From IMG/VR virus record IMGVR_UViG_3300007539_000009, positions 96,001 through 160,000 of that record: DNA of 64,000 nt, one strand, 5' to 3'. The stretch's first letter is position 1, and each line of letters begins with the position of its first letter. Both the position numbers and the translations under genes were made by a program. The DNA is from a virus. Below, in pieces: positions 1-64,000 of the stretch. Below the pieces are notes generated by a model. The model was not told the origin of the DNA. It made no database searches and saw only the letters and a program-made list of their open reading frames with translations.

Positions 1-236
1 GACCAGGTCCGGACGGTCCAGGTACTGCCACATGCCCGGCTCTTGCGTGCTGAGATACGCACCTTCGGCTGGGCGCGTGATCTCCATCGCGTAGCGCGTG
101 CGAACACTGGACGAGCTGGCGCTCGTCTGTAGCTGCCGCAGGTACGAGCCATGCCAGTACGCAGAGCCGTGGGCGAAGTTGCCGTTGCGGATGAGGCCAG
201 GCGCAGAGCGCTGGCTCATGATTTCTAGGTTGCCGG

Positions 237-1334
237 TCATAGACGCTTACAGAGGCGGAAGCCGCGTGAGACAGGACGTGTGGCTGCCTGCTCGAAGGTG
301 TGAGGGTGATCCGGGATGCCGTTGTTACCGCCCGGTGCGTCTACAGAAGGGTTGGTTCCTGCGTAGTCGAGCTCCGCACCAGTCTGCCCGGCATCCTCCA
401 CGACCGTTTTTGAGTTCTCAGACACGAAGTTCACGTTGTCGGGTGTGCCCGGGGTGATCTTGGTGACCTCGGAACCGTGCAGCTCAGTACCGGTGAGCCC
501 TGATGATGTGCGCGGGAAGTTGCCAATGCGCGTTTGCACGTCAGAGTCGGCCGCAACCCACTCGTCCAGCGGCTGCTCATCACCGTTACCGAGCTCCTCG
601 AACCCGGGAGGGCAGCCGCCACCCATGGACATGATGATCGCACCTTGCGGGAAGCACTCAAGCAGAGGGTCACCGAGGTACGGCAGCGCCGAGTACGCCC
701 CGAGCGTGAACGAGAACAAACTGACGTCAACTGTGGCCAGATCGCTGTCAGCCTGACGGCTAGTGCGCAGCCCCATCTTGCTCACGGGCTGGGGCACTTG
801 AACGATGGCACTGAACCGACGCCACAACCCCTCGCTCTGAGCGCGACGGTCAAGCTGCTGACCCTCGAGAGGCGTCAGAGTGAGCTCGGTACCGTCAAGC
901 CCGTACGCCACTGGCGTAAAAACATAGCCTCCCTGAGTACCTCGGTAGCTCCACGAGAAGGTGTAGACCTCCTCCTCGATCAGCGAGCTCACTTCACCGA
1001 TATAGCCAGCTTGTACCGATGCTACCTTCTCCGGCTGGAGCGGTACTTGGAAGTCAAACACCTGCGAGTTGGGGTCGGGCAGGAATGACTGCAGCAACTC
1101 AATGTTGTTGGTGCTCTGCAGCGTCAACTGCAGCCCGCGTTCAGGCCCTGCAGATAGATCCTGGTCAGTCAAGACAGCGAAGTTGTTGCTCGAGACCGCC
1201 TCAGGCAGCGACGACTCAACTGCACCAGCGATTTCCCACACCGCAGGGCGACCATCTGACTGCACCAGGTCAAAGTGGCCGTTGCGCAGCAGGTTGACGG
1301 CCTGGTACGTGCTGGTGAACCTGAGCGCACTCAT
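237..1334 (-). CDS. Virion/tail-fibre protein with galactose-binding-like N-terminus and tail-collar-like C-terminus
   Basis: N-terminal NLLRNGHFD motif; C-terminal FPQGAII..GGGCPPGFEEL..GNFPR..HPHTF..RLCKRL resembles phage tail-collar modules. Confidence 0.55.
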   Translation of the reverse strand: MSALRFTSTYQAVNLLRNGHFDLVQSDGRPAVWEIAGAVESSLPEAVSSNNFAVLTDQDLSAGPERGLQLTLQSTNNIELLQSFLPDPNSQVFDFQVPLQPEKVASVQAGYIGEVSSLIEEEVYTFSWSYRGTQGGYVFTPVAYGLDGTELTLTPLEGQQLDRRAQSEGLWRRFSAIVQVPQPVSKMGLRTSRQADSDLATVDVSLFSFTLGAYSALPYLGDPLLECFPQGAIIMSMGGGCPPGFEELGNGDEQPLDEWVAADSDVQTRIGNFPRTSSGLTGTELHGSEVTKITPGTPDNVNFVSENSKTVVEDAGQTGAELDYAGTNPSVDAPGGNNGIPDHPHTFEQAATRPVSRGFRLCKRL

Positions 1335-1759
1335 CAGTTCTTGCCTTTGGCGGCCGGTTCGATCCCCCGCATTCTCAGCCGGCCTTCCAGGCTGCGCTGA
1401 ATGTCATCAAACGGGGGCACCGGCATCAGCACCGGCTCCACCACAGGCTCCTCCTCGATCTCAGACTCAGGAGGGGGACCACCAGGACCAGCAGGGCCGG
1501 CTGAGCCCGGTATGCCAGGCGCAGGCAGCATTACCGGCTCCTCGCTGACCATCATGTCTGACACCATCGGGGGCGGCAGCTGCAGGAACAGGACGGTCAG
1601 GTCCTGGATGGTGGCGCGCAGCTCCCTGATGTCGTCGTCCTGCCGACCATTGATCACGTTGCCGCTGCTGAAGTCATGGATGGACAGGCTGACCCATCCG
1701 ATCCAAGCGAGTGCACCACCCGCTACGGTGCCCAGGAGTATCTTCGTACCTTCGTGCAT
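1334..1759 (-). CDS. Single-pass membrane protein with Pro-rich tail
   Basis: ATG at 1759; hydrophobic ILLGTVAGGALAWIGWVSL, short coiled coil, Pro/Gly-rich linker; TGATG-coupled to next gene. Confidence 0.55.
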   Translation of the reverse strand: MHEGTKILLGTVAGGALAWIGWVSLSIHDFSSGNVINGRQDDDIRELRATIQDLTVLFLQLPPPMVSDMMVSEEPVMLPAPGIPGSAGPAGPGGPPPESEIEEEPVVEPVLMPVPPFDDIQRSLEGRLRMRGIEPAAKGKN

Positions 1760-1783
1760 AGCCAATCGTCCTGAACATACCGT

Positions 1784-1820
1784 AAAAGAAAAGCGCCCGA
1801 CCATTGCGGTGGCCGGGCGC
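1784..1820 (-). terminator. Rho-independent terminator
   Basis: Minus strand GCGCCCG-GCCA-ccgcaa-TGGT-CGGGCGC followed by TTTTCTTTT. Confidence 0.85.
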
Positions 1821-1831
1821 TGATCCAGTCT

Positions 1832-1993
1832 TCAAACGAGGCGCTTCACAACTTCGTCCTGTTTCTCAGGGTCAGCCGCGTCCCGTCGGAGCTTTCCAGC
1901 CTCGATCATGGACGCTACCAGCTGATCCCTGAACGCTAGGGCCTGGGACCATTGTGCCGATTCAGACCACATCCCGGCATGGGGACTACTCAT
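1832..1993 (-). CDS. Small hypothetical protein
   Basis: ATG at 1993 overlaps the stop region of the upstream ORF; ends just before the terminator. Confidence 0.35.
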   Translation of the reverse strand: MSSPHAGMWSESAQWSQALAFRDQLVASMIEAGKLRRDAADPEKQDEVVKRLV

Positions 1994-2276
1994 CGGACTT
2001 GTAGTGCTTGAGGGTCTCTTCGATCTGCTGAATGCCGGCCTGCATGTCAGCGACGACAGCATCAATGGCTGCCAGTTGATCTGCCTTGGTGATGGTCTGC
2101 TGTCCCGCCACGATCAGCGAGTCCCGGCCACTCGCCGCGATCGTCTTGCGGGCTTCGCCTAGTGCAAGTACACGACGCTTGAGATCGGTGGCCACAACCT
2201 CCATCTCACGCATGCGCTGCTTGACGTGTTTTTCGGAGTGGGCCTGTGCTTGCTGAAACTGGTGCTCTGAGTTCAT
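1986..2276 (-). CDS. Hypothetical coiled-coil protein
   Basis: 96 aa, helical, ATGA-coupled. Confidence 0.6.
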   Translation of the reverse strand: MNSEHQFQQAQAHSEKHVKQRMREMEVVATDLKRRVLALGEARKTIAASGRDSLIVAGQQTITKADQLAAIDAVVADMQAGIQQIEETLKHYKSDE

Positions 2277-2629
2277 TCGGTATCCCTAAGGTTGGTATGT
2301 TTTGCCACTAGCTGCTGAGCGGCGTTCATGAACAACTGATTGGTGCGTTCAAAGATGACGTCGTATGCCGGGTTGAGCTCAATCTCAGCGTCGGTCCGCT
2401 CGTCATACAACGGTTTGCTGAGTCCGCGTTTGTACGCCTTGACTGTCCGCATTCGGACATAAGAGGCACGGGGGATACTGGACCTCCAGAACTGCCACCA
2501 GCGTCGTCGCGCGAGTGGCCCTACACGCACCTGGTCCAGCACGTAGAAAACGATGATGCCATCGTTGCGCATCTCACTGCCCGCGCAGGCAACTTGATAT
2601 GTGATCCAGTCCGAGTCGGTGTACTGCAT
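2273..2629 (-). CDS. Hypothetical protein
   Basis: TAGGAG Shine-Dalgarno upstream of ATG 2629. Confidence 0.65.
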   Translation of the reverse strand: MQYTDSDWITYQVACAGSEMRNDGIIVFYVLDQVRVGPLARRRWWQFWRSSIPRASYVRMRTVKAYKRGLSKPLYDERTDAEIELNPAYDVIFERTNQLFMNAAQQLVAKHTNLRDTE

Positions 2630-2697
2630 AGTTGCTCCTAAAAGCAAAGGAGTAAGAGAGAGGGGATACAGGACTCATGCCCCATATCCCCTCACGT

Positions 2698-3033
2698 TTA
2701 GACGTCGATGCGCGGGTGTGGCGCGTCTTCTGGAGCAAACCACTCGAAGTGGCCGCAGACGTGACAACGCCAAAGCTGCTCCATGCCCCGGCTTACTTGC
2801 TTCTCATCGTGCTTCCATAGATGACCACCTGAGTGGCCGCAGCGCATGCGCCGATGATAGATGCGACGCACTTCGCGCCACGCTCTGATCTCATCGACAA
2901 TTGCATCTCGCCAGATGCCTACCCAGATGTTGCTGAGTAGACGCCACAGTGAAGCAGGACGAGCCGGCCAGTTCTTCTGATGCCCTACTGGCAGCTGGCG
3001 TTTACGACCTGCGTACCACTCATACTCCGTCAT
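2698..3033 (-). CDS. Hypothetical protein with Zn-finger-like CxxxGH...CxxC
   Basis: RCGHSGGH..WRCHVCG; fills gap in operon. Confidence 0.45.
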   Translation of the reverse strand: MTEYEWYAGRKRQLPVGHQKNWPARPASLWRLLSNIWVGIWRDAIVDEIRAWREVRRIYHRRMRCGHSGGHLWKHDEKQVSRGMEQLWRCHVCGHFEWFAPEDAPHPRIDV

Positions 3034-3448
3034 CACCCTCACCTTCAGGGGTCAGGTCGAGCTCCACACCCCAATCAGGGGCGTTGATGTCAGCAATGGC
3101 CGCGCCCTTGTCCGTGATCATGAGGCCCGAGCCATCAGGACCATCTACCGTGGTTACCCAGTCACGGTCGATCAGTGCGTTGAGGATCTGCGTGGGCAGC
3201 TGCACGGGGAACTTGTAGTACTCACGCTCCTCGACTGACTGGGCTACGGCGAACTGGAAGCTGACGAACACCAGCCAGCCGATCACGCGCTGGTCGGTGA
3301 GCTCATCTTTCATTTGGAGATAGCGCTCGTGAATCCGCTCTGCCATGCCGATCGGGTTGTTCACGTCAATGGCCATGTCAGGGACAATGCCGGTGAGGAA
3401 CCCAAGGGCTTGGATGTATTGCGAGTTCAGGCTCTCTTCTTCAGTCAT
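3020..3448 (-). CDS. Hypothetical protein (wHTH-like C-terminal half)
   Basis: LIDRDWVTT..GLMITDKG wing-like motif; start inferred at MTEEE. Confidence 0.5.
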   Translation of the reverse strand: MTEEESLNSQYIQALGFLTGIVPDMAIDVNNPIGMAERIHERYLQMKDELTDQRVIGWLVFVSFQFAVAQSVEEREYYKFPVQLPTQILNALIDRDWVTTVDGPDGSGLMITDKGAAIADINAPDWGVELDLTPEGEGDDGV

Positions 3449-3734
3449 TGGTGTACGCCAGGATGTCGTTTTCACGCAGGACGAGGTAGGTATCTCCGTC
3501 TAGGTCAACTTCTAATCCAGCGTACGAGCTGATGATCACGCGGTCTCCCGCCTTCGTTGATGTAGGCAGGAAGTCGCCTGACTCCTCAGTGATTCCAGGA
3601 CCGACAGCCAGCACTGTGCCCTCTCGAGCCGGCTCCTGCAGTTGATCCGGGATCACGATGCCACAGTCCCACTCGGTGATCTTGTTGTCGAGCTTGAGGA
3701 GGATGTTGTCTCTGAGGGGCTTGAAGTCGATCAT
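3441..3734 (-). CDS. groES: Co-chaperonin GroES
   Basis: FKPLRDNILL..GIVIPD..EGTVLAVGPG..KAGDRVIISSYAGLEV..YLVLRENDILA. Confidence 0.95.
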   Translation of the reverse strand: MIDFKPLRDNILLKLDNKITEWDCGIVIPDQLQEPAREGTVLAVGPGITEESGDFLPTSTKAGDRVIISSYAGLEVDLDGDTYLVLRENDILAYTND

Positions 3735-4087
3735 GCGAAGGGATCCTGGTTTGTCGAGAAGCCGGATGCCGCACTACTGCGCAGCTGGAAGAATCGAGCG
3801 TGCTGCGGATACTCCGCAATGAACATGCGCGCGTACACAGAGTGGTGGTTGTTGTTGAGCTTGTAGGGCTCTCCTCTGGTCTCGATCATCGTGTACCACC
3901 TAAGGCGCTCCCAGATCATCTTTGCACCGAAATAGTCTCGCCCGCTAGCTACCGCCTCTAGCGCAAACCGCCGGAACAGTTTGTACACCTCGGGGTTGTC
4001 GCGATGAAAGACTATAGCGGCGTCAAACATAGAGCTGTCTTGACGCACAGATTGGGCAGGGGTCCACGGATCATCTGCTTTGACCAT
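3731..4087 (-). CDS. Conserved phage hypothetical protein
   Basis: FHRDNPEVY..IWERLRW..YKLNNNH..YARMF..FFQLR pattern recalled from uncultured phages. Confidence 0.65.
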   Translation of the reverse strand: MVKADDPWTPAQSVRQDSSMFDAAIVFHRDNPEVYKLFRRFALEAVASGRDYFGAKMIWERLRWYTMIETRGEPYKLNNNHHSVYARMFIAEYPQHARFFQLRSSAASGFSTNQDPFA

Positions 4088-4475
4088 CGAAACGCTCCCT
4101 CAGTTGCTGCACCTGCTTATTGATGTCTTGCTGCCAACCGTCCTTGGTCTTGGGCGGGCGGTCATCAACGAGGACCATACCCTGCACTTCTGCATCTCGG
4201 ATCACCACCATGCAGGCCATTGCTTTCACGAGGTGTGAGACGCCTGACTCGAGATCAGTGTCTTCGCCTTCCCACCACGCATCGAGGTGACGGCGCGCTG
4301 CATCGTAGTACGTAGATGTCACGAGCCCAGCAGTGCGCCAGTTGTACGCGCCATACTTAAGCGCGCCTTCTAGCATTGCGAGACCGAGCTCGTGCATCAC
4401 AACAGGCGGCACGACATGCGTGACTGACTTGGCTGAGCCAGCTTCGTGCTTCGGGTTATCACCAGGGATTGTCAC
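4071..4475 (-). CDS. dATP/dGTP diphosphohydrolase-like protein (DUF5664 / dGTP_diPhyd_N family)
   Basis: NPK..GSAK..EGALKYGAYNWR..YYDAARRHL.AWWEGED.D.ESG.SHL..A.AC. Confidence 0.85.
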   Translation of the reverse strand: MTIPGDNPKHEAGSAKSVTHVVPPVVMHELGLAMLEGALKYGAYNWRTAGLVTSTYYDAARRHLDAWWEGEDTDLESGVSHLVKAMACMVVIRDAEVQGMVLVDDRPPKTKDGWQQDINKQVQQLRERFDGQSR

Positions 4476-4687
4476 ACGCTCAGCTCCTTAATCATGGACT
4501 CTGCTTCGTTAGCGACATCAAGTTGACCGATATTGCCGTGAATGAACTCGAATGCCTCTTTCGCCCTAGCCAGCTTGGTGCGTAGTGCTTCGTACTCTTC
4601 CCACTCGACATACTCACCATCATCAGAGGTCTCAAGAACGTAGCCGGTAGCCCGGTCAATGTTGAGTGTCCAACGCTCTACAGTCAT
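4472..4687 (-). CDS. Hypothetical protein
   Basis: 71 aa, GTGA/ATGA coupling on both sides. Confidence 0.6.
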   Translation of the reverse strand: MTVERWTLNIDRATGYVLETSDDGEYVEWEEYEALRTKLARAKEAFEFIHGNIGQLDVANEAESMIKELSV

Positions 4688-5085
4688 GCCTTGTCTGCCT
4701 CTGCTTCGTAATCGATGGGCTTGCCGTCTAGAGCTCTACGGGCGAGCCGCATGTCCTGCTCGGTGATGACAAACGCCTCTGCCATAGGATCGAGGATACT
4801 GAAGGTGCTGCGCGGCTTACTGTGGAACTCGAAGAACAGCACGAAAGGCCGCAGTAACTCGGTGCGTTGTTTGATCTCCCTGCAGGCCGCAGCCATCGCA
4901 TCGTCGATTGCACCTTCCCACTTGACCGGGTACGTGTTCTGCAGCTCCATCCAGTGATCAGCTGCACGGCTAACCAGATCCGACATGCGCTGAACTGCTT
5001 GCCTGCAGTCAACGGCAACAAAAGTCATCTTCTCGAGCTGAGCCTCAAGCTGCTTGATGCGCTCCTTGTCACTGAGCTCGCTCAT
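4684..5085 (-). CDS. Hypothetical protein
   Basis: 133 aa, coupled. Confidence 0.6.
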   Translation of the reverse strand: MSELSDKERIKQLEAQLEKMTFVAVDCRQAVQRMSDLVSRAADHWMELQNTYPVKWEGAIDDAMAAACREIKQRTELLRPFVLFFEFHSKPRSTFSILDPMAEAFVITEQDMRLARRALDGKPIDYEAEADKA

Positions 5086-5399
5086 TGGGTCTCTTCCAGG
5101 TGCTTAGCCGCTTTGATCAGCAGCTCACCGATTTGTCGCGCGTGCTTGGAGCCGCTGATGACCAGCTCACTGCTGGGCTTGGTCTGGAGCATCGTAGTGC
5201 TGCCTTCGAGATCGCGACCACGGACCTGGATGGTGACGCAGTAGTCGTTAGGCACGGTAGTGATGGTGAACGCGAAGTCACCGGCACTATCCCACAGCAC
5301 GTATTCAACGTCCACGTGATCGTCTGACTCTTTGTTGTCGTTCATTGCAGTAAAGAAGAAAGGGGTAAAGGGTGCGGGTACGTGTGACTTATGCCACAT
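5082..5399 (-). CDS. Hypothetical protein (start uncertain)
   Basis: Coupled to the downstream gene; MNDNKES is an alternative start. Confidence 0.5.
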   Translation of the reverse strand: MWHKSHVPAPFTPFFFTAMNDNKESDDHVDVEYVLWDSAGDFAFTITTVPNDYCVTIQVRGRDLEGSTTMLQTKPSSELVISGSKHARQIGELLIKAAKHLEETQ

Positions 5400-5444
5400 G
5401 CACCCGCGCGGGTTGTCAGACCTTTTGGGTCTTGTGGTACTCAG

Positions 5445-5669
5445 TCATTCGGGTAACCGTGCTTTCTCTGCTAGGCGAGCCGCCTCGCTGATGCGCTTGG
5501 CGATCTCAGGGGCTAGTTCGATGGGGAACCTCACCACGTCTTTCATGACGAGCTTATCGTCTTCCCGCTCGTGATAAGAAACAACGATCCTAATCGCGTC
5601 CTCATCAGCCACGTTCCAGTGGTACTCAGAATTGTTGGTGACCAGAAACTCGGTCCAGGGCTTGCTCAT
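5445..5669 (-). CDS. Hypothetical protein
   Basis: ATGA overlap at 5666-5669. Confidence 0.55.
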   Translation of the reverse strand: MSKPWTEFLVTNNSEYHWNVADEDAIRIVVSYHEREDDKLVMKDVVRFPIELAPEIAKRISEAARLAEKARLPE

Positions 5670-5917
5670 GTGATGTCGTGTGTAACTTTGACGAGGATGG
5701 GCTCCTGCGCCGCGGGGCATGTGGCGTAGTGCGTGAACTCGCGATCACCCACGACCAACGGCTTGGTGAACTCTGAGAACGGCATCTGGCCGTGATGCTG
5801 CTTACAGCGGGGGCAGTTGTTCGCTCGCAGCATGATGGTACCCGGCTTCACTCCGGCCTGCTGCAAAGTTCGGAACGCTTCCTGCGGGTCGAAGGGTGTA
5901 CGCATGGTGTGGGGCAT
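5666..5917 (-). CDS. Small Zn-finger-like protein
   Basis: CPRCKQHH...HYATCPAA. Confidence 0.55.
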   Translation of the reverse strand: MPHTMRTPFDPQEAFRTLQQAGVKPGTIMLRANNCPRCKQHHGQMPFSEFTKPLVVGDREFTHYATCPAAQEPILVKVTHDIT

Positions 5918-5964
5918 AAGGGGTGTAGAAAAGCCATCACCAGTTGAAAGAACATACGCAAGGC

Positions 5965-5989
5965 GGAAAGAGAGCCACGTGTGTGGCCC
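5965..5989 (-). terminator. Probable intrinsic terminator
   Basis: GGGCCAC-acac-GTGGCTC followed by TCTTT on the minus strand. Confidence 0.5.
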
Positions 5990-6005
5990 TCGGGGTTGCG
6001 ACGGA

Positions 6006-6260
6006 TTAGCGCTGCTGCGCCTCCGCCATTGACATGAACTTGCTCACGGGCCCGACATACAGCATCTCGGGCTCCTCACGCGTGGCGTCCCACACGCGGA
6101 TCTCGTCGTCATCGGCACGAGCACGCAGGCGCAGGTAGACCGTGCCGTTGCACTTCATGGTGTACTCGTGAGACACCATGCTGTCAGCCAGGGCCACGTG
6201 GTACAGCCACTGGCGTACCGCCGAACGCTTGAGTACTTGCGAGATCATTTGAGTGGTCAC
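6006..6260 (-). CDS. Hypothetical protein
   Basis: AGAGGA SD upstream of GTG 6260. Confidence 0.5.
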   Translation of the reverse strand: MTTQMISQVLKRSAVRQWLYHVALADSMVSHEYTMKCNGTVYLRLRARADDDEIRVWDATREEPEMLYVGPVSKFMSMAEAQQR

Positions 6261-6288
6261 AATGTTCCTCTGCTGGGGGAAGCGGAAA

Positions 6289-6326
6289 GTGCCGGCTGCA
6301 TACCACGTTGGTACACAGGCCGGCAC
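6289..6326 (-). terminator. Long intergenic hairpin / possible terminator
   Basis: GTGCCGG-c-CTGTG-TACCA-acg-TGGTA-TGCAG-CCGGCAC then TTT. Confidence 0.5.
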
Positions 6327-6405
6327 TTTACTCTTGCCATAAACAGCGACGATTTAAGCAGGCATCATGCTGCATTCGGACCCAGGATACTGCGCACTAC
6401 TGGTG

Positions 6406-6774
6406 TCAGGTGCTCTGCTCTGCCTCCAGCACCCGGTTGGTGATAGCGGTTACCACCAACGCAGCGTTGTTCATGGCTGCCAGCGCAGCGGCTACACGAG
6501 CGGTCTTGGTGTACTCGGTGTCGTTCTCGTCGATGTAGTCGATCAGCTGAACCTCGCGTTGCCCATTCATGAACATGTTCTGGACCTGCACGAAGGTCTC
6601 CTGCATTGCCCGCATCTGGAGCTCCTGCGCCATCTCACGCGTCAGCGGCTTCGGCAGGTCATCGAGCTTCTTGTCCACCTCAGCTAGCGCGGCTTCGAAG
6701 ATGGCTTGGGCTTCGGGGTTGGAGTACTCGTTCTCTTTCACGGGGTCTCTTCTGTCGTTGTTCTCGGGGGCCAT
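6406..6774 (-). CDS. Hypothetical helical protein
   Basis: 122 aa in coupled run. Confidence 0.6.
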   Translation of the reverse strand: MAPENNDRRDPVKENEYSNPEAQAIFEAALAEVDKKLDDLPKPLTREMAQELQMRAMQETFVQVQNMFMNGQREVQLIDYIDENDTEYTKTARVAAALAAMNNAALVVTAITNRVLEAEQST

Positions 6775-6775
6775 T

Positions 6776-7042
6776 TCAGTTGCCTTTCAGTCTCTCGTCG
6801 TACTCAGCGGCCAGTCGGCACGCTTGCTTCTCCAGGTACTTGGCGGCTTCGATCAGCCGGGGGATGTAGGTGTCAGTGATGATCTCAGCAGCTTCTTTGT
6901 ATCCATTGGCTGCGAGGAAGCCCGCGCCTTGGTCGAGTACCTGCCGGCGACGATCGGCCTCCGCAGCTTTATCGAACAGCGCGCCGACCACCTCCTCCTT
7001 CTCCTTCTGGAGCGCTGCGCGGTTGGGGTGTAGTAGTGACAT
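6776..7042 (-). CDS. Hypothetical protein
   Basis: 88 aa, TGATG-coupled. Confidence 0.6.
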   Translation of the reverse strand: MSLLHPNRAALQKEKEEVVGALFDKAAEADRRRQVLDQGAGFLAANGYKEAAEIITDTYIPRLIEAAKYLEKQACRLAAEYDERLKGN

Positions 7043-7941
7043 CAGCTGTAGGTCCTGTAGAACACTTGGAGGTAGTCACCCGCACGGACAACAGCGCGGG
7101 ACTGGGTGAGGACGAGGGCAGCGCCGTTGGCTGCCACGGTGTAGTCGAAAGGGCGCATCAGCGCCAAGTTGTTGTGAAGTACGATCAGCCTGTCATTGAC
7201 TGATCGTGGTGCTAACCGGAACCGCAGTGATTGGTTGAGCTGATCAAGCCCACTGCGAGGTGTCACGCAGATGCGTGTGTAGGCCCACTTGGTGTTGATC
7301 CGGGCTACACGCTCAGCGACTGTCTCCCCTTCATACAACCAACCAGTAAAGAAGAACTGGTCATTGGAGGGGATGCCGAAGTCGTAGGGGTTGCCGCTCG
7401 CGAAGAACAGCACCCCTGTCGACGGATCAAACAACGGCCCAGAAGGGTGGTTCTCCTGGAGCTCAGTGGTTGGAGCAGACGTACCATGCCACAGGCGAGC
7501 ACTGTACGTCTGTCCGTTCGCATTGGGTGTCTGGTTAGGACCATCTACCCAGCCATCTAAGAAGCCGATGCCAGGTGGCTTGGTTGCCCAAGGCTGGTCA
7601 TCAGCGCTGTCACCATCAACCAAGATCCAAGCACGGTTGTCAGGCACTGAGGGGACCTGTGAAAACCCCAAACTATCAATCGGAGGTATCTGATCATCTC
7701 CGAAGCGCCTAACAAGACCATTAGAGACACCATCATCCAGTGTGGGCGGTGGTACCTCGAGCTCTTGACCGATCATCAGCTCAGGAGCCGTGATGTAGTG
7801 AGAAGGCAGCGCGGAGCTTCTCCTCGTGACTACAGCCGGATCCTCACCAGGCAAGAACGTGCTACTGGTGTGCGATTGGTTGAGCAGCCGCTTTGTCAGC
7901 TGACTCAACCACTCCTGGTACTGATCGGTGAACGTGGCCAT
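7042..7941 (-). CDS. Probable virion structural protein
   Basis: P/G/D/S-rich beta composition; C-terminal small beta module (PFDYTV...RAGDYLQVFY) also seen in the tail proteins. Confidence 0.5.
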   Translation of the reverse strand: MATFTDQYQEWLSQLTKRLLNQSHTSSTFLPGEDPAVVTRRSSALPSHYITAPELMIGQELEVPPPTLDDGVSNGLVRRFGDDQIPPIDSLGFSQVPSVPDNRAWILVDGDSADDQPWATKPPGIGFLDGWVDGPNQTPNANGQTYSARLWHGTSAPTTELQENHPSGPLFDPSTGVLFFASGNPYDFGIPSNDQFFFTGWLYEGETVAERVARINTKWAYTRICVTPRSGLDQLNQSLRFRLAPRSVNDRLIVLHNNLALMRPFDYTVAANGAALVLTQSRAVVRAGDYLQVFYRTYS

Positions 7942-7958
7942 ACCCTCAGTGTCTTGGC

Positions 7959-8096
7959 TCAGCGCAAGCCGAGCGCTTCCTCGGCCGCGAGTTCTGCCTC
8001 TTCATAGCCAGACGCTGTCATCTGCGCGGCTAGCACAGCTGCTTCTAGTCGCTTGACTTGAGCATCAGTCGTCGCGGGTTTCTCGGGTTGTAGCAT
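7959..8096 (-). CDS. Small hypothetical protein (45 aa, below ORF-track cutoff)
   Basis: MLQPEKPATTDAQVKRLEAAVLAAQMTASGYEEAELAAEEALGLR; fills gap. Confidence 0.4.
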   Translation of the reverse strand: MLQPEKPATTDAQVKRLEAAVLAAQMTASGYEEAELAAEEALGLR

Positions 8097-8274
8097 CGTC
8101 GTTGGCTTGTACAGAAACGCGACGGCCACAACGGCCATCGCTTGATGTCACTTGGTTACCGCACCGTGCGCAGCGGTAGCGCGGCCCGCAGGCAGCGCCT
8201 CCGCACATGGTGAACACTTCGGGCTGGTTGAACTCGAACTCGAGCTGTGTGTAGCTGTTGGATGAGTAGCTCAT
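8065..8274 (-). CDS. Small Cys-rich (Zn-finger-like) protein
   Basis: CGGAACG..CARCG..C; ATGA-coupled to upstream peptide. Confidence 0.4.
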   Translation of the reverse strand: MSYSSNSYTQLEFEFNQPEVFTMCGGAACGPRYRCARCGNQVTSSDGRCGRRVSVQANDDATTRETRDD

Positions 8275-8351
8275 TCGACGATGTCCAGAAGGTCAAGGAG
8301 CAGGTAGGTCACTACAAGAATGGCCGCTGCCCAGAGGATCGCACAGACCAT
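8271..8351 (-). CDS. 26-aa single-TM peptide
   Basis: MVCAILWAAAILVVTYLLLDLLDIVE; stop overlaps the next ATG. Confidence 0.4.
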   Translation of the reverse strand: MVCAILWAAAILVVTYLLLDLLDIVE

Positions 8352-8367
8352 ACACCCAGTGTTGGCT

Positions 8368-8420
8368 AAAGAAAGAACAGAGGGCTCTCCCACTCGCGAC
8401 GAGCGAGTGAAAGAACCCTC
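8368..8420 (-). terminator. Rho-independent terminator
   Basis: GAGGG..ACTCGC-tcgtc-GCGAGT..CCCTC followed by TGTTCTTTCTTT. Confidence 0.7.
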
Positions 8421-8468
8421 ATAGATCTCATGCCAGGACGGTGACCCTTCCGAAACGGTACGACGACA

Positions 8469-8645
8469 TCAATCCCTCCATCCTTGGCCGTGGAACAGAT
8501 GGCGGCACCGATGGGCGAAGACACTCCACAGCAACCCCACCAAGGTATTTGCAGAGTAGCTTCCTTCCGCCACCACTAGGTGATAGCGGTACTCGCGGGT
8601 GTTGAACGGCTGCCTCTTGTACAGCTCCTGACTTACCTCATCCAT
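8469..8645 (-). CDS. Small hypothetical protein (58 aa)
   Basis: MDEVSQELYKRQPFNTREYRYHLVVAEGSYSANTLVGLLWSVFAHRCRHLFHGQGWRD; start overlaps the upstream stop. Confidence 0.45.
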   Translation of the reverse strand: MDEVSQELYKRQPFNTREYRYHLVVAEGSYSANTLVGLLWSVFAHRCRHLFHGQGWRD

Positions 8646-9051
8646 TTGAGACTGCTTTCTGCTCGCAGAGCTTGGCGAGCTCTTGGTGTACGTCGATAGC
8701 GGTGTAGCCGTCCTTGGTGACGTGGAAGCCTACGCCGTAGGCGTCGAGGCCACGACTGTCCCAGCTAACCTCTTGGAAGCAGATGTTGCCCAGAATGTCG
8801 AACTCAAACATGTAGCGCTGCAGCCACTCAGCCGCATGCGCACCTTCCAGTCCCTCAGTGCTGGCGTGTGCGCCGATCAGCACCTCGTTTGGGTTGTTGA
8901 TTTGCACGTCGAAGCACAGCTCGTGCTCAGCGCGCACGTCGTACTCGAAGCTGTAGAGCTCAATCTTCTTGCGCACGTCGTCCCACCACTCTGTCTGCTC
9001 GTCTGTCAGGTTGATGAGGGACACGTTGAACTGCACATAGGTATCAGACAC
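8638..9051 (-). CDS. Hypothetical protein
   Basis: 137 aa, coupled. Confidence 0.6.
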   Translation of the reverse strand: MSDTYVQFNVSLINLTDEQTEWWDDVRKKIELYSFEYDVRAEHELCFDVQINNPNEVLIGAHASTEGLEGAHAAEWLQRYMFEFDILGNICFQEVSWDSRGLDAYGVGFHVTKDGYTAIDVHQELAKLCEQKAVSNG

Positions 9052-9331
9052 GTCTACGCTCCTGCTGCTGCTGCTTCAGTGCCCAGCCGATGATCTGCGT
9101 GCGGCCAGAGGGCCGGGACCGTAGCCACAGGCGTACACCCACTGCGTATGCCACCGCTATCAGCCCAACGAGGGCCCATCCGCCTGCAGCTCGAGTGAGC
9201 CAGCCGACGATCAGCGCAACTGCAGTAGCAAGCGCCAGCATCGACACAGTCAGGACAACGGTGGTATCGAAATCAGTCGCGCGCAGAGCAGTACTTCGCA
9301 CGCGCGGTGTAGAGCTTGTTGAGTATCTCAT
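9044..9331 (-). CDS. Two-TM membrane protein (start uncertain)
   Basis: Two hydrophobic segments. Confidence 0.5.
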   Translation of the reverse strand: MRYSTSSTPRVRSTALRATDFDTTVVLTVSMLALATAVALIVGWLTRAAGGWALVGLIAVAYAVGVRLWLRSRPSGRTQIIGWALKQQQQERRRV

Positions 9332-9500
9332 CGTCTTCCACGTTGGGGTCTAAGAAAAAGCAAGCGAGCCCATCGACGTCTGACTTAGCCGTCGTGAGCC
9401 CGCAGTTGATAATCAGTTGATTGAAGCGCCAGTCTGGGTTGGTAGCCCAGATGTCTTTAATGAGGCCGAGCACTTCATCGATGCGCTTGGGATCGCGCAT
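9273..9500 (-). CDS. Conserved phage hypothetical protein
   Basis: MRDPKRIDEVL..I..IW..NPDWRFNQLI motif common in phages. Confidence 0.75.
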   Translation of the reverse strand: MRDPKRIDEVLGLIKDIWATNPDWRFNQLIINCGLTTAKSDVDGLACFFLDPNVEDDEILNKLYTARAKYCSARD

Positions 9501-9584
9501 CAGTCTTTCAGCTTGTCGTAGACGCTGGTGATGTAGGCAGGGTCAGCTGCCTTGTGCGTGTCACGTCGACGACGACGTCCAGCG

Positions 9585-9968
9585 CTACCGCTCCTCTTCT
9601 TCAGCGGTACCAGCCTCCCATTCCGTCGCTTGTTGGAGGGCGTCTTTTTCGAGGGCATCAGCTTTGTCTCGTAGAGCAGTAACTATGAGCTCGAGATCCT
9701 GCTCGTTGATCTCTCGAGTTCCGGGAATAAGTAGATGCGATGCTAGCGCGCGCAAACCTGATGGGTCAACGCCCACCATGGCGCGACGAGCGAACATGCG
9801 ACGCTGGCGTTCTCGATAGAGAGCGAACGACTTGCGGTGCTCATTGATTAGGTACTCGATTGCGATGTCAGGCGAATCGAGCCGCGCCTCCGTCACCCTA
9901 TCGTTATCACCGATCGGGTGCGGGTTGAACTTAGCCTCTATCTCTTGAAGGATGGATTCAAGGATCAT
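9585..9968 (-). CDS. Hypothetical protein
   Basis: 127 aa, ATGA-coupled. Confidence 0.55.
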   Translation of the reverse strand: MILESILQEIEAKFNPHPIGDNDRVTEARLDSPDIAIEYLINEHRKSFALYRERQRRMFARRAMVGVDPSGLRALASHLLIPGTREINEQDLELIVTALRDKADALEKDALQQATEWEAGTAEEEER

Positions 9969-10204
9969 TGTTCTGATTGCGGTGGTCGAACTGCTGGCCG
10001 CTTAGGTGCACCTAACGTTGCATCCGCAGCATCCTGAGCTTTTCGTAGCGTAGAGAGCGCATGCTCCAGTTCGACCACACGCCTTAGCAGTCGTACGCTT
10101 GCTGAGATCGTGCGCACCTGTCGCCTGATCACGTGGTTATCCACGATCAGCCACACAGCAAGCAGCACAAGCACAACCAGCACCCATACCTGAGGATCAT
10201 CCAT
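9965..10204 (-). CDS. N-terminal TM + coiled-coil protein
   Basis: VWVLVVLVLLAVWLIV. Confidence 0.55.
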   Translation of the reverse strand: MDDPQVWVLVVLVLLAVWLIVDNHVIRRQVRTISASVRLLRRVVELEHALSTLRKAQDAADATLGAPKRPAVRPPQSEQ

Positions 10205-10449
10205 CAGCTCACAGCCTCAGCAGGTTCGATGAGCTGCAGCAGGACCTTGATGTCCTTGCCCTCTTTGATGGCTGTCTTGAGTGCGTACAGCTCATCAGCC
10301 AAGGCATCGCGCTCCTTTTCAGCGTCGATGCAGCGCTGCTTGAGGTGTTCGAAGTTCTTCATGCCCAATGCCAGATTCTGCTGTGCTTCAGTAAGCGACA
10401 GAAGGACTTGGCGGTGGTGCTGGGCAGCGGTGGCGGGATATTGCTTCAT
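10204..10449 (-). CDS. Hypothetical coiled-coil protein
   Basis: 81 aa. Confidence 0.55.
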   Translation of the reverse strand: MKQYPATAAQHHRQVLLSLTEAQQNLALGMKNFEHLKQRCIDAEKERDALADELYALKTAIKEGKDIKVLLQLIEPAEAVS

Positions 10450-10455
10450 GGATGG

Positions 10456-10917
10456 TTACTGTTCGGGTTCGTCTACACCGAGGACAGGCTGCCGTCCGAA
10501 CCAGTCAAGCTGCGGTGTCTTGTACGTGCTTGCGACGTCACGACGTTCCAAGCTGTCGAGCATGCCGTACGCCGCAGCGCGCACTCGCATGCTATCCTCG
10601 GTCTCGTAAACTCCGCGACAATGCGTGACCACTTGCTGCACCGCGTCACGAAGATTGGACTCAGTGCTGTGCGTGATCACGTAATCGTCTTGATCGATCA
10701 GGATCCGACCTTCACCGGTGATCCTGTACTTGCCGTGCTTGTTGCGCTCGGCGAGCCACAGGTCTTCAAGCCTGCGGCACCACGGTTGAGCCCAGGATCC
10801 GGGCGAACGCACTGAGCACATGTGCTCGAGCTTCCTGCCTATCTCTGTCGGCGACATGAACACTTCCTCTTTGGCGAGCAAGTGCAGAATCTGGTGCATG
10901 GGGAGAGTTAGCCGCAT
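10456..10917 (-). CDS. Winged helix-turn-helix protein
   Basis: MSPTEIGRKL..WAQPWCRRLEDLWLAER..GKYRITGEG. Confidence 0.6.
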   Translation of the reverse strand: MRLTLPMHQILHLLAKEEVFMSPTEIGRKLEHMCSVRSPGSWAQPWCRRLEDLWLAERNKHGKYRITGEGRILIDQDDYVITHSTESNLRDAVQQVVTHCRGVYETEDSMRVRAAAYGMLDSLERRDVASTYKTPQLDWFGRQPVLGVDEPEQ

Positions 10918-10928
10918 GTTGTATACCT

Positions 10929-10959
10929 AAAGAAATGGCCGAGGCGTGAGGCCCCGGCC
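10929..10959 (-). terminator. Rho-independent terminator
   Basis: GGCCG..GCC-tcac-GCCTCGGCC then ATTTCTTT. Confidence 0.6.
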
Positions 10960-10964
10960 GCGTA

Positions 10965-11399
10965 TCAAAGATCGTCGAGCTCGTCCACGAGGTCATCTAC
11001 TGCCGCGCTGATCACAGCGGCAAGCTCCTCGTCTTCCTCATCCTCCTCATCCTCGATCTCGATGTCCTCGCGTGCAGGGATGCGTGTGGCGTGGCCGTGC
11101 TCTTCGAGCTGCACGTTCACCAGGTCAATGGTCTTGTCCCAGAGCTGCAAGAAGCGCTTGCCATCTTTGACAATGCTCTGCGGTTCCTGGTCTACGAGCC
11201 AACGCAGCTGCGTGTTGATGGCATTGGTGATCGCTGACTTCCAGTTGCTGTGGTACGCGTGATCACGCCACACCTCTTCACCTTCGTTGGTGAGTGCGCT
11301 GCGTGTGATCACGATTTGGTGCTTATCACACTTGAACCCGACCTTGAACACGTAGTCGTCGGGGTAGTCAACTCTCTTCGGTCGTCGTCCCTTGGGCAT
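10965..11399 (-). CDS. Hypothetical protein with acidic C-terminal tail
   Basis: EDIEIEDEEDEEDEE. Confidence 0.6.
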   Translation of the reverse strand: MPKGRRPKRVDYPDDYVFKVGFKCDKHQIVITRSALTNEGEEVWRDHAYHSNWKSAITNAINTQLRWLVDQEPQSIVKDGKRFLQLWDKTIDLVNVQLEEHGHATRIPAREDIEIEDEEDEEDEELAAVISAAVDDLVDELDDL

Positions 11400-11619
11400 C
11401 CTGTACTTCTCCGATAATGGCAGGTTCTTTGAAACGATCAGCGATGGCCTGAGTGGGGACCATGACGTTGATCACACGAATGGGCTCTCGGTACTGCGCG
11501 CGCACCTCTTGCATGTAGATCTCGAAGGTACCCTCGCACTTAGAGATCAACGATTCGTCATACACACGCACAGGCTTGATGGTGCCGAACTCGGCGGCAA
11601 ACACGATACGTAGATTCAT
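11368..11619 (-). CDS. Hypothetical protein
   Basis: 83 aa. Confidence 0.55.
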   Translation of the reverse strand: MNLRIVFAAEFGTIKPVRVYDESLISKCEGTFEIYMQEVRAQYREPIRVINVMVPTQAIADRFKEPAIIGEVQDAQGTTTEES

Positions 11620-11912
11620 GGCTTCGGGCCGTACAGGAAGTGATGAGCGCGTTGCGCCCAGCCTTCAGGTGGCTCAAACGGGCCGCGTCGAGCTTCGGCC
11701 CAGGCTTCTGGTTGTGTCTTTCACCACGTCATGGTTGCCTTGTCTTGTGTGGCACCAGACAGTGGCTGAAGGCGTGCGCAGTAGTTGGCGGTCTCCTCTA
11801 CCGCATCGGGGTAGATGCGCATCTCGACTAATGCGCACGAGAGCATCGAGTGATCACCCGGACGCGGGCCGTCGGACTCGATGTCAAGGAAGACCCACCG
11901 CTGGTCAAACAA
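11616..11912 (-). pseudogene. Truncated DEDD-type 3'-5' exonuclease with in-frame TGA
   Basis: FLDIESDGP.PG..SMLS ExoI motif; TGA at 11721-11723 interrupts TMTW*KTQPEAW; the frame continues to an ATGA overlap at 11616-11619. Confidence 0.65.
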
Positions 11913-11974
11913 CGAGTCGCTCGTGTTGTCGCCTAGTAGGTATAAAGAACGGTCAGCTTACTTATGCCACGTCC

Positions 11975-12328
11975 TCAAACAGCTCTGGCGTAGCCCCGCC
12001 ACGCAGCTGCCTTGAGAAAGTGATCTTGAGCATTTTCCACATTTCCGTCGTTGTCGACTTTTGAAAAATCGTGGTGCCCTTTGACGTGCTGGTTGAGGAA
12101 CTTGCCTTTGCTCTTCGCACCCATCATCTGTGTGTGCTTGTGCTTAGGCACGTTGTCGTACTCGTACACGCCGCCGCTGTTGAAGCGCACCGTCATGGCC
12201 CTGCGCTCGGGCTCGTACTTCACCGCCTCGATGTTCGAGGACTGCACGTTCTCGAACTCGCCTTTGGGGGCAGTGCTGCGGCGAAAGTAACCGCGAGCCC
12301 AGTCAATGATCCCTGCTTGTTTCTGCAC
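11975..12328 (-). CDS. KTSC domain protein
   Basis: VQSSNIEAVKYEPERRAMTVRFNSGGVYEYDNVP....MMGAKSKGKFLNQHVKG. Confidence 0.9.
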   Translation of the reverse strand: MQKQAGIIDWARGYFRRSTAPKGEFENVQSSNIEAVKYEPERRAMTVRFNSGGVYEYDNVPKHKHTQMMGAKSKGKFLNQHVKGHHDFSKVDNDGNVENAQDHFLKAAAWRGYARAV

Positions 12329-12331
12329 GGA

Positions 12332-12925
12332 TCAAAGGTAGCGCATCACCCAGTTGCGGCTGTCGTCGACCTGCGCTAACACCTTGCGGCCACCCACTGA
12401 GCGCAGCAGGATGCCGTCACCGTTGCCGAGGCCCTCGAAGGCGATGTTATCACCCTGGTCCTGCACCACAACCTTCTCGCGCAGCTCCGCAGGCACGGAT
12501 GTGTGCGGGATCTCGAACAGGAAGGAGAACAAGTTCTCTGAGAGGCTCGTGGAGTAGGTCACGATGCGCACCTGCGTGCTCGAGACCTCTTCGTAGTGCA
12601 GGTAAGACGGCACTGCCAAGAAGCTAGGATCCTGGATCGTGGTGTCCCTGTCCAGGATGCGCAGCCAGTGGTTGATGCCGCCCGTCACTTTTCGCAATGA
12701 CACCTGCAGCTGGTTGATACCGACTAAGTAGCTGAAGGTGTCGAGGGTGACCAGGTAGTTGCCTGACCCCTCATCGACGACGTTGGTCGCTGAGTCGAGC
12801 CGGATGATCTCCCGTTTGCCTGCTTCTGACCCTAAGAAGCGCGAGGCGTCAGCGTTGGTGCTGACCTTGTCGTAGAAGCCTGACAGCTCCTGTGTGCCGG
12901 CTCGTTGCGGTTGGATAATGCTCAT
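12332..12925 (-). CDS. Probable virion structural protein
   Basis: Beta-rich; coupled to the tail-type gene upstream. Confidence 0.45.
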   Translation of the reverse strand: MSIIQPQRAGTQELSGFYDKVSTNADASRFLGSEAGKREIIRLDSATNVVDEGSGNYLVTLDTFSYLVGINQLQVSLRKVTGGINHWLRILDRDTTIQDPSFLAVPSYLHYEEVSSTQVRIVTYSTSLSENLFSFLFEIPHTSVPAELREKVVVQDQGDNIAFEGLGNGDGILLRSVGGRKVLAQVDDSRNWVMRYL

Positions 12926-15264
12926 CAGATCAGCCCGCCGGTGTAGCGAACAAAGACTTCCCAGTCGACGTCGATCACTGCCAACCCAGAAGAGGCAGCA
13001 AACGCGGTAATCAGCACGCTGTCCGAATCAGCGACGTACGAGATGTCGCCCACGTTGGTGGACCGGTTGGCCTCGGCCACCTGCGCAGTGCGTGCTACCA
13101 GCTCTCCTAGCGTGGCTTCCTTGCGTGTGCCCAGCTGCTGGCCCAGACCGAGGGTTGCACCCTCAGTCGCGTTCTGCGTGGCGTACGCACGTCCACGCTC
13201 GGTGTACCCGCGCAGCGTTGCGATGCCCTCTGGCGCCTTGGTGAACGGGAGCACGGTGTACGAACCTACCGATGCTCGAGCGTTCCACACCGTGTGCGTG
13301 ACCGTGGCCGAAGCGCCGATCAGCACGTAGTACAGACCGATCTGATCCACGTCAGGACCGACAGTGACGTCTGTAGTGGTGTAGAGCTCGCCTGTTGTTT
13401 GCTGAGCAAACGACTCGACCTTGTTCTTGAGCGCTAGCTCACCGCCGACTCTGGTGTACTGCGCAATGCCGATACCCAAGGCAGCAGCCGCGCTGGTTTC
13501 AAAGTTGGTGGCAAACGTGATGGAACGCCCATTGAGCTCGAACGCCGCAGGTATGCGGTACTCAAAGATCAGTCGCTGACCATCGCCTTCAACCGTGGTG
13601 AGCTTTAGCGCAGTGCTCGCGTCGTTGTCTGTCGTAGCTCGCGTGATGCGCTTGACCGTGTCGCCTGAGACGCCAGGGCCAAACTCAGTCACCTGCCAAC
13701 CATCAGCGAGGTTGGGCTCGTCCTGCACCTCACTGACTACAAACGACAGGTCGTTTTGGGTGGCGAGGTCAGGCAGTGAACCACCTGACGTGTAACGCGA
13801 CCAGTAGTAGAAATTGCCGTTGGCGATCAGGTTGCGCGTGGCGCTGTTGCGCAGCGACTCGATACCAAGCTCACCCACCGTGGCAGCGTTGAGCACGTTG
13901 CCGTCCAGGTTGATCAGCACGCCAAGGCTAAAGAGCTTGGCCACCTTGTTGATGAACCCACCCGTAGGTACACGCAGACGCAGGTAGAGCTTCTTCGCGC
14001 CGCTGTCAGGGACGCGCACGATCTCACCAGGCCGGTACGTCTGAGACGTGAACCCGGCTGTAGGGCTACTCGTGGAGTACTGGAAGCGCAAACCGCTGAA
14101 TGCAGTGTCTGCGCTCACGCAGAAGTGCTGAACCTTGGTGATAGTTGACCCGGACAGCAGATCAGCCGTGGTGATAGCGACTGTCTCAGTAGGTAGCGAA
14201 CCACCGCCTGTCCACGTGATCTTGAGCGACGTGTCCGTTGAGTCGATCGTGGCGGTGAGGTCAGAGCTGTCTTCAGCCTCAGCAAGCTCGACTGTGTTGA
14301 GCTCGATCAGCTCGTCGTCCTTGAACTGAATAACGTGCAGGCTCGAGAACACAGAGTCAGCCAGCCAGTCCTTGTAGTCGTCTACCTCAACGCGGCTGGC
14401 CAGTCGGCGAGCAAACGGCACGCGGATGTCCTCGAGTTCCACAAGGCGGACTGAGGCGTCTGTCTTGCGTGCTAGGACAATCGCTACGGGCAGCACGTCC
14501 ACAGAGAGGTCCGGCAGGTCTGCTTTGGTAGCTGCTTCACCTACGAACGACACCAGGCCCTCATCAGTCACACCAACGAGGTAGTAGCGCTCTTCGTTAG
14601 CTGTGAACGAGTTGGCGTCCAAGATGTCGGTGTAGCCGCCGTCAAACCGGATGATCTCGGTGCCATCGACGTTCGCCATGACGCCTGCGTACACGAACAG
14701 GCGGCGGTTGTCGTTGGGGTCGATCTCAGGCTTGAGTGCTGCAACGTCTACAGGTGAGCTGAGCCACCTAGCCTTGGGCACATGCAGCACGTCAGTGGCG
14801 AGCACCTGCGCAGAAGCAGAGCCAGCGAACGCGGACTGCGGCCGGATCGTGACGTAGGCCAGAGGGATCTGGAAGTCGCTCTGCGTCGTAGGCGCAACCG
14901 CTGCAGTGGAGAGGTTTGTCTGGTTCCTGCCCTTGATGACGCGATAAGTCTGCTTGACATCAGATGAGGCGGAGAACTGATACTCAGCCACCACCAGGTC
15001 AATGCGCGTCAGTGCAGCGTCAGCCGGCTCAACAGCCACGGCTGCCAAGATGTCCGTTGACTCCTTAATGACCACGCCCTCTGTCGTGGCCAAGATGCTC
15101 ACCCCATCACCCCCGCGCGTGATGTCAAGCAGGTTGGTCTGCCCTGGGTTCGGGCGAACGCGATAGCCTGCGTACACGCCGGGGTCGATGATGCCCACAA
15201 AGCGCTGGTTCTGCAGCGCTGAGGTATCGAGGGCGTGGAACGCAGTTGTGATCGTCTGGGTCAT
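12925..15264 (-). CDS. Tail fibre/baseplate-attached protein with carbohydrate-binding-like domain
   Basis: GIIDPGVYAGY and RIDLVVAEY N-terminal motifs; NLIANGNF..ADGW module. Confidence 0.55.
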   Translation of the reverse strand: MTQTITTAFHALDTSALQNQRFVGIIDPGVYAGYRVRPNPGQTNLLDITRGGDGVSILATTEGVVIKESTDILAAVAVEPADAALTRIDLVVAEYQFSASSDVKQTYRVIKGRNQTNLSTAAVAPTTQSDFQIPLAYVTIRPQSAFAGSASAQVLATDVLHVPKARWLSSPVDVAALKPEIDPNDNRRLFVYAGVMANVDGTEIIRFDGGYTDILDANSFTANEERYYLVGVTDEGLVSFVGEAATKADLPDLSVDVLPVAIVLARKTDASVRLVELEDIRVPFARRLASRVEVDDYKDWLADSVFSSLHVIQFKDDELIELNTVELAEAEDSSDLTATIDSTDTSLKITWTGGGSLPTETVAITTADLLSGSTITKVQHFCVSADTAFSGLRFQYSTSSPTAGFTSQTYRPGEIVRVPDSGAKKLYLRLRVPTGGFINKVAKLFSLGVLINLDGNVLNAATVGELGIESLRNSATRNLIANGNFYYWSRYTSGGSLPDLATQNDLSFVVSEVQDEPNLADGWQVTEFGPGVSGDTVKRITRATTDNDASTALKLTTVEGDGQRLIFEYRIPAAFELNGRSITFATNFETSAAAALGIGIAQYTRVGGELALKNKVESFAQQTTGELYTTTDVTVGPDVDQIGLYYVLIGASATVTHTVWNARASVGSYTVLPFTKAPEGIATLRGYTERGRAYATQNATEGATLGLGQQLGTRKEATLGELVARTAQVAEANRSTNVGDISYVADSDSVLITAFAASSGLAVIDVDWEVFVRYTGGLI

Positions 15265-15618
15265 CTAATCTTCTACCAGGGCGGTCCACACGAGGTGCAT
15301 GAACATACCCCATTCTGGGCCGTGGGGGCGCAGTCTCCCTGATTCCGTGCCCCACCCAAGCGCGTGCGCCCACTCGTGCGCAATGACGTGCTGTAGGGCA
15401 TCTGTGTGGAGGTTGCGGTCAATGACCATCCTGAACTTCTTCGGATTGCCGTTCTCGTCAAATAGCAGATGGAGGTACGCCTGGTTGTCCTTTCCAGGAT
15501 TCCCAGTGCGTACCTCCACGGGCACGATCGGCGGTAGCTCTAAACGCAGGATGCGCAGGAACTCTCGCAGCTTCTTTCGCCCGTAAGGGCTACTAAGCAG
15601 CTTGTTCTCCGTCTCCAC
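15265..15618 (-). CDS. HExxH zinc metallopeptidase (SprT/ImmA-like)
   Basis: VIAHEWAHAL...HGPEW. Confidence 0.75.
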   Translation of the reverse strand: METENKLLSSPYGRKKLREFLRILRLELPPIVPVEVRTGNPGKDNQAYLHLLFDENGNPKKFRMVIDRNLHTDALQHVIAHEWAHALGWGTESGRLRPHGPEWGMFMHLVWTALVED

Positions 15619-16690
15619 CAGCGAGCCCGTAGGTGAGGAAGATGGGCATATCAGCGATCATGCCGTGCTTCGCATTGAAGAACTGAAGTCGCTGGCGCGG
15701 AGTGGTGGAGCTGGAGAGCCTCTCTAGTGCATAGTCGTTGTCCGACTCAGTAGTGCCGTTGCAGAACCACCAGCGTCCGTTGAGGTCGCCCTGCTTGTAG
15801 ACGTGGAAGTGGCCGAAGTAGAGGTTGTCCCACGGCTCTCGAATGGAGTCGCGCCAACCCATCATCTGACGAGCGAACGCCGGTCCGCCGATCATCCCTC
15901 GGATCTGATGTCCGTGGATCATCAGGTTGGTAGTGTTGAACACCGTGTCCAGCGCGTAGAAGCTCGGAGGGATGTTGAACGTGACGCGCTCCAACGTGTC
16001 AGCTCGCTGGTTGACTTCGGTGCCGTGCACCATCATCCGCACGATCTCATAGCAGACCGTGTCCCAGTTGGTCTCTGGGTGCGACCCTGAGTGCTTAGAG
16101 GCCGGGCGGCCGTGGTTGCCAGCCACGCAGACCACGTGGATCTTCTCGACCACTGACAGCAGCGAGACGATCACCTCTGTGATCGCGTACGGCACGTCAC
16201 GGACACTCTGCTTGATGACGCTGGTGTCGATCAAGTGTGGCTGGTGCGGGAAGATGACCTCACCTTCCACCATGTCACCACCCAGGTAGAGCCGAAGCTC
16301 TTTGATGGTGGCCATCGACTTCCGCAGCTCTATGATCTTCGCTGTCTTACTGGCCAGCTCTTTCAGCCGGCCGATCCCGATAGCGGTGTCGTATGTCTCA
16401 GTGATCTTACCCATCTGGGTGTCACTGATGTGCAGCACCGGGACCTCCTCGTCACCTTTCCCGTGCTTCTTGGGTTTAGGTACCGATATGCGCGGCAGAT
16501 CCTCGTCAAAGGCTTCCTGCACAGCACCCAGCACAATAGAAGCGCCCCGACCTGCGACTGTGAGTCGCTGCCGCAGGCTGGCATTCTCTTTCTTTAGGAC
16601 CCTGATCTCTTCGGTGTCATCGCGGTGCTGAGCAGAGGCCCACTGCTGTACGTCGAAGTCGTCAATCTCCTCCGGCTCACTACTGGCCAT
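15593..16690 (-). CDS. Calcineurin-like metallophosphoesterase
   Basis: ISDTQMG, LGGDMVEG, GNHGR, IHGH, GHFH motifs. Confidence 0.9.
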   Translation of the reverse strand: MASSEPEEIDDFDVQQWASAQHRDDTEEIRVLKKENASLRQRLTVAGRGASIVLGAVQEAFDEDLPRISVPKPKKHGKGDEEVPVLHISDTQMGKITETYDTAIGIGRLKELASKTAKIIELRKSMATIKELRLYLGGDMVEGEVIFPHQPHLIDTSVIKQSVRDVPYAITEVIVSLLSVVEKIHVVCVAGNHGRPASKHSGSHPETNWDTVCYEIVRMMVHGTEVNQRADTLERVTFNIPPSFYALDTVFNTTNLMIHGHQIRGMIGGPAFARQMMGWRDSIREPWDNLYFGHFHVYKQGDLNGRWWFCNGTTESDNDYALERLSSSTTPRQRLQFFNAKHGMIADMPIFLTYGLAGGDGEQAA

Positions 16691-17012
16691 CGATCTGCTC
16701 CCACAGCTTCGGCTCGCACTGCTTCATGTGCCTCTTCAGGGTGCTGATGCTACGCTCGAAGTTGAACTGCCGCTTTAGCATCTGATACGTAGCTTCGATC
16801 CCTGCTTGAGATTCCCCGCTAGCACGCAGCTCCATGATCCGGCGAACGACCGGCACGATGTCAGGCCGATCGCAGACGCTGCAGCGGTGAGGGCGAGAGC
16901 GCGAGGAGGGCTGCTCTTTAGCCCACTGCTCTACGTCGAAGTCTTCTGTTGACTTCTTGGACCGACGCTTAGCCGCCGGTCGTGCTTTCTTGGCGCGCTT
17001 CTTAGTGACCAT
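16680..17012 (-). CDS. Basic Zn/HTH-like protein
   Basis: K/R-rich N-terminus, CSVC..LKRHMKQC. Confidence 0.55.
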   Translation of the reverse strand: MVTKKRAKKARPAAKRRSKKSTEDFDVEQWAKEQPSSRSRPHRCSVCDRPDIVPVVRRIMELRASGESQAGIEATYQMLKRQFNFERSISTLKRHMKQCEPKLWEQIDGQ

Positions 17013-17016
17013 AGCT

Positions 17017-17067
17017 CTTTGGTAGTGTTAGAGACCCCGGACACTGCGAGTGTGCCCACTACCAAAG
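17017..17067 (-). promoter_or_regulatory. 11-bp perfect inverted repeat abutting the start codon
   Basis: CTTTGGTAGTG (17017-17027) / CACTACCAAAG (17057-17067); 3' arm ends 4 nt before ATG 17012. Confidence 0.5.
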
Positions 17068-17116
17068 TGTATGTATCTGACCGCTAAGGTGCCGGTCAGG
17101 GTCACCGTCAGCTTGG

Positions 17117-17668
17117 CTACGACAGCGTCAGCGTCAGCGACCAGCGCACTACGAGGTACTCCAGCGTGCTTTTAGGGAACTTCTTAGCACGCGTTTCACC
17201 CGCAGCAGGCTCTGTCACGTAGTGCGAAATCAGCGTCTGGTTGGCCGACTCAAGCCCTAACTCGTTGAGTGAGCCGGTCGTTGCCTCTGATGGCTTAGCA
17301 ATCGCCACATACGTGAAGGTGTTGGGGTCCGCTGCCTCGTCGTAGACCACCTGTACGATGGGCAGGCGCGCGATGACTTGGCGCACCTCGGTGTCTGTGG
17401 CAGCCGGAGCGACCCGAGCACCGCTGTCCAGCTTGCTCACCTGCTCGAGGTCACCGCCTGTGCCGATCACCACGTTCTGCGGAATGTACGCCGCGATGTC
17501 TCGACGCATCAGCCCAACCAAGACGGTCTCGGCACTGTTGACCACCAAGTTATCTCCGGTGAAACCGCCAAGGTACGCATCAGTAGAGGCGTCATGGAGT
17601 GGGCCGGCGTACTTGGCTACGTGCACCCGTCCCTTGAGACTCACGCGTGTGTTGTCGTTGACGTACAT
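17117..17668 (-). CDS. Tail-collar fibre / baseplate protein
   Basis: NLVVNSA..IGTGG..P..TDT..LNELGL..FPK....VRW pattern of phage tail-fibre-attachment proteins. Confidence 0.7.
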   Translation of the reverse strand: MYVNDNTRVSLKGRVHVAKYAGPLHDASTDAYLGGFTGDNLVVNSAETVLVGLMRRDIAAYIPQNVVIGTGGDLEQVSKLDSGARVAPAATDTEVRQVIARLPIVQVVYDEAADPNTFTYVAIAKPSEATTGSLNELGLESANQTLISHYVTEPAAGETRAKKFPKSTLEYLVVRWSLTLTLS

Positions 17669-19080
17669 CAGCTCACCAGGTTGACGGCACCGGCACGGAT
17701 GGCGGTAGCCAGGATGATCAGCCGACCAGACTGCGCAAAGTCGCCTGCGTTGTACTGCGGGTTGGACAGGTCTTGAGCGAAGTCGAAGGCAGGTCCGGTC
17801 ACAAGACATGCTCCCAGCTGGCCAATCTCCAGGTCGAACACGTTGGTGCCACGAACATGGGCACGCGCGCCGAGTGTCTGGTTCTGCCCATCTTTGAAGT
17901 ACATGTGCCAACCTGTTTCGATGCCGTCGTTAGTGTTGCCGGTCACTAGATTCGGCGGCTGCCACAGCACGTTGACACTCAGGATCTTGGCCACAGTCAC
18001 CGGCGTACCACCTACCACCGGCGGAGTCAGCTCGTAGGCTACCGACGTGCTAAGCAGTGCAGGCGCGAGATCCAGCACGAACTGCTGAACGATGAGACCT
18101 GAGTCAGCCAGCGGGTGAATATGGTCTGAGCGTGCAGCGGTGTCTGCCGTGCCATTCTTTGCGCTTGCCTGCAAGAAGGCTACGCCGAGCTTCTCGATAC
18201 CGCCGTCATCTACGACTGTCAGCGAATCAAACCGATTGATGTCGATAGTCGCTGTGCGCCCATTGGTCTGGATCTGGGCCGGGACGTTAGACCCAGTCAC
18301 GGAGATCGATAAGTAGCCCGCAGTATCCGCTGCTTGCACATCGAGCACGGCTTCATCTATAGCCGTGAACGCTCCAGCAGGCATGAGACCAGGACGACTA
18401 CCACCTGGCTGCGCTGCGTCGAGCGCCGCCACCTGGATAGCGTCACCACCTCCAGGCAGGTGCGTAGCTGCGTGGTCGTCAACGGGCACCGACACTCCGC
18501 CAGGGAGGCTGTACACGTCTGTGCTGTTGCCCAGCACTGTCAACTCGCTTCCGGACGGCGCTGTGTTGTCGTACTGGACCGTTGCCAGCTTGACGAAGCC
18601 TACGTCTGTCGCCCCAAGCACCGGATCTGCGATAGTAACAACAAGCGAGCTGTTGGAGATATACGAGACTCGTGACGTCGGAAGCGTTTGGGTGACCGTC
18701 TCCGCATCCTGCTGAACAATGACCTGAGTCAGCGGGTCCGTAGACGTAAAGTTCCTGGTCTGCAAGACCTCTTGTCTACCCGCAACCAAGAACACGCCCA
18801 CCTGTGTCGGCTCTGCTGCTGAGACGGTGATCTGGCGAACGTCCTCACTGGTCTGGACGATCACACCGTTCACTGCAAAGTACTGCGCCGGAACAGTAAT
18901 AGTCAGCACTGTTCCTGCCAGCTCAGCAGTGGGGATGATGTTGTCGAACAACACCTTCCCTGTGCCTGATGAGGTGGTAGCGCGCAGCAGCCTGTCGACC
19001 TCTTCCTCCGTGAAGTTGTGGAGGTTGTTGAGGTCCTCAACCAGAGCTCGCTGGCCTTGTGCGAAGGTGATCTTCTTCAT
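17668..19080 (-). CDS. Tail fibre / baseplate protein
   Basis: MKKITFAQGQRALVEDLNNL, HAATHLPGGGDAI and AARSDHIHP motifs. Confidence 0.6.
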   Translation of the reverse strand: MKKITFAQGQRALVEDLNNLHNFTEEEVDRLLRATTSSGTGKVLFDNIIPTAELAGTVLTITVPAQYFAVNGVIVQTSEDVRQITVSAAEPTQVGVFLVAGRQEVLQTRNFTSTDPLTQVIVQQDAETVTQTLPTSRVSYISNSSLVVTIADPVLGATDVGFVKLATVQYDNTAPSGSELTVLGNSTDVYSLPGGVSVPVDDHAATHLPGGGDAIQVAALDAAQPGGSRPGLMPAGAFTAIDEAVLDVQAADTAGYLSISVTGSNVPAQIQTNGRTATIDINRFDSLTVVDDGGIEKLGVAFLQASAKNGTADTAARSDHIHPLADSGLIVQQFVLDLAPALLSTSVAYELTPPVVGGTPVTVAKILSVNVLWQPPNLVTGNTNDGIETGWHMYFKDGQNQTLGARAHVRGTNVFDLEIGQLGACLVTGPAFDFAQDLSNPQYNAGDFAQSGRLIILATAIRAGAVNLVS

Positions 19081-19092
19081 GGAGTCTGGGCG

Positions 19093-22000
19093 TCAGCCAG
19101 CAACAGTAGCGACTACCTCAAAGGTAGCCTGGTTGTCAGAGTTCACAGGGATACCAGTCGGGTCGACCATAGCCATGAGCTCGACTACAGCCATCATCTC
19201 GCCATCAGGGTAGTAAGACACCGGCTCCCACTGCGTCGTGAGCGCCTCGCCGGTTACCGGATGTTTGATCTTCAGCGGCGACGTGTCAGAGTACTTGAGC
19301 CCTGCAGGCAGCGGGATCGTACCGCGTACTAAGATTGATCCGCTGTACGTCGCGGGCATGTTGATAATCAGTAGTCCGACTGTCGTATCGCCAGGACCAA
19401 TCGTGTTGAAGTTACTGTCCTGGAACGCAGCTGTGATCTCTAGTGACGTAAGTGTGTCGTCAGCACTAGGAACACCGTAATCAACAAGCCCACTCAGTAG
19501 GTTCGAGGTGTACGCACCGCTGGTAACAGCCTCGAATACGTTGTCGGCCGCGATCAAGAGGTAGATTCTGGAGCTGAGATACTCCTCTTTTGCTACGTCG
19601 CCTGAGCCGTTGATGTTGGCGTCCAGCCGCACCGGGTCGAGCTCCACTAACTGGCTGGACGAAGCCAGCGTGTTGCCGACAATCCTAGCTACACGGCAGC
19701 CGGCAACCATCAAAGCAGTCAAGCTAAATCTCGGGTCGATGAACGGCCAGGTGCTGCGATATCGGTACAAGAGATCCGCCCGAACACGGTCCCCGCTAGA
19801 GCCCACAGCTTCTCCGACGCCAGGGTTACTGACTGCGGCAAAGCTACGGTTACGCGCAGGCACATCGACTGACCAAGCACCAGTGCCGTTGGCTACACCA
19901 GACGTAGGAGCCAGATTTTCGATGTCGTTGATCCGAATGATGTTGCCCTCGATGTTGAGGTTGCCTACCTGCTGGTTGCCGCCACGGATATCAAACACGC
20001 CGTAGGCTGTGGAGCCTACCAGCTCAGGCGCGAACGTCCCGTCGAACACAGGCGGGTAGAACGTCTGACTCCCTCCAGTGACCGGGTGGACGTCGGAGCC
20101 GGGCAGCACTGGCCACGTGTTGATGAGGTTCTGGAACTCAGTAGGCAGCGGCGCACTAGGGTCGGTGGGGCCGAACGCCATGACACCCTCGACGATGTCT
20201 TGGTACGAGATCAGCGGTACCCCATCTCGATCTGTCAAGTAGACCGGCCAGTGCTCGTAGTACGCCGTGTTGTTGCGGAACGTGAACTGCGGCCCGTCGT
20301 TCACGTCAACACCGTTACCGCACATGTACCGTAGGTGACTCAGGTTCAGGTTGTAGCCAAGGCGGATGTTGTTGTTCTCGATCCGCACCTGGCCGTACTG
20401 ATGGCCTGATATGTCCACAGCCGACTCGGCGTGCGAGAGGCCCGTATCCCTGATCACGTTGTCTGTGATTAACAGCGTGCCCCACGACGGTCCGCCAGTA
20501 TCGGAAGAAATCGTTCCCGGAGCGGTCAACAGGTCCCGGTCTGGCGGTCCGAACTGGTTGCCAGTCAACCTGCTCAGTACGCGAACACCTGAACGACCAC
20601 ATAGACGGATAGTGCTGAACTCGACCAGCGTCTCATCGCCGCCTACGTTGCGCAGTTCAATGCCGTGGCGCTGAGCAATGTTGACAACGCTGCCACCGCT
20701 CCAAACGAAGTCCCAGACGTTACGGGCGGTCACGCCCCACAGAGACTCGCGGCCACCACCGTACACCAGGTTCGGGACGTTGCTCGGGTCCGGATACAGG
20801 TCGGCCACCGTCTCGTCATAGTTGGGATGGGACGGATCGCCAGGCCAACCAGGGAAGAACGGGCCACCTGGCTGATCGCCTGAGCCAACACGCAACGGCG
20901 GCCGGTTGTCATCGACCTCGAAGAAGTCTTCTCCGTCCTGCGTATTCCCTACTACCGCGTTCAGCACCGTGGCATGCGAGTAGTTGGGGTAATACACATC
21001 TGCTTCAGTCGCAGCCCCAGGGTAAATTCCGTCGTTGAACGACTGTGTTGGGAACGACTCAGGACCGCCGTATGCGTAGATGTAGAAAGGTACATCTACG
21101 GGATTGATAGCCGGGTTGCTGGGCGTGAACCGGAGTGTGATCGGTGCGCCAAACTTGCCGCTAAACGCCGAGGTCACGGCGGCGATGGAATCGGCCGTAA
21201 CTTCTAGGCGAAGCTGTGTAGCCAGCAGGCCCCCGCGCACAGTCCAAGCGGCCGGATCCTCGCCAGGCGTCGCTGCGATCACTTCCCACTGGTTGCCTGC
21301 GACAAGCGGCGTTGAATCAGCAACAGTGATACTCACCGTACCGATCGTCGAGCTGTCTAGATCAACTACGCCGTCATCATCAGTGAACTTGATGACGGTA
21401 GAGAACACCTCAGTACTCAGTCGATTAGCGCCGAACGCTGTGTTGTACGCGGCATCGCGCGGGAATACCCATACGTCACTGTGCTTGGCCACCAGCACAG
21501 CCTGCGTAGCGACCGGATACGTCACGCCGTCCCGGAACTCGAGGTTCAGTAGACGTCGAGCACGTCCATCCGGAAGCTGCGGATCATCAAACACTACGTC
21601 GAGGTTGTAGATAGCAGCCACGCTCGCACTTGTAATGCGAGCGAGCAGCATACCGCCACCTACGGGTAGCGTGATCGTATTGCCGAAGGTCAACTGCTGG
21701 TTACCAGCCGACGTAAGGAAGTTGATTACGCCTGTGCTGCCAAAGCCACCTCCGCCGATGTAACGCACAGTTGCAGTACGCCGCAGCGGATTACCCGGAG
21801 CGTTGTCGTATGTGTCGGGATCAGGGTCTCCGTAGCCAGACCAGAACACTTCGTCCGGCGCTGTGTACAGCGAGTTGTTGACGTAGTACTTCGGGTCGTT
21901 AACGTTGCTGACGCCTGCCGTGGCTGTCGGCGGGGCGAAGCCAAAGACGAAAGCATTAGGCCGTGTCCGCGACATAGGCAGCAGGCTGACGTCGAACGCA

Positions 22001-25000
22001 ACAGCGTCATCAACTTCATCCTTAGTCCAGGCAATCTTGTTTGCCGGAGCCACGGTGTTGCCTTGATCGTCGTACTGATCTTGCGCATCCTGATCAGCAC
22101 CAAGAGGGCCACGAATCCAACGGTTAGGCGCAAGGCGAACCAGCGCGTGATCCCACTCACCCAGCACAGCGCAACGATGGAACTCAAGGCCCTGCCACTT
22201 AGTAGATGACGTTCCCTGATCGATCTTGAGCGGGTTATCGTTCGTGTTGACGTTGGAGTCCTTGAGCTTGAGCACCGACACTTTGCCCGGTGTTTTGATA
22301 GCTGCAGACTCACCTGCACGGATCTTCAGGTCGTAGAAGTGAACGTGCTGGTTAGCCGTCTGATAGTCGAAGAAGATCGACGCGTCAGCGCCAGGGTCTA
22401 TGACCACGGGCTCAGGCTCTGTAGCACCCGGCGTAGCCCGAATGATCAGGGGCTCTGTCGCAGTAGGCGTATGCAGTAGCTGCACCTCCCCCGGACCATT
22501 AGAGTCCGTGAACGAGATAGCACCGTAAGCACCTGCGTCAATCTCAATGACGTCAAGCGCGCCCTTTGACCCTGACTCCTGCAAGAACACAGGCGTGCCG
22601 TCGGCCAACCCATCAGCACCATTGAGCACGCCTACTTGCCGCAACGCAGCAGCAAGCGGCTCTGTCGACGCAGTCTCCGTTGCGTCAGGTTCAGGAAGCA
22701 GGCGCTGCCACCCCGTCGGCGTCACCCGAATCGTGGCCGGGATGTCATCCTCTTCAGGGAAGGGGCCTTCCGGCACGCCGAACGGCACGACTGTCAGGTC
22801 TAGCTCGTTTGATGCGTACTGACCCGTGAACACTGCAATCTTGTAGTTAACAAGGTTCTGCAGCGCGAACGACGGCGCTACGAACGTGATAGTGCCCGGG
22901 TCGACGAACGTTGTGGGGAGCGGCACGCTACCGTTAGCAAACACAGCAACCTCGCCGTCGAAGAACGTCGTAGTCGACGCTGCGTTGATGCGAACAGTTG
23001 TATCTCCACTGAACTGCAGAATCTTGCTAGGCGACAACGACTCGATGGTCGGAGGCGGGTTCACCACCGACGCCTGTGTCGTAATCGTCACCGTCTCGTT
23101 AGGCGATAGCGACGGGCTACCTGCCCAAGTGGCTTCCAGCGTGTACAGCCCGGCGCGAGTGAACCCAACGTCTTGGGTGATAACACCGTTGGTGGTCGAC
23201 TTGAACACCTCGGACCCGCTCTCGAACGTGCCGCCGTTCGAGGTGGTACTGGCGATAGACAGCGTGATGCTGCCGGTCGCTTGAGAGTCAAGCACCGCCT
23301 GCCCCTCGAAGTCCGAATCGATGAGTTGCGACGTGATGCGGAATCCCTGGTTGTTACCTACTTCCGGCAACACGACGAGAGCGGTCAGATCAGACTCAAG
23401 CGTATCTGCGGCAAGCGGACTTGTTGCCGGGGACGGGGACGCCGATGATGGAGACACCGAGATGTACGCTACTCCACCGGACTGACCACCTCCCGGAGCA
23501 AAGTTGAGGATGCTGAACACATAAGTGCCAGCAGTGCTCAGCAATGCAGGGTCAGGGCTTGCGATAAATAGTGTCGGCGACTGGTACGTGCCCGGAATGG
23601 GGGTCGTACCGTTAACGATGACACGCGCAGACTCGTCAAACCCGGAGCCGAAGAGTGAGATCGATGACGGAGGGCTTGCGGTAGAACCAGTGCTAGGGGT
23701 GATGCTGAGCAGCGTCGGCACCGGGTTGTTCACTGTGATCGCCGCTGAGTCTTCAGTCAGCACTCCACTAGTGAACCTGACCTCATATGCTCCTCCCTCG
23801 TCGATGCGGAGATCATCGAAGATCGCAAGGCCACCGGTTGTTAGCTTTGAGGTTGTGCCGCTCAGTACGCCATCGAACGAGGTAGGCGCAAGCTGGGCAA
23901 CGATGGGGACGCCTGAGTCCTCATAGTCCGCATCGATGGTGCCTTCGTTTGTTTGCACCGATACCGCAACTGTGAACGTCTGGTTCTCGTTCAGCGACGA
24001 CTGCGGCTGTTGGTCTACAGACAACGAGATCGGCGGCGGATCAGGCGGATCGATAATCACTGACTCGCCTGTCACCAGCTGTGAGAAGGCAACGGCTACT
24101 TCCGCAAACGAGCCGACGCAGATGAAGCGCTCTACTGTGTAGCCTGCCGTGCTGACGCCGTCGGCCAGCAGCTCCTGCATCAGCAGCAGCGCGTTGAATT
24201 GACCGTACTTCTGCCCTACCGGGTTGAGCTGCCCTAAAGGAGGAAGAATCAGCGTCGACCGGACCGACGAGCTGATCACCTTATCGAGCGCGCAGATGCC
24301 TACAGCGCGCGTGCCTGTCTGGTTAGACAGGATCATGCCGCCGGGCAGGTCGCTCGGGAAGACCAGCTGATTCGCCGCAGAAAATCCTACTTCTGTAGGT
24401 CCGTCATCCCCGACAACCGGGAAGTATGTGTAGGCGCGTACAAACTCATCAGTCAGCGCCATGCTCAGCTGCGAGCGTGCCGAGCCGTCGCGGTTGGTGA
24501 GCTCGGGTGTGATGGTGCCGCGAACTCGAATGATTGACGGGTTGCCGAGGTAGTCGACTTCGACGTGCTTGTCGACACGGGCTGCACTGATAGTCAGCGA
24601 CGCACCCTGATACGAGAACGGCACGAGATACGGCATGTACACGTCCGTGCGAGCCGCCTTCTCGCCGAATTGAGAGAAGACTAGCGGTGTATCGCTGGGC
24701 TGCGTATACACCTGCAGCAGGTTGCCGCCCTCATTGACGAGGTAGCTGCCGGTGCGGTCAACGCCGCTAAACCCATACTGAGCCCCACGAGCTTTGGTCA
24801 GCGAGTTCAGTACGTTGACGCCATCCCAAGTGAGATCTGAGATAGCCCCACCAAACTCAGCCTCGAAAGTCAGCGTAGCCCGAGCGCCAACCAACGTCTG
24901 GTCACTGGCCAGCGTGCTGTGCGATACACCGTCAGGGTCAGGATCCGTCGGCTGGAGGAACCCGTCGTAGTGGTCTGAGTTGTCGAGATCGATCGACGCC

Positions 25001-28000
25001 TCTACTGCTTTCGCCCCACCGTTGAGCCGTTGCCAACCCTTCAGGCCGGAGTACGTCAGCCAGTAGTCAGGAGCAACGTAGGTGACAGCACCGGCAATGA
25101 ACTGGCCTGTGATCTCTGTCTCAGCACCGGGTCCTTCAATGTCGAAGTCCTCGTTGAAGACGACGGCATCGTTGATGTCACCAATCGCTACTTTCGCGCC
25201 TTGCAGCAGCACGATGCCTTCGCGGTCCACCGTGTGCACGTCGTACTCGCGAGGCCACAAGTCCTGCACGATGCCGTCGACGCGCCAGTCTTCTGTGAGC
25301 CCTGATCCGACCTTGGTAGCGGAGAAGCCGTTGCCTGAGTAGTCGGGGATCGTAAGGCCCCAGCCACGCCAGAAGTGGTAGACAGCCGTAAGACCGTCGG
25401 TCACTAGCGGAGATCCAGTGGTAGCCTCGACCCCGATGTTATGAATCGGCCGGGGAATGCTGAAGCTAGTCTCCAACGCTTCCGGGTTGAAAGCGTTGGT
25501 GAGCGTGATACTTGGCTGCTGAATAGCGCCGCCGACGCTGAACACGGGGCTGCCGGAAGCTACGCCGCCTATCCACAGGTCTTCGCCTGTGACATCGTTC
25601 ACCGTCAGGTCCGCTACAGGCGTATCAGGGCTAGGCGAACCGACGCCCCACAGCTCGCCATTGACGACGATCTCAGTGCGGTACCGATTGCCCAGGTCCC
25701 GATACTGGGCTGTGATCTCAAACCACTCGTTGACCGGCAGGGTGTACGTAGTAGACGCCGGCGTGATGATGGCGGTGCCATCACCGAACGGATCAGGCTC
25801 CTCGGGGGAATACTCCGGATCGTTAGGCGAGAAGAACGGGTTAGGGAAGACGTAGCTGCCGGGCGAGCCAGGATCCGGGCTAACGAACAGCCCTGACGCA
25901 CCTACCTCGAAGTACGGACGAACAACGCCTTCCTCGAGCACGTTTAGCCCGAGAGTAATCGGACCGTACGAGAAGATGACCGGCGTCTCTCCGCCAACGT
26001 AGCTGCCAGAGTTGATCTTCAGCCAAGTGCGGAACGCAAACTCCGACCCACTTGAGTAGTCAAGCGTGTTGGCGGCAGGCAATAGAGCATTAGTGACTCC
26101 TGTGTTCGCCACCTGCAGCCGGCGATCACCTGTGAGCTCAATAGCCTTACCCGTGCGGTACCCTTGGCCTGAGTCAGCGATCCAGTAGTTGCTGGGCGAC
26201 TCGTACCTAACCGCAAGGTTGCCAAGCCCGCGCTTCTCCGAGTAGCGACGAGCAAAGACTGACGACTGGTTGAGGAACTGATCGTCCCCAACGAGGTAGT
26301 GCACGCCCGGAGCGAGCGTAGCCGGAGGTTCAGTGAGCTGCGACGCTACCTCAGGGCCAAACGAATACAGGTACGGCGTGTACAACCAGCCATCACTGTC
26401 CGTCTGGTCGTTGAACTCGGCCTGAGCAATAAACGACTCACCTGCCAGCAGCGTGTTAGCCAGCGGGTTGTCGGATTGCAGCGATAAGCTCGGGCTGCCT
26501 TCGACGAGCGTAGCTGTGGTCGTATCGGCCAGCGCGCTGTTATCAGCAACCTCGTCCTCAAACGCCTCAGTGAAGACAATAGGCTGCGTCTCCGCCGGAC
26601 GGATTCGATCCAAGAACACAGCTACGTCTTCGAGCTGTGCCTGTTCCGTTGCCAGTCCCCATCGCAGCTTGACAGCGAAAACGTGATGCTTGAACACGTT
26701 CGCAAGCTGGGTGTTCAGCAGCTGGATGTTCTCGCCGACTGCTTGCGCCTGCGTCGGATCAAGCGCCTCATCTAAGTACAGGAACTGGTCGAGTGTGCGC
26801 GTCTGACGAGCCCAAACGGTGTACTCCGTTACCGAAGGTGCGAGAATACCACCGCCGTACCCGTACTGCCCGTACTGCCCGTCGCCATAGCCAATTGGGA
26901 AGGCACCGATAGTCTCAGAGTCAAACGTGACGCGTAGCGTGTGCGCATCTACGACCTCTACTACTCGTCCGTACTGCGTCGCTGCGGCTGACGACGGCAG
27001 CGTGAGGTAAGACTGCGCAGCCACCTCCTGAACCTGGACTGCTCCCACAACAGGGGACAGATCAGGCGAACTAGGAGCAGCCTTACCAGTAGGCCAGACG
27101 CAAGTGATGAGACTGCCCGAGCCAGTCGGGCTACTATTGTCGACAGCAAATGCCTCATCAAGCTCGTTCTGCCACGCAAGCGGCGCATTGACTAGCCCGA
27201 GTAGCGTGCTAAAGCCGCTCGGACTGTCGAGCAGGTTCTCGATAACAAACGGAGGCACGCTCGCAGTTGTGATGCTGAGCGAGCCGGCCGGGAACCCAGC
27301 TGTGACCGTAGAGTCGTACGACAGGTGCGTGACGTCGACGGCGCCTGTGTTAGTGGGCAGGAACGCACTCTGCTGCGCCTGCTCGAGCGTAGCAAAGCTG
27401 GTGATGCCCAGCTTGATGAGATCCCCAGCCCACACTTCTTGCTCAAAGAAGTTGACGCTGAAATCAGTCAACAGCCCAGTAGCGTTATTGAACGTAGCAA
27501 CCGTGCTCGTGAAGTTGGACGGCGTGCGCACGTCCAATCGCTTAGCGAACTGGTAATCGTCAGAGAACTGCTCAGCAAAGAACGCGAGCAGTCCAACGTC
27601 AGCAAGCTCGTCCCGATCGTACACCGTCACCAGGTCATTGACGGCGTAGAACTTAGACATCTCCTGCGGTGCGCGCAGCACACGCAGCGGCTGCTCCGGA
27701 AGCAGCGGCACTACGAAAGTAGCAGTACCGTCAGACGGTTGAACAGTCAGCCCCTGCCCTGTTGTGGTATCGACAATACCAGCGGCCGTACCTGCTTGAT
27801 CCAAGAAGGCGGATCCCAGCAGGATGCTTCCGTAGTTCTGGATCGCACTCTTAGTGGACGCACCACGGTACGCCGCGTACAGCGACGCAGTGAGCCCACG
27901 GTACTCCGCGCTCGAGTCGCGAACCAGGTCAATAGGCTCGCCCCACACCTGGGCGATGGTCTGCTCATCAACGTCCGTCTCGAAGAACCAACCTTCCTCG

Positions 28001-30003
28001 AGCCGCACGTCTGCGTACAGGAGAGTCTCATCTTCCTGCACTACCAGGTCAAAGTCACCCGCAGGTCCGTTGAGCTCGGTGTCCCACTGCGTGACGCCAT
28101 CACGGATGATGGCAACGTTGGTGATCTGTCCGCGGTAGCCGTAGTCGATGTCAACGCGCACCGGCAGGCTGTGCAGATACGCCTTTGAGTCGATGGCCGC
28201 GTTGATAGTGACCGTCAGGCCCGGAGTCAGCGCATTGTCAAACTGCACGAACTGGTCGGAGACGATCGTGAACTCTTCGGGGTCTGTGAAGACAAACCCG
28301 TCACGGAAGATCTGTACCGGATACTTGTCGCGGTCAAAGCTATCATCCAGCTTGACCGTGAACTGCTCCAGGATCGTCGGAGGGATTGTGATCTCACCGA
28401 AGATGTGCCGGTGGTTGTCTTGGGTCTCTTGGTCGACGTAGTAGATGTCGACGATGGCGCCAACCGGCAGCACTTCCGCGAACTGGATAGTGCGGCTGTC
28501 AGTGAACGTGTAACTAGCCGGCTCAACCAGCGTGGAGTCGTAGTCGAACTCTGTGTCGTCTACGAACACCTGGATGGGGAACTGCTCTTTGGGCTCGTCT
28601 GCTGCGTCGAGGGCAAAGGGCCGAGTGATCGGAACAGCCACTGTGTCGGTGGCCTCGTCAAGCACCTCACGATAGCTAGCATGGCTATGCGCTTCGACAA
28701 TCGGCGCGACCAGCTTGAACGTGACACCGTTGTTTGGGGCCCGATCGAACCCTAGAGTGGTGGCGGTCAGTGACGGGTTGAGGATGTTAGTGCCGAGATA
28801 CAGCACCTCTACCTGATCCGGGTCCACCGTCCGCTCGAGTTGAATCTTGCGGGTCGGCTTCGATACCTCAACTGTCTGAACGCCTCGTGCGTCCTTGATC
28901 CGTACTCGAGCGCCGCCGTGGAACGAATTCCCTCCGAGCAACGACAGCTCGGTAGCGGTGACGTTGACAAACTCAGCACCGAGGCGGAACCCTACGCGCA
29001 CGTCTGCTGCGACCACGGTGACGCCTGAAGTGACCGACAGCGTCAGTGTCTGACCGGCAGCCGGCAGCTCTTTGAACAGCAGCGTGTCGTCAGACAGTCG
29101 TAGCTGCAGCAGGTTGCCGGCACCGATACCGCCGAGCGGCTTCTGGGTGATGATAGGTGCCGTCGGGTCGCTGTAGTCAATGTCTAGCAGCGACAGCGCG
29201 TTGAACGACTCCAGAAACAGCTGAGCATCGACCGGGTCGTAGGTGATCGCGGTGCCATCAACTTGCGGTGTGTAGCTGGTCGTAGTGCCGTTGCTCAGCC
29301 CCTGAACGATCTGCTGATCACGGAACGCGTAAACAGAGATGCGCTCAATCTCAGCCGCAGGCGTCCACTCCTGCGACGTGTTCTCGGTCGATTGCTGGGG
29401 CTGCTCGCCCGGTGCACCCGCTCCGAGGTTACCGCTGTTGTTGACGTTGGAGCTCGCACTGCCAACAAACTCCCCGGCCAGGAACTTGGCGAACTTACCA
29501 ACAGGGTTGCCGTTTGCGTCCACTGACGCATCGAACACCAACGTCGTGCCTTGAACTAGCTCTCCGCTATCCACCCACGGCTCGAGCGAGCACGTGTACA
29601 CGTAAGTGGGCACCGCCCGTCCATCCAGCAGGACTTGTACCCGACCCTTGAGGGCGTGGTCAGGTATGCGAACGCGGTAGAGCTCGGTTACAGAGCTGTC
29701 CGCGTTGATGGTCTGATCAGCGACAGGCCAGTCCTGGAAAGTCTGCCAGTGAGCATGCGGTACCTGCAGAGACTGCCAGTTGCCAAGCTCCTGGAATACC
29801 AGAGGGTAAAACGTCTGGACAGGAACAGTCGACAGGTCACGCGCGGCATCAAGCTGAAACAGCTTCGCGTAGTCACTGTCTTGGGCGCGGATCCACGCCT
29901 CGTAAATCGCTGTGAGCTCGGGTCGATTCGCGTAGAAGTCGCGGTAGATCGACGGGAGGTAGTCGAACAGCGGGTTGGGATCGAAGGTCTTGTCGTCAGC
30001 CAC
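19093..30003 (-). CDS. Giant (3636 aa) baseplate wedge-like protein fused to LamG-like, IPT/TIG, parallel beta-helix and C-terminal RIFT-barrel-like domains
   Basis: N-terminal LFDYLPSIYRDF and RIRPAET wedge-like motifs; LamG-like about 25300-26100; two IPT repeats (NPVPTLLSITP, NPPPTIESLSP); beta-helix rungs about 19650-20760 and 22150-22550; start is GTG. Confidence 0.75.
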   Translation of the reverse strand: MADDKTFDPNPLFDYLPSIYRDFYANRPELTAIYEAWIRAQDSDYAKLFQLDAARDLSTVPVQTFYPLVFQELGNWQSLQVPHAHWQTFQDWPVADQTINADSSVTELYRVRIPDHALKGRVQVLLDGRAVPTYVYTCSLEPWVDSGELVQGTTLVFDASVDANGNPVGKFAKFLAGEFVGSASSNVNNSGNLGAGAPGEQPQQSTENTSQEWTPAAEIERISVYAFRDQQIVQGLSNGTTTSYTPQVDGTAITYDPVDAQLFLESFNALSLLDIDYSDPTAPIITQKPLGGIGAGNLLQLRLSDDTLLFKELPAAGQTLTLSVTSGVTVVAADVRVGFRLGAEFVNVTATELSLLGGNSFHGGARVRIKDARGVQTVEVSKPTRKIQLERTVDPDQVEVLYLGTNILNPSLTATTLGFDRAPNNGVTFKLVAPIVEAHSHASYREVLDEATDTVAVPITRPFALDAADEPKEQFPIQVFVDDTEFDYDSTLVEPASYTFTDSRTIQFAEVLPVGAIVDIYYVDQETQDNHRHIFGEITIPPTILEQFTVKLDDSFDRDKYPVQIFRDGFVFTDPEEFTIVSDQFVQFDNALTPGLTVTINAAIDSKAYLHSLPVRVDIDYGYRGQITNVAIIRDGVTQWDTELNGPAGDFDLVVQEDETLLYADVRLEEGWFFETDVDEQTIAQVWGEPIDLVRDSSAEYRGLTASLYAAYRGASTKSAIQNYGSILLGSAFLDQAGTAAGIVDTTTGQGLTVQPSDGTATFVVPLLPEQPLRVLRAPQEMSKFYAVNDLVTVYDRDELADVGLLAFFAEQFSDDYQFAKRLDVRTPSNFTSTVATFNNATGLLTDFSVNFFEQEVWAGDLIKLGITSFATLEQAQQSAFLPTNTGAVDVTHLSYDSTVTAGFPAGSLSITTASVPPFVIENLLDSPSGFSTLLGLVNAPLAWQNELDEAFAVDNSSPTGSGSLITCVWPTGKAAPSSPDLSPVVGAVQVQEVAAQSYLTLPSSAAATQYGRVVEVVDAHTLRVTFDSETIGAFPIGYGDGQYGQYGYGGGILAPSVTEYTVWARQTRTLDQFLYLDEALDPTQAQAVGENIQLLNTQLANVFKHHVFAVKLRWGLATEQAQLEDVAVFLDRIRPAETQPIVFTEAFEDEVADNSALADTTTATLVEGSPSLSLQSDNPLANTLLAGESFIAQAEFNDQTDSDGWLYTPYLYSFGPEVASQLTEPPATLAPGVHYLVGDDQFLNQSSVFARRYSEKRGLGNLAVRYESPSNYWIADSGQGYRTGKAIELTGDRRLQVANTGVTNALLPAANTLDYSSGSEFAFRTWLKINSGSYVGGETPVIFSYGPITLGLNVLEEGVVRPYFEVGASGLFVSPDPGSPGSYVFPNPFFSPNDPEYSPEEPDPFGDGTAIITPASTTYTLPVNEWFEITAQYRDLGNRYRTEIVVNGELWGVGSPSPDTPVADLTVNDVTGEDLWIGGVASGSPVFSVGGAIQQPSITLTNAFNPEALETSFSIPRPIHNIGVEATTGSPLVTDGLTAVYHFWRGWGLTIPDYSGNGFSATKVGSGLTEDWRVDGIVQDLWPREYDVHTVDREGIVLLQGAKVAIGDINDAVVFNEDFDIEGPGAETEITGQFIAGAVTYVAPDYWLTYSGLKGWQRLNGGAKAVEASIDLDNSDHYDGFLQPTDPDPDGVSHSTLASDQTLVGARATLTFEAEFGGAISDLTWDGVNVLNSLTKARGAQYGFSGVDRTGSYLVNEGGNLLQVYTQPSDTPLVFSQFGEKAARTDVYMPYLVPFSYQGASLTISAARVDKHVEVDYLGNPSIIRVRGTITPELTNRDGSARSQLSMALTDEFVRAYTYFPVVGDDGPTEVGFSAANQLVFPSDLPGGMILSNQTGTRAVGICALDKVISSSVRSTLILPPLGQLNPVGQKYGQFNALLLMQELLADGVSTAGYTVERFICVGSFAEVAVAFSQLVTGESVIIDPPDPPPISLSVDQQPQSSLNENQTFTVAVSVQTNEGTIDADYEDSGVPIVAQLAPTSFDGVLSGTTSKLTTGGLAIFDDLRIDEGGAYEVRFTSGVLTEDSAAITVNNPVPTLLSITPSTGSTASPPSSISLFGSGFDESARVIVNGTTPIPGTYQSPTLFIASPDPALLSTAGTYVFSILNFAPGGGQSGGVAYISVSPSSASPSPATSPLAADTLESDLTALVVLPEVGNNQGFRITSQLIDSDFEGQAVLDSQATGSITLSIASTTSNGGTFESGSEVFKSTTNGVITQDVGFTRAGLYTLEATWAGSPSLSPNETVTITTQASVVNPPPTIESLSPSKILQFSGDTTVRINAASTTTFFDGEVAVFANGSVPLPTTFVDPGTITFVAPSFALQNLVNYKIAVFTGQYASNELDLTVVPFGVPEGPFPEEDDIPATIRVTPTGWQRLLPEPDATETASTEPLAAALRQVGVLNGADGLADGTPVFLQESGSKGALDVIEIDAGAYGAISFTDSNGPGEVQLLHTPTATEPLIIRATPGATEPEPVVIDPGADASIFFDYQTANQHVHFYDLKIRAGESAAIKTPGKVSVLKLKDSNVNTNDNPLKIDQGTSSTKWQGLEFHRCAVLGEWDHALVRLAPNRWIRGPLGADQDAQDQYDDQGNTVAPANKIAWTKDEVDDAVAFDVSLLPMSRTRPNAFVFGFAPPTATAGVSNVNDPKYYVNNSLYTAPDEVFWSGYGDPDPDTYDNAPGNPLRRTATVRYIGGGGFGSTGVINFLTSAGNQQLTFGNTITLPVGGGMLLARITSASVAAIYNLDVVFDDPQLPDGRARRLLNLEFRDGVTYPVATQAVLVAKHSDVWVFPRDAAYNTAFGANRLSTEVFSTVIKFTDDDGVVDLDSSTIGTVSITVADSTPLVAGNQWEVIAATPGEDPAAWTVRGGLLATQLRLEVTADSIAAVTSAFSGKFGAPITLRFTPSNPAINPVDVPFYIYAYGGPESFPTQSFNDGIYPGAATEADVYYPNYSHATVLNAVVGNTQDGEDFFEVDDNRPPLRVGSGDQPGGPFFPGWPGDPSHPNYDETVADLYPDPSNVPNLVYGGGRESLWGVTARNVWDFVWSGGSVVNIAQRHGIELRNVGGDETLVEFSTIRLCGRSGVRVLSRLTGNQFGPPDRDLLTAPGTISSDTGGPSWGTLLITDNVIRDTGLSHAESAVDISGHQYGQVRIENNNIRLGYNLNLSHLRYMCGNGVDVNDGPQFTFRNNTAYYEHWPVYLTDRDGVPLISYQDIVEGVMAFGPTDPSAPLPTEFQNLINTWPVLPGSDVHPVTGGSQTFYPPVFDGTFAPELVGSTAYGVFDIRGGNQQVGNLNIEGNIIRINDIENLAPTSGVANGTGAWSVDVPARNRSFAAVSNPGVGEAVGSSGDRVRADLLYRYRSTWPFIDPRFSLTALMVAGCRVARIVGNTLASSSQLVELDPVRLDANINGSGDVAKEEYLSSRIYLLIAADNVFEAVTSGAYTSNLLSGLVDYGVPSADDTLTSLEITAAFQDSNFNTIGPGDTTVGLLIINMPATYSGSILVRGTIPLPAGLKYSDTSPLKIKHPVTGEALTTQWEPVSYYPDGEMMAVVELMAMVDPTGIPVNSDNQATFEVVATVAG

Positions 30004-30125
30004 GGAGCACCTGGACGGCGGTAAACGTCTTTCCCATTGTTAGCTAAAGCTGTCTGTAGAAGCAGCGAGGCGGCCCATAACTTGAGCCGCCTGCACACTA
30101 CTAGATGGTGGTGGGGATCACCAGC

Positions 30126-32126
30126 TCAGACCTTGGTGATACTGAGATCGGTATCGGCAGCCCAGACTTGGCCCGGATCGAGAGCCAAGCGGTCTTCTGA
30201 TTCGGCGAAGACGAACGATCCAGCGCCTGTGTCGTATCGAGACCGCAAAGTCACAGGCATCGTTACGTCCTGCACATTGAACAGTGCAAGAACAGTGACC
30301 AGCTCGTTGACTGTCACTGCCTCTCCAAAGGGCTTGCCGTTGATGTACTCAGTGATGATGTCACGAACGCTCTGCAACGTGGCATCACCGGAGAACGTCA
30401 GTTCAACATCAAGGATGACGGTAACTGGCGTCTTGACTTGGATGTCTTTGGTGATGTCCCGGTTATCGGCGTTGTCTAGGAACGCCTCAATCAGCGGGAT
30501 GTCCGGGCTGGTGAGGTACGTGACCTTGATCCGGGTACCGATGAACATCGGGATCTCTGCAAGCACGTTGCCGAGGCCGTCTAGCACCGGCTCAGAGCCG
30601 TAAATCCTTAGAACATCAGAGGTTGCGGTTGTAAATCGACCACGAACCTCCTGCCGCACCAGGGCGTAGTGCGTGTCAGGCTCGAGCTCGCGGATGACGA
30701 TGTCCTCGTCAACTGCGTCCACCTGCTCAACACGCACGATGGCCTGCACCGGCTCCTGGAACCCGGTGCCGTCCTCGAAGAGGTTGACGCCGGCTGAGTT
30801 GACGAACGTAGATGTCAACGGCACTTCGCTGACATCTACATCTGCGTCGGTGGAAGCGGGCGGCAAGCTGGAGATGACAACTTCAGCCGGAGTGACGGCG
30901 GACGACTCCACGTACACGTCGACCTTGCCGCCAATGTGGAACTGGTTGGTGTTGTAGAAACCGAACAGCTGGTAGGGGTTGTCTGCTAGGTTGGTGGCCA
31001 CGTTGACCGTAGACGTGTCCTTGAACGGCCGATCGATGCGGGCCACCTTGACCGGATCTCCTCCCGGAGCAACCGGTACTTCCTCTACTCGAGCAATCTT
31101 GTAGTCGTTGTTGACGAAGTCAGGGTCGTCCTCGTTCAGCAAGCGCAACCGAAAGTTCTGTTGTACAGACACTTGCTCGAACGTGACGCCATCCTGTGTT
31201 ACCTGCAGCGCGTTGTAATTGAGACCCAGCAGGTCATACACCGCACCCACAAACCCACCTACCGGCGCTGTAATCGGGTCTCCATTGGTGTCTGTCCACT
31301 GCACGTTGCCATCAGCGTCTAGCGGCAGGTTGACCTTCTGGCAGAACGACTGGCTAAACAGCGGCTGGTCAGCCAGAGCTATCTGCGCAACGTCGCGAGT
31401 CATCAGCGGGTCGCCGAAGCCTTGGACCGACACACGCTTCACAGTCGGGAACTGGGCCAAGATCGCTGACTCAATAGCCACCGCTTTGACCAGGTCACGG
31501 TTGGTGACTGACGTCTTGATGCGAGCAAAGAGCTCAGCGTTACCTTCCGGGTTGGCCGCACCGAAGTAGGCCAGGGGATTGAAGGTGCGGAGCGCGCCAG
31601 GCACCCCTGTGACCCCAGTGACTGCGCCAGCCGCTGCCAGGTACTCATCACCGACGTCCTCGGCGATGGTGTTCACATCAACGAAAAACTCACCAGTACT
31701 GGCGATCGTGTTCGCAGCGACCGCAGCTGAGCTGAAGGTTTGACGAGAAATCGGCCGAAATCTGCGGCCGGCATCGTCTGTGAACACTACGTTGGTCGTA
31801 ACTTCCACAGCCTGTGTTGTGGCGAACACGATCCGTTGAGATCCCGTAGCTTTCTCGCCTTGGCGACGATCCACCAAGAAGTTGGCCGCGAGCCGGTCGA
31901 GCTCCTCAGGGAGCATGCCCGCGTAGTTGGCCAACGACTGGTTTCGTTGGATGACCCTCGTCTGGTCTCGGAACCGCTGGAACAACAGCGAAGCCGGCGT
32001 GATGAGGATGTCATGAACGGCAGAACCAGCGCCGACATTGAGCTTAGGTGCCTGCTCCCGCAGGACTTGTCGGACGAGGGCCTCGACGGGCACACTGAAC
32101 CGGTTCTTATCGTTGATCGTCGCCAT
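30126..32126 (-). CDS. Baseplate J/gp47-like wedge protein
   Basis: GSAVHDILI..LDRLAANF..RRQGEKATG..G.Y...G.V..NP......E.NAEL..RI. Confidence 0.85.
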   Translation of the reverse strand: MATINDKNRFSVPVEALVRQVLREQAPKLNVGAGSAVHDILITPASLLFQRFRDQTRVIQRNQSLANYAGMLPEELDRLAANFLVDRRQGEKATGSQRIVFATTQAVEVTTNVVFTDDAGRRFRPISRQTFSSAAVAANTIASTGEFFVDVNTIAEDVGDEYLAAAGAVTGVTGVPGALRTFNPLAYFGAANPEGNAELFARIKTSVTNRDLVKAVAIESAILAQFPTVKRVSVQGFGDPLMTRDVAQIALADQPLFSQSFCQKVNLPLDADGNVQWTDTNGDPITAPVGGFVGAVYDLLGLNYNALQVTQDGVTFEQVSVQQNFRLRLLNEDDPDFVNNDYKIARVEEVPVAPGGDPVKVARIDRPFKDTSTVNVATNLADNPYQLFGFYNTNQFHIGGKVDVYVESSAVTPAEVVISSLPPASTDADVDVSEVPLTSTFVNSAGVNLFEDGTGFQEPVQAIVRVEQVDAVDEDIVIRELEPDTHYALVRQEVRGRFTTATSDVLRIYGSEPVLDGLGNVLAEIPMFIGTRIKVTYLTSPDIPLIEAFLDNADNRDITKDIQVKTPVTVILDVELTFSGDATLQSVRDIITEYINGKPFGEAVTVNELVTVLALFNVQDVTMPVTLRSRYDTGAGSFVFAESEDRLALDPGQVWAADTDLSITKV

Positions 32127-32193
32127 TCGCGTAAGTCTACTGGGCTCAATCGATTGTAGCTGAGCCGCAAAGACCCCTAGTTAGTCAGAGACT

Positions 32194-33066
32194 ATGAACA
32201 AGCTGATCCGAGCCTTGGCTGCCACAGACATCCCTAAGCCGATCGATGCGGTGCGTGATGACTTGGCAGACGCGGCAAAAGAGTACTTCCCGGTGCTGTA
32301 CCAACTGAACCGGTCCCTGGACTCAGAGAGCGAGCACAGCACTCGTGGCCTCACTCTCGGCCTCGCTAACGCGTACTACGCACTCACTGTAGAGTTCGAA
32401 GATGACCCGTTCGGGGCGTTCAATCTCGAACCCCCGGACATTGACTTCATCCAGGCGATCGAGAAGACCTTCTCAGGGCAGCAAGCTCAGATCGAGGGAA
32501 TGGACGCTAGGGAGCTGGTGGCGCTGGTCACTGGGAGCTACCCCGCGCTCGAGGCGGCGCTGGACGGGGAGAAGACGGAAGCAGAGGAGGACTTCCAGTC
32601 GGGGGTGACTGTGGGCCTAACCGCTGTGGCCCTGCGCGCTGCGATGGCGGACGCGGACGAGCCGGAGGATGAAGAGGAGGACTTTGCAGACCTCGGCGAG
32701 CCCGGCATTGAGCTCGTAAATGCGGAGGAGGACTACCAGGATCCGGCTACCGACGGTGAGGGGCCGCAACCTCCGGACGAGGATCTCGCTGCCATCGAAT
32801 CGCTGAGTCAGTTGCTAGGCGAACTACAAGCGCTGAATCACGGCGCCATGCCGTCGCTTGCAGTCAGCGATGATGGGCTGCTTCGCCTGTCGCTCGCAGT
32901 GGTTTGCGACGATCACCACAACGTTGACTTGATGACTCTGCAGAGGGTTAGAGACCTGCTAATGCGGTGCTCACCCGACAGCGCTAGAGAGCAAGTCGTC
33001 ATTCGCGCTATCGAATCATCGATCGTTGTGACGGCTACGTTGCCGGACTTTAGGCCTATCAAATAG
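32194..33066 (+). CDS. Highly acidic hypothetical protein
   Basis: 290 aa, D/E-rich (DADEPEDEEEDFAD); divergent from baseplate J. Confidence 0.65.
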   Translation: MNKLIRALAATDIPKPIDAVRDDLADAAKEYFPVLYQLNRSLDSESEHSTRGLTLGLANAYYALTVEFEDDPFGAFNLEPPDIDFIQAIEKTFSGQQAQIEGMDARELVALVTGSYPALEAALDGEKTEAEEDFQSGVTVGLTAVALRAAMADADEPEDEEEDFADLGEPGIELVNAEEDYQDPATDGEGPQPPDEDLAAIESLSQLLGELQALNHGAMPSLAVSDDGLLRLSLAVVCDDHHNVDLMTLQRVRDLLMRCSPDSAREQVVIRAIESSIVVTATLPDFRPIK

Positions 33067-33136
33067 TGCCAAAACTGTCGCAGTATGCGGCAAGAGTTAG
33101 ATGACCGATCGTGTACTCCAGCAGAAAGGAATAACC

Positions 33137-33523
33137 ATGATCTGGTGTCTAATTCTGGCCGGCGTGTGTGCGCTGGCCCTGTTACTGACAGGGCACATTT
33201 TCGTTGCCCTGATCGTGGCCGCCCTGTTCGTAGTACTCCCGGCACTCGTCGTGTCGGGATTTCAGCTGGGCGTCGACCTCGCCCAGTGGTCGCTTGACCA
33301 CTGGGGCACCGTAGTGGTGCTCGCCCTGCTGTTCATAGGGTTCAAGCTCTTCGGAAGCCTCCGCCGTGCGTGGGAGATGTCCGAAGAAGGGCAGAGTCAC
33401 TACACGCAGGAGCTCGCCCTGCGCGTCTCGTACGGCGAGCTCACACAAAAGCAGGCCCGGAAAGAGGTAAAGAAAAAGCCTCACCGATACCCTCCTGTCA
33501 TCCGCGAGAGGATGCTCAGATGA
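33137..33523 (+). CDS. Multi-TM membrane protein
   Basis: AAAGGA SD; about three hydrophobic segments; basic tail. Confidence 0.65.
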   Translation: MIWCLILAGVCALALLLTGHIFVALIVAALFVVLPALVVSGFQLGVDLAQWSLDHWGTVVVLALLFIGFKLFGSLRRAWEMSEEGQSHYTQELALRVSYGELTQKQARKEVKKKPHRYPPVIRERMLR

Positions 33524-34062
33524 GGCGGGCGGTCGTACTGCTGTTGCTGTGCGGCTGCGCCACCCCTAAGGTCGAAGACGGTGCACGCGCCGTCTTTGAT
33601 CTTACGGCAACGCCGTCGGATACGTCGACAGCTTGGGGCCTCGGCCTCTACGGCTACCGCACGAACCATCGTGTCGGTATGCACTTCAACCTCCAAGCAA
33701 CCATTGAGCATCGCGAGGAGTACGACTTCGTCGGAAACCCCTTCGGGGACCCGGTAGTCGGTGAAGAGCGTGACTTGTGGGCCTTCAACGTTGGCCCCAC
33801 GTTACTGCTCATGGATACCGCAACCGTGGACTGGGGCCTGTTCGCAGGTCTAGGTTACGGCGGCGTGACCACGTACGACGTGCTAGATGATCCAACGGGT
33901 ATCCTCAACGGGCCTGATGGTGTCTACCACGCCAAGCGTGACGAGGAAGCGGGTGTGAACTTCAACGTAGGCTCGCACTTGCTGATCAACCGTGCGGCGC
34001 TTGGCGCGTCGTACAGCACTCAACTCGAAGCAGTGTCGTTCCATGTCGGCGTTGCTTTCTAA
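33520..34062 (+). CDS. Lipobox-containing outer-membrane beta-barrel protein
   Basis: MRRAVVLLLLCGC signal; alternating amphipathic strands; C-terminal SFHVGVAF. Confidence 0.7.
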   Translation: MRRAVVLLLLCGCATPKVEDGARAVFDLTATPSDTSTAWGLGLYGYRTNHRVGMHFNLQATIEHREEYDFVGNPFGDPVVGEERDLWAFNVGPTLLLMDTATVDWGLFAGLGYGGVTTYDVLDDPTGILNGPDGVYHAKRDEEAGVNFNVGSHLLINRAALGASYSTQLEAVSFHVGVAF

Positions 34063-34180
34063 TGAGTAGAACACTTCTCTGCTGGAGTGCACTCAGCAGC
34101 GTCGGGACTGAGTGATATCCTGGTACCGACACAGGAGGCGGCGCGCTCTTACCAGGGAGCTGAACCGTCGCCTCCTCCTC

Positions 34181-34253
34181 GCCGGCGTAGCTCAATTGGT
34201 AGAGCTCCTGACTTGTAATCAGGTGGTTGCAGGTTCAAATCCTGTCGCCGGCT
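34181..34253 (+). tRNA. tRNA-Thr(TGT), CCA not encoded
   Basis: GCCGGCG/CGCCGGC acceptor; CCTGA-ctTGTaa-TCAGG; GGTTCAAATCC. Confidence 0.93.
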
Positions 34254-34255
34254 CC

Positions 34256-34553
34256 GTGCACGTGTGCGGTCAGTCCAACTGCGCACGCAGCTGTCCTTAG
34301 GGGGATGTTCCGGCTTATCCCTTGGGATGATGTTGTTAGCTGTCGGGTCGCCGGAAGACCCGTCCATACTCTTCTGCTCGTGACGTATCGACTAGACGGC
34401 AGAACGGTCCGGGTGGCGCCGACTAAATTTGCTACCAGCGGGTGTCGATTCCCTGCTGGCGGGAGAATGCGCAGAACTTGTGCTTGGATCGGGCACAAGG
34501 GAGCACTCCCAAGTACGATCCAGGGAGTGGCGGCGCGTCCGTCACTCCTTTTA
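34256..34553 (+). ncRNA. Putative structured RNA ending in a terminator/antiterminator
   Basis: At least six contiguous hairpins, then GGAGTGGCGG/CCGTCACTCC + TTTT. Confidence 0.4.
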
Positions 34554-34555
34554 CT

Positions 34556-34632
34556 TCCCCCGTAGCTCAGCTGGTTAGAGCGTCCGCCTGTTAAGCGGAA
34601 TGTCGTAGGTTCAAGTCCTACCGGGGGAGCCA
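34556..34632 (+). tRNA. tRNA-Asn(GTT) copy 1
   Basis: TCCCCCG/CGGGGGA; TCCGC-ctGTTaa-GCGGA; CCA. Confidence 0.95.
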
Positions 34633-34636
34633 CCAC

Positions 34637-34723
34637 GGAGGCGTGGCAGAGCGGCCGAATGCACCGGTTTTGAAAATCGGCGACTGTAATGGTCCGGGGG
34701 TTCGAATCCCTCCGCCTCCGCCA
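34637..34723 (+). tRNA. tRNA-Ser(TGA)
   Basis: GGAGGCG/CGCCTCC; ttTGAaa loop; long variable arm; CCA. Confidence 0.93.
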
Positions 34724-34787
34724 TCTCTAGGAGTAAACATGGGTGCAAAGGTAGTGCATTTCTGGCTCCCTCGCACCTACCACACCC

Positions 34788-34863
34788 GGGCGATTAACTC
34801 AGTTGGTAGAGTGCTTCCCTTACAAGGAAGAAGTCGGCGGTTCGAGTCCGCCATCGCCCACCA
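34788..34863 (+). tRNA. tRNA-Val(TAC)
   Basis: GGGCGAT/ATCGCCC; CTTCC-ctTACaa-GGAAG; CCA. Confidence 0.95.
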
Positions 34864-35057
34864 TGCACCGACACGTTCAACTGGTAAGCCGCAAGAGCCG
34901 GAACGTGTTGCGCAGTAAGGCTCCAGGGTCCTTCGGTACCCGTCATGCCGCCCGGTGCAGGGGCGGTGGAGTCTCCCTCCTTTCTCTTGCTTCGGCAAGT
35001 CGAACGCCGTACAGCCGCTGACCTGTATGTATCTGCGGAAGTCAGCACCCTCATCTC
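34864..35057 (+). ncRNA. Putative structured RNA (long hairpin, three-way junction, UUCG hairpins)
   Basis: ACACGTTC/GAACGTGT; GGCTCC/GGAGTC enclosing two hairpins; CTTGC-TTCG-GCAAG; GCTGAC/GTCAGC. Confidence 0.4.
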
Positions 35058-35058
35058 C

Positions 35059-35135
35059 GGGCCGGTAGCTCAGTCGGTTAGAGCAGGCGACTCATAATCG
35101 CTCGGTCCCCAGTTCAAGTCTGGGCCGGCCCACCA
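35059..35135 (+). tRNA. tRNA-Ile2(CAT), lysidine type (Met less likely)
   Basis: Anticodon arm GCAGGCGACTCATAATCGCT matches the bacterial Ile2 pattern; CCA. Confidence 0.85.
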
Positions 35136-35137
35136 CC

Positions 35138-35214
35138 GGGTACATAGCTCAGTCGCATAGAGCGGCTGCCTTCTAAGCAGCATGTCGCAGGTTCGAGCCC
35201 TGCCGCACTCACCA
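35138..35214 (+). tRNA. tRNA-Arg(TCT), degenerate acceptor stem
   Basis: GCTGC-ctTCTaa-GCAGC; two A.C mismatches in the acceptor; D-loop GC instead of GG. Confidence 0.75.
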
Positions 35215-35215
35215 C

Positions 35216-35292
35216 TCCCCGGCAGCTCAGTTGGTCAGAGCGTCGGATTGTTAATCCGAATGTCGTAGGTTCAAGTCCTACCGGGGGAGCCA
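35216..35292 (+). tRNA. tRNA-Asn(GTT) copy 2
   Basis: TCGGA-ttGTTaa-TCCGA; G6.G67 mismatch and C8; 3' 36 bp identical to copy 1. Confidence 0.8.
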
Positions 35293-35298
35293 CCCAAC

Positions 35299-35383
35299 GA
35301 TCCTGTGGCGAAATAGGTAGACGCGGCGGACTTAAAATCCGCAGCCTTCGGGCGTGGGGGTTCGAGTCCCCCCAGGATCACCA
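35299..35383 (+). tRNA. tRNA-Leu(TAA)
   Basis: GATCCTG/CAGGATC; ctTAAaa loop; variable arm GCC-TTCG-GGC; CCA. Confidence 0.93.
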
Positions 35384-35402
35384 CCAAGGCTTCTTTTTTA
35401 GC

Positions 35403-36629
35403 TCACCGAGCCTCACGCCAGGTAATCGACCCCTCGATGTCCTGGTTCGTCCCGAGCGGACGAGCGCACAGCACGATCTCGTCGGGCGTCCCGTCGATCG
35501 CCGAGCCCAACCGGATAGCGCTCTGGAGCACCGCGACAGCACCGGCCGACGCTGACCCACTAGCTCCCGCAATGAACCCTCCGTCGAGCACCGTGCCCCC
35601 CGTGACCGTGTTCGCCGTCGCACCCGTCGCCGTCTGCGCTGCGCTGTTCGCCACATCGCCGTAGGTGAAGGTTCCAGCCACGGTCGGATTCAGGATCAGG
35701 AGCCACTCGAAGTCGCCGCCCGTCTGGTCGATGATCGACGTGCGCGCAAGGTCCACCGTCGAGTCGAGCTGCCCGGACTTCAGCCGGATGCCGACGATCG
35801 CGTACACCGTGTTCGCCGCGTTGGCATCGACGTGCGTACCGCTCGTGCTCGCGTAGTGCAGCGTGCCCGTGTCCTGACGCCCGCCCTCGCTCACTACGGA
35901 GGAGCAGATGTGCTCCAGCGTCGAGGCCGCGCCCGTCCCGTCGTTCTCGATCTCGTAGCGCACCGGCAGGTTCGGCGTGCTCATGTAGACCTGCGACAGG
36001 TTGTTCGCGTTGTTGACCTGATGAACGTAGTGGATCACGCCATCGATCATGAAGCCGAAGCGGACCGCACCGACGCCGAGCCACTCGAAGTCGATGATCA
36101 GGATCTGCGCCTTCGTGAAGTCGATCACCATACCGGACGGGCCGGTACCATCCAGCGGGTCGATGTTCCACGACGCCTGCGCGACCACCGTATCCACCGC
36201 CGAGCCCGACGAGAACGTCCGAACGCCGACGCCGTACGTGCCCTCGGCGTCCTCCAGGAACAGGCCGTTGTCGTCGTCGAAGTACCCGACCCGGCGAGTG
36301 ATGCCGGTCCCGCCGCCCGACTTGTCCAGCACGAACGTCGCGAAGATGAGCTGCGACTTACCAGGCTGGTAGTTGAAGCGAATGAACGTCTGACGCACGC
36401 GCACGCCTGCGGTCGTCGTTCCGACGCCGATGGTCGTGCTCGCCGTGTTCGCTCCGTGCGACGAAGATGTCCCCGACCCGCTCGTCTCCTGATCGTCCCA
36501 GAACAGCGCCTGCGAGTCGTGAATCTGCTTCGAGTCGAAGACCGTGTACGGCTCAGATACTCGAAGCCGGGCGAAAGCGTCTAGCTGGTCAGAGGTAATG
36601 GCAGCTTCAATCGACTTCAGGTATGTCAT
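35403..36629 (-). CDS. Conserved phage virion protein (beta-sandwich/lectin-like)
   Basis: DAFARLRVSEPYTVFD..RQT..NYQPGKS..RRVGYFD..NGLFLE motif series; ATGA-coupled at 36629. Confidence 0.7.
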   Translation of the reverse strand: MTYLKSIEAAITSDQLDAFARLRVSEPYTVFDSKQIHDSQALFWDDQETSGSGTSSSHGANTASTTIGVGTTTAGVRVRQTFIRFNYQPGKSQLIFATFVLDKSGGGTGITRRVGYFDDDNGLFLEDAEGTYGVGVRTFSSGSAVDTVVAQASWNIDPLDGTGPSGMVIDFTKAQILIIDFEWLGVGAVRFGFMIDGVIHYVHQVNNANNLSQVYMSTPNLPVRYEIENDGTGAASTLEHICSSVVSEGGRQDTGTLHYASTSGTHVDANAANTVYAIVGIRLKSGQLDSTVDLARTSIIDQTGGDFEWLLILNPTVAGTFTYGDVANSAAQTATGATANTVTGGTVLDGGFIAGASGSASAGAVAVLQSAIRLGSAIDGTPDEIVLCARPLGTNQDIEGSITWREAR

Positions 36630-37840
36630 TTCACCCACCAGGTGGTCTTGGCCGCGTCGCAGCGGACGGTCAGGTTGTCTCCGCCTGTAGTCAGCTCAGT
36701 CGACGTTACGAAGTCGATCAACTCCGGGCTGGAGTCGACCTGAACTGTGATCGAGTTCCCGCTTTGATCGATCTTCTTGATGTCTACCACCCAGCCATCC
36801 GATGTGGCAGTAGGGGGCAGTGTCACAACCACCGGAGAAGGCGAGGCGTACACGGTGTACATACCAGGCTGGTCAACCGTGAAGCTGGATGTCCTGTCGT
36901 ACAGACCACCTACCGCTGATGATGCGAGTAGGCCGAGCGTCACCCACCCGGTGTCTGCAGCGTTGCGCTGACGCAGCTGGCCGGAAGCAGTGTCTGCCCA
37001 CAGCACGTACGGTCCCAGCGCGGGCGATGCCGCTGCGATCACGTACGTAGGACTAGTCGGACTTAGCGGTGCTGAGCCAGGCGGAAGGTCGGGCGACTGC
37101 AGGTATGTGGACAGCTGCGCATCAAGCGACGCCTGCGTCACGTACGTACCACCGGGACTAAACCCGATCGGACTCGTGAAGATCAGCGCAGCTTTCTCAA
37201 TCGTCAGCAGCGTCTCAGTCCGCACCACGCCAGACAGATCTCTGGAGGTGATAGCCAGGCCCGGCTCGCGGTTCGCGTAATCAAAGTACGGAGACGGGCC
37301 TGGACGGCTGAACAGCTTTGCGTACCCAACCTCTGACGGAGGCCACAGCGCGGCGGTGTCGCTAATGTAGTTGGCCGGGCTTGTACCGGGGCTCGCGGTA
37401 GTGCGGCCCATAGGCACTTGCAGGTAGTAGGCTTCAATGCCTGCAGGGCCAGTCAGAACTGCGCTGTTCGATACGGGGTCGAAGCCTTGCGAGCCTCGGC
37501 TCTGGCGCAGCGTGAAGTGGCCGTAGTCTTGGTTGAACGGGTTGTCAGGCACCCACCAGATCGAACCAGTGGGCGCCGACGGTCCGCCCCAGAAGCCTGC
37601 GCCGGCTGTGAGATCACCGACACCTTCAGCACCAAACAGAGCAAGTGCGGCGATCGAGGAGCTCGAATCAAAGCGGCCGGGCGTGCTCGGTGCTTCTGAG
37701 GTCCGATCTGTCTCCGTGCCTTCTGTGAACGTCTTCTGCCCAAGCACCACCTGGGCGATGGTCCCTCCCCCAGGTGCTGTTGTTTTACGCAGCAGAAGCT
37801 CGTTTGCTACGTCCGCAACTTGCTTGAGCGTTAACTGCAT
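36626..37840 (-). CDS. Tail fibre protein with T4 gp9/gp10-like C-terminal module
   Basis: VVVTLPP....G.VVDIKKID.S.N.ITV....ID......L......L......W. Confidence 0.6.
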   Translation of the reverse strand: MQLTLKQVADVANELLLRKTTAPGGGTIAQVVLGQKTFTEGTETDRTSEAPSTPGRFDSSSSIAALALFGAEGVGDLTAGAGFWGGPSAPTGSIWWVPDNPFNQDYGHFTLRQSRGSQGFDPVSNSAVLTGPAGIEAYYLQVPMGRTTASPGTSPANYISDTAALWPPSEVGYAKLFSRPGPSPYFDYANREPGLAITSRDLSGVVRTETLLTIEKAALIFTSPIGFSPGGTYVTQASLDAQLSTYLQSPDLPPGSAPLSPTSPTYVIAAASPALGPYVLWADTASGQLRQRNAADTGWVTLGLLASSAVGGLYDRTSSFTVDQPGMYTVYASPSPVVVTLPPTATSDGWVVDIKKIDQSGNSITVQVDSSPELIDFVTSTELTTGGDNLTVRCDAAKTTWWVK

Positions 37841-38427
37841 CAGGGCTTGGTCAGGCTAGACGGCGAAGCAGCAGTCGGGGCAGTTTGACCGCTGCCGTTA
37901 GGGTTGAGCCACGCAATGGACATCGCGTAGCTACCAGACCCTAGAGCCGACGTGTCGTAGTTCAGCGTGATGTTAGTGCCATCATCGCTGAAAGAGTCAG
38001 CGTCTTGCGTAGCGACAGTGATGCCATCCTGCACCACTGCGTAGCGCCCGTCTTCTCTGCGAGTGCGGTTCGATTCACGAGGGATTGTGAACGTGAACTG
38101 GTTCGAGGGAGAGTCGTTGGCAACGCCTACTGTACCCGAAGGTGCGGCCCAAGGAAGCGCAACCCCGGTAGCCAGCGTCTGGAACCGGAGCTCCTCGAAC
38201 TGGCGGCGCGGGTACTTGCTACCGATGTGCTCAACCTGCGAAGAGCGGCGGTTGACGACAACGAGCTGCGCCCGATAGGCGGTCAACAGCCGATCACGAT
38301 CGGCCTTGCTGAACTCTCGCAACTCATTCTCGTTCCAGCCGCTAACCCCTCGGGGGCGGCTGTCGCCTGAGTTGTTGCTGGTCCATGCGATGTAGTAGGA
38401 GTCCGGGATGCTGTACGGTTTGCTCAT
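37840..38427 (-). CDS. Probable virion structural protein
   Basis: TGATG-coupled within the fibre operon; beta-rich C-terminus. Confidence 0.5.
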   Translation of the reverse strand: MSKPYSIPDSYYIAWTSNNSGDSRPRGVSGWNENELREFSKADRDRLLTAYRAQLVVVNRRSSQVEHIGSKYPRRQFEELRFQTLATGVALPWAAPSGTVGVANDSPSNQFTFTIPRESNRTRREDGRYAVVQDGITVATQDADSFSDDGTNITLNYDTSALGSGSYAMSIAWLNPNGSGQTAPTAASPSSLTKP

Positions 38428-41400
38428 CAGATTAGGCGAGTTTGGTATCGGATCTGCACTGCGTCAGACGGTGAGGAGCCTGACAGGGCGTAGGCCAGGT
38501 TCAGGTACGACGGACTAGTGGGCGACATGCTGCGGTGCACTTCGACCGTGCGCGTCGTGTCCGCGAGGTCATAGCTGAAGTAGCGATCATCGATCGTGAG
38601 ACCGTTAATCGATACTTCGACTGAGTCGCCGACAAGCACATTGTCGGATCCTGACCCGACTGCAAATGAGTACGTTCCACTGCTGACTGCAGGAATACCT
38701 ACTCCAGTGAACAGCTGCTTCTGAGGCGGGTTGAACCCGAGCCCTGACTCAGCAGTAGCAGTGAAGTACGCCGTGTCGTACTTGAGGCCCCAAGCAGAGT
38801 CCGGCGAGCTAGGCGATAGCGCACCGAGCGGGGCCGCGCTAACACCTACGGGCCCTGACTCATCAGTAGCACTGACCAGCCCGAATGAGCCGACCGTGAT
38901 GCCGTCTGCTTCGACGAAGCCAGCAGTGCTGATGGTGAGACCGCTACCCACCTTGACTGCAATGATCTCAGCAGAGAGCGCATCTGGGCTCCATCCTTTG
39001 GCGGTAACAGGTGAGCTCGATAGCTTCCCTGACTGCACCAACGACTTGTACGAGCCAAGGCCAGTAGGCAGGCGGTTAGAGTCAACCGGCTCGAGGATCG
39101 TCGCGCCAAGTGCCAGATGACGGAGACCAATCGAGTTGATGGTCGGGACGATCCGATGGATGCGATCTTGATCTGCTGACAGCAGCGTGCCGCCGTTCTG
39201 CAGAACCGAGATACCCAGCGCCTCGATCGTGCCTTTGCCTTGGCCGTCCGGTCCGAGGTAGTCCTCGTGCTCGCGACCAAGAGTGGCAACGCGCCAACCA
39301 GGCTCTACTGCGTTCGGCGACAGCAGGTACGCCGACGGGCTGGCGGTGTAGTGCGCCGGAGTCGGACTGATGCCAGCAAACTGCTCGATGCCCACTGCCT
39401 TCAGCAGCGGAGAGCTCGAGCCGGATGCGCGGACGCGGGCAAGGTCGAGCTTGGCGAACCCAACCTGCTCGTCAGCAAGCGTGAGCTCGTTAGTGACCGC
39501 GATCTCGAACTCGGTGCCGACATCCAGGCTCAGCCCCTGAGCTGTTGATGTCAGGCCCGACGGGCTATCCAGCTGAACCTTAGACCCGGTGACGGTACCG
39601 AGTACCAGCGTGTTGCCAGAGAACGCAAACTCAGGTGAGTTGACGTCCAGTGAGATCGGACTGCCCTTGATGCCAGAAGGCGAAGCCAGATTGAGGGAGG
39701 CAGCGTTCAGTCCACCTGCCGCCACCTGCGTTGATGTAATGCTGTTAGGCAGAATGGCCAGTTGATCAGCAACTACACCGATCGGCGATGCCACATCGAT
39801 GATGATGTTGCCACTAGCATTAGCTACAAGCGGCGCTTCCTTGGGCACAGCCGAAGCAGGAACACCAAAGCCGCTGACAAACGCAGCGCTAGTCAGCGAA
39901 CCGTCGCGGACGCGGATGCCACCCGTCGAGTCATCAACTTGGATGGTGCCGTCCGAGCTGGGGTTGTGGATGTTGATCGACAACCCGCTCGATGTGCGGT
40001 TGAGGCCCGAGCCGCTGGCGAGCTTGATACGGATCAGATCTGTGTCGTCGTCCTCGAGCCCTGAATCAGCCGGCAGGCCGAGCTTGGAGAACGTGATGCT
40101 CTGATCGACCAAGGCGTCGGTGTTGATCGACTCCTGGGCAATAGAGATGCCGTCTTCCGTGTGGATCAACGGGCGCGTGGCGTCACTGACTGGATTGCCT
40201 GTGATCCGGAAGTCGGCGATGTCTCCGGCGAGCTTGACCGTCAGCCCGTCGAACTGCGTATCTAGGAAGTCAACCGTACCGCCGATGACCTGATCCGCCA
40301 GCAGCTTGACAGCTGTGATCGACCGGTTGCCGTACTTAGTGGTGGTGACCCCACCATCGACAATCTCTAGGTTGCCTCGCTGGTCGAAGTCGAGGCCCGG
40401 GGAGTTGTTAGGCGCTAGAGAGACTTTGAGCGTCTGACCTCCGCTGACTGAAGACGCGAGCGTCAGTCCAGTCATGTCGGCGATGGTGTTCGCCCGTATC
40501 GTCACCTCACCACCGGTGACGGCCAGGCCCCCGGTTATCGGGAACGACGCAATGCCTGGTGTGTCAGCAGTCGCTTCGTCACCAAAGGTGTAGCGAATGG
40601 CGAACGAGGTGCGCGCTGGCGACGACGGCGACTGCACGTCAAGCAGCCACAGGTCTCCTGTCTCCGCAACAGTGAATAGCGTGTCGACCGTGGGCGTCTC
40701 GTACGACCAGCTCGTGCCGTCCCAGAACGCGAAGGCACAGCTGTTGCCGCTCCAAACACCAGGCGCCGCAGTAGCTGAGTCGACTGACGTCAGGTAGTAC
40801 GTGTTGGCTGTCAATGACGTCGGGAACACACCGTCCGGTACTAGCTGGACCGGCTCGTGCCACTGAATCGTCAGTCCGTACGATGCTGCCGAGATCAGAG
40901 TGGTAATCTCGTTCTGCGTCAGCAGCGAATCAAGGCCAGCTGCCACGAACGGCGAGCCGCTCATGACGATACGGCTCGTGCCTAGGTCAATGGCAGGTGC
41001 CAGCGCGTCATCAAACGCAATCGTGCCACTGACGTTGGTGCTTGTGCCCCCGAGCGGAACGTAGGTGTCGTCAGTGACCTTGAGGCCGCTCGCTCCGAGG
41101 CTGAGCGAACCGCCGTCCAAGTCCACGGCCACCGCACCTTGCGAGATGCTGAGACCGGACGATGCGTTAGTGAACACCGCACCGAGCCCAGTACCGTTAG
41201 CACGCGGCAGATACGGACTGGTCAGCGGGTTCGGCAGGTTTAGTACACCGCCGGAGTACGCCAACGAGGACCCGACGATGATCGAGCCGGGTGAGCTCGC
41301 AGTGGCCAGAGGCACCTGACCAGGCGACAGCACCTTCGTGTACTCGTAAGCACTGGACAGGCGGAGTTGCGGGCTGCCAGTAGTGTCCAGCACCACAGCA

Positions 41401-42029
41401 CCGGAGCCAGCCCCTGCAGCGACGCCCGGCAGCGACAGCACGCCCGAGACACTGACCAGGACCGTAGGGTCGGGGCTCGCTTGCAGGACGCCGCCCAGCA
41501 CCGACGCAGACGCCGGGTTGATTTCCAGCGCGCCGCCACCACCTGTCGTGAACGACGTAGACGTGACGAAGTCAACAGCGCCACCAATGAGCTGGACAGG
41601 CTGGTTTGCCGCAACCGAGACGAACAGCTGGTCGCCCAGGAGGTCAAGGCCGAGCCCGTCGATAGTGACACCACCAACTTGGGTGTCAGTTGCGACCGGG
41701 GGCGTGAAGTAGCCTGAGAACGCGGAGGCTACTAGCGGGTCAGAGCCGTTAGGGCTGTGCGTTGACGCGTGAGGTGCGGGCGAGAAGTCGCTGACGTTGA
41801 GGGTCAGCGCACCTCCAGAAACAGTCAGCCCGAACCCGTAGGACAGGCCGACTACACCTCCCGTGTTGGTGATGGGCGGGCTAACTGGTATCGATGTTGA
41901 GGGCAGCGTTTCCGTGCCTTCAAACACACCGGACGGCGTGATCCCTAGGCTGGACGCCGCAATCTGCGACAGCCGTGTCTGGCCTGCACCCGTTACGGGC
42001 GTGCCTGTGCAGGGATCAAGCTCTGCCAT
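38427..42029 (-). CDS. Long fibre protein (1200 aa) with GL-x-V/I shaft repeats
   Basis: Repeats such as LASGSGLNRTSSGLSI, LDSPSGLTSTAQGLSL; HASTHSPNGSDPL. Confidence 0.65.
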   Translation of the reverse strand: MAELDPCTGTPVTGAGQTRLSQIAASSLGITPSGVFEGTETLPSTSIPVSPPITNTGGVVGLSYGFGLTVSGGALTLNVSDFSPAPHASTHSPNGSDPLVASAFSGYFTPPVATDTQVGGVTIDGLGLDLLGDQLFVSVAANQPVQLIGGAVDFVTSTSFTTGGGGALEINPASASVLGGVLQASPDPTVLVSVSGVLSLPGVAAGAGSGAVVLDTTGSPQLRLSSAYEYTKVLSPGQVPLATASSPGSIIVGSSLAYSGGVLNLPNPLTSPYLPRANGTGLGAVFTNASSGLSISQGAVAVDLDGGSLSLGASGLKVTDDTYVPLGGTSTNVSGTIAFDDALAPAIDLGTSRIVMSGSPFVAAGLDSLLTQNEITTLISAASYGLTIQWHEPVQLVPDGVFPTSLTANTYYLTSVDSATAAPGVWSGNSCAFAFWDGTSWSYETPTVDTLFTVAETGDLWLLDVQSPSSPARTSFAIRYTFGDEATADTPGIASFPITGGLAVTGGEVTIRANTIADMTGLTLASSVSGGQTLKVSLAPNNSPGLDFDQRGNLEIVDGGVTTTKYGNRSITAVKLLADQVIGGTVDFLDTQFDGLTVKLAGDIADFRITGNPVSDATRPLIHTEDGISIAQESINTDALVDQSITFSKLGLPADSGLEDDDTDLIRIKLASGSGLNRTSSGLSINIHNPSSDGTIQVDDSTGGIRVRDGSLTSAAFVSGFGVPASAVPKEAPLVANASGNIIIDVASPIGVVADQLAILPNSITSTQVAAGGLNAASLNLASPSGIKGSPISLDVNSPEFAFSGNTLVLGTVTGSKVQLDSPSGLTSTAQGLSLDVGTEFEIAVTNELTLADEQVGFAKLDLARVRASGSSSPLLKAVGIEQFAGISPTPAHYTASPSAYLLSPNAVEPGWRVATLGREHEDYLGPDGQGKGTIEALGISVLQNGGTLLSADQDRIHRIVPTINSIGLRHLALGATILEPVDSNRLPTGLGSYKSLVQSGKLSSSPVTAKGWSPDALSAEIIAVKVGSGLTISTAGFVEADGITVGSFGLVSATDESGPVGVSAAPLGALSPSSPDSAWGLKYDTAYFTATAESGLGFNPPQKQLFTGVGIPAVSSGTYSFAVGSGSDNVLVGDSVEVSINGLTIDDRYFSYDLADTTRTVEVHRSMSPTSPSYLNLAYALSGSSPSDAVQIRYQTRLI

Positions 42030-42032
42030 GGA

Positions 42033-42263
42033 TCAACTTTCCGGGGGCTTAGGGGTTCGAGCGCTCATAAGGCCCAAACCGACGCTGAGGCCGTAAGGCC
42101 ACTTGTTGCGAACAAGATGTGCCTTAGTTTCTTTGAGAGGTGCAGCTCTGAACGCGGCCAAGCGTCTGCTGACCGCAGGGCCTATATTCCTGGCCTGGCT
42201 TGTCAAACCTTGCTTGAACGCGCGGAACAGCCCGGCCGCCGCCTCTTTCCTGAAGTCGCTCAT
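42033..42263 (-). CDS. Small basic protein (K-x-A motif)
   Basis: MSDFRKEAAAG. Confidence 0.5.
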   Translation of the reverse strand: MSDFRKEAAAGLFRAFKQGLTSQARNIGPAVSRRLAAFRAAPLKETKAHLVRNKWPYGLSVGLGLMSARTPKPPES

Positions 42264-42601
42264 CAGTACGCCCGGTAGTTGCCCTGCGGATTACCGCTGC
42301 CCAGCCCGCGACCAACGGCTGACCCTACGCTCATACCACCAGTGATAATAGCAGCATCTTTCACACTGTCCTTAAGCACCTGCGCAGTTTCTCTGCCTAA
42401 GGTCTTGGCGCCGGCTTTCGTGGTGAAGCGCCGCTTAGCGGCACCTCCAAAGGACTGCAGACCTCTCTTAAAGCCCTTGGTTTTCATTGCTCTAAGTGCA
42501 GCTCCACCTACGCGGAGCAGCCCGGTGAACGCGGGCCACGCAGCGGCTTGAAGCACGCCCAGTTTCTCGAGCTCATCTGCGTATGCATCTACTAGTTTCA
42601 T
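42263..42601 (-). CDS. Small basic protein
   Basis: MKLVDAYADELEKLG; G/A/K-rich. Confidence 0.55.
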   Translation of the reverse strand: MKLVDAYADELEKLGVLQAAAWPAFTGLLRVGGAALRAMKTKGFKRGLQSFGGAAKRRFTTKAGAKTLGRETAQVLKDSVKDAAIITGGMSVGSAVGRGLGSGNPQGNYRAY

Positions 42602-42846
42602 ATGGGCACAACTGCTTTCGTGACACCGCTAATCGGAGAGAGGCGCGCTCCCCGTGGTTGCGCAGCGAGCATTCGTCTGCGAGGACCGAACGCCATCGTA
42701 TCGGGACCTACCATCGTCCTCAGATCCCGCACCCTAAGCGGTACCCTCACGGAAAAGCTGGAAGGGAACTTGACCGAGCCCGTAGCTGCTTTGTCAACCA
42801 AACCAGAGGCGTACGCAGTTTTTGTTACGTCAGCTAGTTTGAGCAT
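42598..42846 (-). CDS. Small basic protein (K-x-A motif)
   Basis: MLKLADVTKTAY. Confidence 0.5.
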   Translation of the reverse strand: MLKLADVTKTAYASGLVDKAATGSVKFPSSFSVRVPLRVRDLRTMVGPDTMAFGPRRRMLAAQPRGARLSPISGVTKAVVPI

Positions 42847-43250
42847 CAGGTGGGCACGCTAAATGTGGCGGACTCGCCCGCCTGGTTAGTTACCTCGACA
42901 GTCACGTCCCATCCAGTCTGCGTGCGCTGGGCCCGCACTAGGGTCAGCGACTGGAGGCGATCATTGGCTGTCAAGTTGTCCGCCAACTGCTGATTGGCAA
43001 ACACGTGGGCCTGGCCTGCCCGGACAGCGCTGGCAATGTTGCTCGCCACTACTGCGTCCTCGGAAGGCACGGCCTCAAGCATGATCGACGCTAGTCCTGC
43101 TCCCCGGCTGCGCTCAGGCATTGGATCGGACAGTAGCTCGATCAGTACCTCTTGGACTAACGAGCTGAGTCCGGAGACACGTTTGGGCGTGTCCCCGGAC
43201 CCTAGCGTGATCTCGCCACTATCGGCGACGGTGAAGATGCCGTAGTCCAC
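42846..43250 (-). CDS. Baseplate wedge gp25/GPW-like protein
   Basis: VSGLSSLVQEVLIELLSDP..GAGL..RLQSLTL..V.VEVTNQAGE. Confidence 0.75.
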   Translation of the reverse strand: MDYGIFTVADSGEITLGSGDTPKRVSGLSSLVQEVLIELLSDPMPERSRGAGLASIMLEAVPSEDAVVASNIASAVRAGQAHVFANQQLADNLTANDRLQSLTLVRAQRTQTGWDVTVEVTNQAGESATFSVPT

Positions 43251-43276
43251 AGACTCGGCCGCTGAGCCTTAGCGGC

Positions 43277-43555
43277 TCAGTCGCAATCCTCGTCGTCGTC
43301 CTTCTTGCCCTTCATGCGAGCAAGCATGGCCGGGGGCATCTTCTTGTGCTTCTTGTCCTTCTTGCCCGACTTCATGTCGTAGCCCTTCTCTTCCATATCC
43401 ATGGCGAGCTTGGCCAGAAGATCGCCGAAGGTCTCAGGCTCTTCCTCGTACTGCCCAGAGGCAGCAGCGAGTTTGGCCATTGCGGGCGAGGGGGCAGAGG
43501 TCGCGGCTTCGATGCCTTCGACCAGACCGGTGTGTAGTGCTTCGCTTACGTTCAT
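43277..43555 (-). CDS. Small charged protein (possible internal head protein)
   Basis: AKLAAAS, AKLAMD, K- and D-rich tail. Confidence 0.5.
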   Translation of the reverse strand: MNVSEALHTGLVEGIEAATSAPSPAMAKLAAASGQYEEEPETFGDLLAKLAMDMEEKGYDMKSGKKDKKHKKMPPAMLARMKGKKDDDEDCD

Positions 43556-43623
43556 GGGTCCTGAATCAGGGGTTGGAGGGGCTACAAGACGAGCCCCAGA
43601 GCTCTTCCCTAGTCTAGCGAGCG

Positions 43624-44268
43624 TCAGTCAATGACGCGGACCTTGTTGTGCTTGGCCAGGCAGCCCTGGTGGTGCTGGATTGTGCTGAACGAGTCCTCGC
43701 ACTCGATGGGCCAAGGGTAGTACTCCTGGAGCTCCGGAAGGCGGCGACGGTTGATGTAGAGGTCTGCTGGCTCGGCGTTATGCACATCAGCCAGCAACGC
43801 CTCAGCACCTGCCGGAGTGACGTAGTATCCGTGCGCACCACCCAGGTAGCCGCCGGGCTTTGACCGGAACGCGCCGAGCCCCGCCGCAGGGATATCGAAG
43901 TAGCCGAAGCTAGGCCGAGCCAGGTTGCAGACGTGAGTGACTTGGTCCAGCTCAGCAGGCAGCGGAGCCTTGAATACTGCGTCGTGCTCTAGCACCAGAA
44001 CAGGGTATCCCTCCCTGGCAGCCTCGAGCCAAGCAAGGCGGTGCGACAAGAAGGTCGCCATGCACGGCACAGGCCGAGAATAGTTGTTGTACAAGAACGG
44101 ACGCTTGTTGAGCTTTAGCAGGTCGAACTGAGTTTCTGGATTGTCCTCAGCAGTCACTGCCGGAAGCCGTGTCACGTCTACTCCATGCTCTTCACCGCTC
44201 CTGATGCAGCGATCTGCGACTTCACACGACTTCGCGTGCTCCATCATCGTGATGACGTACGTCTTCAT
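43624..44268 (-). CDS. Glycosyltransferase family 25-like
   Basis: TYVIT..C..SH..AW..VLVLEHDAVF..GAHGYYVTP.GA. Confidence 0.85.
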   Translation of the reverse strand: MKTYVITMMEHAKSCEVADRCIRSGEEHGVDVTRLPAVTAEDNPETQFDLLKLNKRPFLYNNYSRPVPCMATFLSHRLAWLEAAREGYPVLVLEHDAVFKAPLPAELDQVTHVCNLARPSFGYFDIPAAGLGAFRSKPGGYLGGAHGYYVTPAGAEALLADVHNAEPADLYINRRRLPELQEYYPWPIECEDSFSTIQHHQGCLAKHNKVRVID

Positions 44269-44963
44269 GCGAGTGTGCTGGGGGTGTGCTGAACGGTTGT
44301 GTAGTAAGTGGTGCTTACGCCGATGTCAGGGAACAGTTGTCGGCACATGAGCGCATCATTCGGCCAGCAGCCAAGCTCTTTGGCTTTGTCGATGAGCTGC
44401 TGCGATAGCTTCGGGGAGACCATGTAGGCGCTATGACCGGCCAGCCCTTGCGGCACATGCGGCTCATCAACTTCAGGCACCGGGATGGCGAGCTCTCCGG
44501 CCTCGGCTGCCTTGGTCACCAGAGCGTGGAATACGTTAGAGCGTCGTGTAGCGCCACGAGGGTCGTTGATTCCTACAGCGGACAGGCCGCAATAGGTCAG
44601 AGGCTCAGGATCCAGATGCTTGACGAAGCGAGCATCATCCTCCAGCACGATGATCCACTCACCTGACTCCGCACTATGCTGCCACAGTCGGTAGTGCGAC
44701 ATGAAGCAAGCCATGCGCGCGTCTCGGTTGCGCGTAGCGTAGGGGTGTAGCCGCAGACCTTCGGGACCATCCTCCTCTGCGTCCCACGGGTAAGTCCAAC
44801 GCAGACCCTCGGCCTCCATCTGATCACGTACGTTGAGCGGTGTGGTAGCCTCGAACTGCGCAACAGGGAACTGGTTCCTGTGGTCTTTGTGAGACTTGCA
44901 CAACACTTCGTAGCTGGCGCAGCTGGTCCGCTGATCCAACAACGTGATTACGTAAGCGTTCAT
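44265..44963 (-). CDS. Glycosyltransferase family 25-like
   Basis: NAYVITL..ACFMSHYRLW..IIVLEDDARF..GHSAYMVSP. Confidence 0.85.
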   Translation of the reverse strand: MNAYVITLLDQRTSCASYEVLCKSHKDHRNQFPVAQFEATTPLNVRDQMEAEGLRWTYPWDAEEDGPEGLRLHPYATRNRDARMACFMSHYRLWQHSAESGEWIIVLEDDARFVKHLDPEPLTYCGLSAVGINDPRGATRRSNVFHALVTKAAEAGELAIPVPEVDEPHVPQGLAGHSAYMVSPKLSQQLIDKAKELGCWPNDALMCRQLFPDIGVSTTYYTTVQHTPSTLA

Positions 44964-45553
44964 GCCTCTTTCGAAATCGCAGTGAAACCCACGTTGTCCG
45001 TGCAGTGGACAGAGACCGACCACCCATTAGACCTCCCCCAGGTAGTCAGCGCCCGATACAGCTGGTCGTTCTTGCGGCCGTTGACGATGCTGGTATCGTG
45101 AGCGACGATGTGCTTAGTTGCGTGAACTCCGTGAGCAGCCAGCTCAGCGAGCATATGACTCGCTGTGTGCATGGAGTCGATGACAAGCATGTCGCACGTG
45201 TCGTCTGCAGGCGCTGGCAGGGCTGAGTTCACCTCACGCACATCTAGGTCAATCCCCAGACGTAAGCAGTGCTCCTCTGCTAGCGGCGCCAAGAACTTGC
45301 GGTACTTGGCGAGATCGATGTCAATTAGGGTGATCCGCTTAGGCTGCGGCTGCAGCAGTAGTGCGTTAGATGCAGAACCACCTTGGTGTACCCCAAGTTC
45401 TTTGTAGGTGCGGCAGTCGCTACCGGACCACAAAGCTCGGATAGCTGCGTGCATAGCGCAGTACTGCTCGCCATGCGCAGCTTCCTGCTGCTTCACGATC
45501 GAATCGTGAAACTCGGCAACGGATGTCACCCCTGCTAGATCTGCGTTGATCAT
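44960..45553 (-). CDS. Class I SAM-dependent methyltransferase (Methyltransf_24-like)
   Basis: YKELGVHQGGS..DID..DMLVIDSMH..IVAHDT. Confidence 0.8.
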   Translation of the reverse strand: MINADLAGVTSVAEFHDSIVKQQEAAHGEQYCAMHAAIRALWSGSDCRTYKELGVHQGGSASNALLLQPQPKRITLIDIDLAKYRKFLAPLAEEHCLRLGIDLDVREVNSALPAPADDTCDMLVIDSMHTASHMLAELAAHGVHATKHIVAHDTSIVNGRKNDQLYRALTTWGRSNGWSVSVHCTDNVGFTAISKEA

Positions 45554-46239
45554 CTCGAGTCCTCGGCATACACGCCGGATGTGGAAGTAGGAACGTAGTC
45601 TAGGTGGGTCTTGAGCGCGCCTCGATGAGTATCCCACTGAGTCTCATCACGCGCGTTACCTACAACGACCGCAGTTTTTGCAGAGTAGGGCGTAACCTTC
45701 AGCTCGCCCTGACTGTTGATGTACCGGTTCATGTTGTCATGGCCGGCGAACCCAAGGGTCTCGTAGATGTCGTTGTACCTGGCTGCAGCGTCCGGTCCGA
45801 CGACGTAGCCGTGAGTGGCCTGCTCACGCCCGCACAAGTTGACTACACGGTTGCTGTACGGTTGGTTTGCGTCTAGCTGGCGACGAACAATCGCGTCATG
45901 CTCCAGTACTATGGCCGGAGAAGAGTTGGCAATGATCGACTTACGTACCTGGTAGTGCGACATAGTCATGCACTGCTGAATCACGATCATACGGTTCTCG
46001 ATCTCCGGCGTAGGCTCCTTACCTGCTTTGCGTCGGTAGTTGTTCAGTAGCCGCTCACGATAGTCAGCTCGAACTGGCCAACCCGGGTAGAACTGCTCGA
46101 GCGTGGCCGGGACCACCGCGTCAAACAACGCAGGAGTGATGCCGTGCGCCAGACATGAATCAACGCAGCGTTGCGTCAGCGCCTGGACTTTAGGACTGTC
46201 GAAGGCATTGACGGTGGTGATGATGTAGGCGTTGAACAT
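45550..46239 (-). CDS. Glycosyltransferase family 25-like
   Basis: NAYIIT..FDAV.P..C.MSHY..IVLEHDA..HGYVV.P.AA. Confidence 0.75.
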   Translation of the reverse strand: MFNAYIITTVNAFDSPKVQALTQRCVDSCLAHGITPALFDAVVPATLEQFYPGWPVRADYRERLLNNYRRKAGKEPTPEIENRMIVIQQCMTMSHYQVRKSIIANSSPAIVLEHDAIVRRQLDANQPYSNRVVNLCGREQATHGYVVGPDAAARYNDIYETLGFAGHDNMNRYINSQGELKVTPYSAKTAVVVGNARDETQWDTHRGALKTHLDYVPTSTSGVYAEDSR

Positions 46240-47042
46240 CAGGGCAACGCCCACTCAGAGACAGGTTGGTTGACGACCGTGCGGTGCCAGGCAGCGTCGT
46301 GGTCATCAGCACCTCGCAACTGCACGTGCACAAACTTGGTGTCGGATGTGCGCGTATCGATTACTGCTCTGGGTGAGGTCTTGGACTCACCGTCGTAGTG
46401 GACATAGCTGTTCCACCCACTAGGTAGCAGTGTGTAGGGCATCTTCGATACAGCAACCGCCGCGTGCATGTACGGCTGATCGAGCGAATAGAACTTGGGA
46501 AGGCCGGATTTCCGCATCACGTCGATGTAGCGCTGAAAGGCAGGCCAATGCTGTCGAGCAAACTCGCGGCCCTCCTTGGTGTACACCACCACACCACTGT
46601 TGAAGACATGCGGGTTACCTGCCGCATTTCTATGCACGTCTACGCCGTAGTGCGCTTTGACGGCAGAAGCATGGCGCTCGTCTGCTTTAGTGTTGATGGC
46701 ACTAGAGGCCGTCAGATGCGACAGCTCCTTGTGAGGCTCGCTGCAGAACCCTATGTGCGAGATGTCTACGTCAAAGATGCTGTCTTCTAGCCCGTCGACT
46801 GCGAACACGTCCGTGTCAACGAACATGATCTTGTCGTACTCGCCAAAGTCATCGTCGTTGTATACCGGCTCAAACGCGTTGTAGTACTCAGGTGCGGAGC
46901 ACAGCGTAGATGCCCAGGTAGGGTTGGTTGCGAACCGGTACTCCGCGCCTACACGGTCGGCGTAGGATCGCATGTTCTCCCGCCCCGCACTGACCCCGAT
47001 GCCTGGAGAACCTAGCCAGTATTGGTAGATCAGGTTAGTCAC
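46239..47042 (-). CDS. GT-A glycosyltransferase (GT8/GT34-like)
   Basis: IMFVDTDVF, FNSGVVV, DQPYMH, WN..FVH. Confidence 0.8.
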   Translation of the reverse strand: MTNLIYQYWLGSPGIGVSAGRENMRSYADRVGAEYRFATNPTWASTLCSAPEYYNAFEPVYNDDDFGEYDKIMFVDTDVFAVDGLEDSIFDVDISHIGFCSEPHKELSHLTASSAINTKADERHASAVKAHYGVDVHRNAAGNPHVFNSGVVVYTKEGREFARQHWPAFQRYIDVMRKSGLPKFYSLDQPYMHAAVAVSKMPYTLLPSGWNSYVHYDGESKTSPRAVIDTRTSDTKFVHVQLRGADDHDAAWHRTVVNQPVSEWALP

Positions 47043-47656
47043 AGCTGAACACGCAGAGTGGGTCGTCCGTACGTGTATTTACCTGCACGGCCTCGGTGGT
47101 CCGTGAACCGAGGACTGAGCCACTCGTCCGTGACGCGCCACCCAAGCTCCTCGATTAACGCAAGCACGTCTTCTCGGTGGTATGACAGCGGGTCCATGGG
47201 CGTCGGCTTCCACCCAGGACCTGCCGGGTGCATCTCAAAGATCAAGCTACCGCCGTCGGATACCTGCCCCAACCAGACCTCGAGCGTCTCTTTCGGGCAG
47301 ATGCTGTGGTCAAACGAGTTGGAGTAGACAATGTCAAACGCCTTCTTCCACTCGTCCTTCGGCTTAGAAAAGTCCCACTGCACGGTGTCCGGGAAGCTGG
47401 TAGCTGTGGAGCTAATCTCTGTTCCTAGCACCTTGGCGTCGGGATACGCCTTCTTGAAGTACTGCTGCTCGTAGCCAGCGCGTGTACCGTGGCACAAAAC
47501 ACTGGCAGCTTCGGGGATGCGGTCTTTGATGGCCTGCATCACCTCCATGCCAACACCCGAATGACTACGGAGCTTCTTGCGATTGCCGTGCTCCTGCGCC
47601 TTGACGTATTCGTCGTACGATCCGTACTTGTAGAGTTCCATGGTGCTGCGCGTCAC
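47039..47656 (-). CDS. Class I SAM-dependent methyltransferase
   Basis: VLCHGTRAG.E..GTEIS..DF..FDIVYSNSFDH. Confidence 0.8.
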   Translation of the reverse strand: MTRSTMELYKYGSYDEYVKAQEHGNRKKLRSHSGVGMEVMQAIKDRIPEAASVLCHGTRAGYEQQYFKKAYPDAKVLGTEISSTATSFPDTVQWDFSKPKDEWKKAFDIVYSNSFDHSICPKETLEVWLGQVSDGGSLIFEMHPAGPGWKPTPMDPLSYHREDVLALIEELGWRVTDEWLSPRFTDHRGRAGKYTYGRPTLRVQL

Positions 47657-48411
47657 ACGCGCGGTCGGCCTTTGATGGTGAGAAGCTCCTCAGGATCCTG
47701 GCTGCGCAGGTGGTCCTTGAGGAAGAAGTGAACGAAGTGAGCCTTGTCGATAGCTCCGTCCTCGAGAGCTCCATACAGCGCGTTCCAGTGCCAGTTCATC
47801 TCGAACACGTTAGCTCCGCAGCTACGGATCCAGGTATTCAGCAGTGTCTGATCGGTGCTCCACTTGTACGCGCCACGTCCGTCTACGAACTTCTGGAACT
47901 CCGGACGCGCTAGGAACTCTGCTGGTGACTCGGGGCAGTACTGTCTGAGACTAGCGTTCATCACCATCAGTCCCATGTTCATGAACGGGAACTGCGGATC
48001 GCCGTACTGAGCTTGCGAGTACCCGTCGAGCTTCCTGGCGTACTGGCGAGTGATGGGCAGGTGCCGCTCGACTACACCGCCGAAATCCGCGTCGATAGGA
48101 AGATGCTCAAACACGTTGGGCGCGTTGTCGCGGATCCAGATATCGGAATCCACGATAGCCACCTGGTCGTACTCTTCGCCAAGCAGTGCTAGCGCGTTCT
48201 CCTTCTCGAAGATAGGGAGGTACCCTAGGCGTTCGACTGCGTTGCGGCTACGCCCGTTGGTCTCGGGGTTGGGCCTGATGCGCAGGATGGGCTCACGCTG
48301 AACTTTGTAGTCAATGCTGTGGCGCCGGCAATACTCAGCCACAGTAGCGGTGCACTTGTCGTAGAGCGGAACCTCTTTACCGACATACACCTGGTAGATG
48401 AGTCGCTTCAT
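47653..48411 (-). CDS. GT-A glycosyltransferase (GT8/GT34-like)
   Basis: AIVDSDIWI, NMGLMVMN, DQTLLN, WNAL..FVHFF. Confidence 0.8.
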   Translation of the reverse strand: MKRLIYQVYVGKEVPLYDKCTATVAEYCRRHSIDYKVQREPILRIRPNPETNGRSRNAVERLGYLPIFEKENALALLGEEYDQVAIVDSDIWIRDNAPNVFEHLPIDADFGGVVERHLPITRQYARKLDGYSQAQYGDPQFPFMNMGLMVMNASLRQYCPESPAEFLARPEFQKFVDGRGAYKWSTDQTLLNTWIRSCGANVFEMNWHWNALYGALEDGAIDKAHFVHFFLKDHLRSQDPEELLTIKGRPRV

Positions 48412-49013
48412 TTGATGGTGTTACGCAGACGACGGCTGGCCTGGTAGTGCTCGATCACCGCAGGCCCAGCGTTCCTCATGATGTCAAAGATCTTGGTGTA
48501 AGTAGCTGGCAGCTCTCTGACGCGAAGACCAGGCACGCCCTCGTCGATGACATGCTGCAGAGTGCGCTGATCCATCTCACCCGGCTTCTCCTTGTTCAGC
48601 GTCACCCACTTGTGCAGCAGGACCCGAGTAGCCTGTGTTGGGGTGAGGAACATGGTGCCGGACAGCAGCTCTCTGTTCTTGTTGAAACGCTTGTCTGGTC
48701 GGTAGTGAGCCGCAAAGTCACAGTTGTGTTCGCCTAGCGTGGCGAACAGCGAAGGCCGCGCTTTGATCCGCGCATCTGTGTCTACATACACGATCGGCTC
48801 TTTATGCCTCCAGATCTGCTCCTGCAGGAACTCGGCCTTGAGCTGGGTGTTGGAGAACCAGTTTCCGGTGCACGGTAACTCGCAGATTCGATAGTTGAGA
48901 TCGAACTGCTTAAGCGTCTCCTCTAAGCCTGCAGCCTCGTCCTTGTACGCAGAGCCTGCTGTGTAGAACGCAACGAACGTAGGTAACGGCCTATCGCCAA
49001 CGCGCTCAATCAT
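48408..49013 (-). CDS. Nucleotide-diphospho-sugar transferase (GT77-like)
   Basis: VAFYT..KAEF..IVYVDTDA..LSGTMFL..DQ.TL..LP..Y..IFD. Confidence 0.75.
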   Translation of the reverse strand: MIERVGDRPLPTFVAFYTAGSAYKDEAAGLEETLKQFDLNYRICELPCTGNWFSNTQLKAEFLQEQIWRHKEPIVYVDTDARIKARPSLFATLGEHNCDFAAHYRPDKRFNKNRELLSGTMFLTPTQATRVLLHKWVTLNKEKPGEMDQRTLQHVIDEGVPGLRVRELPATYTKIFDIMRNAGPAVIEHYQASRRLRNTIK

Positions 49014-49498
49014 TGGTCATTGGCCATGAGGGTCAGCTGATCGACTACACCAGCCAGCGACACGTCCTTGGCCATCGCACACCGACGCAGGACCTCGTAC
49101 ACCTGCTCGGCGGTCAGCGTGAAGTAGGTGCGCTCCTTGTCGATCACAGCAAGGATGTCCATGTCGAAGATCAGCGACAGGCCCTTGGCGTACTTCTCCT
49201 CGAGCGGACCCTCGAAGTGATAGCCGAGCGCGCGGCTCACCAGCACGGTATCCCCGACCGCTACTGTCAACGGGTGCAGCGTGCCGTCTTCCTGCTTGAT
49301 GACCTTCTGGCCGTCTTCTGTCTGCTGGACGAGCTCACCAAAGCCGAGAACCTCAGCCATGTACGCGCCGTCCTTCTCACGGTCAGCCGGCAGGAACAGC
49401 CCGGCCTCGGTGGTTACTTCTTCCGGCAGCCGGCGAACGAGGATGCGGCGACCAGCGGGGCGTACTTGGTGAATAGTGGGAAGTGATGAAGTAGGCAT
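49010..49498 (-). CDS. Divergent, extended GroES-like co-chaperonin
   Basis: RPAGRRILVRR..TEAGLFLPA..AEVLGFG..VAVGDTVLV..LIFDMDILAVI, plus about 40-aa C-terminal tail. Confidence 0.8.
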   Translation of the reverse strand: MPTSSLPTIHQVRPAGRRILVRRLPEEVTTEAGLFLPADREKDGAYMAEVLGFGELVQQTEDGQKVIKQEDGTLHPLTVAVGDTVLVSRALGYHFEGPLEEKYAKGLSLIFDMDILAVIDKERTYFTLTAEQVYEVLRRCAMAKDVSLAGVVDQLTLMANDQ

Positions 49499-49598
49499 GT
49501 CAGGAAAGTGTGCGCGGACGTTTCGTATCTATCAACGAAAAACGGCTCTGCCCCTGGTGAGAGAGACAGAGCCGTCGAGAGATGGAGAAGAGGCTACC

Positions 49599-49931
49599 TC
49601 AGGCTCGGCGGCGCGAGGCGCGCGCTTTGGTGCGCTTCGGAGCCTTGGCCCCGGTGACTGTGATCTTGGCCTTCTCGAGCGTGTCGCGGATCGATCCGAC
49701 GAGCTCGGGGTGGACAGCCACAGACTTGAGGCCGAAGCCGGGCCAGCGGTGGCGAAGAGCCGGGTGGTTCGGCGGCGTGGAGTTCGCTCGGAACTCCATA
49801 GCCACGTAATCACGCCTCAGGTTCTCATCCAGCGCGATGCGTACCTTGTTGAACCCAAGCTCGCCCGCCTTACGGGCGTCGTTGAGGTCAGTGGTGAATC
49901 GAGACGCAGTGCGCTTCATTGTTGTAGTCAT
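49599..49931 (-). CDS. Basic hypothetical protein
   Basis: 110 aa with K/R-rich C-terminus. Confidence 0.55.
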   Translation of the reverse strand: MTTTMKRTASRFTTDLNDARKAGELGFNKVRIALDENLRRDYVAMEFRANSTPPNHPALRHRWPGFGLKSVAVHPELVGSIRDTLEKAKITVTGAKAPKRTKARASRRRA

Positions 49932-49944
49932 CTAGTTGTGTGTA

Positions 49945-52275
49945 TCAAGCGGTTGTCTGTCGGAGCTGCAGCTCAGCGAGTAACGGAGCGATGTTCTCGA
50001 TGTTGGAGAGCTGCATCCCTTCCAGGGTTTCCATCGGGTCCTGACCCCAGCAGTACTGCGACACCATGTCACTTGCCGGATCTTCGATACCGAGCTGACG
50101 CCCGGCGAAAAGAGCTGTAGCGATCGAGATGGGGTACTGGAACGTACTCACCCCGGTCTTCGGTGCAGCCTGCACCTGCTCTTGTGTAGTGAAATACTCC
50201 TCGGGAGAGGTGGCGTCAAGAGGTCCAACCGCAAACTTGTAGTACGGACCATTTGCGCCAGGAACTCGGCCCAGATCATACAGTGCACGAGCGCTATCGT
50301 ACGCAACGCGGAGATACGTTTCGTACTCAGACGACCCCTCTCCGTACACGGCGCGGGCTGCGGTCAGGATGCCCCACTCCAAGATCGCCTCCTGATACGA
50401 GAGGCACGGAGCGTAGTCGTTGTTGAAGCCGTTGGTGGACAGCTCCTTGCTGTACTTGAAGACGCACAGGATTCCGCTGCGCACCTGGCCGTTCTTACAG
50501 GTTTCGAGGTACGAAGTCAGCCAGTTGCGGAACGAATCCCGGACCTTCGCTGTACCAGAGGCGTAAGCCACACCAATGCACTCAGCGCCCCATCCATGCT
50601 CACGACCCATGTACGTACCCATCTCAGGGTTGTCTTGGCTATTCTTGAGAAGGTGACCCAGGGCGGCTGTATACGTCCCGGTTCCTACGTCGAAGATGTC
50701 TGCACGCACCTGAGTGGCCAAGTCCTGCAGCAGACGCTTGGCCATCGGGTCGTTCCAGAACTGAGTCAGAGCCTTGGCTTCTTGCTTGATGCGCGCCCAG
50801 TGCTGGATGTCGATAGCGCCGTACGCCTTGATGATGTGCGCGTACGGGCAGGTCTTGTCAGGGTTGACGTGCTGGAACTCAGCACGCATACCAAACGGGT
50901 CTTGTGAGTAGCTGACCCAGTGGCGATACATGATCCCGTCGTACACCGGAGACGGGGTTACCGCAAAGTTGAACAGCCGGCCGTCAGTCTCCATGTAAGC
51001 ATTGATGTCCCACGGCTTACCGGTCTCCCCAATGAGGAAGCCGGCGTGGCGGTCCATGATGCACTCCATGCGAGACCGGATGTACTCGCCAGCGCCGGGT
51101 ACCGCCGCAATCAGCTCAGCCGGGAACTCCTGGTGATCGATGTCCGTGCCGCCGGTGGCGCCGCCGTACCCTGCACCTTTCGGGTGCAAGTAGCCGAAAG
51201 CCCCGATGGATTGGCCGTTTATGCCCAAATGCCAATCCCAGGGCTGCCCGGTGACGCGCCGCTGGTTGTGATCGACTACGCGCTCAGCAACCTGGCTAGC
51301 CAGTGTCGGTACGTGATCCAGGGTCGGGAGCGCAAAGCCCTCGGTCGTGATGGGGGTCTCAGGGTTGTGAGCACTCCAGAAGCGGTCACCACCCTCGTTG
51401 GTGCCGTCAACGAAGACACCCTCTCCGTTCAGCACTGACAGCGCAGCTGCGAAAGACTCGAAGCCTTCCGGCACGATCACGAACCGGAAGAGCTTGAGCT
51501 TGCTGTTGTAGATCCGGTGCACCTCATTCGGGCCCTGCAGCGCACGAATCAGGTTGAAGTACCGGTTGCCGTACTCGTCGGTCTCGATACCCCCTGCGTG
51601 GTGGGTCGGGCGCGTAGTGGCGGCACCAACTCCAATCGGCAGGTAGAGGCGGAGATCCTCGAAGTCGAGCGGGCTCGGGCACTTGGTGCTCTCCGGACCG
51701 AAGCCGGTGTGCCAGTACATGTCAACGACAATGCCCGGCTGGTTCGGCCAGGCGTGCACCATCGCAACGAATCCTCCAGCGTTTTCGAGCGACCGGCTAG
51801 GCTCCGGCTGATCAGGAGCCGGAACCAGCGTCCCGCTGGTCTCGAGAACGACCTCGGCACACCCCAGCTTCTCGAACTGGTTCTCCTCGCCGGTGTCGGC
51901 AAGGTCCATCATCAGGTCTGAGCGGTATCGATTACCGAAGGCATCAGTGAGCTGGACCCAAAAGTCCTGTTGGAGCATCCAGTTGATCGCAGGGTGCAGC
52001 GGCAAGACCGGGGCAACCCGCGGCGCGTCGGCTACAACAACATCGAGCTCAGCGGGCAGCCCTTTGCCGAAGGTGATGAGCTCAACTGACTGCGGAGTCT
52101 CGTCCGCACGACGCAGCGTCACCTCTCGCTGCGTAGGAAGGAGGGTGCCGTCAGGACGCCGGAACGCGAGCCGGTCTACGTCCGTGAAGTCTTTGGGCAG
52201 CGGCAGCACGCCGCGAGCTATCTGACCGAAAGGTCCGGGGGCGGGCGAGAATGAGAACTTTGCTACATGTGACAT
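49945..52275 (-). CDS. PcRGLX/YetA-like (exo-rhamnogalacturonan-lyase-fold) protein, complete paralog
   Basis: N-terminal RGVLPLP..DGTLLPTQ..VEL domain, beta-sandwich, helical C-terminal toroid-like region. Confidence 0.5.
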   Translation of the reverse strand: MSHVAKFSFSPAPGPFGQIARGVLPLPKDFTDVDRLAFRRPDGTLLPTQREVTLRRADETPQSVELITFGKGLPAELDVVVADAPRVAPVLPLHPAINWMLQQDFWVQLTDAFGNRYRSDLMMDLADTGEENQFEKLGCAEVVLETSGTLVPAPDQPEPSRSLENAGGFVAMVHAWPNQPGIVVDMYWHTGFGPESTKCPSPLDFEDLRLYLPIGVGAATTRPTHHAGGIETDEYGNRYFNLIRALQGPNEVHRIYNSKLKLFRFVIVPEGFESFAAALSVLNGEGVFVDGTNEGGDRFWSAHNPETPITTEGFALPTLDHVPTLASQVAERVVDHNQRRVTGQPWDWHLGINGQSIGAFGYLHPKGAGYGGATGGTDIDHQEFPAELIAAVPGAGEYIRSRMECIMDRHAGFLIGETGKPWDINAYMETDGRLFNFAVTPSPVYDGIMYRHWVSYSQDPFGMRAEFQHVNPDKTCPYAHIIKAYGAIDIQHWARIKQEAKALTQFWNDPMAKRLLQDLATQVRADIFDVGTGTYTAALGHLLKNSQDNPEMGTYMGREHGWGAECIGVAYASGTAKVRDSFRNWLTSYLETCKNGQVRSGILCVFKYSKELSTNGFNNDYAPCLSYQEAILEWGILTAARAVYGEGSSEYETYLRVAYDSARALYDLGRVPGANGPYYKFAVGPLDATSPEEYFTTQEQVQAAPKTGVSTFQYPISIATALFAGRQLGIEDPASDMVSQYCWGQDPMETLEGMQLSNIENIAPLLAELQLRQTTA

Positions 52276-52285
52276 GTGCGCTTGA

Positions 52286-55200
52286 TCAGAAAGTGGTCGG
52301 CGGCCAGGCCGGCTGGAGCGGATCGCCGTTGTTTTCGTTGAAAGCAGTAGGCTCTTCTTGGGCCCACGCGATCACCACGCTCGTGGGGTTCATCAGGAAC
52401 TCGTTGTTGTTGGAGATCTCTGCTGCGATCACGTCTGACAACGGAGCCGAGAAGTTGTTCGCTTTGTTGCGGAAGTACGCGCGCACAGCTCGGAGCATCT
52501 CTTGACGCTCTGAACCTGCGAAGAAGTTTGAGCGAGCTGTTTCCGACATGATGGCGATATAGTTCGAGGCAAAGGTGGGATACTTGTTACCAGAGAAACC
52601 TACACGCTTGTACCCCGCAGCCGCACCTACGATCGGAGGCTGATAGCCTGACGGCTTAGCTGAGGTCGGGTACGGGTCTACCCACAAAGACATAGGCCAA
52701 GGCCACGCATCGGTGGTGTTGATAGAGCTAGCTGAAGGGGCACCACCGCCGTTGCTGATGTACCCGTTGTCCAACCAGTAGTCCGCGTTGGCCGGGTCTG
52801 CTGGGTTCCCAGGCACAGGCAGCGGGGCCAGAACGGTCGGATCGCTTGCCAACACACTATCGCCTGAGATCGGGTAGTACTCCTGCCACACGTCAACATC
52901 CGGAGGCGTGTTAGCAGCTGCGTACTTAGTACCGTCAGGCCGCTCGTCTAGGCCGTTGTTGGTGTAGTCAAGACCACTGATCTCGAAGTAGCGAGGAACT
53001 GAATCCGTGACACTCGAAGGCACGTTGCTGTCGAGGTAGTACGGAGATATCGGCATGTTGTCGTGCGGCTCACCAGTTGCGATGTAGTCAGCGTTCTCCA
53101 GCCCCTGCAAGTTAGGCCGCGTGTTACCTGACGGGTCGCGGAACTTCCAAAAGTAACGCCACAGCCCTAACGTAAGTCGTCGCAGCACGTTCGTTGCGCT
53201 AGTTCGGACATCCAGCGTATCGCCGAACAGGCCGGGGATTGTGTTAGTGGCTGAGCCGAAGTACGCACGCTGCGCTGCCCACAAGCCGTTGATCAGTAGA
53301 CCGACCTCCAATGCCTGAGCAGCCCGAGTGCCGTACAGGCTTTGCGTGTAGTTGCCCACTTTGTTGCTGTAATTCGCCTGAAGCGAGCCGGAGCCGGGCA
53401 GCGGCACCTGAATGTACGTGAGCTTGGGGATAGTGTTATCTAGCCAGCGAGAGCATTGCTCACGCACCGGGTCTCCAGCTGGAGACAGGGCGTTTCCAGT
53501 AGCTGCAGCGCAAGTGAGCCACCCCCAGATCCGGCCAATACCGTCTGCTCCTACATTGAGCAGGTTTGGGTTCGGCGGATCACCCAACTGGTTATCGATA
53601 GAGCTCAGAGCGCTCTGCGAACCGCTACCGCCTCGGTACATATACTGCAGCTCAGCCTGAAGCGCGATTCCGCGAGACTGCAGCTTTGCGAGCGGATCGT
53701 TATCTAACCACACCAACGGGTACAGGCCCCACATAGCGCGGCCTTGGTGCGACCAAAAGACCGACGTCGCGTACGTGAAGTTGTTGTACTTAGTTACTGA
53801 TGAGCTGACCGGAGCCTGTGAATCGTTGACGACTTCGTGCGGCCAAAACCCACCGTGAAACCGCTGCTGATAGTAGAACGGGAGTCGCTCAACCCCGATG
53901 GGCTGACGGTTGTAGAAGTAGCCATAATCAAACCCTAAAGGCTGGTGAGCGCTGCTACTTACATCTGAGTCGTAGGACACTCGGGTGGTCAGCCCCGGTC
54001 CATTCTGATAGTTCAAGTTCCAGATCTGAGCGCTGTTCTCTGCAGGCCCACCCGCATTGGCCCAACCGGTGAAGATGTCATCAGTAGTGACTAGGTCGCC
54101 GTTCAGTTTGAAGATACCTGCAGCATGCCGCTCCTGTACGCTGCGATTGCGCATGTAGAAGAACTGAATCGACTTTGGTGATCTGTGCGCCAAGATCTCG
54201 AGGCCAGGAGCTTCGTAGACCTCGCCCCCACCAGTTGCGCCACCTTGGTTGTTGAGCGCTGAGTGGATGATGCCTGTACGAGGCCGAGCTGCGTCTAGCT
54301 GAACAGGGTTGTTGATGCTAGGTACATCTAGCGACGCGCCAGTCGTGAACGCAGCGGCTGTGGCATCATGTGCACCGATCAGTCGCGGACCCCAGTACGG
54401 CTGCATCGACTCGCGGGTGGGCGCTAGGTACTGTTGAGCCAAATAGTTGGCTGTCGCAGGGTTCTGCCAGCAGTACGGTCGAAGCCCGCCCGGAATGGTG
54501 CCATCAACGGCGGTGCCCCAACCCTCTTGCGCAGCGATGCTCTCCGCTTCAGCTGACGAGGAGGCATCAGAGTACACAACTAAGCGGTACTCGTGTTGGT
54601 GTTGCTGAGCCAACTCGAACAGCGGATCCGTAGAGCGCGCTTTGAACGTTAGCAGCTCTTGGCCGGCGGTCGGCGCTGTTCCAGACGCAACAGTGAACGT
54701 GATCTGTGTTTGCGTCGGTGTAGCCAGGAACCCAAACGGCGAACCTGTAAAGCCCCATTGGAAGTTGCCATTGCTGTTCTTGGTGACAGACGCAGCTGTG
54801 ATAGTGCCGATAAACGACCCAGATGCAGTAGACGCCTCAAACTGCAACCCAGGAACCACCGGTCCATAGAAGTTGGCCTCAGGCTCACCATTGCCGAGAC
54901 TCTGGTCATAAGCAATGGCGATGCCGTTGAGCGTCAGCGTGTACGGCCCTGTTCCGGTCAAAGACTGACTCTGCAGTCTGGACTGAACGTACGGATCCGT
55001 AATGTCGATGAACACGCTCTCAGACTCTTGCTCAGCCAAACGCCAACGACCTCGGCCACTGTCGTTTGCCCATCCACCATCTAGCGGGTCAGGCCAGTTG
55101 CGGGCACCAGCCTGCCAAGTAGTGAACGAAGGAGTGAGGAGGTCTAGGTCGCGGAAGTAGCACGTTCCTGGTGTCGTGTTATTGCTCCACCGAACCTGCG

Positions 55201-55582
55201 CACCCGGAATGTCTACACCGGAGTAGTTCACCGGATCGTCCGAGAAGATCCCTGAGGGGTCGGACGTTAGCGTATGCATATTGAGAGTCAACTGCACCGC
55301 AGAGCTACCAGCGCGGAACGTCCAGAACGCGTGGACAGCGAACATGAACGGTACTTCTGTGCCGCCGGTTGTAGTGGGCTCGAGCCTGCCGTGCGTCCGT
55401 AGCGTTACCGCGACAGGACCGGCCTTCTCCTCGACATACGAAGTCGGATCCGTAAGGTCAGGACCGATGTCCAGCGTGTATACGTTGTTGTCGTAGTCCT
55501 CCGTACGCAGCGTCCAGTTGTTGGTGCCGCTAAACGCGGTGCCTACGTCCGTCTCGAACGTGAACTGAGTGATGTCGCCCAT
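52286..55582 (-). CDS. PcRGLX/YetA-like paralog lacking the N-terminal domain, with insertions
   Basis: Colinear with the 776-aa neighbour from its residue about 100 (GATGG, NDPLAK, GR.WGW blocks). Confidence 0.5.
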   Translation of the reverse strand: MGDITQFTFETDVGTAFSGTNNWTLRTEDYDNNVYTLDIGPDLTDPTSYVEEKAGPVAVTLRTHGRLEPTTTGGTEVPFMFAVHAFWTFRAGSSAVQLTLNMHTLTSDPSGIFSDDPVNYSGVDIPGAQVRWSNNTTPGTCYFRDLDLLTPSFTTWQAGARNWPDPLDGGWANDSGRGRWRLAEQESESVFIDITDPYVQSRLQSQSLTGTGPYTLTLNGIAIAYDQSLGNGEPEANFYGPVVPGLQFEASTASGSFIGTITAASVTKNSNGNFQWGFTGSPFGFLATPTQTQITFTVASGTAPTAGQELLTFKARSTDPLFELAQQHQHEYRLVVYSDASSSAEAESIAAQEGWGTAVDGTIPGGLRPYCWQNPATANYLAQQYLAPTRESMQPYWGPRLIGAHDATAAAFTTGASLDVPSINNPVQLDAARPRTGIIHSALNNQGGATGGGEVYEAPGLEILAHRSPKSIQFFYMRNRSVQERHAAGIFKLNGDLVTTDDIFTGWANAGGPAENSAQIWNLNYQNGPGLTTRVSYDSDVSSSAHQPLGFDYGYFYNRQPIGVERLPFYYQQRFHGGFWPHEVVNDSQAPVSSSVTKYNNFTYATSVFWSHQGRAMWGLYPLVWLDNDPLAKLQSRGIALQAELQYMYRGGSGSQSALSSIDNQLGDPPNPNLLNVGADGIGRIWGWLTCAAATGNALSPAGDPVREQCSRWLDNTIPKLTYIQVPLPGSGSLQANYSNKVGNYTQSLYGTRAAQALEVGLLINGLWAAQRAYFGSATNTIPGLFGDTLDVRTSATNVLRRLTLGLWRYFWKFRDPSGNTRPNLQGLENADYIATGEPHDNMPISPYYLDSNVPSSVTDSVPRYFEISGLDYTNNGLDERPDGTKYAAANTPPDVDVWQEYYPISGDSVLASDPTVLAPLPVPGNPADPANADYWLDNGYISNGGGAPSASSINTTDAWPWPMSLWVDPYPTSAKPSGYQPPIVGAAAGYKRVGFSGNKYPTFASNYIAIMSETARSNFFAGSERQEMLRAVRAYFRNKANNFSAPLSDVIAAEISNNNEFLMNPTSVVIAWAQEEPTAFNENNGDPLQPAWPPTTF

Positions 55583-57891
55583 TAGAACTGGATCCCTGAG
55601 GAAGCGAGGTTTGCAATGGTTGCCTGCTCGCTAGCGGTCAACTCTGTCCGACCTTGCAGCTGCGATAGCGCTTCGTTGGTCAACAGGTTGGTGTAGAACT
55701 CGGTGTACGAGCGGCGAAGCTCGGGAATGGTCCCAGTGAAGATCTCGGAGTCTGACGGCTGCAGCGGGTACTTCAGCCCAGCTGACCACCAAGGCGGAGT
55801 CGATACGCTGGCGTTGTACAGATCTCCAGTAGTGACAGTAGGCGGCGTGGTCAGGTTGAACCCGAACGGATTCGGGTCTTCCTCCACAACACCGTAGCTA
55901 CCTGCGGAGTCAACTGGGATCAGATCGTCGTAGTTACTGGTATCGGAAGGCAGACCAGCTGCGGCTAGCGCGTCCTTCAACAGCGGGTTGCTCTTAGTCG
56001 GGCCAAACAGATCTTCGCCCTGGCTTGCGATCGAGTCGATGTTGATCGTCGAAGCTGAGACTTCACCACCAAGCACCTGATCTATGTACTGCTCTTTCGA
56101 GTCAGGCCCATACTGCGCAGCTAGTGCGCCGCTACGTGCTTGCTGCCGGGTCTGCTCGTTGAACTGATCGAGCTGGTCTGCTACTGCTTCGTTGTTCTCG
56201 CTACCTAAGAAACACTCTTTGAGCTGTTCCAAATCCAGACCGAGCTTGTCCTTGATCAGGCCGTTGACGGGGCTAGCCGAGTAGAACGTCTCCCAATCTC
56301 CGTGAATTGCAGCTGTAGCGAGCTCTGTGAGTCCTGTACCTGACAAGAACTCGATGTACTGCTTAGCTTGAGCGATCTTTGCCGTTGACTCCGAGTCCGC
56401 AAGACCCAGAGCCTCCAGCAGCGGGCCCTTCTGGGCCTCGAGTGCGCTGATGCGCTGGGTGATCAATGATTGCAGAGCAATACCAATACCAATGACTACT
56501 TCTTTGCGCAGCGCCGGGTCCGTGAGTCGCTGGCGTGCAAACTTGAGGTACCTATCTATCTGGACAGCGAGTGTCTGGGCCGGCACCACCAGCGCAGGCC
56601 GCAGCTGGAAGTTATCAGTGAACTCCCTGAGGTCATCGTTGAGATCAGGAATGAAGTCACCGAACTTGAAGATCTCCTCTGACGACCGGACGAGCTCGAT
56701 CAGTACCTTGAGCTCAAGGCACCACTTCTTCTCCTTCGCGAAGTACACGAGGAAATCGCCCTGTCCGATGGTCGCCTGAATCTCCTGGAGAACCAGTCGG
56801 ATGCGGCACCGGATGAGGTCTAGTACTGGCGCCAGAAAGTTGTCTGTGCGTAGAGTCTGGTTGAGCTTCGTACGCCACTCAGCCAAGAACCGGCCGTACT
56901 CCTCACGAGTACCTTGTGACGACATCCACGCGTCACGCTCTACCTGCAGCACCTCAATCTGCGCCAGCAGTACATACGGTGTGACAGAGAACGTCAGCAG
57001 AGGGTCGGGAGCTTCATTACACAGCAGGTCCTCTGCCTGCTGCAGCAACGCCTTGGCTGCGTCGTAGTCGCCCTCGCTGAAACGTTGACCGCTAAGAATC
57101 CTTGACTGCACACCGGCAAAGCGCAAGTCAGCGCTACGCAACACGCGATCTACTTGACGGAGGAACTCGTCGTGGTTGATGTCGAAGACTATGTCTTCAA
57201 GATTCTCCACCGCCTCGTTCACGCGGTCAATCTGAGAACGCATGTTGCGGAGGATCTTCGCCTCGAGGCTGTACGCAGTGTCGAGCTCGCTCAGCGCGAC
57301 AAAGAACAGGCCCTCGATGAATCCGCCGCCTGTTTGGTTGGCTAGACCAACAAACAGTGAGTGGGCAGCCGAAACCTTCTTCAGGCTCTCGGTCACTGCA
57401 CCAGCCGCTACTTTGCTGACGGTACCAGCTGTTGCGTAGATGAGGTTTGTCTCGCAGTCACCACCGGCGTTACGGGGAGACTTGCGAAGCTGGGGAGTGA
57501 TGCGTCGGTTGATCGCCGCAACTGAGGGGACTGGAGCACCTGTCCCTTCGGGGATACCAGCCAGCTGATCTAGTACTTCAGTACCGGGCGCAGTCAGCGC
57601 AGCGCCAAGTGCATCTGGGTTGAAGAACCCGTCAATGGTGTCCCTAAATGTCGTCTGTCCGCTGCTGATCGCGCTGATGTCGAACCCAAACGCTCCAGCA
57701 ATCGCATCGTTTGCGGCTTGCAGTGGACCTTCTTTGGTCAGCTGCCACAGACCGTCACTGCGCAGGTTGATGATCTCCTGCAACACCGCTTCAGCGTCGT
57801 ACCCGAGCTGCTCGAAGATCAGGTCAACCTGAGTCCGAGCTAGGGTCACGAACCTCCCCAGAGAGGTGTTGCAGGCTGCTGTGTCTACCAC
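55582..57891 (-). CDS. Large alpha-helical probable virion protein
   Basis: 769 aa, TAATG-coupled to the lyase-like gene; no family recognised. Confidence 0.55.
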   Translation of the reverse strand: MVDTAACNTSLGRFVTLARTQVDLIFEQLGYDAEAVLQEIINLRSDGLWQLTKEGPLQAANDAIAGAFGFDISAISSGQTTFRDTIDGFFNPDALGAALTAPGTEVLDQLAGIPEGTGAPVPSVAAINRRITPQLRKSPRNAGGDCETNLIYATAGTVSKVAAGAVTESLKKVSAAHSLFVGLANQTGGGFIEGLFFVALSELDTAYSLEAKILRNMRSQIDRVNEAVENLEDIVFDINHDEFLRQVDRVLRSADLRFAGVQSRILSGQRFSEGDYDAAKALLQQAEDLLCNEAPDPLLTFSVTPYVLLAQIEVLQVERDAWMSSQGTREEYGRFLAEWRTKLNQTLRTDNFLAPVLDLIRCRIRLVLQEIQATIGQGDFLVYFAKEKKWCLELKVLIELVRSSEEIFKFGDFIPDLNDDLREFTDNFQLRPALVVPAQTLAVQIDRYLKFARQRLTDPALRKEVVIGIGIALQSLITQRISALEAQKGPLLEALGLADSESTAKIAQAKQYIEFLSGTGLTELATAAIHGDWETFYSASPVNGLIKDKLGLDLEQLKECFLGSENNEAVADQLDQFNEQTRQQARSGALAAQYGPDSKEQYIDQVLGGEVSASTINIDSIASQGEDLFGPTKSNPLLKDALAAAGLPSDTSNYDDLIPVDSAGSYGVVEEDPNPFGFNLTTPPTVTTGDLYNASVSTPPWWSAGLKYPLQPSDSEIFTGTIPELRRSYTEFYTNLLTNEALSQLQGRTELTASEQATIANLASSGIQF

Positions 57892-57985
57892 GATTCAGGG
57901 TACAAATATGCGGCTATATCTGACATGAGTCTATTGACCTCGCTGCTACTAGTTTGCGGGGTACGATCAGCGGCCAAGGGGGTCG

Positions 57986-58393
57986 TTGTGTTCCTCAGTA
58001 GGCACTGTGACAACGAGAACAGAGGAGAGTACCGTGCCCACTTCCACCGCCTCTCGAGTGGATTACCCCCTCCTCGCCTTCCCGGGCGAGGACACCGAGT
58101 TCACCTGCTTGACCCGGACCGGACAAGTCGTCAACTGCGACGAGTACAGCCACAACGGCCGAATGTACTCCGTCGAAGTTGCGGCCGGCCAACGCAGAGG
58201 TCAGGTGGTGGACATCTCTCCGCACGCCGTCAAAAGCCTCACGGCAAGCGACGGCAACATCCAGCTGCATCTGCGGCTGCTCGACAGCACCCTCACCGTG
58301 CTCCTCGACCGTGAAGCCATTGCGCTGAACATTGAGGTCGACATGCGGGAAGAGGTGTTCGCCGAGAGGATCAGGCCGGTGAAGGCGCGATGA
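57986..58393 (+). CDS. Hypothetical beta-rich protein (start uncertain)
   Basis: GC3-rich plus-strand ORF divergent from the late operon. Confidence 0.5.
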   Translation: MCSSVGTVTTRTEESTVPTSTASRVDYPLLAFPGEDTEFTCLTRTGQVVNCDEYSHNGRMYSVEVAAGQRRGQVVDISPHAVKSLTASDGNIQLHLRLLDSTLTVLLDREAIALNIEVDMREEVFAERIRPVKAR

Positions 58394-58586
58394 TTCCGGT
58401 CCGACGCAGTCTCTGCGTTCGGCGGACCAGCCGCTCCTGAACAACCTGCTTGATCGCATCGTCCCATGACCGGTAGGCATCCTGCCCCCTGAGCTCGTGG
58501 AGACGAACTAGGTCTTTGGATGTGAAGAATCCAGGGACGTCAATCCCTCCGGGGATCTTCTCCAGCAGGTCCTTGCGACGCATCAC
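58371..58586 (-). CDS. Hypothetical protein
   Basis: 71 aa, GTGA-coupled. Confidence 0.5.
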   Translation of the reverse strand: MMRRKDLLEKIPGGIDVPGFFTSKDLVRLHELRGQDAYRSWDDAIKQVVQERLVRRTQRLRRTGIIAPSPA

Positions 58587-59131
58587 TGTTTCAGTGCTCT
58601 CGCTCGGGCAACGTCCTGATCCGTCAGGATGCGGCCGTACGCGTAACCACGCTGTGCGGCATCTGTCACCTTGTGCTTGAGCTTCGGCTTAGGCATTTGG
58701 TTGTCCAGGTGAGCTGTGGTGGCTGCTGCCAGCTTCGTCACTAGGGACGCCCTCTTCGTAAGCACATTCCGCTCGTTCCTCCCAGGGGAACCAGGACTGA
58801 GATGTTGCTTGTCCTGTAATCCTGCAGGGTTGGGCCCACCCTTGGTGCGTCGTCTTCGCGTCAGCACCTTAGCTTGTTTGGTCATGTCGTTGCCTTGCTC
58901 GTCTTCAAACCAGGCGGCAGACAACGGCACTCCTTGTCTGCGCCGCTCTCGGTAGCTCAGCCGCCTCTTGGCTGGACCTTTCGAGTGGGTAGCCGGCAGT
59001 CGGACGGTTCCCGTACCCCGTCCACCTCCTGCTTCATGGCTCCGAGCATCCCTCTTCGTCGTGAGCGCAGGCAAGTCTACAGCGTACGGATCCGTGCGGT
59101 CCCAGTGAGTAGTCCCGTAGGTGGACATCAA
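58583..59131 (-). CDS. Basic protein with K-x-A motifs
   Basis: TKQAK, TKRAS, TKLAAA. Confidence 0.5.
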   Translation of the reverse strand: MMSTYGTTHWDRTDPYAVDLPALTTKRDARSHEAGGGRGTGTVRLPATHSKGPAKRRLSYRERRRQGVPLSAAWFEDEQGNDMTKQAKVLTRRRRTKGGPNPAGLQDKQHLSPGSPGRNERNVLTKRASLVTKLAAATTAHLDNQMPKPKLKHKVTDAAQRGYAYGRILTDQDVARARALKQ

Positions 59132-59174
59132 TCACATGGTACCGCAACAGCAACACCACACCACAACAGGTATC

Positions 59175-59561
59175 ATGGAAACCACCGACAACACCCAAGA
59201 CCTTTTCTCGGCCGACATCTCGTCGGCCACCGACGACCTGTTCGGAAATCGTGACCTGCTCGTCACGGTCGATGCGAACGGGCACATGCCCGGCGAGACC
59301 GAGCGCAAGGTACAGAGCGTGGCCAACATAGTTGGCCTCGTGCTCGGGATGGCTTCCGGAGTCCTCGGACTCTGGTGGCTCTGGAGCATGTTCCGGAGTT
59401 CCGGAAAGCTCATGGAGAGCGCCACCGACTACCTGGCCGTCTCAAGCGGCCAGCGAGAAACCGAGGCGGAGGAGAACGCCAAGGTCCTCGAGGAGATCGA
59501 GGCGGCGGCCGGCGGCGGCGGCATCGGAGCCAAGGACATCAAGAAGGCCCTCGGCGTCTGA
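59175..59561 (+). CDS. Single-TM membrane protein
   Basis: IVGLVLGMASGVLGLWWLW; GC3-rich. Confidence 0.6.
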   Translation: METTDNTQDLFSADISSATDDLFGNRDLLVTVDANGHMPGETERKVQSVANIVGLVLGMASGVLGLWWLWSMFRSSGKLMESATDYLAVSSGQRETEAEENAKVLEEIEAAAGGGGIGAKDIKKALGV

Positions 59562-59584
59562 GGAAGAGGAACTCTCCTCCCTTC

Positions 59585-59638
59585 GCGGCCCTGTCTCGTC
59601 CCTTCGGGGGCGGGGCGGGGCCGCCCTTCTCCTCTTTT
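59585..59638 (+). terminator. Intrinsic terminator between convergent genes
   Basis: GCGGCCC..TCCC-TTCG-GGGG..GGGCCGC then pyrimidine/T tract. Confidence 0.7.
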
Positions 59639-59640
59639 AC

Positions 59641-60144
59641 TTAGAAGATCTTAGCGGACTTCTTCCGCGAAAGAACCGAAGTCGGGTCAGGCCAGGAAAG
59701 CATCATCACCGTGTGTGCCACTTGGCCCGGAAAGACAGGCAGGATTGTCGGGGGGTCGATCTCTGTGTCAAGGTCAATGTTGTTGGTGATGTAAGTGTCG
59801 TACCAGTCGTGGTAGACCTCGACGATCGGCTGCCGCATAACGAACAGCTGCGGAGTCAGCTGGTACTGAGCTTTGAGGGCTCCAGAGCTCAGCCAGGCCA
59901 GGTACCGATCAAGATCCTCCTCGGCCCCTACGTAGAAGACACGCAAGGCATCGAACACGCGCACCTTATTACGCCCACCAGTTGACGCCGGCATGATGAC
60001 ATCTACCAAGTCAATGTCTCCGCTAGATTCCGCAACCACCGCCATCACGCGGTACACCTGCGACATGTCCAACGGACATCGGCGCGTTATGTGCGCGCCG
60101 GGTTTGAACGGCTTGTGCACATACGTCCGATCAGGCAGCCGCAT
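59641..60144 (-). CDS. Hypothetical protein
   Basis: 167 aa. Confidence 0.6.
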   Translation of the reverse strand: MRLPDRTYVHKPFKPGAHITRRCPLDMSQVYRVMAVVAESSGDIDLVDVIMPASTGGRNKVRVFDALRVFYVGAEEDLDRYLAWLSSGALKAQYQLTPQLFVMRQPIVEVYHDWYDTYITNNIDLDTEIDPPTILPVFPGQVAHTVMMLSWPDPTSVLSRKKSAKIF

Positions 60145-60478
60145 CTTCTCTGACTACTAAGCCTGCCCTAGCCTCGACCGATACGTAGGTCTTAGCTAAC
60201 CAGCTGGTGGCTACTGACTCTGGTACGTCATCCGAGAAGATCACTGTGATTGCTGTGTCTGCCAGCAGGTCGTCAACAGGCTCAAGGGCGATGGTCAACT
60301 GACCAGTCTCCAACTCAAACTCTACGTACGCGCGACCCTTGGTTGCCGGAACGTTGTACACCGGAGTGCCAAAAGCGTTGACCGCTTCCGCTACTGCCTC
60401 GTAAGCGTACGTCGTACCGTCTACCAACCAGCGCTCGCTGCGCGAGAACTGACCTCCGTCGATCAAAGCCAGACCCAC
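60131..60478 (-). CDS. Hypothetical beta-rich protein
   Basis: 115 aa. Confidence 0.55.
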   Translation of the reverse strand: MGLALIDGGQFSRSERWLVDGTTYAYEAVAEAVNAFGTPVYNVPATKGRAYVEFELETGQLTIALEPVDDLLADTAITVIFSDDVPESVATSWLAKTYVSVEARAGLVVREDAAA

Positions 60479-60699
60479 AGGTGCGCCTCCCCTTTCGGAT
60501 GCCCGTAGAGAACGCCGGGCTGCTCCGTCTCAAGCACCTCTTGTCGCTTAGGACGAAGCACACCAGGCTTGCTGGTGCGGATGCGCTGCAGACGTAGACG
60601 ACGAACGCGATACCCAGCTGGCCGCGTGATGCGAGCACCAGCCTGGATGATACTACTCGGGAGTGTTCCCGGAAGCGGAGGTAACGGTACGCTAGCCAT
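60463..60699 (-). CDS. Small basic/Pro-rich protein
   Basis: 78 aa, overlaps both neighbours. Confidence 0.4.
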   Translation of the reverse strand: MASVPLPPLPGTLPSSIIQAGARITRPAGYRVRRLRLQRIRTSKPGVLRPKRQEVLETEQPGVLYGHPKGEAHLWVWL

Positions 60700-61573
60700 T
60701 TGCCTGTTCGCGCAGTTGCGCTACAGACAGTTTGGCCCAGTTGGCTCGGTGAATCGGAGTATCCGTATACGGAGACAAGTTGTACGCGCTGGCGCCAAAA
60801 GACCGCGCCCAGGCTGGGAACGGGGTGAAGAACTTGTCGTGTCTCGGATTCCAACCACCGCCGCCGGTAGATTGGAACTTGTGCATTCGGTTGTGTGCGC
60901 CGCACTCACGACAGATGGCAGTACCACCGCGCCGGATGATCATCGACATATCCCCGACTGCCCGACACTCGAGGCAGGTCCACGACTTGTTAGTATGCGC
61001 AGAGCCGTAGAAGTGGGTGTCCTTCTTGTTCTTCGCCTGATCAGCAGCACTCAGGTCGATACCCAGGATGCTCACTGACTTCGCCTTGGACAGCACTGCC
61101 AGTTGGAGCGCGTACGGAGGTGTTGTTCCTTGGCGAATGAGAGGGTCCTCGGCGGTCTTAGGCCATCGCCACTTGTCCGGAGCTCCGGTGTTTGCTGTCA
61201 GCAAGAAGTAGCGTAAGTCCTGCACACGCTCCTGCAGGATCCAGCTGTTAGGCGACTGCTGACCAAACCCGTGCCAAGTGAAGAACTTGCCGTCGTACGC
61301 ACGGTACAGCGGCTCCTCAACAGTCACGATAGGCGGGTCGGTGAACAGTACAGCTGTTGGCTGATACACCCGGCAGATCCTGTTGATCCCGATGGTGACA
61401 ATGCTGGGATGGTCCAACAGCTCGAGATCAACTTCGTTGAGCGCCGGGCTATTACCTAGCACAACAACATGCTTGCCCTTCAGATCCACGTGCGGGTCGC
61501 TGAAGAACTCCGCCATCCCATCACGCTTCTGGCGCAGCTCTTTCTTAGCCGCACTAACACTCTGAATTGTCAT
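60692..61573 (-). CDS. Sialyltransferase (GT42/CstII)- or Maf/MptE-like protein with Zn-ribbon insert
   Basis: VVVLGNSPAL..TIGINR..FTDP..GTT..ALQLA..ILGIDL..HFYG; CLEC..CREC. Confidence 0.7.
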   Translation of the reverse strand: MTIQSVSAAKKELRQKRDGMAEFFSDPHVDLKGKHVVVLGNSPALNEVDLELLDHPSIVTIGINRICRVYQPTAVLFTDPPIVTVEEPLYRAYDGKFFTWHGFGQQSPNSWILQERVQDLRYFLLTANTGAPDKWRWPKTAEDPLIRQGTTPPYALQLAVLSKAKSVSILGIDLSAADQAKNKKDTHFYGSAHTNKSWTCLECRAVGDMSMIIRRGGTAICRECGAHNRMHKFQSTGGGGWNPRHDKFFTPFPAWARSFGASAYNLSPYTDTPIHRANWAKLSVAQLREQANG

Positions 61574-62544
61574 TTGTGCTTGTAAGCCTTAGCGGCTTGA
61601 GAACGGTTGCCTGTAACTAACGACTTCTGAGGAGCCTTCACAACCTGGCCCCGATACTTGAAGTACTCGCTGTTCAGCTGCCGCCTCTGCGACTTCTTGA
61701 ACTTCTTGAGGATATCAGTCATCGGACGGCCAGAGCGTACGAGCTTAGCACCAGGCAGTAGCCGTTTGGTAGCGCGAGCTATCGTCTGTTCCAGCAGCGT
61801 GCTTTCAGACTTCTTGGCCTTCTTCTTGCTGCGCTTTGGCTTGTCCGCTCTAGGGGCATCCAACATGGCTTCCATCAAAAGAAGCAGCGCCTCCCGAGGC
61901 ATCGACGAAGAGTTCTTCTCGATCCCTACAGAATCAGCGGTCGGATCGTCGCGATCATCCTCGTCAGGGCGGTTGTACGCGGCGTCCATCTTGTCGTACA
62001 GCCGCCGCATGTGCGGGCTACGAGTAGCCCTGTTCTTCTTGGCTCTAGCCTGATCCCGCTCTCTGCCTGCCGGATCCGGATTGCCAGGACCGGCGCCGCC
62101 AAAGACTGCATGCTTCTGCAGCCTGGATTCCATCTTCGCCAGAGCCTTGTAGTAATTGGGGCTCTCAGTCAGATGATCCTTGGCTACCTCTTTGGCAACT
62201 GCGCGGCTCCTGGTGTGCTCACGCTCGACCTTAGTGCCTCGACGTAGCTGCTCGTGGTTGAAGGCGGCGTCAGGCATATGGTCTGCCTTGCCGCCCTTCA
62301 GCCGCTCGGCCGTCTTCGTCCACTTGCCGTCCTCGTACTCGTAATCGAGCTTGCCTTTGTAAGGAGGGCCTTGCTTCTGCTTGCCAGGCTTGCCTTGCTT
62401 AGCTGCGATACGCGCTTTGACCTCAGCCGGCATATTGGGGTGGGCACGCTTGAGCGCCCGGTAGATCTCTCGGACCTTCTCCGGGCGCTCTTGGTCCAGG
62501 AACGGTGTTCCTGCCTGCTTGGTGACGTCCATCACAAACGTCAA
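61570..62544 (-). CDS. Basic multi-module protein containing a DUF5661-like block
   Basis: QLRRGTKVEREHT....AKEVAKDHL.E.PNYYKAL.KME. Confidence 0.7.
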   Translation of the reverse strand: MTFVMDVTKQAGTPFLDQERPEKVREIYRALKRAHPNMPAEVKARIAAKQGKPGKQKQGPPYKGKLDYEYEDGKWTKTAERLKGGKADHMPDAAFNHEQLRRGTKVEREHTRSRAVAKEVAKDHLTESPNYYKALAKMESRLQKHAVFGGAGPGNPDPAGRERDQARAKKNRATRSPHMRRLYDKMDAAYNRPDEDDRDDPTADSVGIEKNSSSMPREALLLLMEAMLDAPRADKPKRSKKKAKKSESTLLEQTIARATKRLLPGAKLVRSGRPMTDILKKFKKSQRRQLNSEYFKYRGQVVKAPQKSLVTGNRSQAAKAYKHK

Positions 62545-62819
62545 TCGACGGTGTGGTTGATAGTGATCGTCTTCTCGTCGTGGGGCCGCGCTTCAGACTT
62601 CGCCAGACCACGGCTGACGTTGTAGGAGACAACGACAGCTGTCACGCAGAGAAGTAGTGCAATCAGCAGCGCCGCCTGCGGCCATGTGACGTCGGACAAG
62701 AGCCCGTCCGGCCCTTGTAGCATCACGAGAATCGTAACGAAGATGCCGCCGCCTCCGGCTACACCTGCTGTCTTTGACAGAGCGAACTCACTACTGCATC
62801 CACCGGGTGTCGGTGCCAT
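62541..62819 (-). CDS. Two-TM membrane protein (holin-like)
   Basis: GGAG SD; two hydrophobic helices. Confidence 0.5.
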   Translation of the reverse strand: MAPTPGGCSSEFALSKTAGVAGGGGIFVTILVMLQGPDGLLSDVTWPQAALLIALLLCVTAVVVSYNVSRGLAKSEARPHDEKTITINHTVD

Positions 62820-62830
62820 AGGTCAACTCC

Positions 62831-62925
62831 AAAAAGAGGGTCTGCCTCAGTATGCAAGGCGGCCCCGCTGTCTCACGACAGTGGAACCGCCTACATGACC
62901 CCTACACCTCCTTTCGAGGCGGCAG
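62831..62925 (-). promoter_or_regulatory. Structured leader / attenuator-like RNA
   Basis: About 24-bp bulged hairpin with GUGA loop, followed by TCTTTTT; upstream GAAA hairpin. Confidence 0.5.
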
Positions 62926-62938
62926 GATCCCTCAGGGT

Positions 62939-63379
62939 CTAGGGAGCCAGCGCCTGCTGCACTACGCGCCGTACGAGCGTGGTGGTGCGTAGCGTGTACT
63001 CGCGAGCGAAAGGCTCTTCCACAGAGCTCTCGGGATCCCACGGGTAGTTCTCGACGGTCCACGCCTCGACCCGATCCAGCACCGGGTAGCCCAGTTCCTT
63101 GAACTGCAGGGCGGGGACAAACTCGCCGTTAGTGTCCATCAAGGCCAGCCACGCAGCAGACTCCGCAAGGAAGTCAGTGCGCTCATTCTCTGACAGGTCA
63201 GACCAGCTGCCGACGCCGTAGGCGCCAGACAAGTACGCGTCGTGGTCCTGCACAAGCACTACAACACCGGGACGAACGTCGTCAGCCGGCAGTTGAGCCG
63301 GAGGCACGGGCGAGGTACCGACGATGCCGCAGCCAGCTAGCAGGGCAGCGATGCCCAGAGTAAGCAGTCGTGTACGCAT
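62939..63379 (-). CDS. Lipoprotein
   Basis: MRTRLLTLGIAALLAGC lipobox. Confidence 0.75.
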   Translation of the reverse strand: MRTRLLTLGIAALLAGCGIVGTSPVPPAQLPADDVRPGVVVLVQDHDAYLSGAYGVGSWSDLSENERTDFLAESAAWLALMDTNGEFVPALQFKELGYPVLDRVEAWTVENYPWDPESSVEEPFAREYTLRTTTLVRRVVQQALAP

Positions 63380-63382
63380 AGA

Positions 63383-63685
63383 TCAGATCTTCAGAAGGAC
63401 TTTCGAGAGCAGCGCGACGCCCACATCAATGGTCGTCTCAAGAACACGCCAACCAGTCTTGGAAAGCTGGATGCGCTTCTCTGCTGCGAGCAGGCGCAGC
63501 TGCGCATGGATGTGCGCGAGAGCGTGCTTGTCATCCGTAAGCGCAGCCTTGGCCGCGTCTTTCGAGATGGTAGCGGCGAACTCCTGAAGGTCGCCCTCCA
63601 GGCCAGCGGCGAAGTCGCGCACTGAGTCGAGGATCTGCTCCTTGAGGAGCTCACCTACATCGATCTGAGAAGAGTTGTCAGCCAT
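63383..63685 (-). CDS. Hypothetical amphipathic helical protein
   Basis: 100 aa. Confidence 0.6.
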   Translation of the reverse strand: MADNSSQIDVGELLKEQILDSVRDFAAGLEGDLQEFAATISKDAAKAALTDDKHALAHIHAQLRLLAAEKRIQLSKTGWRVLETTIDVGVALLSKVLLKI

Positions 63686-63691
63686 GATGGT

Positions 63692-63982
63692 CTAGCCAGA
63701 GGAAAGCACCTTGCCCACTGCCCCGATGATAGCGGTCGCGATGGCCACCAGCCCGGTAATGAGCGCGATGCGTGTTTTAGTGTCGGATTCCTTACGTGCT
63801 CTGCGGTCGGACTCTACATCTTTCTTGATAGCTTCGAGTCCTGCAAACGCTTTCCTGAGCTCCTCTTCCACAAGGTACATGCGCGTAGACAGCGGTAGGT
63901 GGCCGTTCCCGTCCTGAACCACCCGCTTGAGTGTGCCTACTGTAGACGTCAGCACATCAAGCTGCTGCGTAATTAGGGCCAC
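63692..63982 (-). CDS. Coiled-coil protein with C-terminal TM helix (holin-like)
   Basis: IALITGLVAIATAIIGAVG; GTG start. Confidence 0.55.
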   Translation of the reverse strand: MALITQQLDVLTSTVGTLKRVVQDGNGHLPLSTRMYLVEEELRKAFAGLEAIKKDVESDRRARKESDTKTRIALITGLVAIATAIIGAVGKVLSSG

Positions 63983-64000
63983 TTCAGTGCGCCTGTTGCC

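Follow-up and report, generated by a model that had tools for sequence, protein, structure and literature searches.

A three-domain glycan-enzyme-like protein of an uncultivated phage, divided between the C-terminus of a putative giant tail protein and a separate gene

An uncultivated phage with a genome of 183 kb, available as a metagenome-derived linear contig, appears to carry two copies of a three-domain protein resembling glycan enzymes and consisting of a barrel, a β-sandwich, and an (α/α)6 barrel. Both copies are located in the 64,000-nucleotide stretch that was analysed, hereafter called the window. One copy (P0002, 776 aa) is an ordinary single-chain protein. The other is split: its barrel, i.e., domain 1, is carried at the far C-terminal end of a giant protein of 3636 aa (P0001), and the other two domains form a separate protein of 1098 aa (P0003). 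It is fairly probable, in our judgment, that the C-terminal domain of P0001 docks P0003 non-covalently, whereby the fold of P0003 is completed and the protein is mounted. The barrel would then pack non-covalently into a site of P0003 that is filled in cis in its relatives, thus completing the fold and anchoring the enzyme-like body at the C-terminal end of P0001. The homology of the pieces, their exact complementarity, the invariant residues on both halves, and a reproducible genome arrangement are observed; physical binding of the P0001 domain to P0003 is suggested by modelling.

The three open reading frames were found with the lengths and at the positions given in a preliminary description of this DNA. 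They are listed here with the domains discussed below:

19093..30003, minus strand: open reading frame of the 3636-aa protein P0001, a putative baseplate or tail protein that ends in the orphan domain 1
19108..19395, minus strand: domain 1, a predicted six-stranded barrel of the PcRGLX_1st type, P0001 residues ~3537-3632
30126..32126, minus strand: gene for a 666-aa homologue of a baseplate wedge subunit (phrog_6, E 8.7e-14), directly upstream of P0001
49945..52275, minus strand: open reading frame of the 776-aa protein P0002, the paralogue in which domains 1, 2, and 3 are all present on one chain
about 52027-52266, minus strand: domain 1 of P0002, the reference for the split copy
52286..55582, minus strand: open reading frame of the 1098-aa protein P0003, an enzyme-like body with domains 2 and 3 only, without domain 1
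52340..54565, minus strand: (α/α)6-barrel region of P0003, residues ~340-1081
54572..55555, minus strand: central β-sandwich of P0003, residues ~10-185 and 322-337, delimited from secondary structure, pLDDT, and HMM domains

The P0003 gene is located 33 kb upstream of the P0001 gene on the same strand, where it adjoins its paralogue P0002. P0001 itself gave no match in Pfam, PHROGs, NCBIfam, or the PDB sequences and has no detectable baseplate domain; synteny alone, i.e., the adjacent phrog_6 wedge gene, suggests that the protein is located in the baseplate of the virion.

The resemblance of the P0001 C-terminus to the N-terminus of P0002 had been noted by eye. In BLASTP, these segments share 13/36 identities, with an E value of 0.016 as a single comparison and of 0.85 against all ORFs of the window, and the N-terminus of P0003 matched residues 98-175 of P0002 with an E value of 0.094. 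Such pairwise similarity (E 0.016-0.85) is not above chance, and it was all that the preliminary description could draw on. Among 1.84 billion proteins, 191 relatives of P0002 were retrieved at E≤1e-3, and 150 of them were used to build a family HMM. P0002 matches this HMM over positions 1-776. Residues 3549-3621 of P0001 correspond to profile positions 10-76 (40.9 bits, E 1.4e-12), and P0003 is aligned from its residue 7, corresponding to profile position 91, to position 651 and beyond (E 3.2e-64). With hhalign, the C-terminal domain of P0001 spans residues 4-83 of P0002 (96.9 %, E 1.7e-10), and the alignment of P0003 starts at its residue 10, equivalent to residue 94 of P0002 (99.8 %). An HMM of domain 1 only, built without either window sequence, recognized the P0001 domain with 45.4 bits and an E value of 8e-13 for the whole 183-kb genome. 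The P0001 C-terminus, P0002, and P0003 are all significant profile matches to this unnamed family of P0002 relatives. The claimed likeness between the P0001 C-terminus and the P0002 N-terminus is borne out by both HMM and hhalign; a resemblance seen by eye at chance-level BLAST scores can thus be real.

The boundaries of the two pieces agree with what had been proposed as well. P0003 does begin where the domain ends, and the P0001 C-terminus and P0003 together make up one complete copy encoded in two places: they tile the family without overlap and, when joined, exceed the consensus linker by ~4 residues. This is the pattern expected of a split protein, in which two ORFs jointly cover a single-chain homologue with neither overlap nor major loss. 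The segment originally indicated, 19093-19390, essentially matches the domain as delimited here, which ends 4 residues ahead of the P0001 stop codon. A census of the 183-kb genome, made with an HMM from which the window sequences had been left out, revealed exactly two domain-1 copies and two enzyme bodies, with one orphan of each. Neither the ORF that follows P0001 nor the one that precedes P0003 matches the family HMM.

That the C-terminal ~95 aa of P0001 form a PcRGLX_1st-type barrel is supported in silico. The AF2 model of the domain has six strands and a pLDDT of 89.3. Its best match among 48,161 PDB chains is residues 23-112 of 5xq3_B (Z 5.0, rmsd 4.1, 81 residues aligned), with a score barely above those of the next matches, and the closest folds in the ESM Atlas bear PF19501 (TM 0.54-0.69). 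The domain keeps the near-invariant P, PxP, Q, and E of the family, i.e., P24, P38, P40, Q65, and E82 in the numbering of the last 110 aa of P0001. The option that P0003 has kept the N-terminal strand of P0002 was rejected, as hhalign places this strand with the P0001 domain.

It is likewise supported in silico that P0003 lacks exactly the domain found at the C-terminus of P0001, and no domain 1 was found in P0003 with the domain-1 HMM. Its AF2 model (pTM 0.75) could be superimposed on residues 108-927 of 5xq3_B over 486 residues with a Z score of 9.3, a score that is tied with barrel-only matches but belongs to by far the longest alignment; structural matches to (α/α)6 glycan enzymes were found at Z 8-9.7. 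The β-sandwich is interrupted by a β-rich insert of ~135 aa modelled with low confidence (residues 186-321), and further low-confidence inserts occur in the barrel region at residues 531-607 and 861-1030. The family invariants R485, H612, R615, and R684 and the near-invariant D609 and G55 are retained; in P0002, the invariants are Q49 in domain 1 and G138, R409, D489, H492, R495, and R558 in the body. Two other possible sources of a domain 1 for P0003 were discarded: the 769-aa protein encoded upstream is helical and does not match the family HMM, and the β-rich insert, considered as a cryptic domain 1, does not match the domain-1 HMM.

The structure that recurs in these comparisons, 5XQ3/5XQO, is that of PcRGLX, an exo-rhamnogalacturonan lyase of family PL26 from Penicillium chrysogenum, and PF19501, PF21345, and PF21346 are the 1st, 2nd, and 3rd domains of the PcRGLX/YetA-like group in Pfam. 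The phage proteins share with PcRGLX an N-terminal barrel, a central β-sandwich, and an (α/α)6 barrel in the same order, and the two pieces tile 5XQ3, with the P0001 domain on residues 23-112 and P0003 on residues 108-927. Whereas PcRGLX is a single chain, the phage copy is divided between two genes. The likeness is at the level of the fold, with modest Z scores. The ESM Atlas model of P0002 (pTM 0.84) resembles three-domain PcRGLX-like clusters (TM 0.62-0.85), those bearing PF19501, PF21345, and PF21346 at TM 0.62-0.68. In sequence, the three Pfam models gave no match at E up to 10 with the P0001 C-terminus, the P0002 N-terminus, P0002, or P0003; none of 46 relatives matched them, and a six-frame search of the whole genome with PF19501 retrieved nothing. 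There were no hits for P0001, P0002, or P0003 in Pfam, PHROGs, or NCBIfam, and no match of the window proteins to PDB sequences. Foldseek against the PDB gave nothing at E≤0.001 for the P0001 domain or the P0003 model, the top match, 5xqo_A, having an E value of only 5e-3. Hence, the earlier suggestion of a PcRGLX/YetA-type module holds for the fold, given that 5xq3_B is the best PDB chain and the Atlas folds bear PF19501, but not for Pfam membership: the relation to PcRGLX, as judged from the models, is at the fold level only. The fold alone points to a putative glycan-degrading (depolymerase) activity. If confirmed, this PcRGLX-like fold family, which is absent from cultured phage records, would be a candidate phage glycan enzyme.

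The complex of the P0001 domain with P0003 was predicted with an ipSAE of 0.86 (0.87, 0.86, and 0.85 in the separate runs), the best of three controls reaching 0.00. Of 80 solved complexes, 58 reach the mark used, as do 2 of 110 mismatched pairs; these counts apply only approximately here because custom alignments were used. In the predicted complex, the partners have a pLDDT of at least 85, and at least 91 % of the contacts are common to the runs. On P0003, the interface includes residues 53-58 and 90-93 of the sandwich, and domain 1 is also touched in the model by residues 342-384, 467-469, 624-628, 697-702, and 772-778 of the barrel. The contacts with the lowest predicted error are those of the Glu of a VVE motif and the PLP motif in P0001 with W625-N628 of P0003, and those of the invariant Gln of domain 1 with the loop around the near-invariant G55. 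The interface is better conserved than other aligned positions, both in P0003 (mean BLOSUM 1.38 vs. 0.47, permutation P 0.0014) and in the P0001 domain (1.63 vs. 0.79, P 0.028), although catalysis, and not docking, may be the reason why these motifs are conserved. The result may reflect memory of the single-chain fold, as present in 5XQ3 and many predicted relatives, a way in which the two halves of split genes tend to pass complex prediction; it is therefore to be read as compatibility, not binding. Thus, of the dock claimed in the preliminary description, a predicted interface and a conserved surface were recovered in the model, and these speak for the compatibility of the two pieces.

The main alternative is that the proteins do not interact. 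The P0001 barrel would act alone, as a glycan-binding or capping domain or as the remnant of a complete module, P0003 would be an independently N-truncated two-domain enzyme, and their complementarity would be a historical coincidence. The two-domain form might indeed work alone, since the ESM Atlas contains clusters with the 2nd and 3rd PcRGLX domains of which only 24 % have the 1st, next to a 130-aa cluster with the 1st domain alone; moreover, the pairing was found in no second genome among the relatives and viral contigs searched, and memory of the single-chain fold could account for the predicted complex. However, it would then be fortuitous that the boundaries of the P0001 domain and P0003 coincide within a few residues, that an orphan domain and an orphan body each occur exactly once in the genome, and that invariant residues are kept on both halves and face each other across the predicted interface. 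In addition, domain 1 is present in cis, at the protein's own N-terminus, in 117 of ~150 relatives, and the short members of the family are fragments with arbitrary start positions. Altogether, we regard the absence of any interaction as rather unlikely. For a metagenome-derived linear contig, an artefact might be suspected, either a chimeric assembly or a frameshift in sequencing by which a gene was truncated or foreign DNA was joined to it, and a chimera had been named as one circumstance that would undo the proposal. This is extremely improbable, because both loci are found again in assemblies made independently: 11 contigs, obtained from several samples and with several assemblers, encode the identical P0003 between the same flanking genes, and the identical P0001 is encoded, with the same genes next to it, on another, independent contig of 183,154 bp. 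Also, neither base composition nor GC3 shifts at the junctions, and the neighbouring ORFs do not match the family HMM.

A further suggestion, that one gene for ~4700 aa was split by rearrangement at the border of domains 1 and 2 into halves that complement each other in trans, differs from docking in history only. The tiling of the family by the two pieces, with ~4 residues over the consensus linker, would fit such a fission, and two relatives, P0152 (1315 aa) and P0103 (1031 aa), have long N-terminal extensions. These extensions, however, are unrelated to P0001, and neither a fused giant form nor any protein of 2000-6363 aa with domain 1 was found in the searches. The closest relatives of both halves are stand-alone phage genes for proteins of ~800 aa. 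A simple fission does not yield the observed gene order, since P0003 lies upstream of P0001, beside P0002, and not downstream. A scar at the DNA level was not seen either: at the junctions, only chance 8-10-mers were found, and GC3 was uniform. We hold this origin to be improbable. More likely, the domain-1 segment was duplicated or transferred onto the giant gene, and the enzyme gene lost it; we prefer this history to the breakup of a single giant ancestor. The sequences contain a weak signal of a shared origin of the P0001 domain and P0003, as their best relatives overlap (P0050, P0015, P0010, and P0025) and that of P0002 is a different one (P0006). In trees, both are located outside the P0002 clade, with low support in the domain-1 tree. 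A correlation of similarity profiles (rho 0.33, P 6e-4) was not relied upon as evidence of shared origin, since the positive control, P0002 domain 1 against its own body, gave a rho of 0.03.

If the P0001 domain does dock P0003, docking could also act as a switch. In the model, the family-invariant Gln and Glu of domain 1, at P0001 residues ~3591 and ~3608, pack on the most conserved motifs of the body, and P0003 may therefore need docking. Before contact with the P0001 C-terminus, it would lack either stability or catalytic competence, so that the enzyme would be active only once assembled on the virion, a split-enzyme complementation coupled to tail assembly. This extension of the docking proposal is clearly speculative, and we think it unlikely.

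Tailspikes and depolymerases are mounted non-covalently on phage baseplates via adaptor domains in several systems, examples being CBA120 TSP1-4, G7C gp63.1/gp66, and the K1-5/SP6 adaptors, in which the enzyme's own N-terminal anchor binds a docking site on a structural partner. The proposed arrangement is similar in that a separate enzyme-like protein is joined to a structural tail protein via a small dedicated domain, although no homology of P0001 or P0003 to these adaptors was seen. It differs in that the proposed anchor of P0003 belongs to the fold of the enzyme itself but resides on P0001; therefore, docking would also complete the fold. Natural split proteins are known too: the products of gene fission can reassemble, and donor-strand complementation occurs in chaperone-usher pili. 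Here as well, two polypeptides would rebuild an architecture that is made from one chain in relatives. In contrast to the pili, a whole domain and not a strand would be complemented, and, unlike in other split proteins, one half is fused to an unrelated protein of 3,500 residues and the halves are encoded 33 kb apart instead of adjacent to each other. Whereas phages usually rely on dedicated adaptor domains for such mounting, the proposed adaptor would here have been taken from the fold of the enzyme itself and moved to a structural protein. If confirmed, phages would have a new means of assembling tail enzymes that are modular and exchangeable, and the two pieces would be a natural case of complementation at the level of protein domains, with possible reuse for docking.

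As to the distribution of the family, no match was found in GenBank phage records for P0002, its relative P0050, or the P0001 N-terminus; viral contigs yielded no close relatives, word-index searches recovered only the proteins themselves, and nothing relevant was found in the literature on PcRGLX, phage RIFT barrels, and tail fiber gene fission. The nearest relatives of the P0001 domain and of P0003 are the stand-alone phage genes mentioned above. The family is not established as virion-borne, because, for two of the three contexts, the closest full-length relatives have non-structural phage genes as neighbours. One candidate for a second split, L012, has a -1 shift at the same border and an in-frame TAG on a 3.5-kb contig, and is therefore more likely a pseudogene or an error.

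The last ~95 aa of P0001, the putative baseplate protein, and P0003 are homologous to, and exactly complementary parts of, the three-domain protein that the neighbouring gene encodes as a single chain, P0002. The genes concerned all lie on the minus strand of the window, which spans bases 96001-160000 of a linear virus record of 183,184 bp with an estimated completeness of 95 %. In transcription order, they are:

57891-55582, minus strand: helical 769-aa protein, first in the series
55582-52286, minus strand: P0003, 1098 aa; its ATG overlaps the stop codon of the 769-aa gene
52275-49945, minus strand: P0002, 776 aa, next after P0003
43624-49498, minus strand: nine consecutive genes for 160-270-aa proteins, directly downstream of P0002
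minus strand, between this array and the next gene: virion genes
32126-30126, minus strand: 666-aa baseplate wedge homologue (phrog_6, E 8.7e-14)
30003-19093, minus strand: P0001, 3636 aa, following the wedge homologue
minus strand, after P0001: 470-aa protein

The pairwise resemblance from which the preliminary description started is below significance: the C terminus of P0001 and the N terminus of P0002 share 13 of 36 residues (E 0.016 pairwise, E 0.85 against all window ORFs), and residues 22-85 of P0003 match residues 98-175 of P0002 with a pairwise E of 0.094. An exhaustive HMMER search of 1.84 billion proteins revealed 191 relatives of P0002, mostly of 700-880 aa, and a profile of the 150 listed was scored against every ORF of the window. 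Only three matched, i.e., P0002 along its full length, P0003 (E 3.2e-64), where the match starts with profile position 91 at residue 7, and P0001, of which residues 3549-3621 correspond to profile positions 10-76 (E 1.4e-12, 40.9 bits). Similarly, hhalign aligned the last 135 aa of P0001 with the family over P0002 residues 4-83 (96.9 %, E 1.7e-10), and P0003 from its residue 10, equivalent to P0002 residue 94 (99.8 %). An HMM of domain 1, the N-terminal barrel, built without P0002 and P0001, was run against all 2,529 ORFs from a six-frame translation of the entire genome and detected exactly two copies, at the N terminus of P0002 (66 bits) and the C terminus of P0001 (45 bits, E 8e-13), and none in P0003. 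Hence, the genome contains two copies of domain 1 and two bodies, one of each orphaned. When joined, the orphans are ~4 residues longer than the family consensus linker. Thus, the profile, hhalign and the genome-wide census confirm what BLASTP could not: P0003 begins where domain 1 ends, and with the C terminus of P0001 it amounts to one complete copy.

An assembly chimera was ruled out as the source of this arrangement. P0003 recurs without a single difference on 11 contigs, which derive from several samples and assemblers, and has the same neighbours in every case; P0001 recurs with the same neighbours on a second contig (183,154 bp); composition is uniform across the junctions, at which no repeat scars were found.

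Searches of Pfam, PHROGs and PDB sequences gave no match in P0001, P0002 or P0003; for all 3636 residues of P0001, this extends to NCBIfam and GenBank phages, the sole exception being a sub-threshold Beta_helix match (E 0.65), so that these libraries do not confirm wedge, LamG or IPT/TIG domains in it. Its baseplate location is putative, suggested by its position after the wedge gene. The ESM Atlas model of P0002 (pTM 0.84) resembles three-domain clusters with PcRGLX_1st/2nd/3rd or GH127 domains (TM 0.62-0.68) and, at TM 0.85, a Planctomycetota cluster that has no annotation. The 110 C-terminal residues of P0001 were modelled with AF2 (pLDDT 89.3, six strands), and the best match of this model among 48,161 PDB representatives is the N-terminal domain of the exo-rhamnogalacturonan lyase PcRGLX (5xq3_B residues 23-112; Z 5.0, rmsd 4.1, 81 aligned), barely above the next, Ig-like, matches; its nearest Atlas folds are mostly PF19501-bearing clusters (TM 0.54-0.69). 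For P0003, the model (pTM 0.75) has a confident core and three poorly predicted inserts (residues 188-317, 531-607 and 861-1030). It matches 5xq3_B residues 108-927 (Z 9.3, 486 aligned), while the other matches at similar Z cover the (alpha/alpha)6 barrel alone. Thus, the two pieces also tile the solved structure. The proposed kinship with PcRGLX/YetA-type modules therefore holds at the fold level, but not at the Pfam sequence level: a six-frame search of the genome with PF19501 was empty, and membership of the Pfam PcRGLX families failed for the window proteins and 46 relatives. Lyase activity is suggested by the fold-level relation, and depolymerase activity is a candidate function.

The C-terminal domain of P0001 would dock onto P0003, and this is the best-supported and a fairly probable reading. 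When P0003 residues 1-890 and the last 110 aa of P0001 were modelled together, with alignments supplied for both, the predicted complex reached an ipSAE of 0.86 (runs 0.87, 0.86 and 0.85), compared with 0.00 for the best of three controls. Of 80 solved complexes, 58 reached this mark, as did two of 110 mismatched pairs; these counts are approximate here, since the alignments were the author's own. Partner pLDDT was at least 85, and at least 91 % of contacts were common to the runs. The large predicted interface (~170 contacts) involves P0003 residues 53-58 and 90-93 in the sandwich and 342-384, 467-469, 624-628, 697-702 and 772-778 in the barrel. Its most confident contacts link conserved motifs: the Glu of the VVE motif and the PLP motif of the P0001 domain would contact W625-N628, and its invariant Gln the loop around the near-invariant G55. 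In both P0003 (BLOSUM 1.38 vs. 0.47, P 0.0014) and the P0001 domain (1.63 vs. 0.79, P 0.028), residues at the interface resemble the family more closely than the remaining aligned ones do. P0003 also retains the family's invariant set R, D, H, R, R. However, a single-chain structure of this fold has been solved and many have been predicted, so the result may reflect memory of intramolecular packing; it shows that the halves are still compatible, which is short of binding. That the two pieces work independently is the main rival to docking, and a rather unlikely one.

As to origin, the suggestion that a ~4700-aa gene was split by rearrangement is disfavoured. The P0001 domain is closest to P0050, P0149, P0015, P0010 and P0025, a list that overlaps with that for P0003 (P0050, P0015, P0010, P0080, P0011 and P0025), whereas the nearest relative of P0002 is P0006. 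For P0050, P0015 and P0010, the gene is full-length, stands alone and lies on a phage-like contig; one of these contigs measures 174.6 kb, and another of the loci is near a tape-measure gene. Domain 1 is at the protein's own N terminus in 117 of the ~150 listed relatives, and short relatives start at arbitrary positions, like fragments. Neither a giant protein bearing domain 1 nor a second genome with the same split was found, and in the two relatives that are greatly extended at the N terminus, the added part is unrelated to P0001. These observations argue against a fused ancestor and favour transfer of a domain-1 segment onto P0001 with its loss from the enzyme gene. Moreover, P0003 lies upstream of P0001, adjoining P0002, which is not the order that simple fission would give. 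In trees, P0002 falls in a clade (support 0.91-0.97) outside which both orphan pieces lie, the position of the short P0001 domain being poorly supported. A correlation between the similarity profiles of the orphans (rho 0.33, P 6e-4) was given no weight, because its positive control failed.

GenBank phage records contain no member of the family. On the contigs with P0050 and P0015 (L001-L006), the closest full-length phage relatives, the gene is located outside any tail module and closes a block that also contains Thy1, DUF7694, WDGH, an RNase H-like exonuclease and an Acb2/Tad1-hairpin gene. On a 3.5-kb high-GC metagenome contig (L012:555-3190, plus strand), the coding sequence of a family member is interrupted twice: precisely at the border between domains 1 and 2, by a GTGA overlap with a -1 shift (1139-1142), and within a conserved helix, by an in-frame TAG (2777-2779). 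Possible explanations are a pseudogene, an assembly error, recoding and a second split with adjacent halves. A 212-aa ORF outside the window (G000:C1:72529-73164, plus strand) weakly matches the family HMM (E 0.009, 11.5 bits, profile positions 49-151), probably by chance.

Two genes of the nine-gene array match glycosyltransferases, i.e., family 25 (44265-45023, minus strand, E 7e-11) and, weakly, GT8 (46239-47042, minus strand, E 8e-4); since the array adjoins P0002, the PcRGLX-like pair P0002 and P0003 may be part of a glycan-related rather than a purely structural gene block. Two genes downstream of P0002, a 162-aa gene (49010-49498, minus strand) has a weak precomputed Cpn10/GroES match and may encode a phage co-chaperonin.
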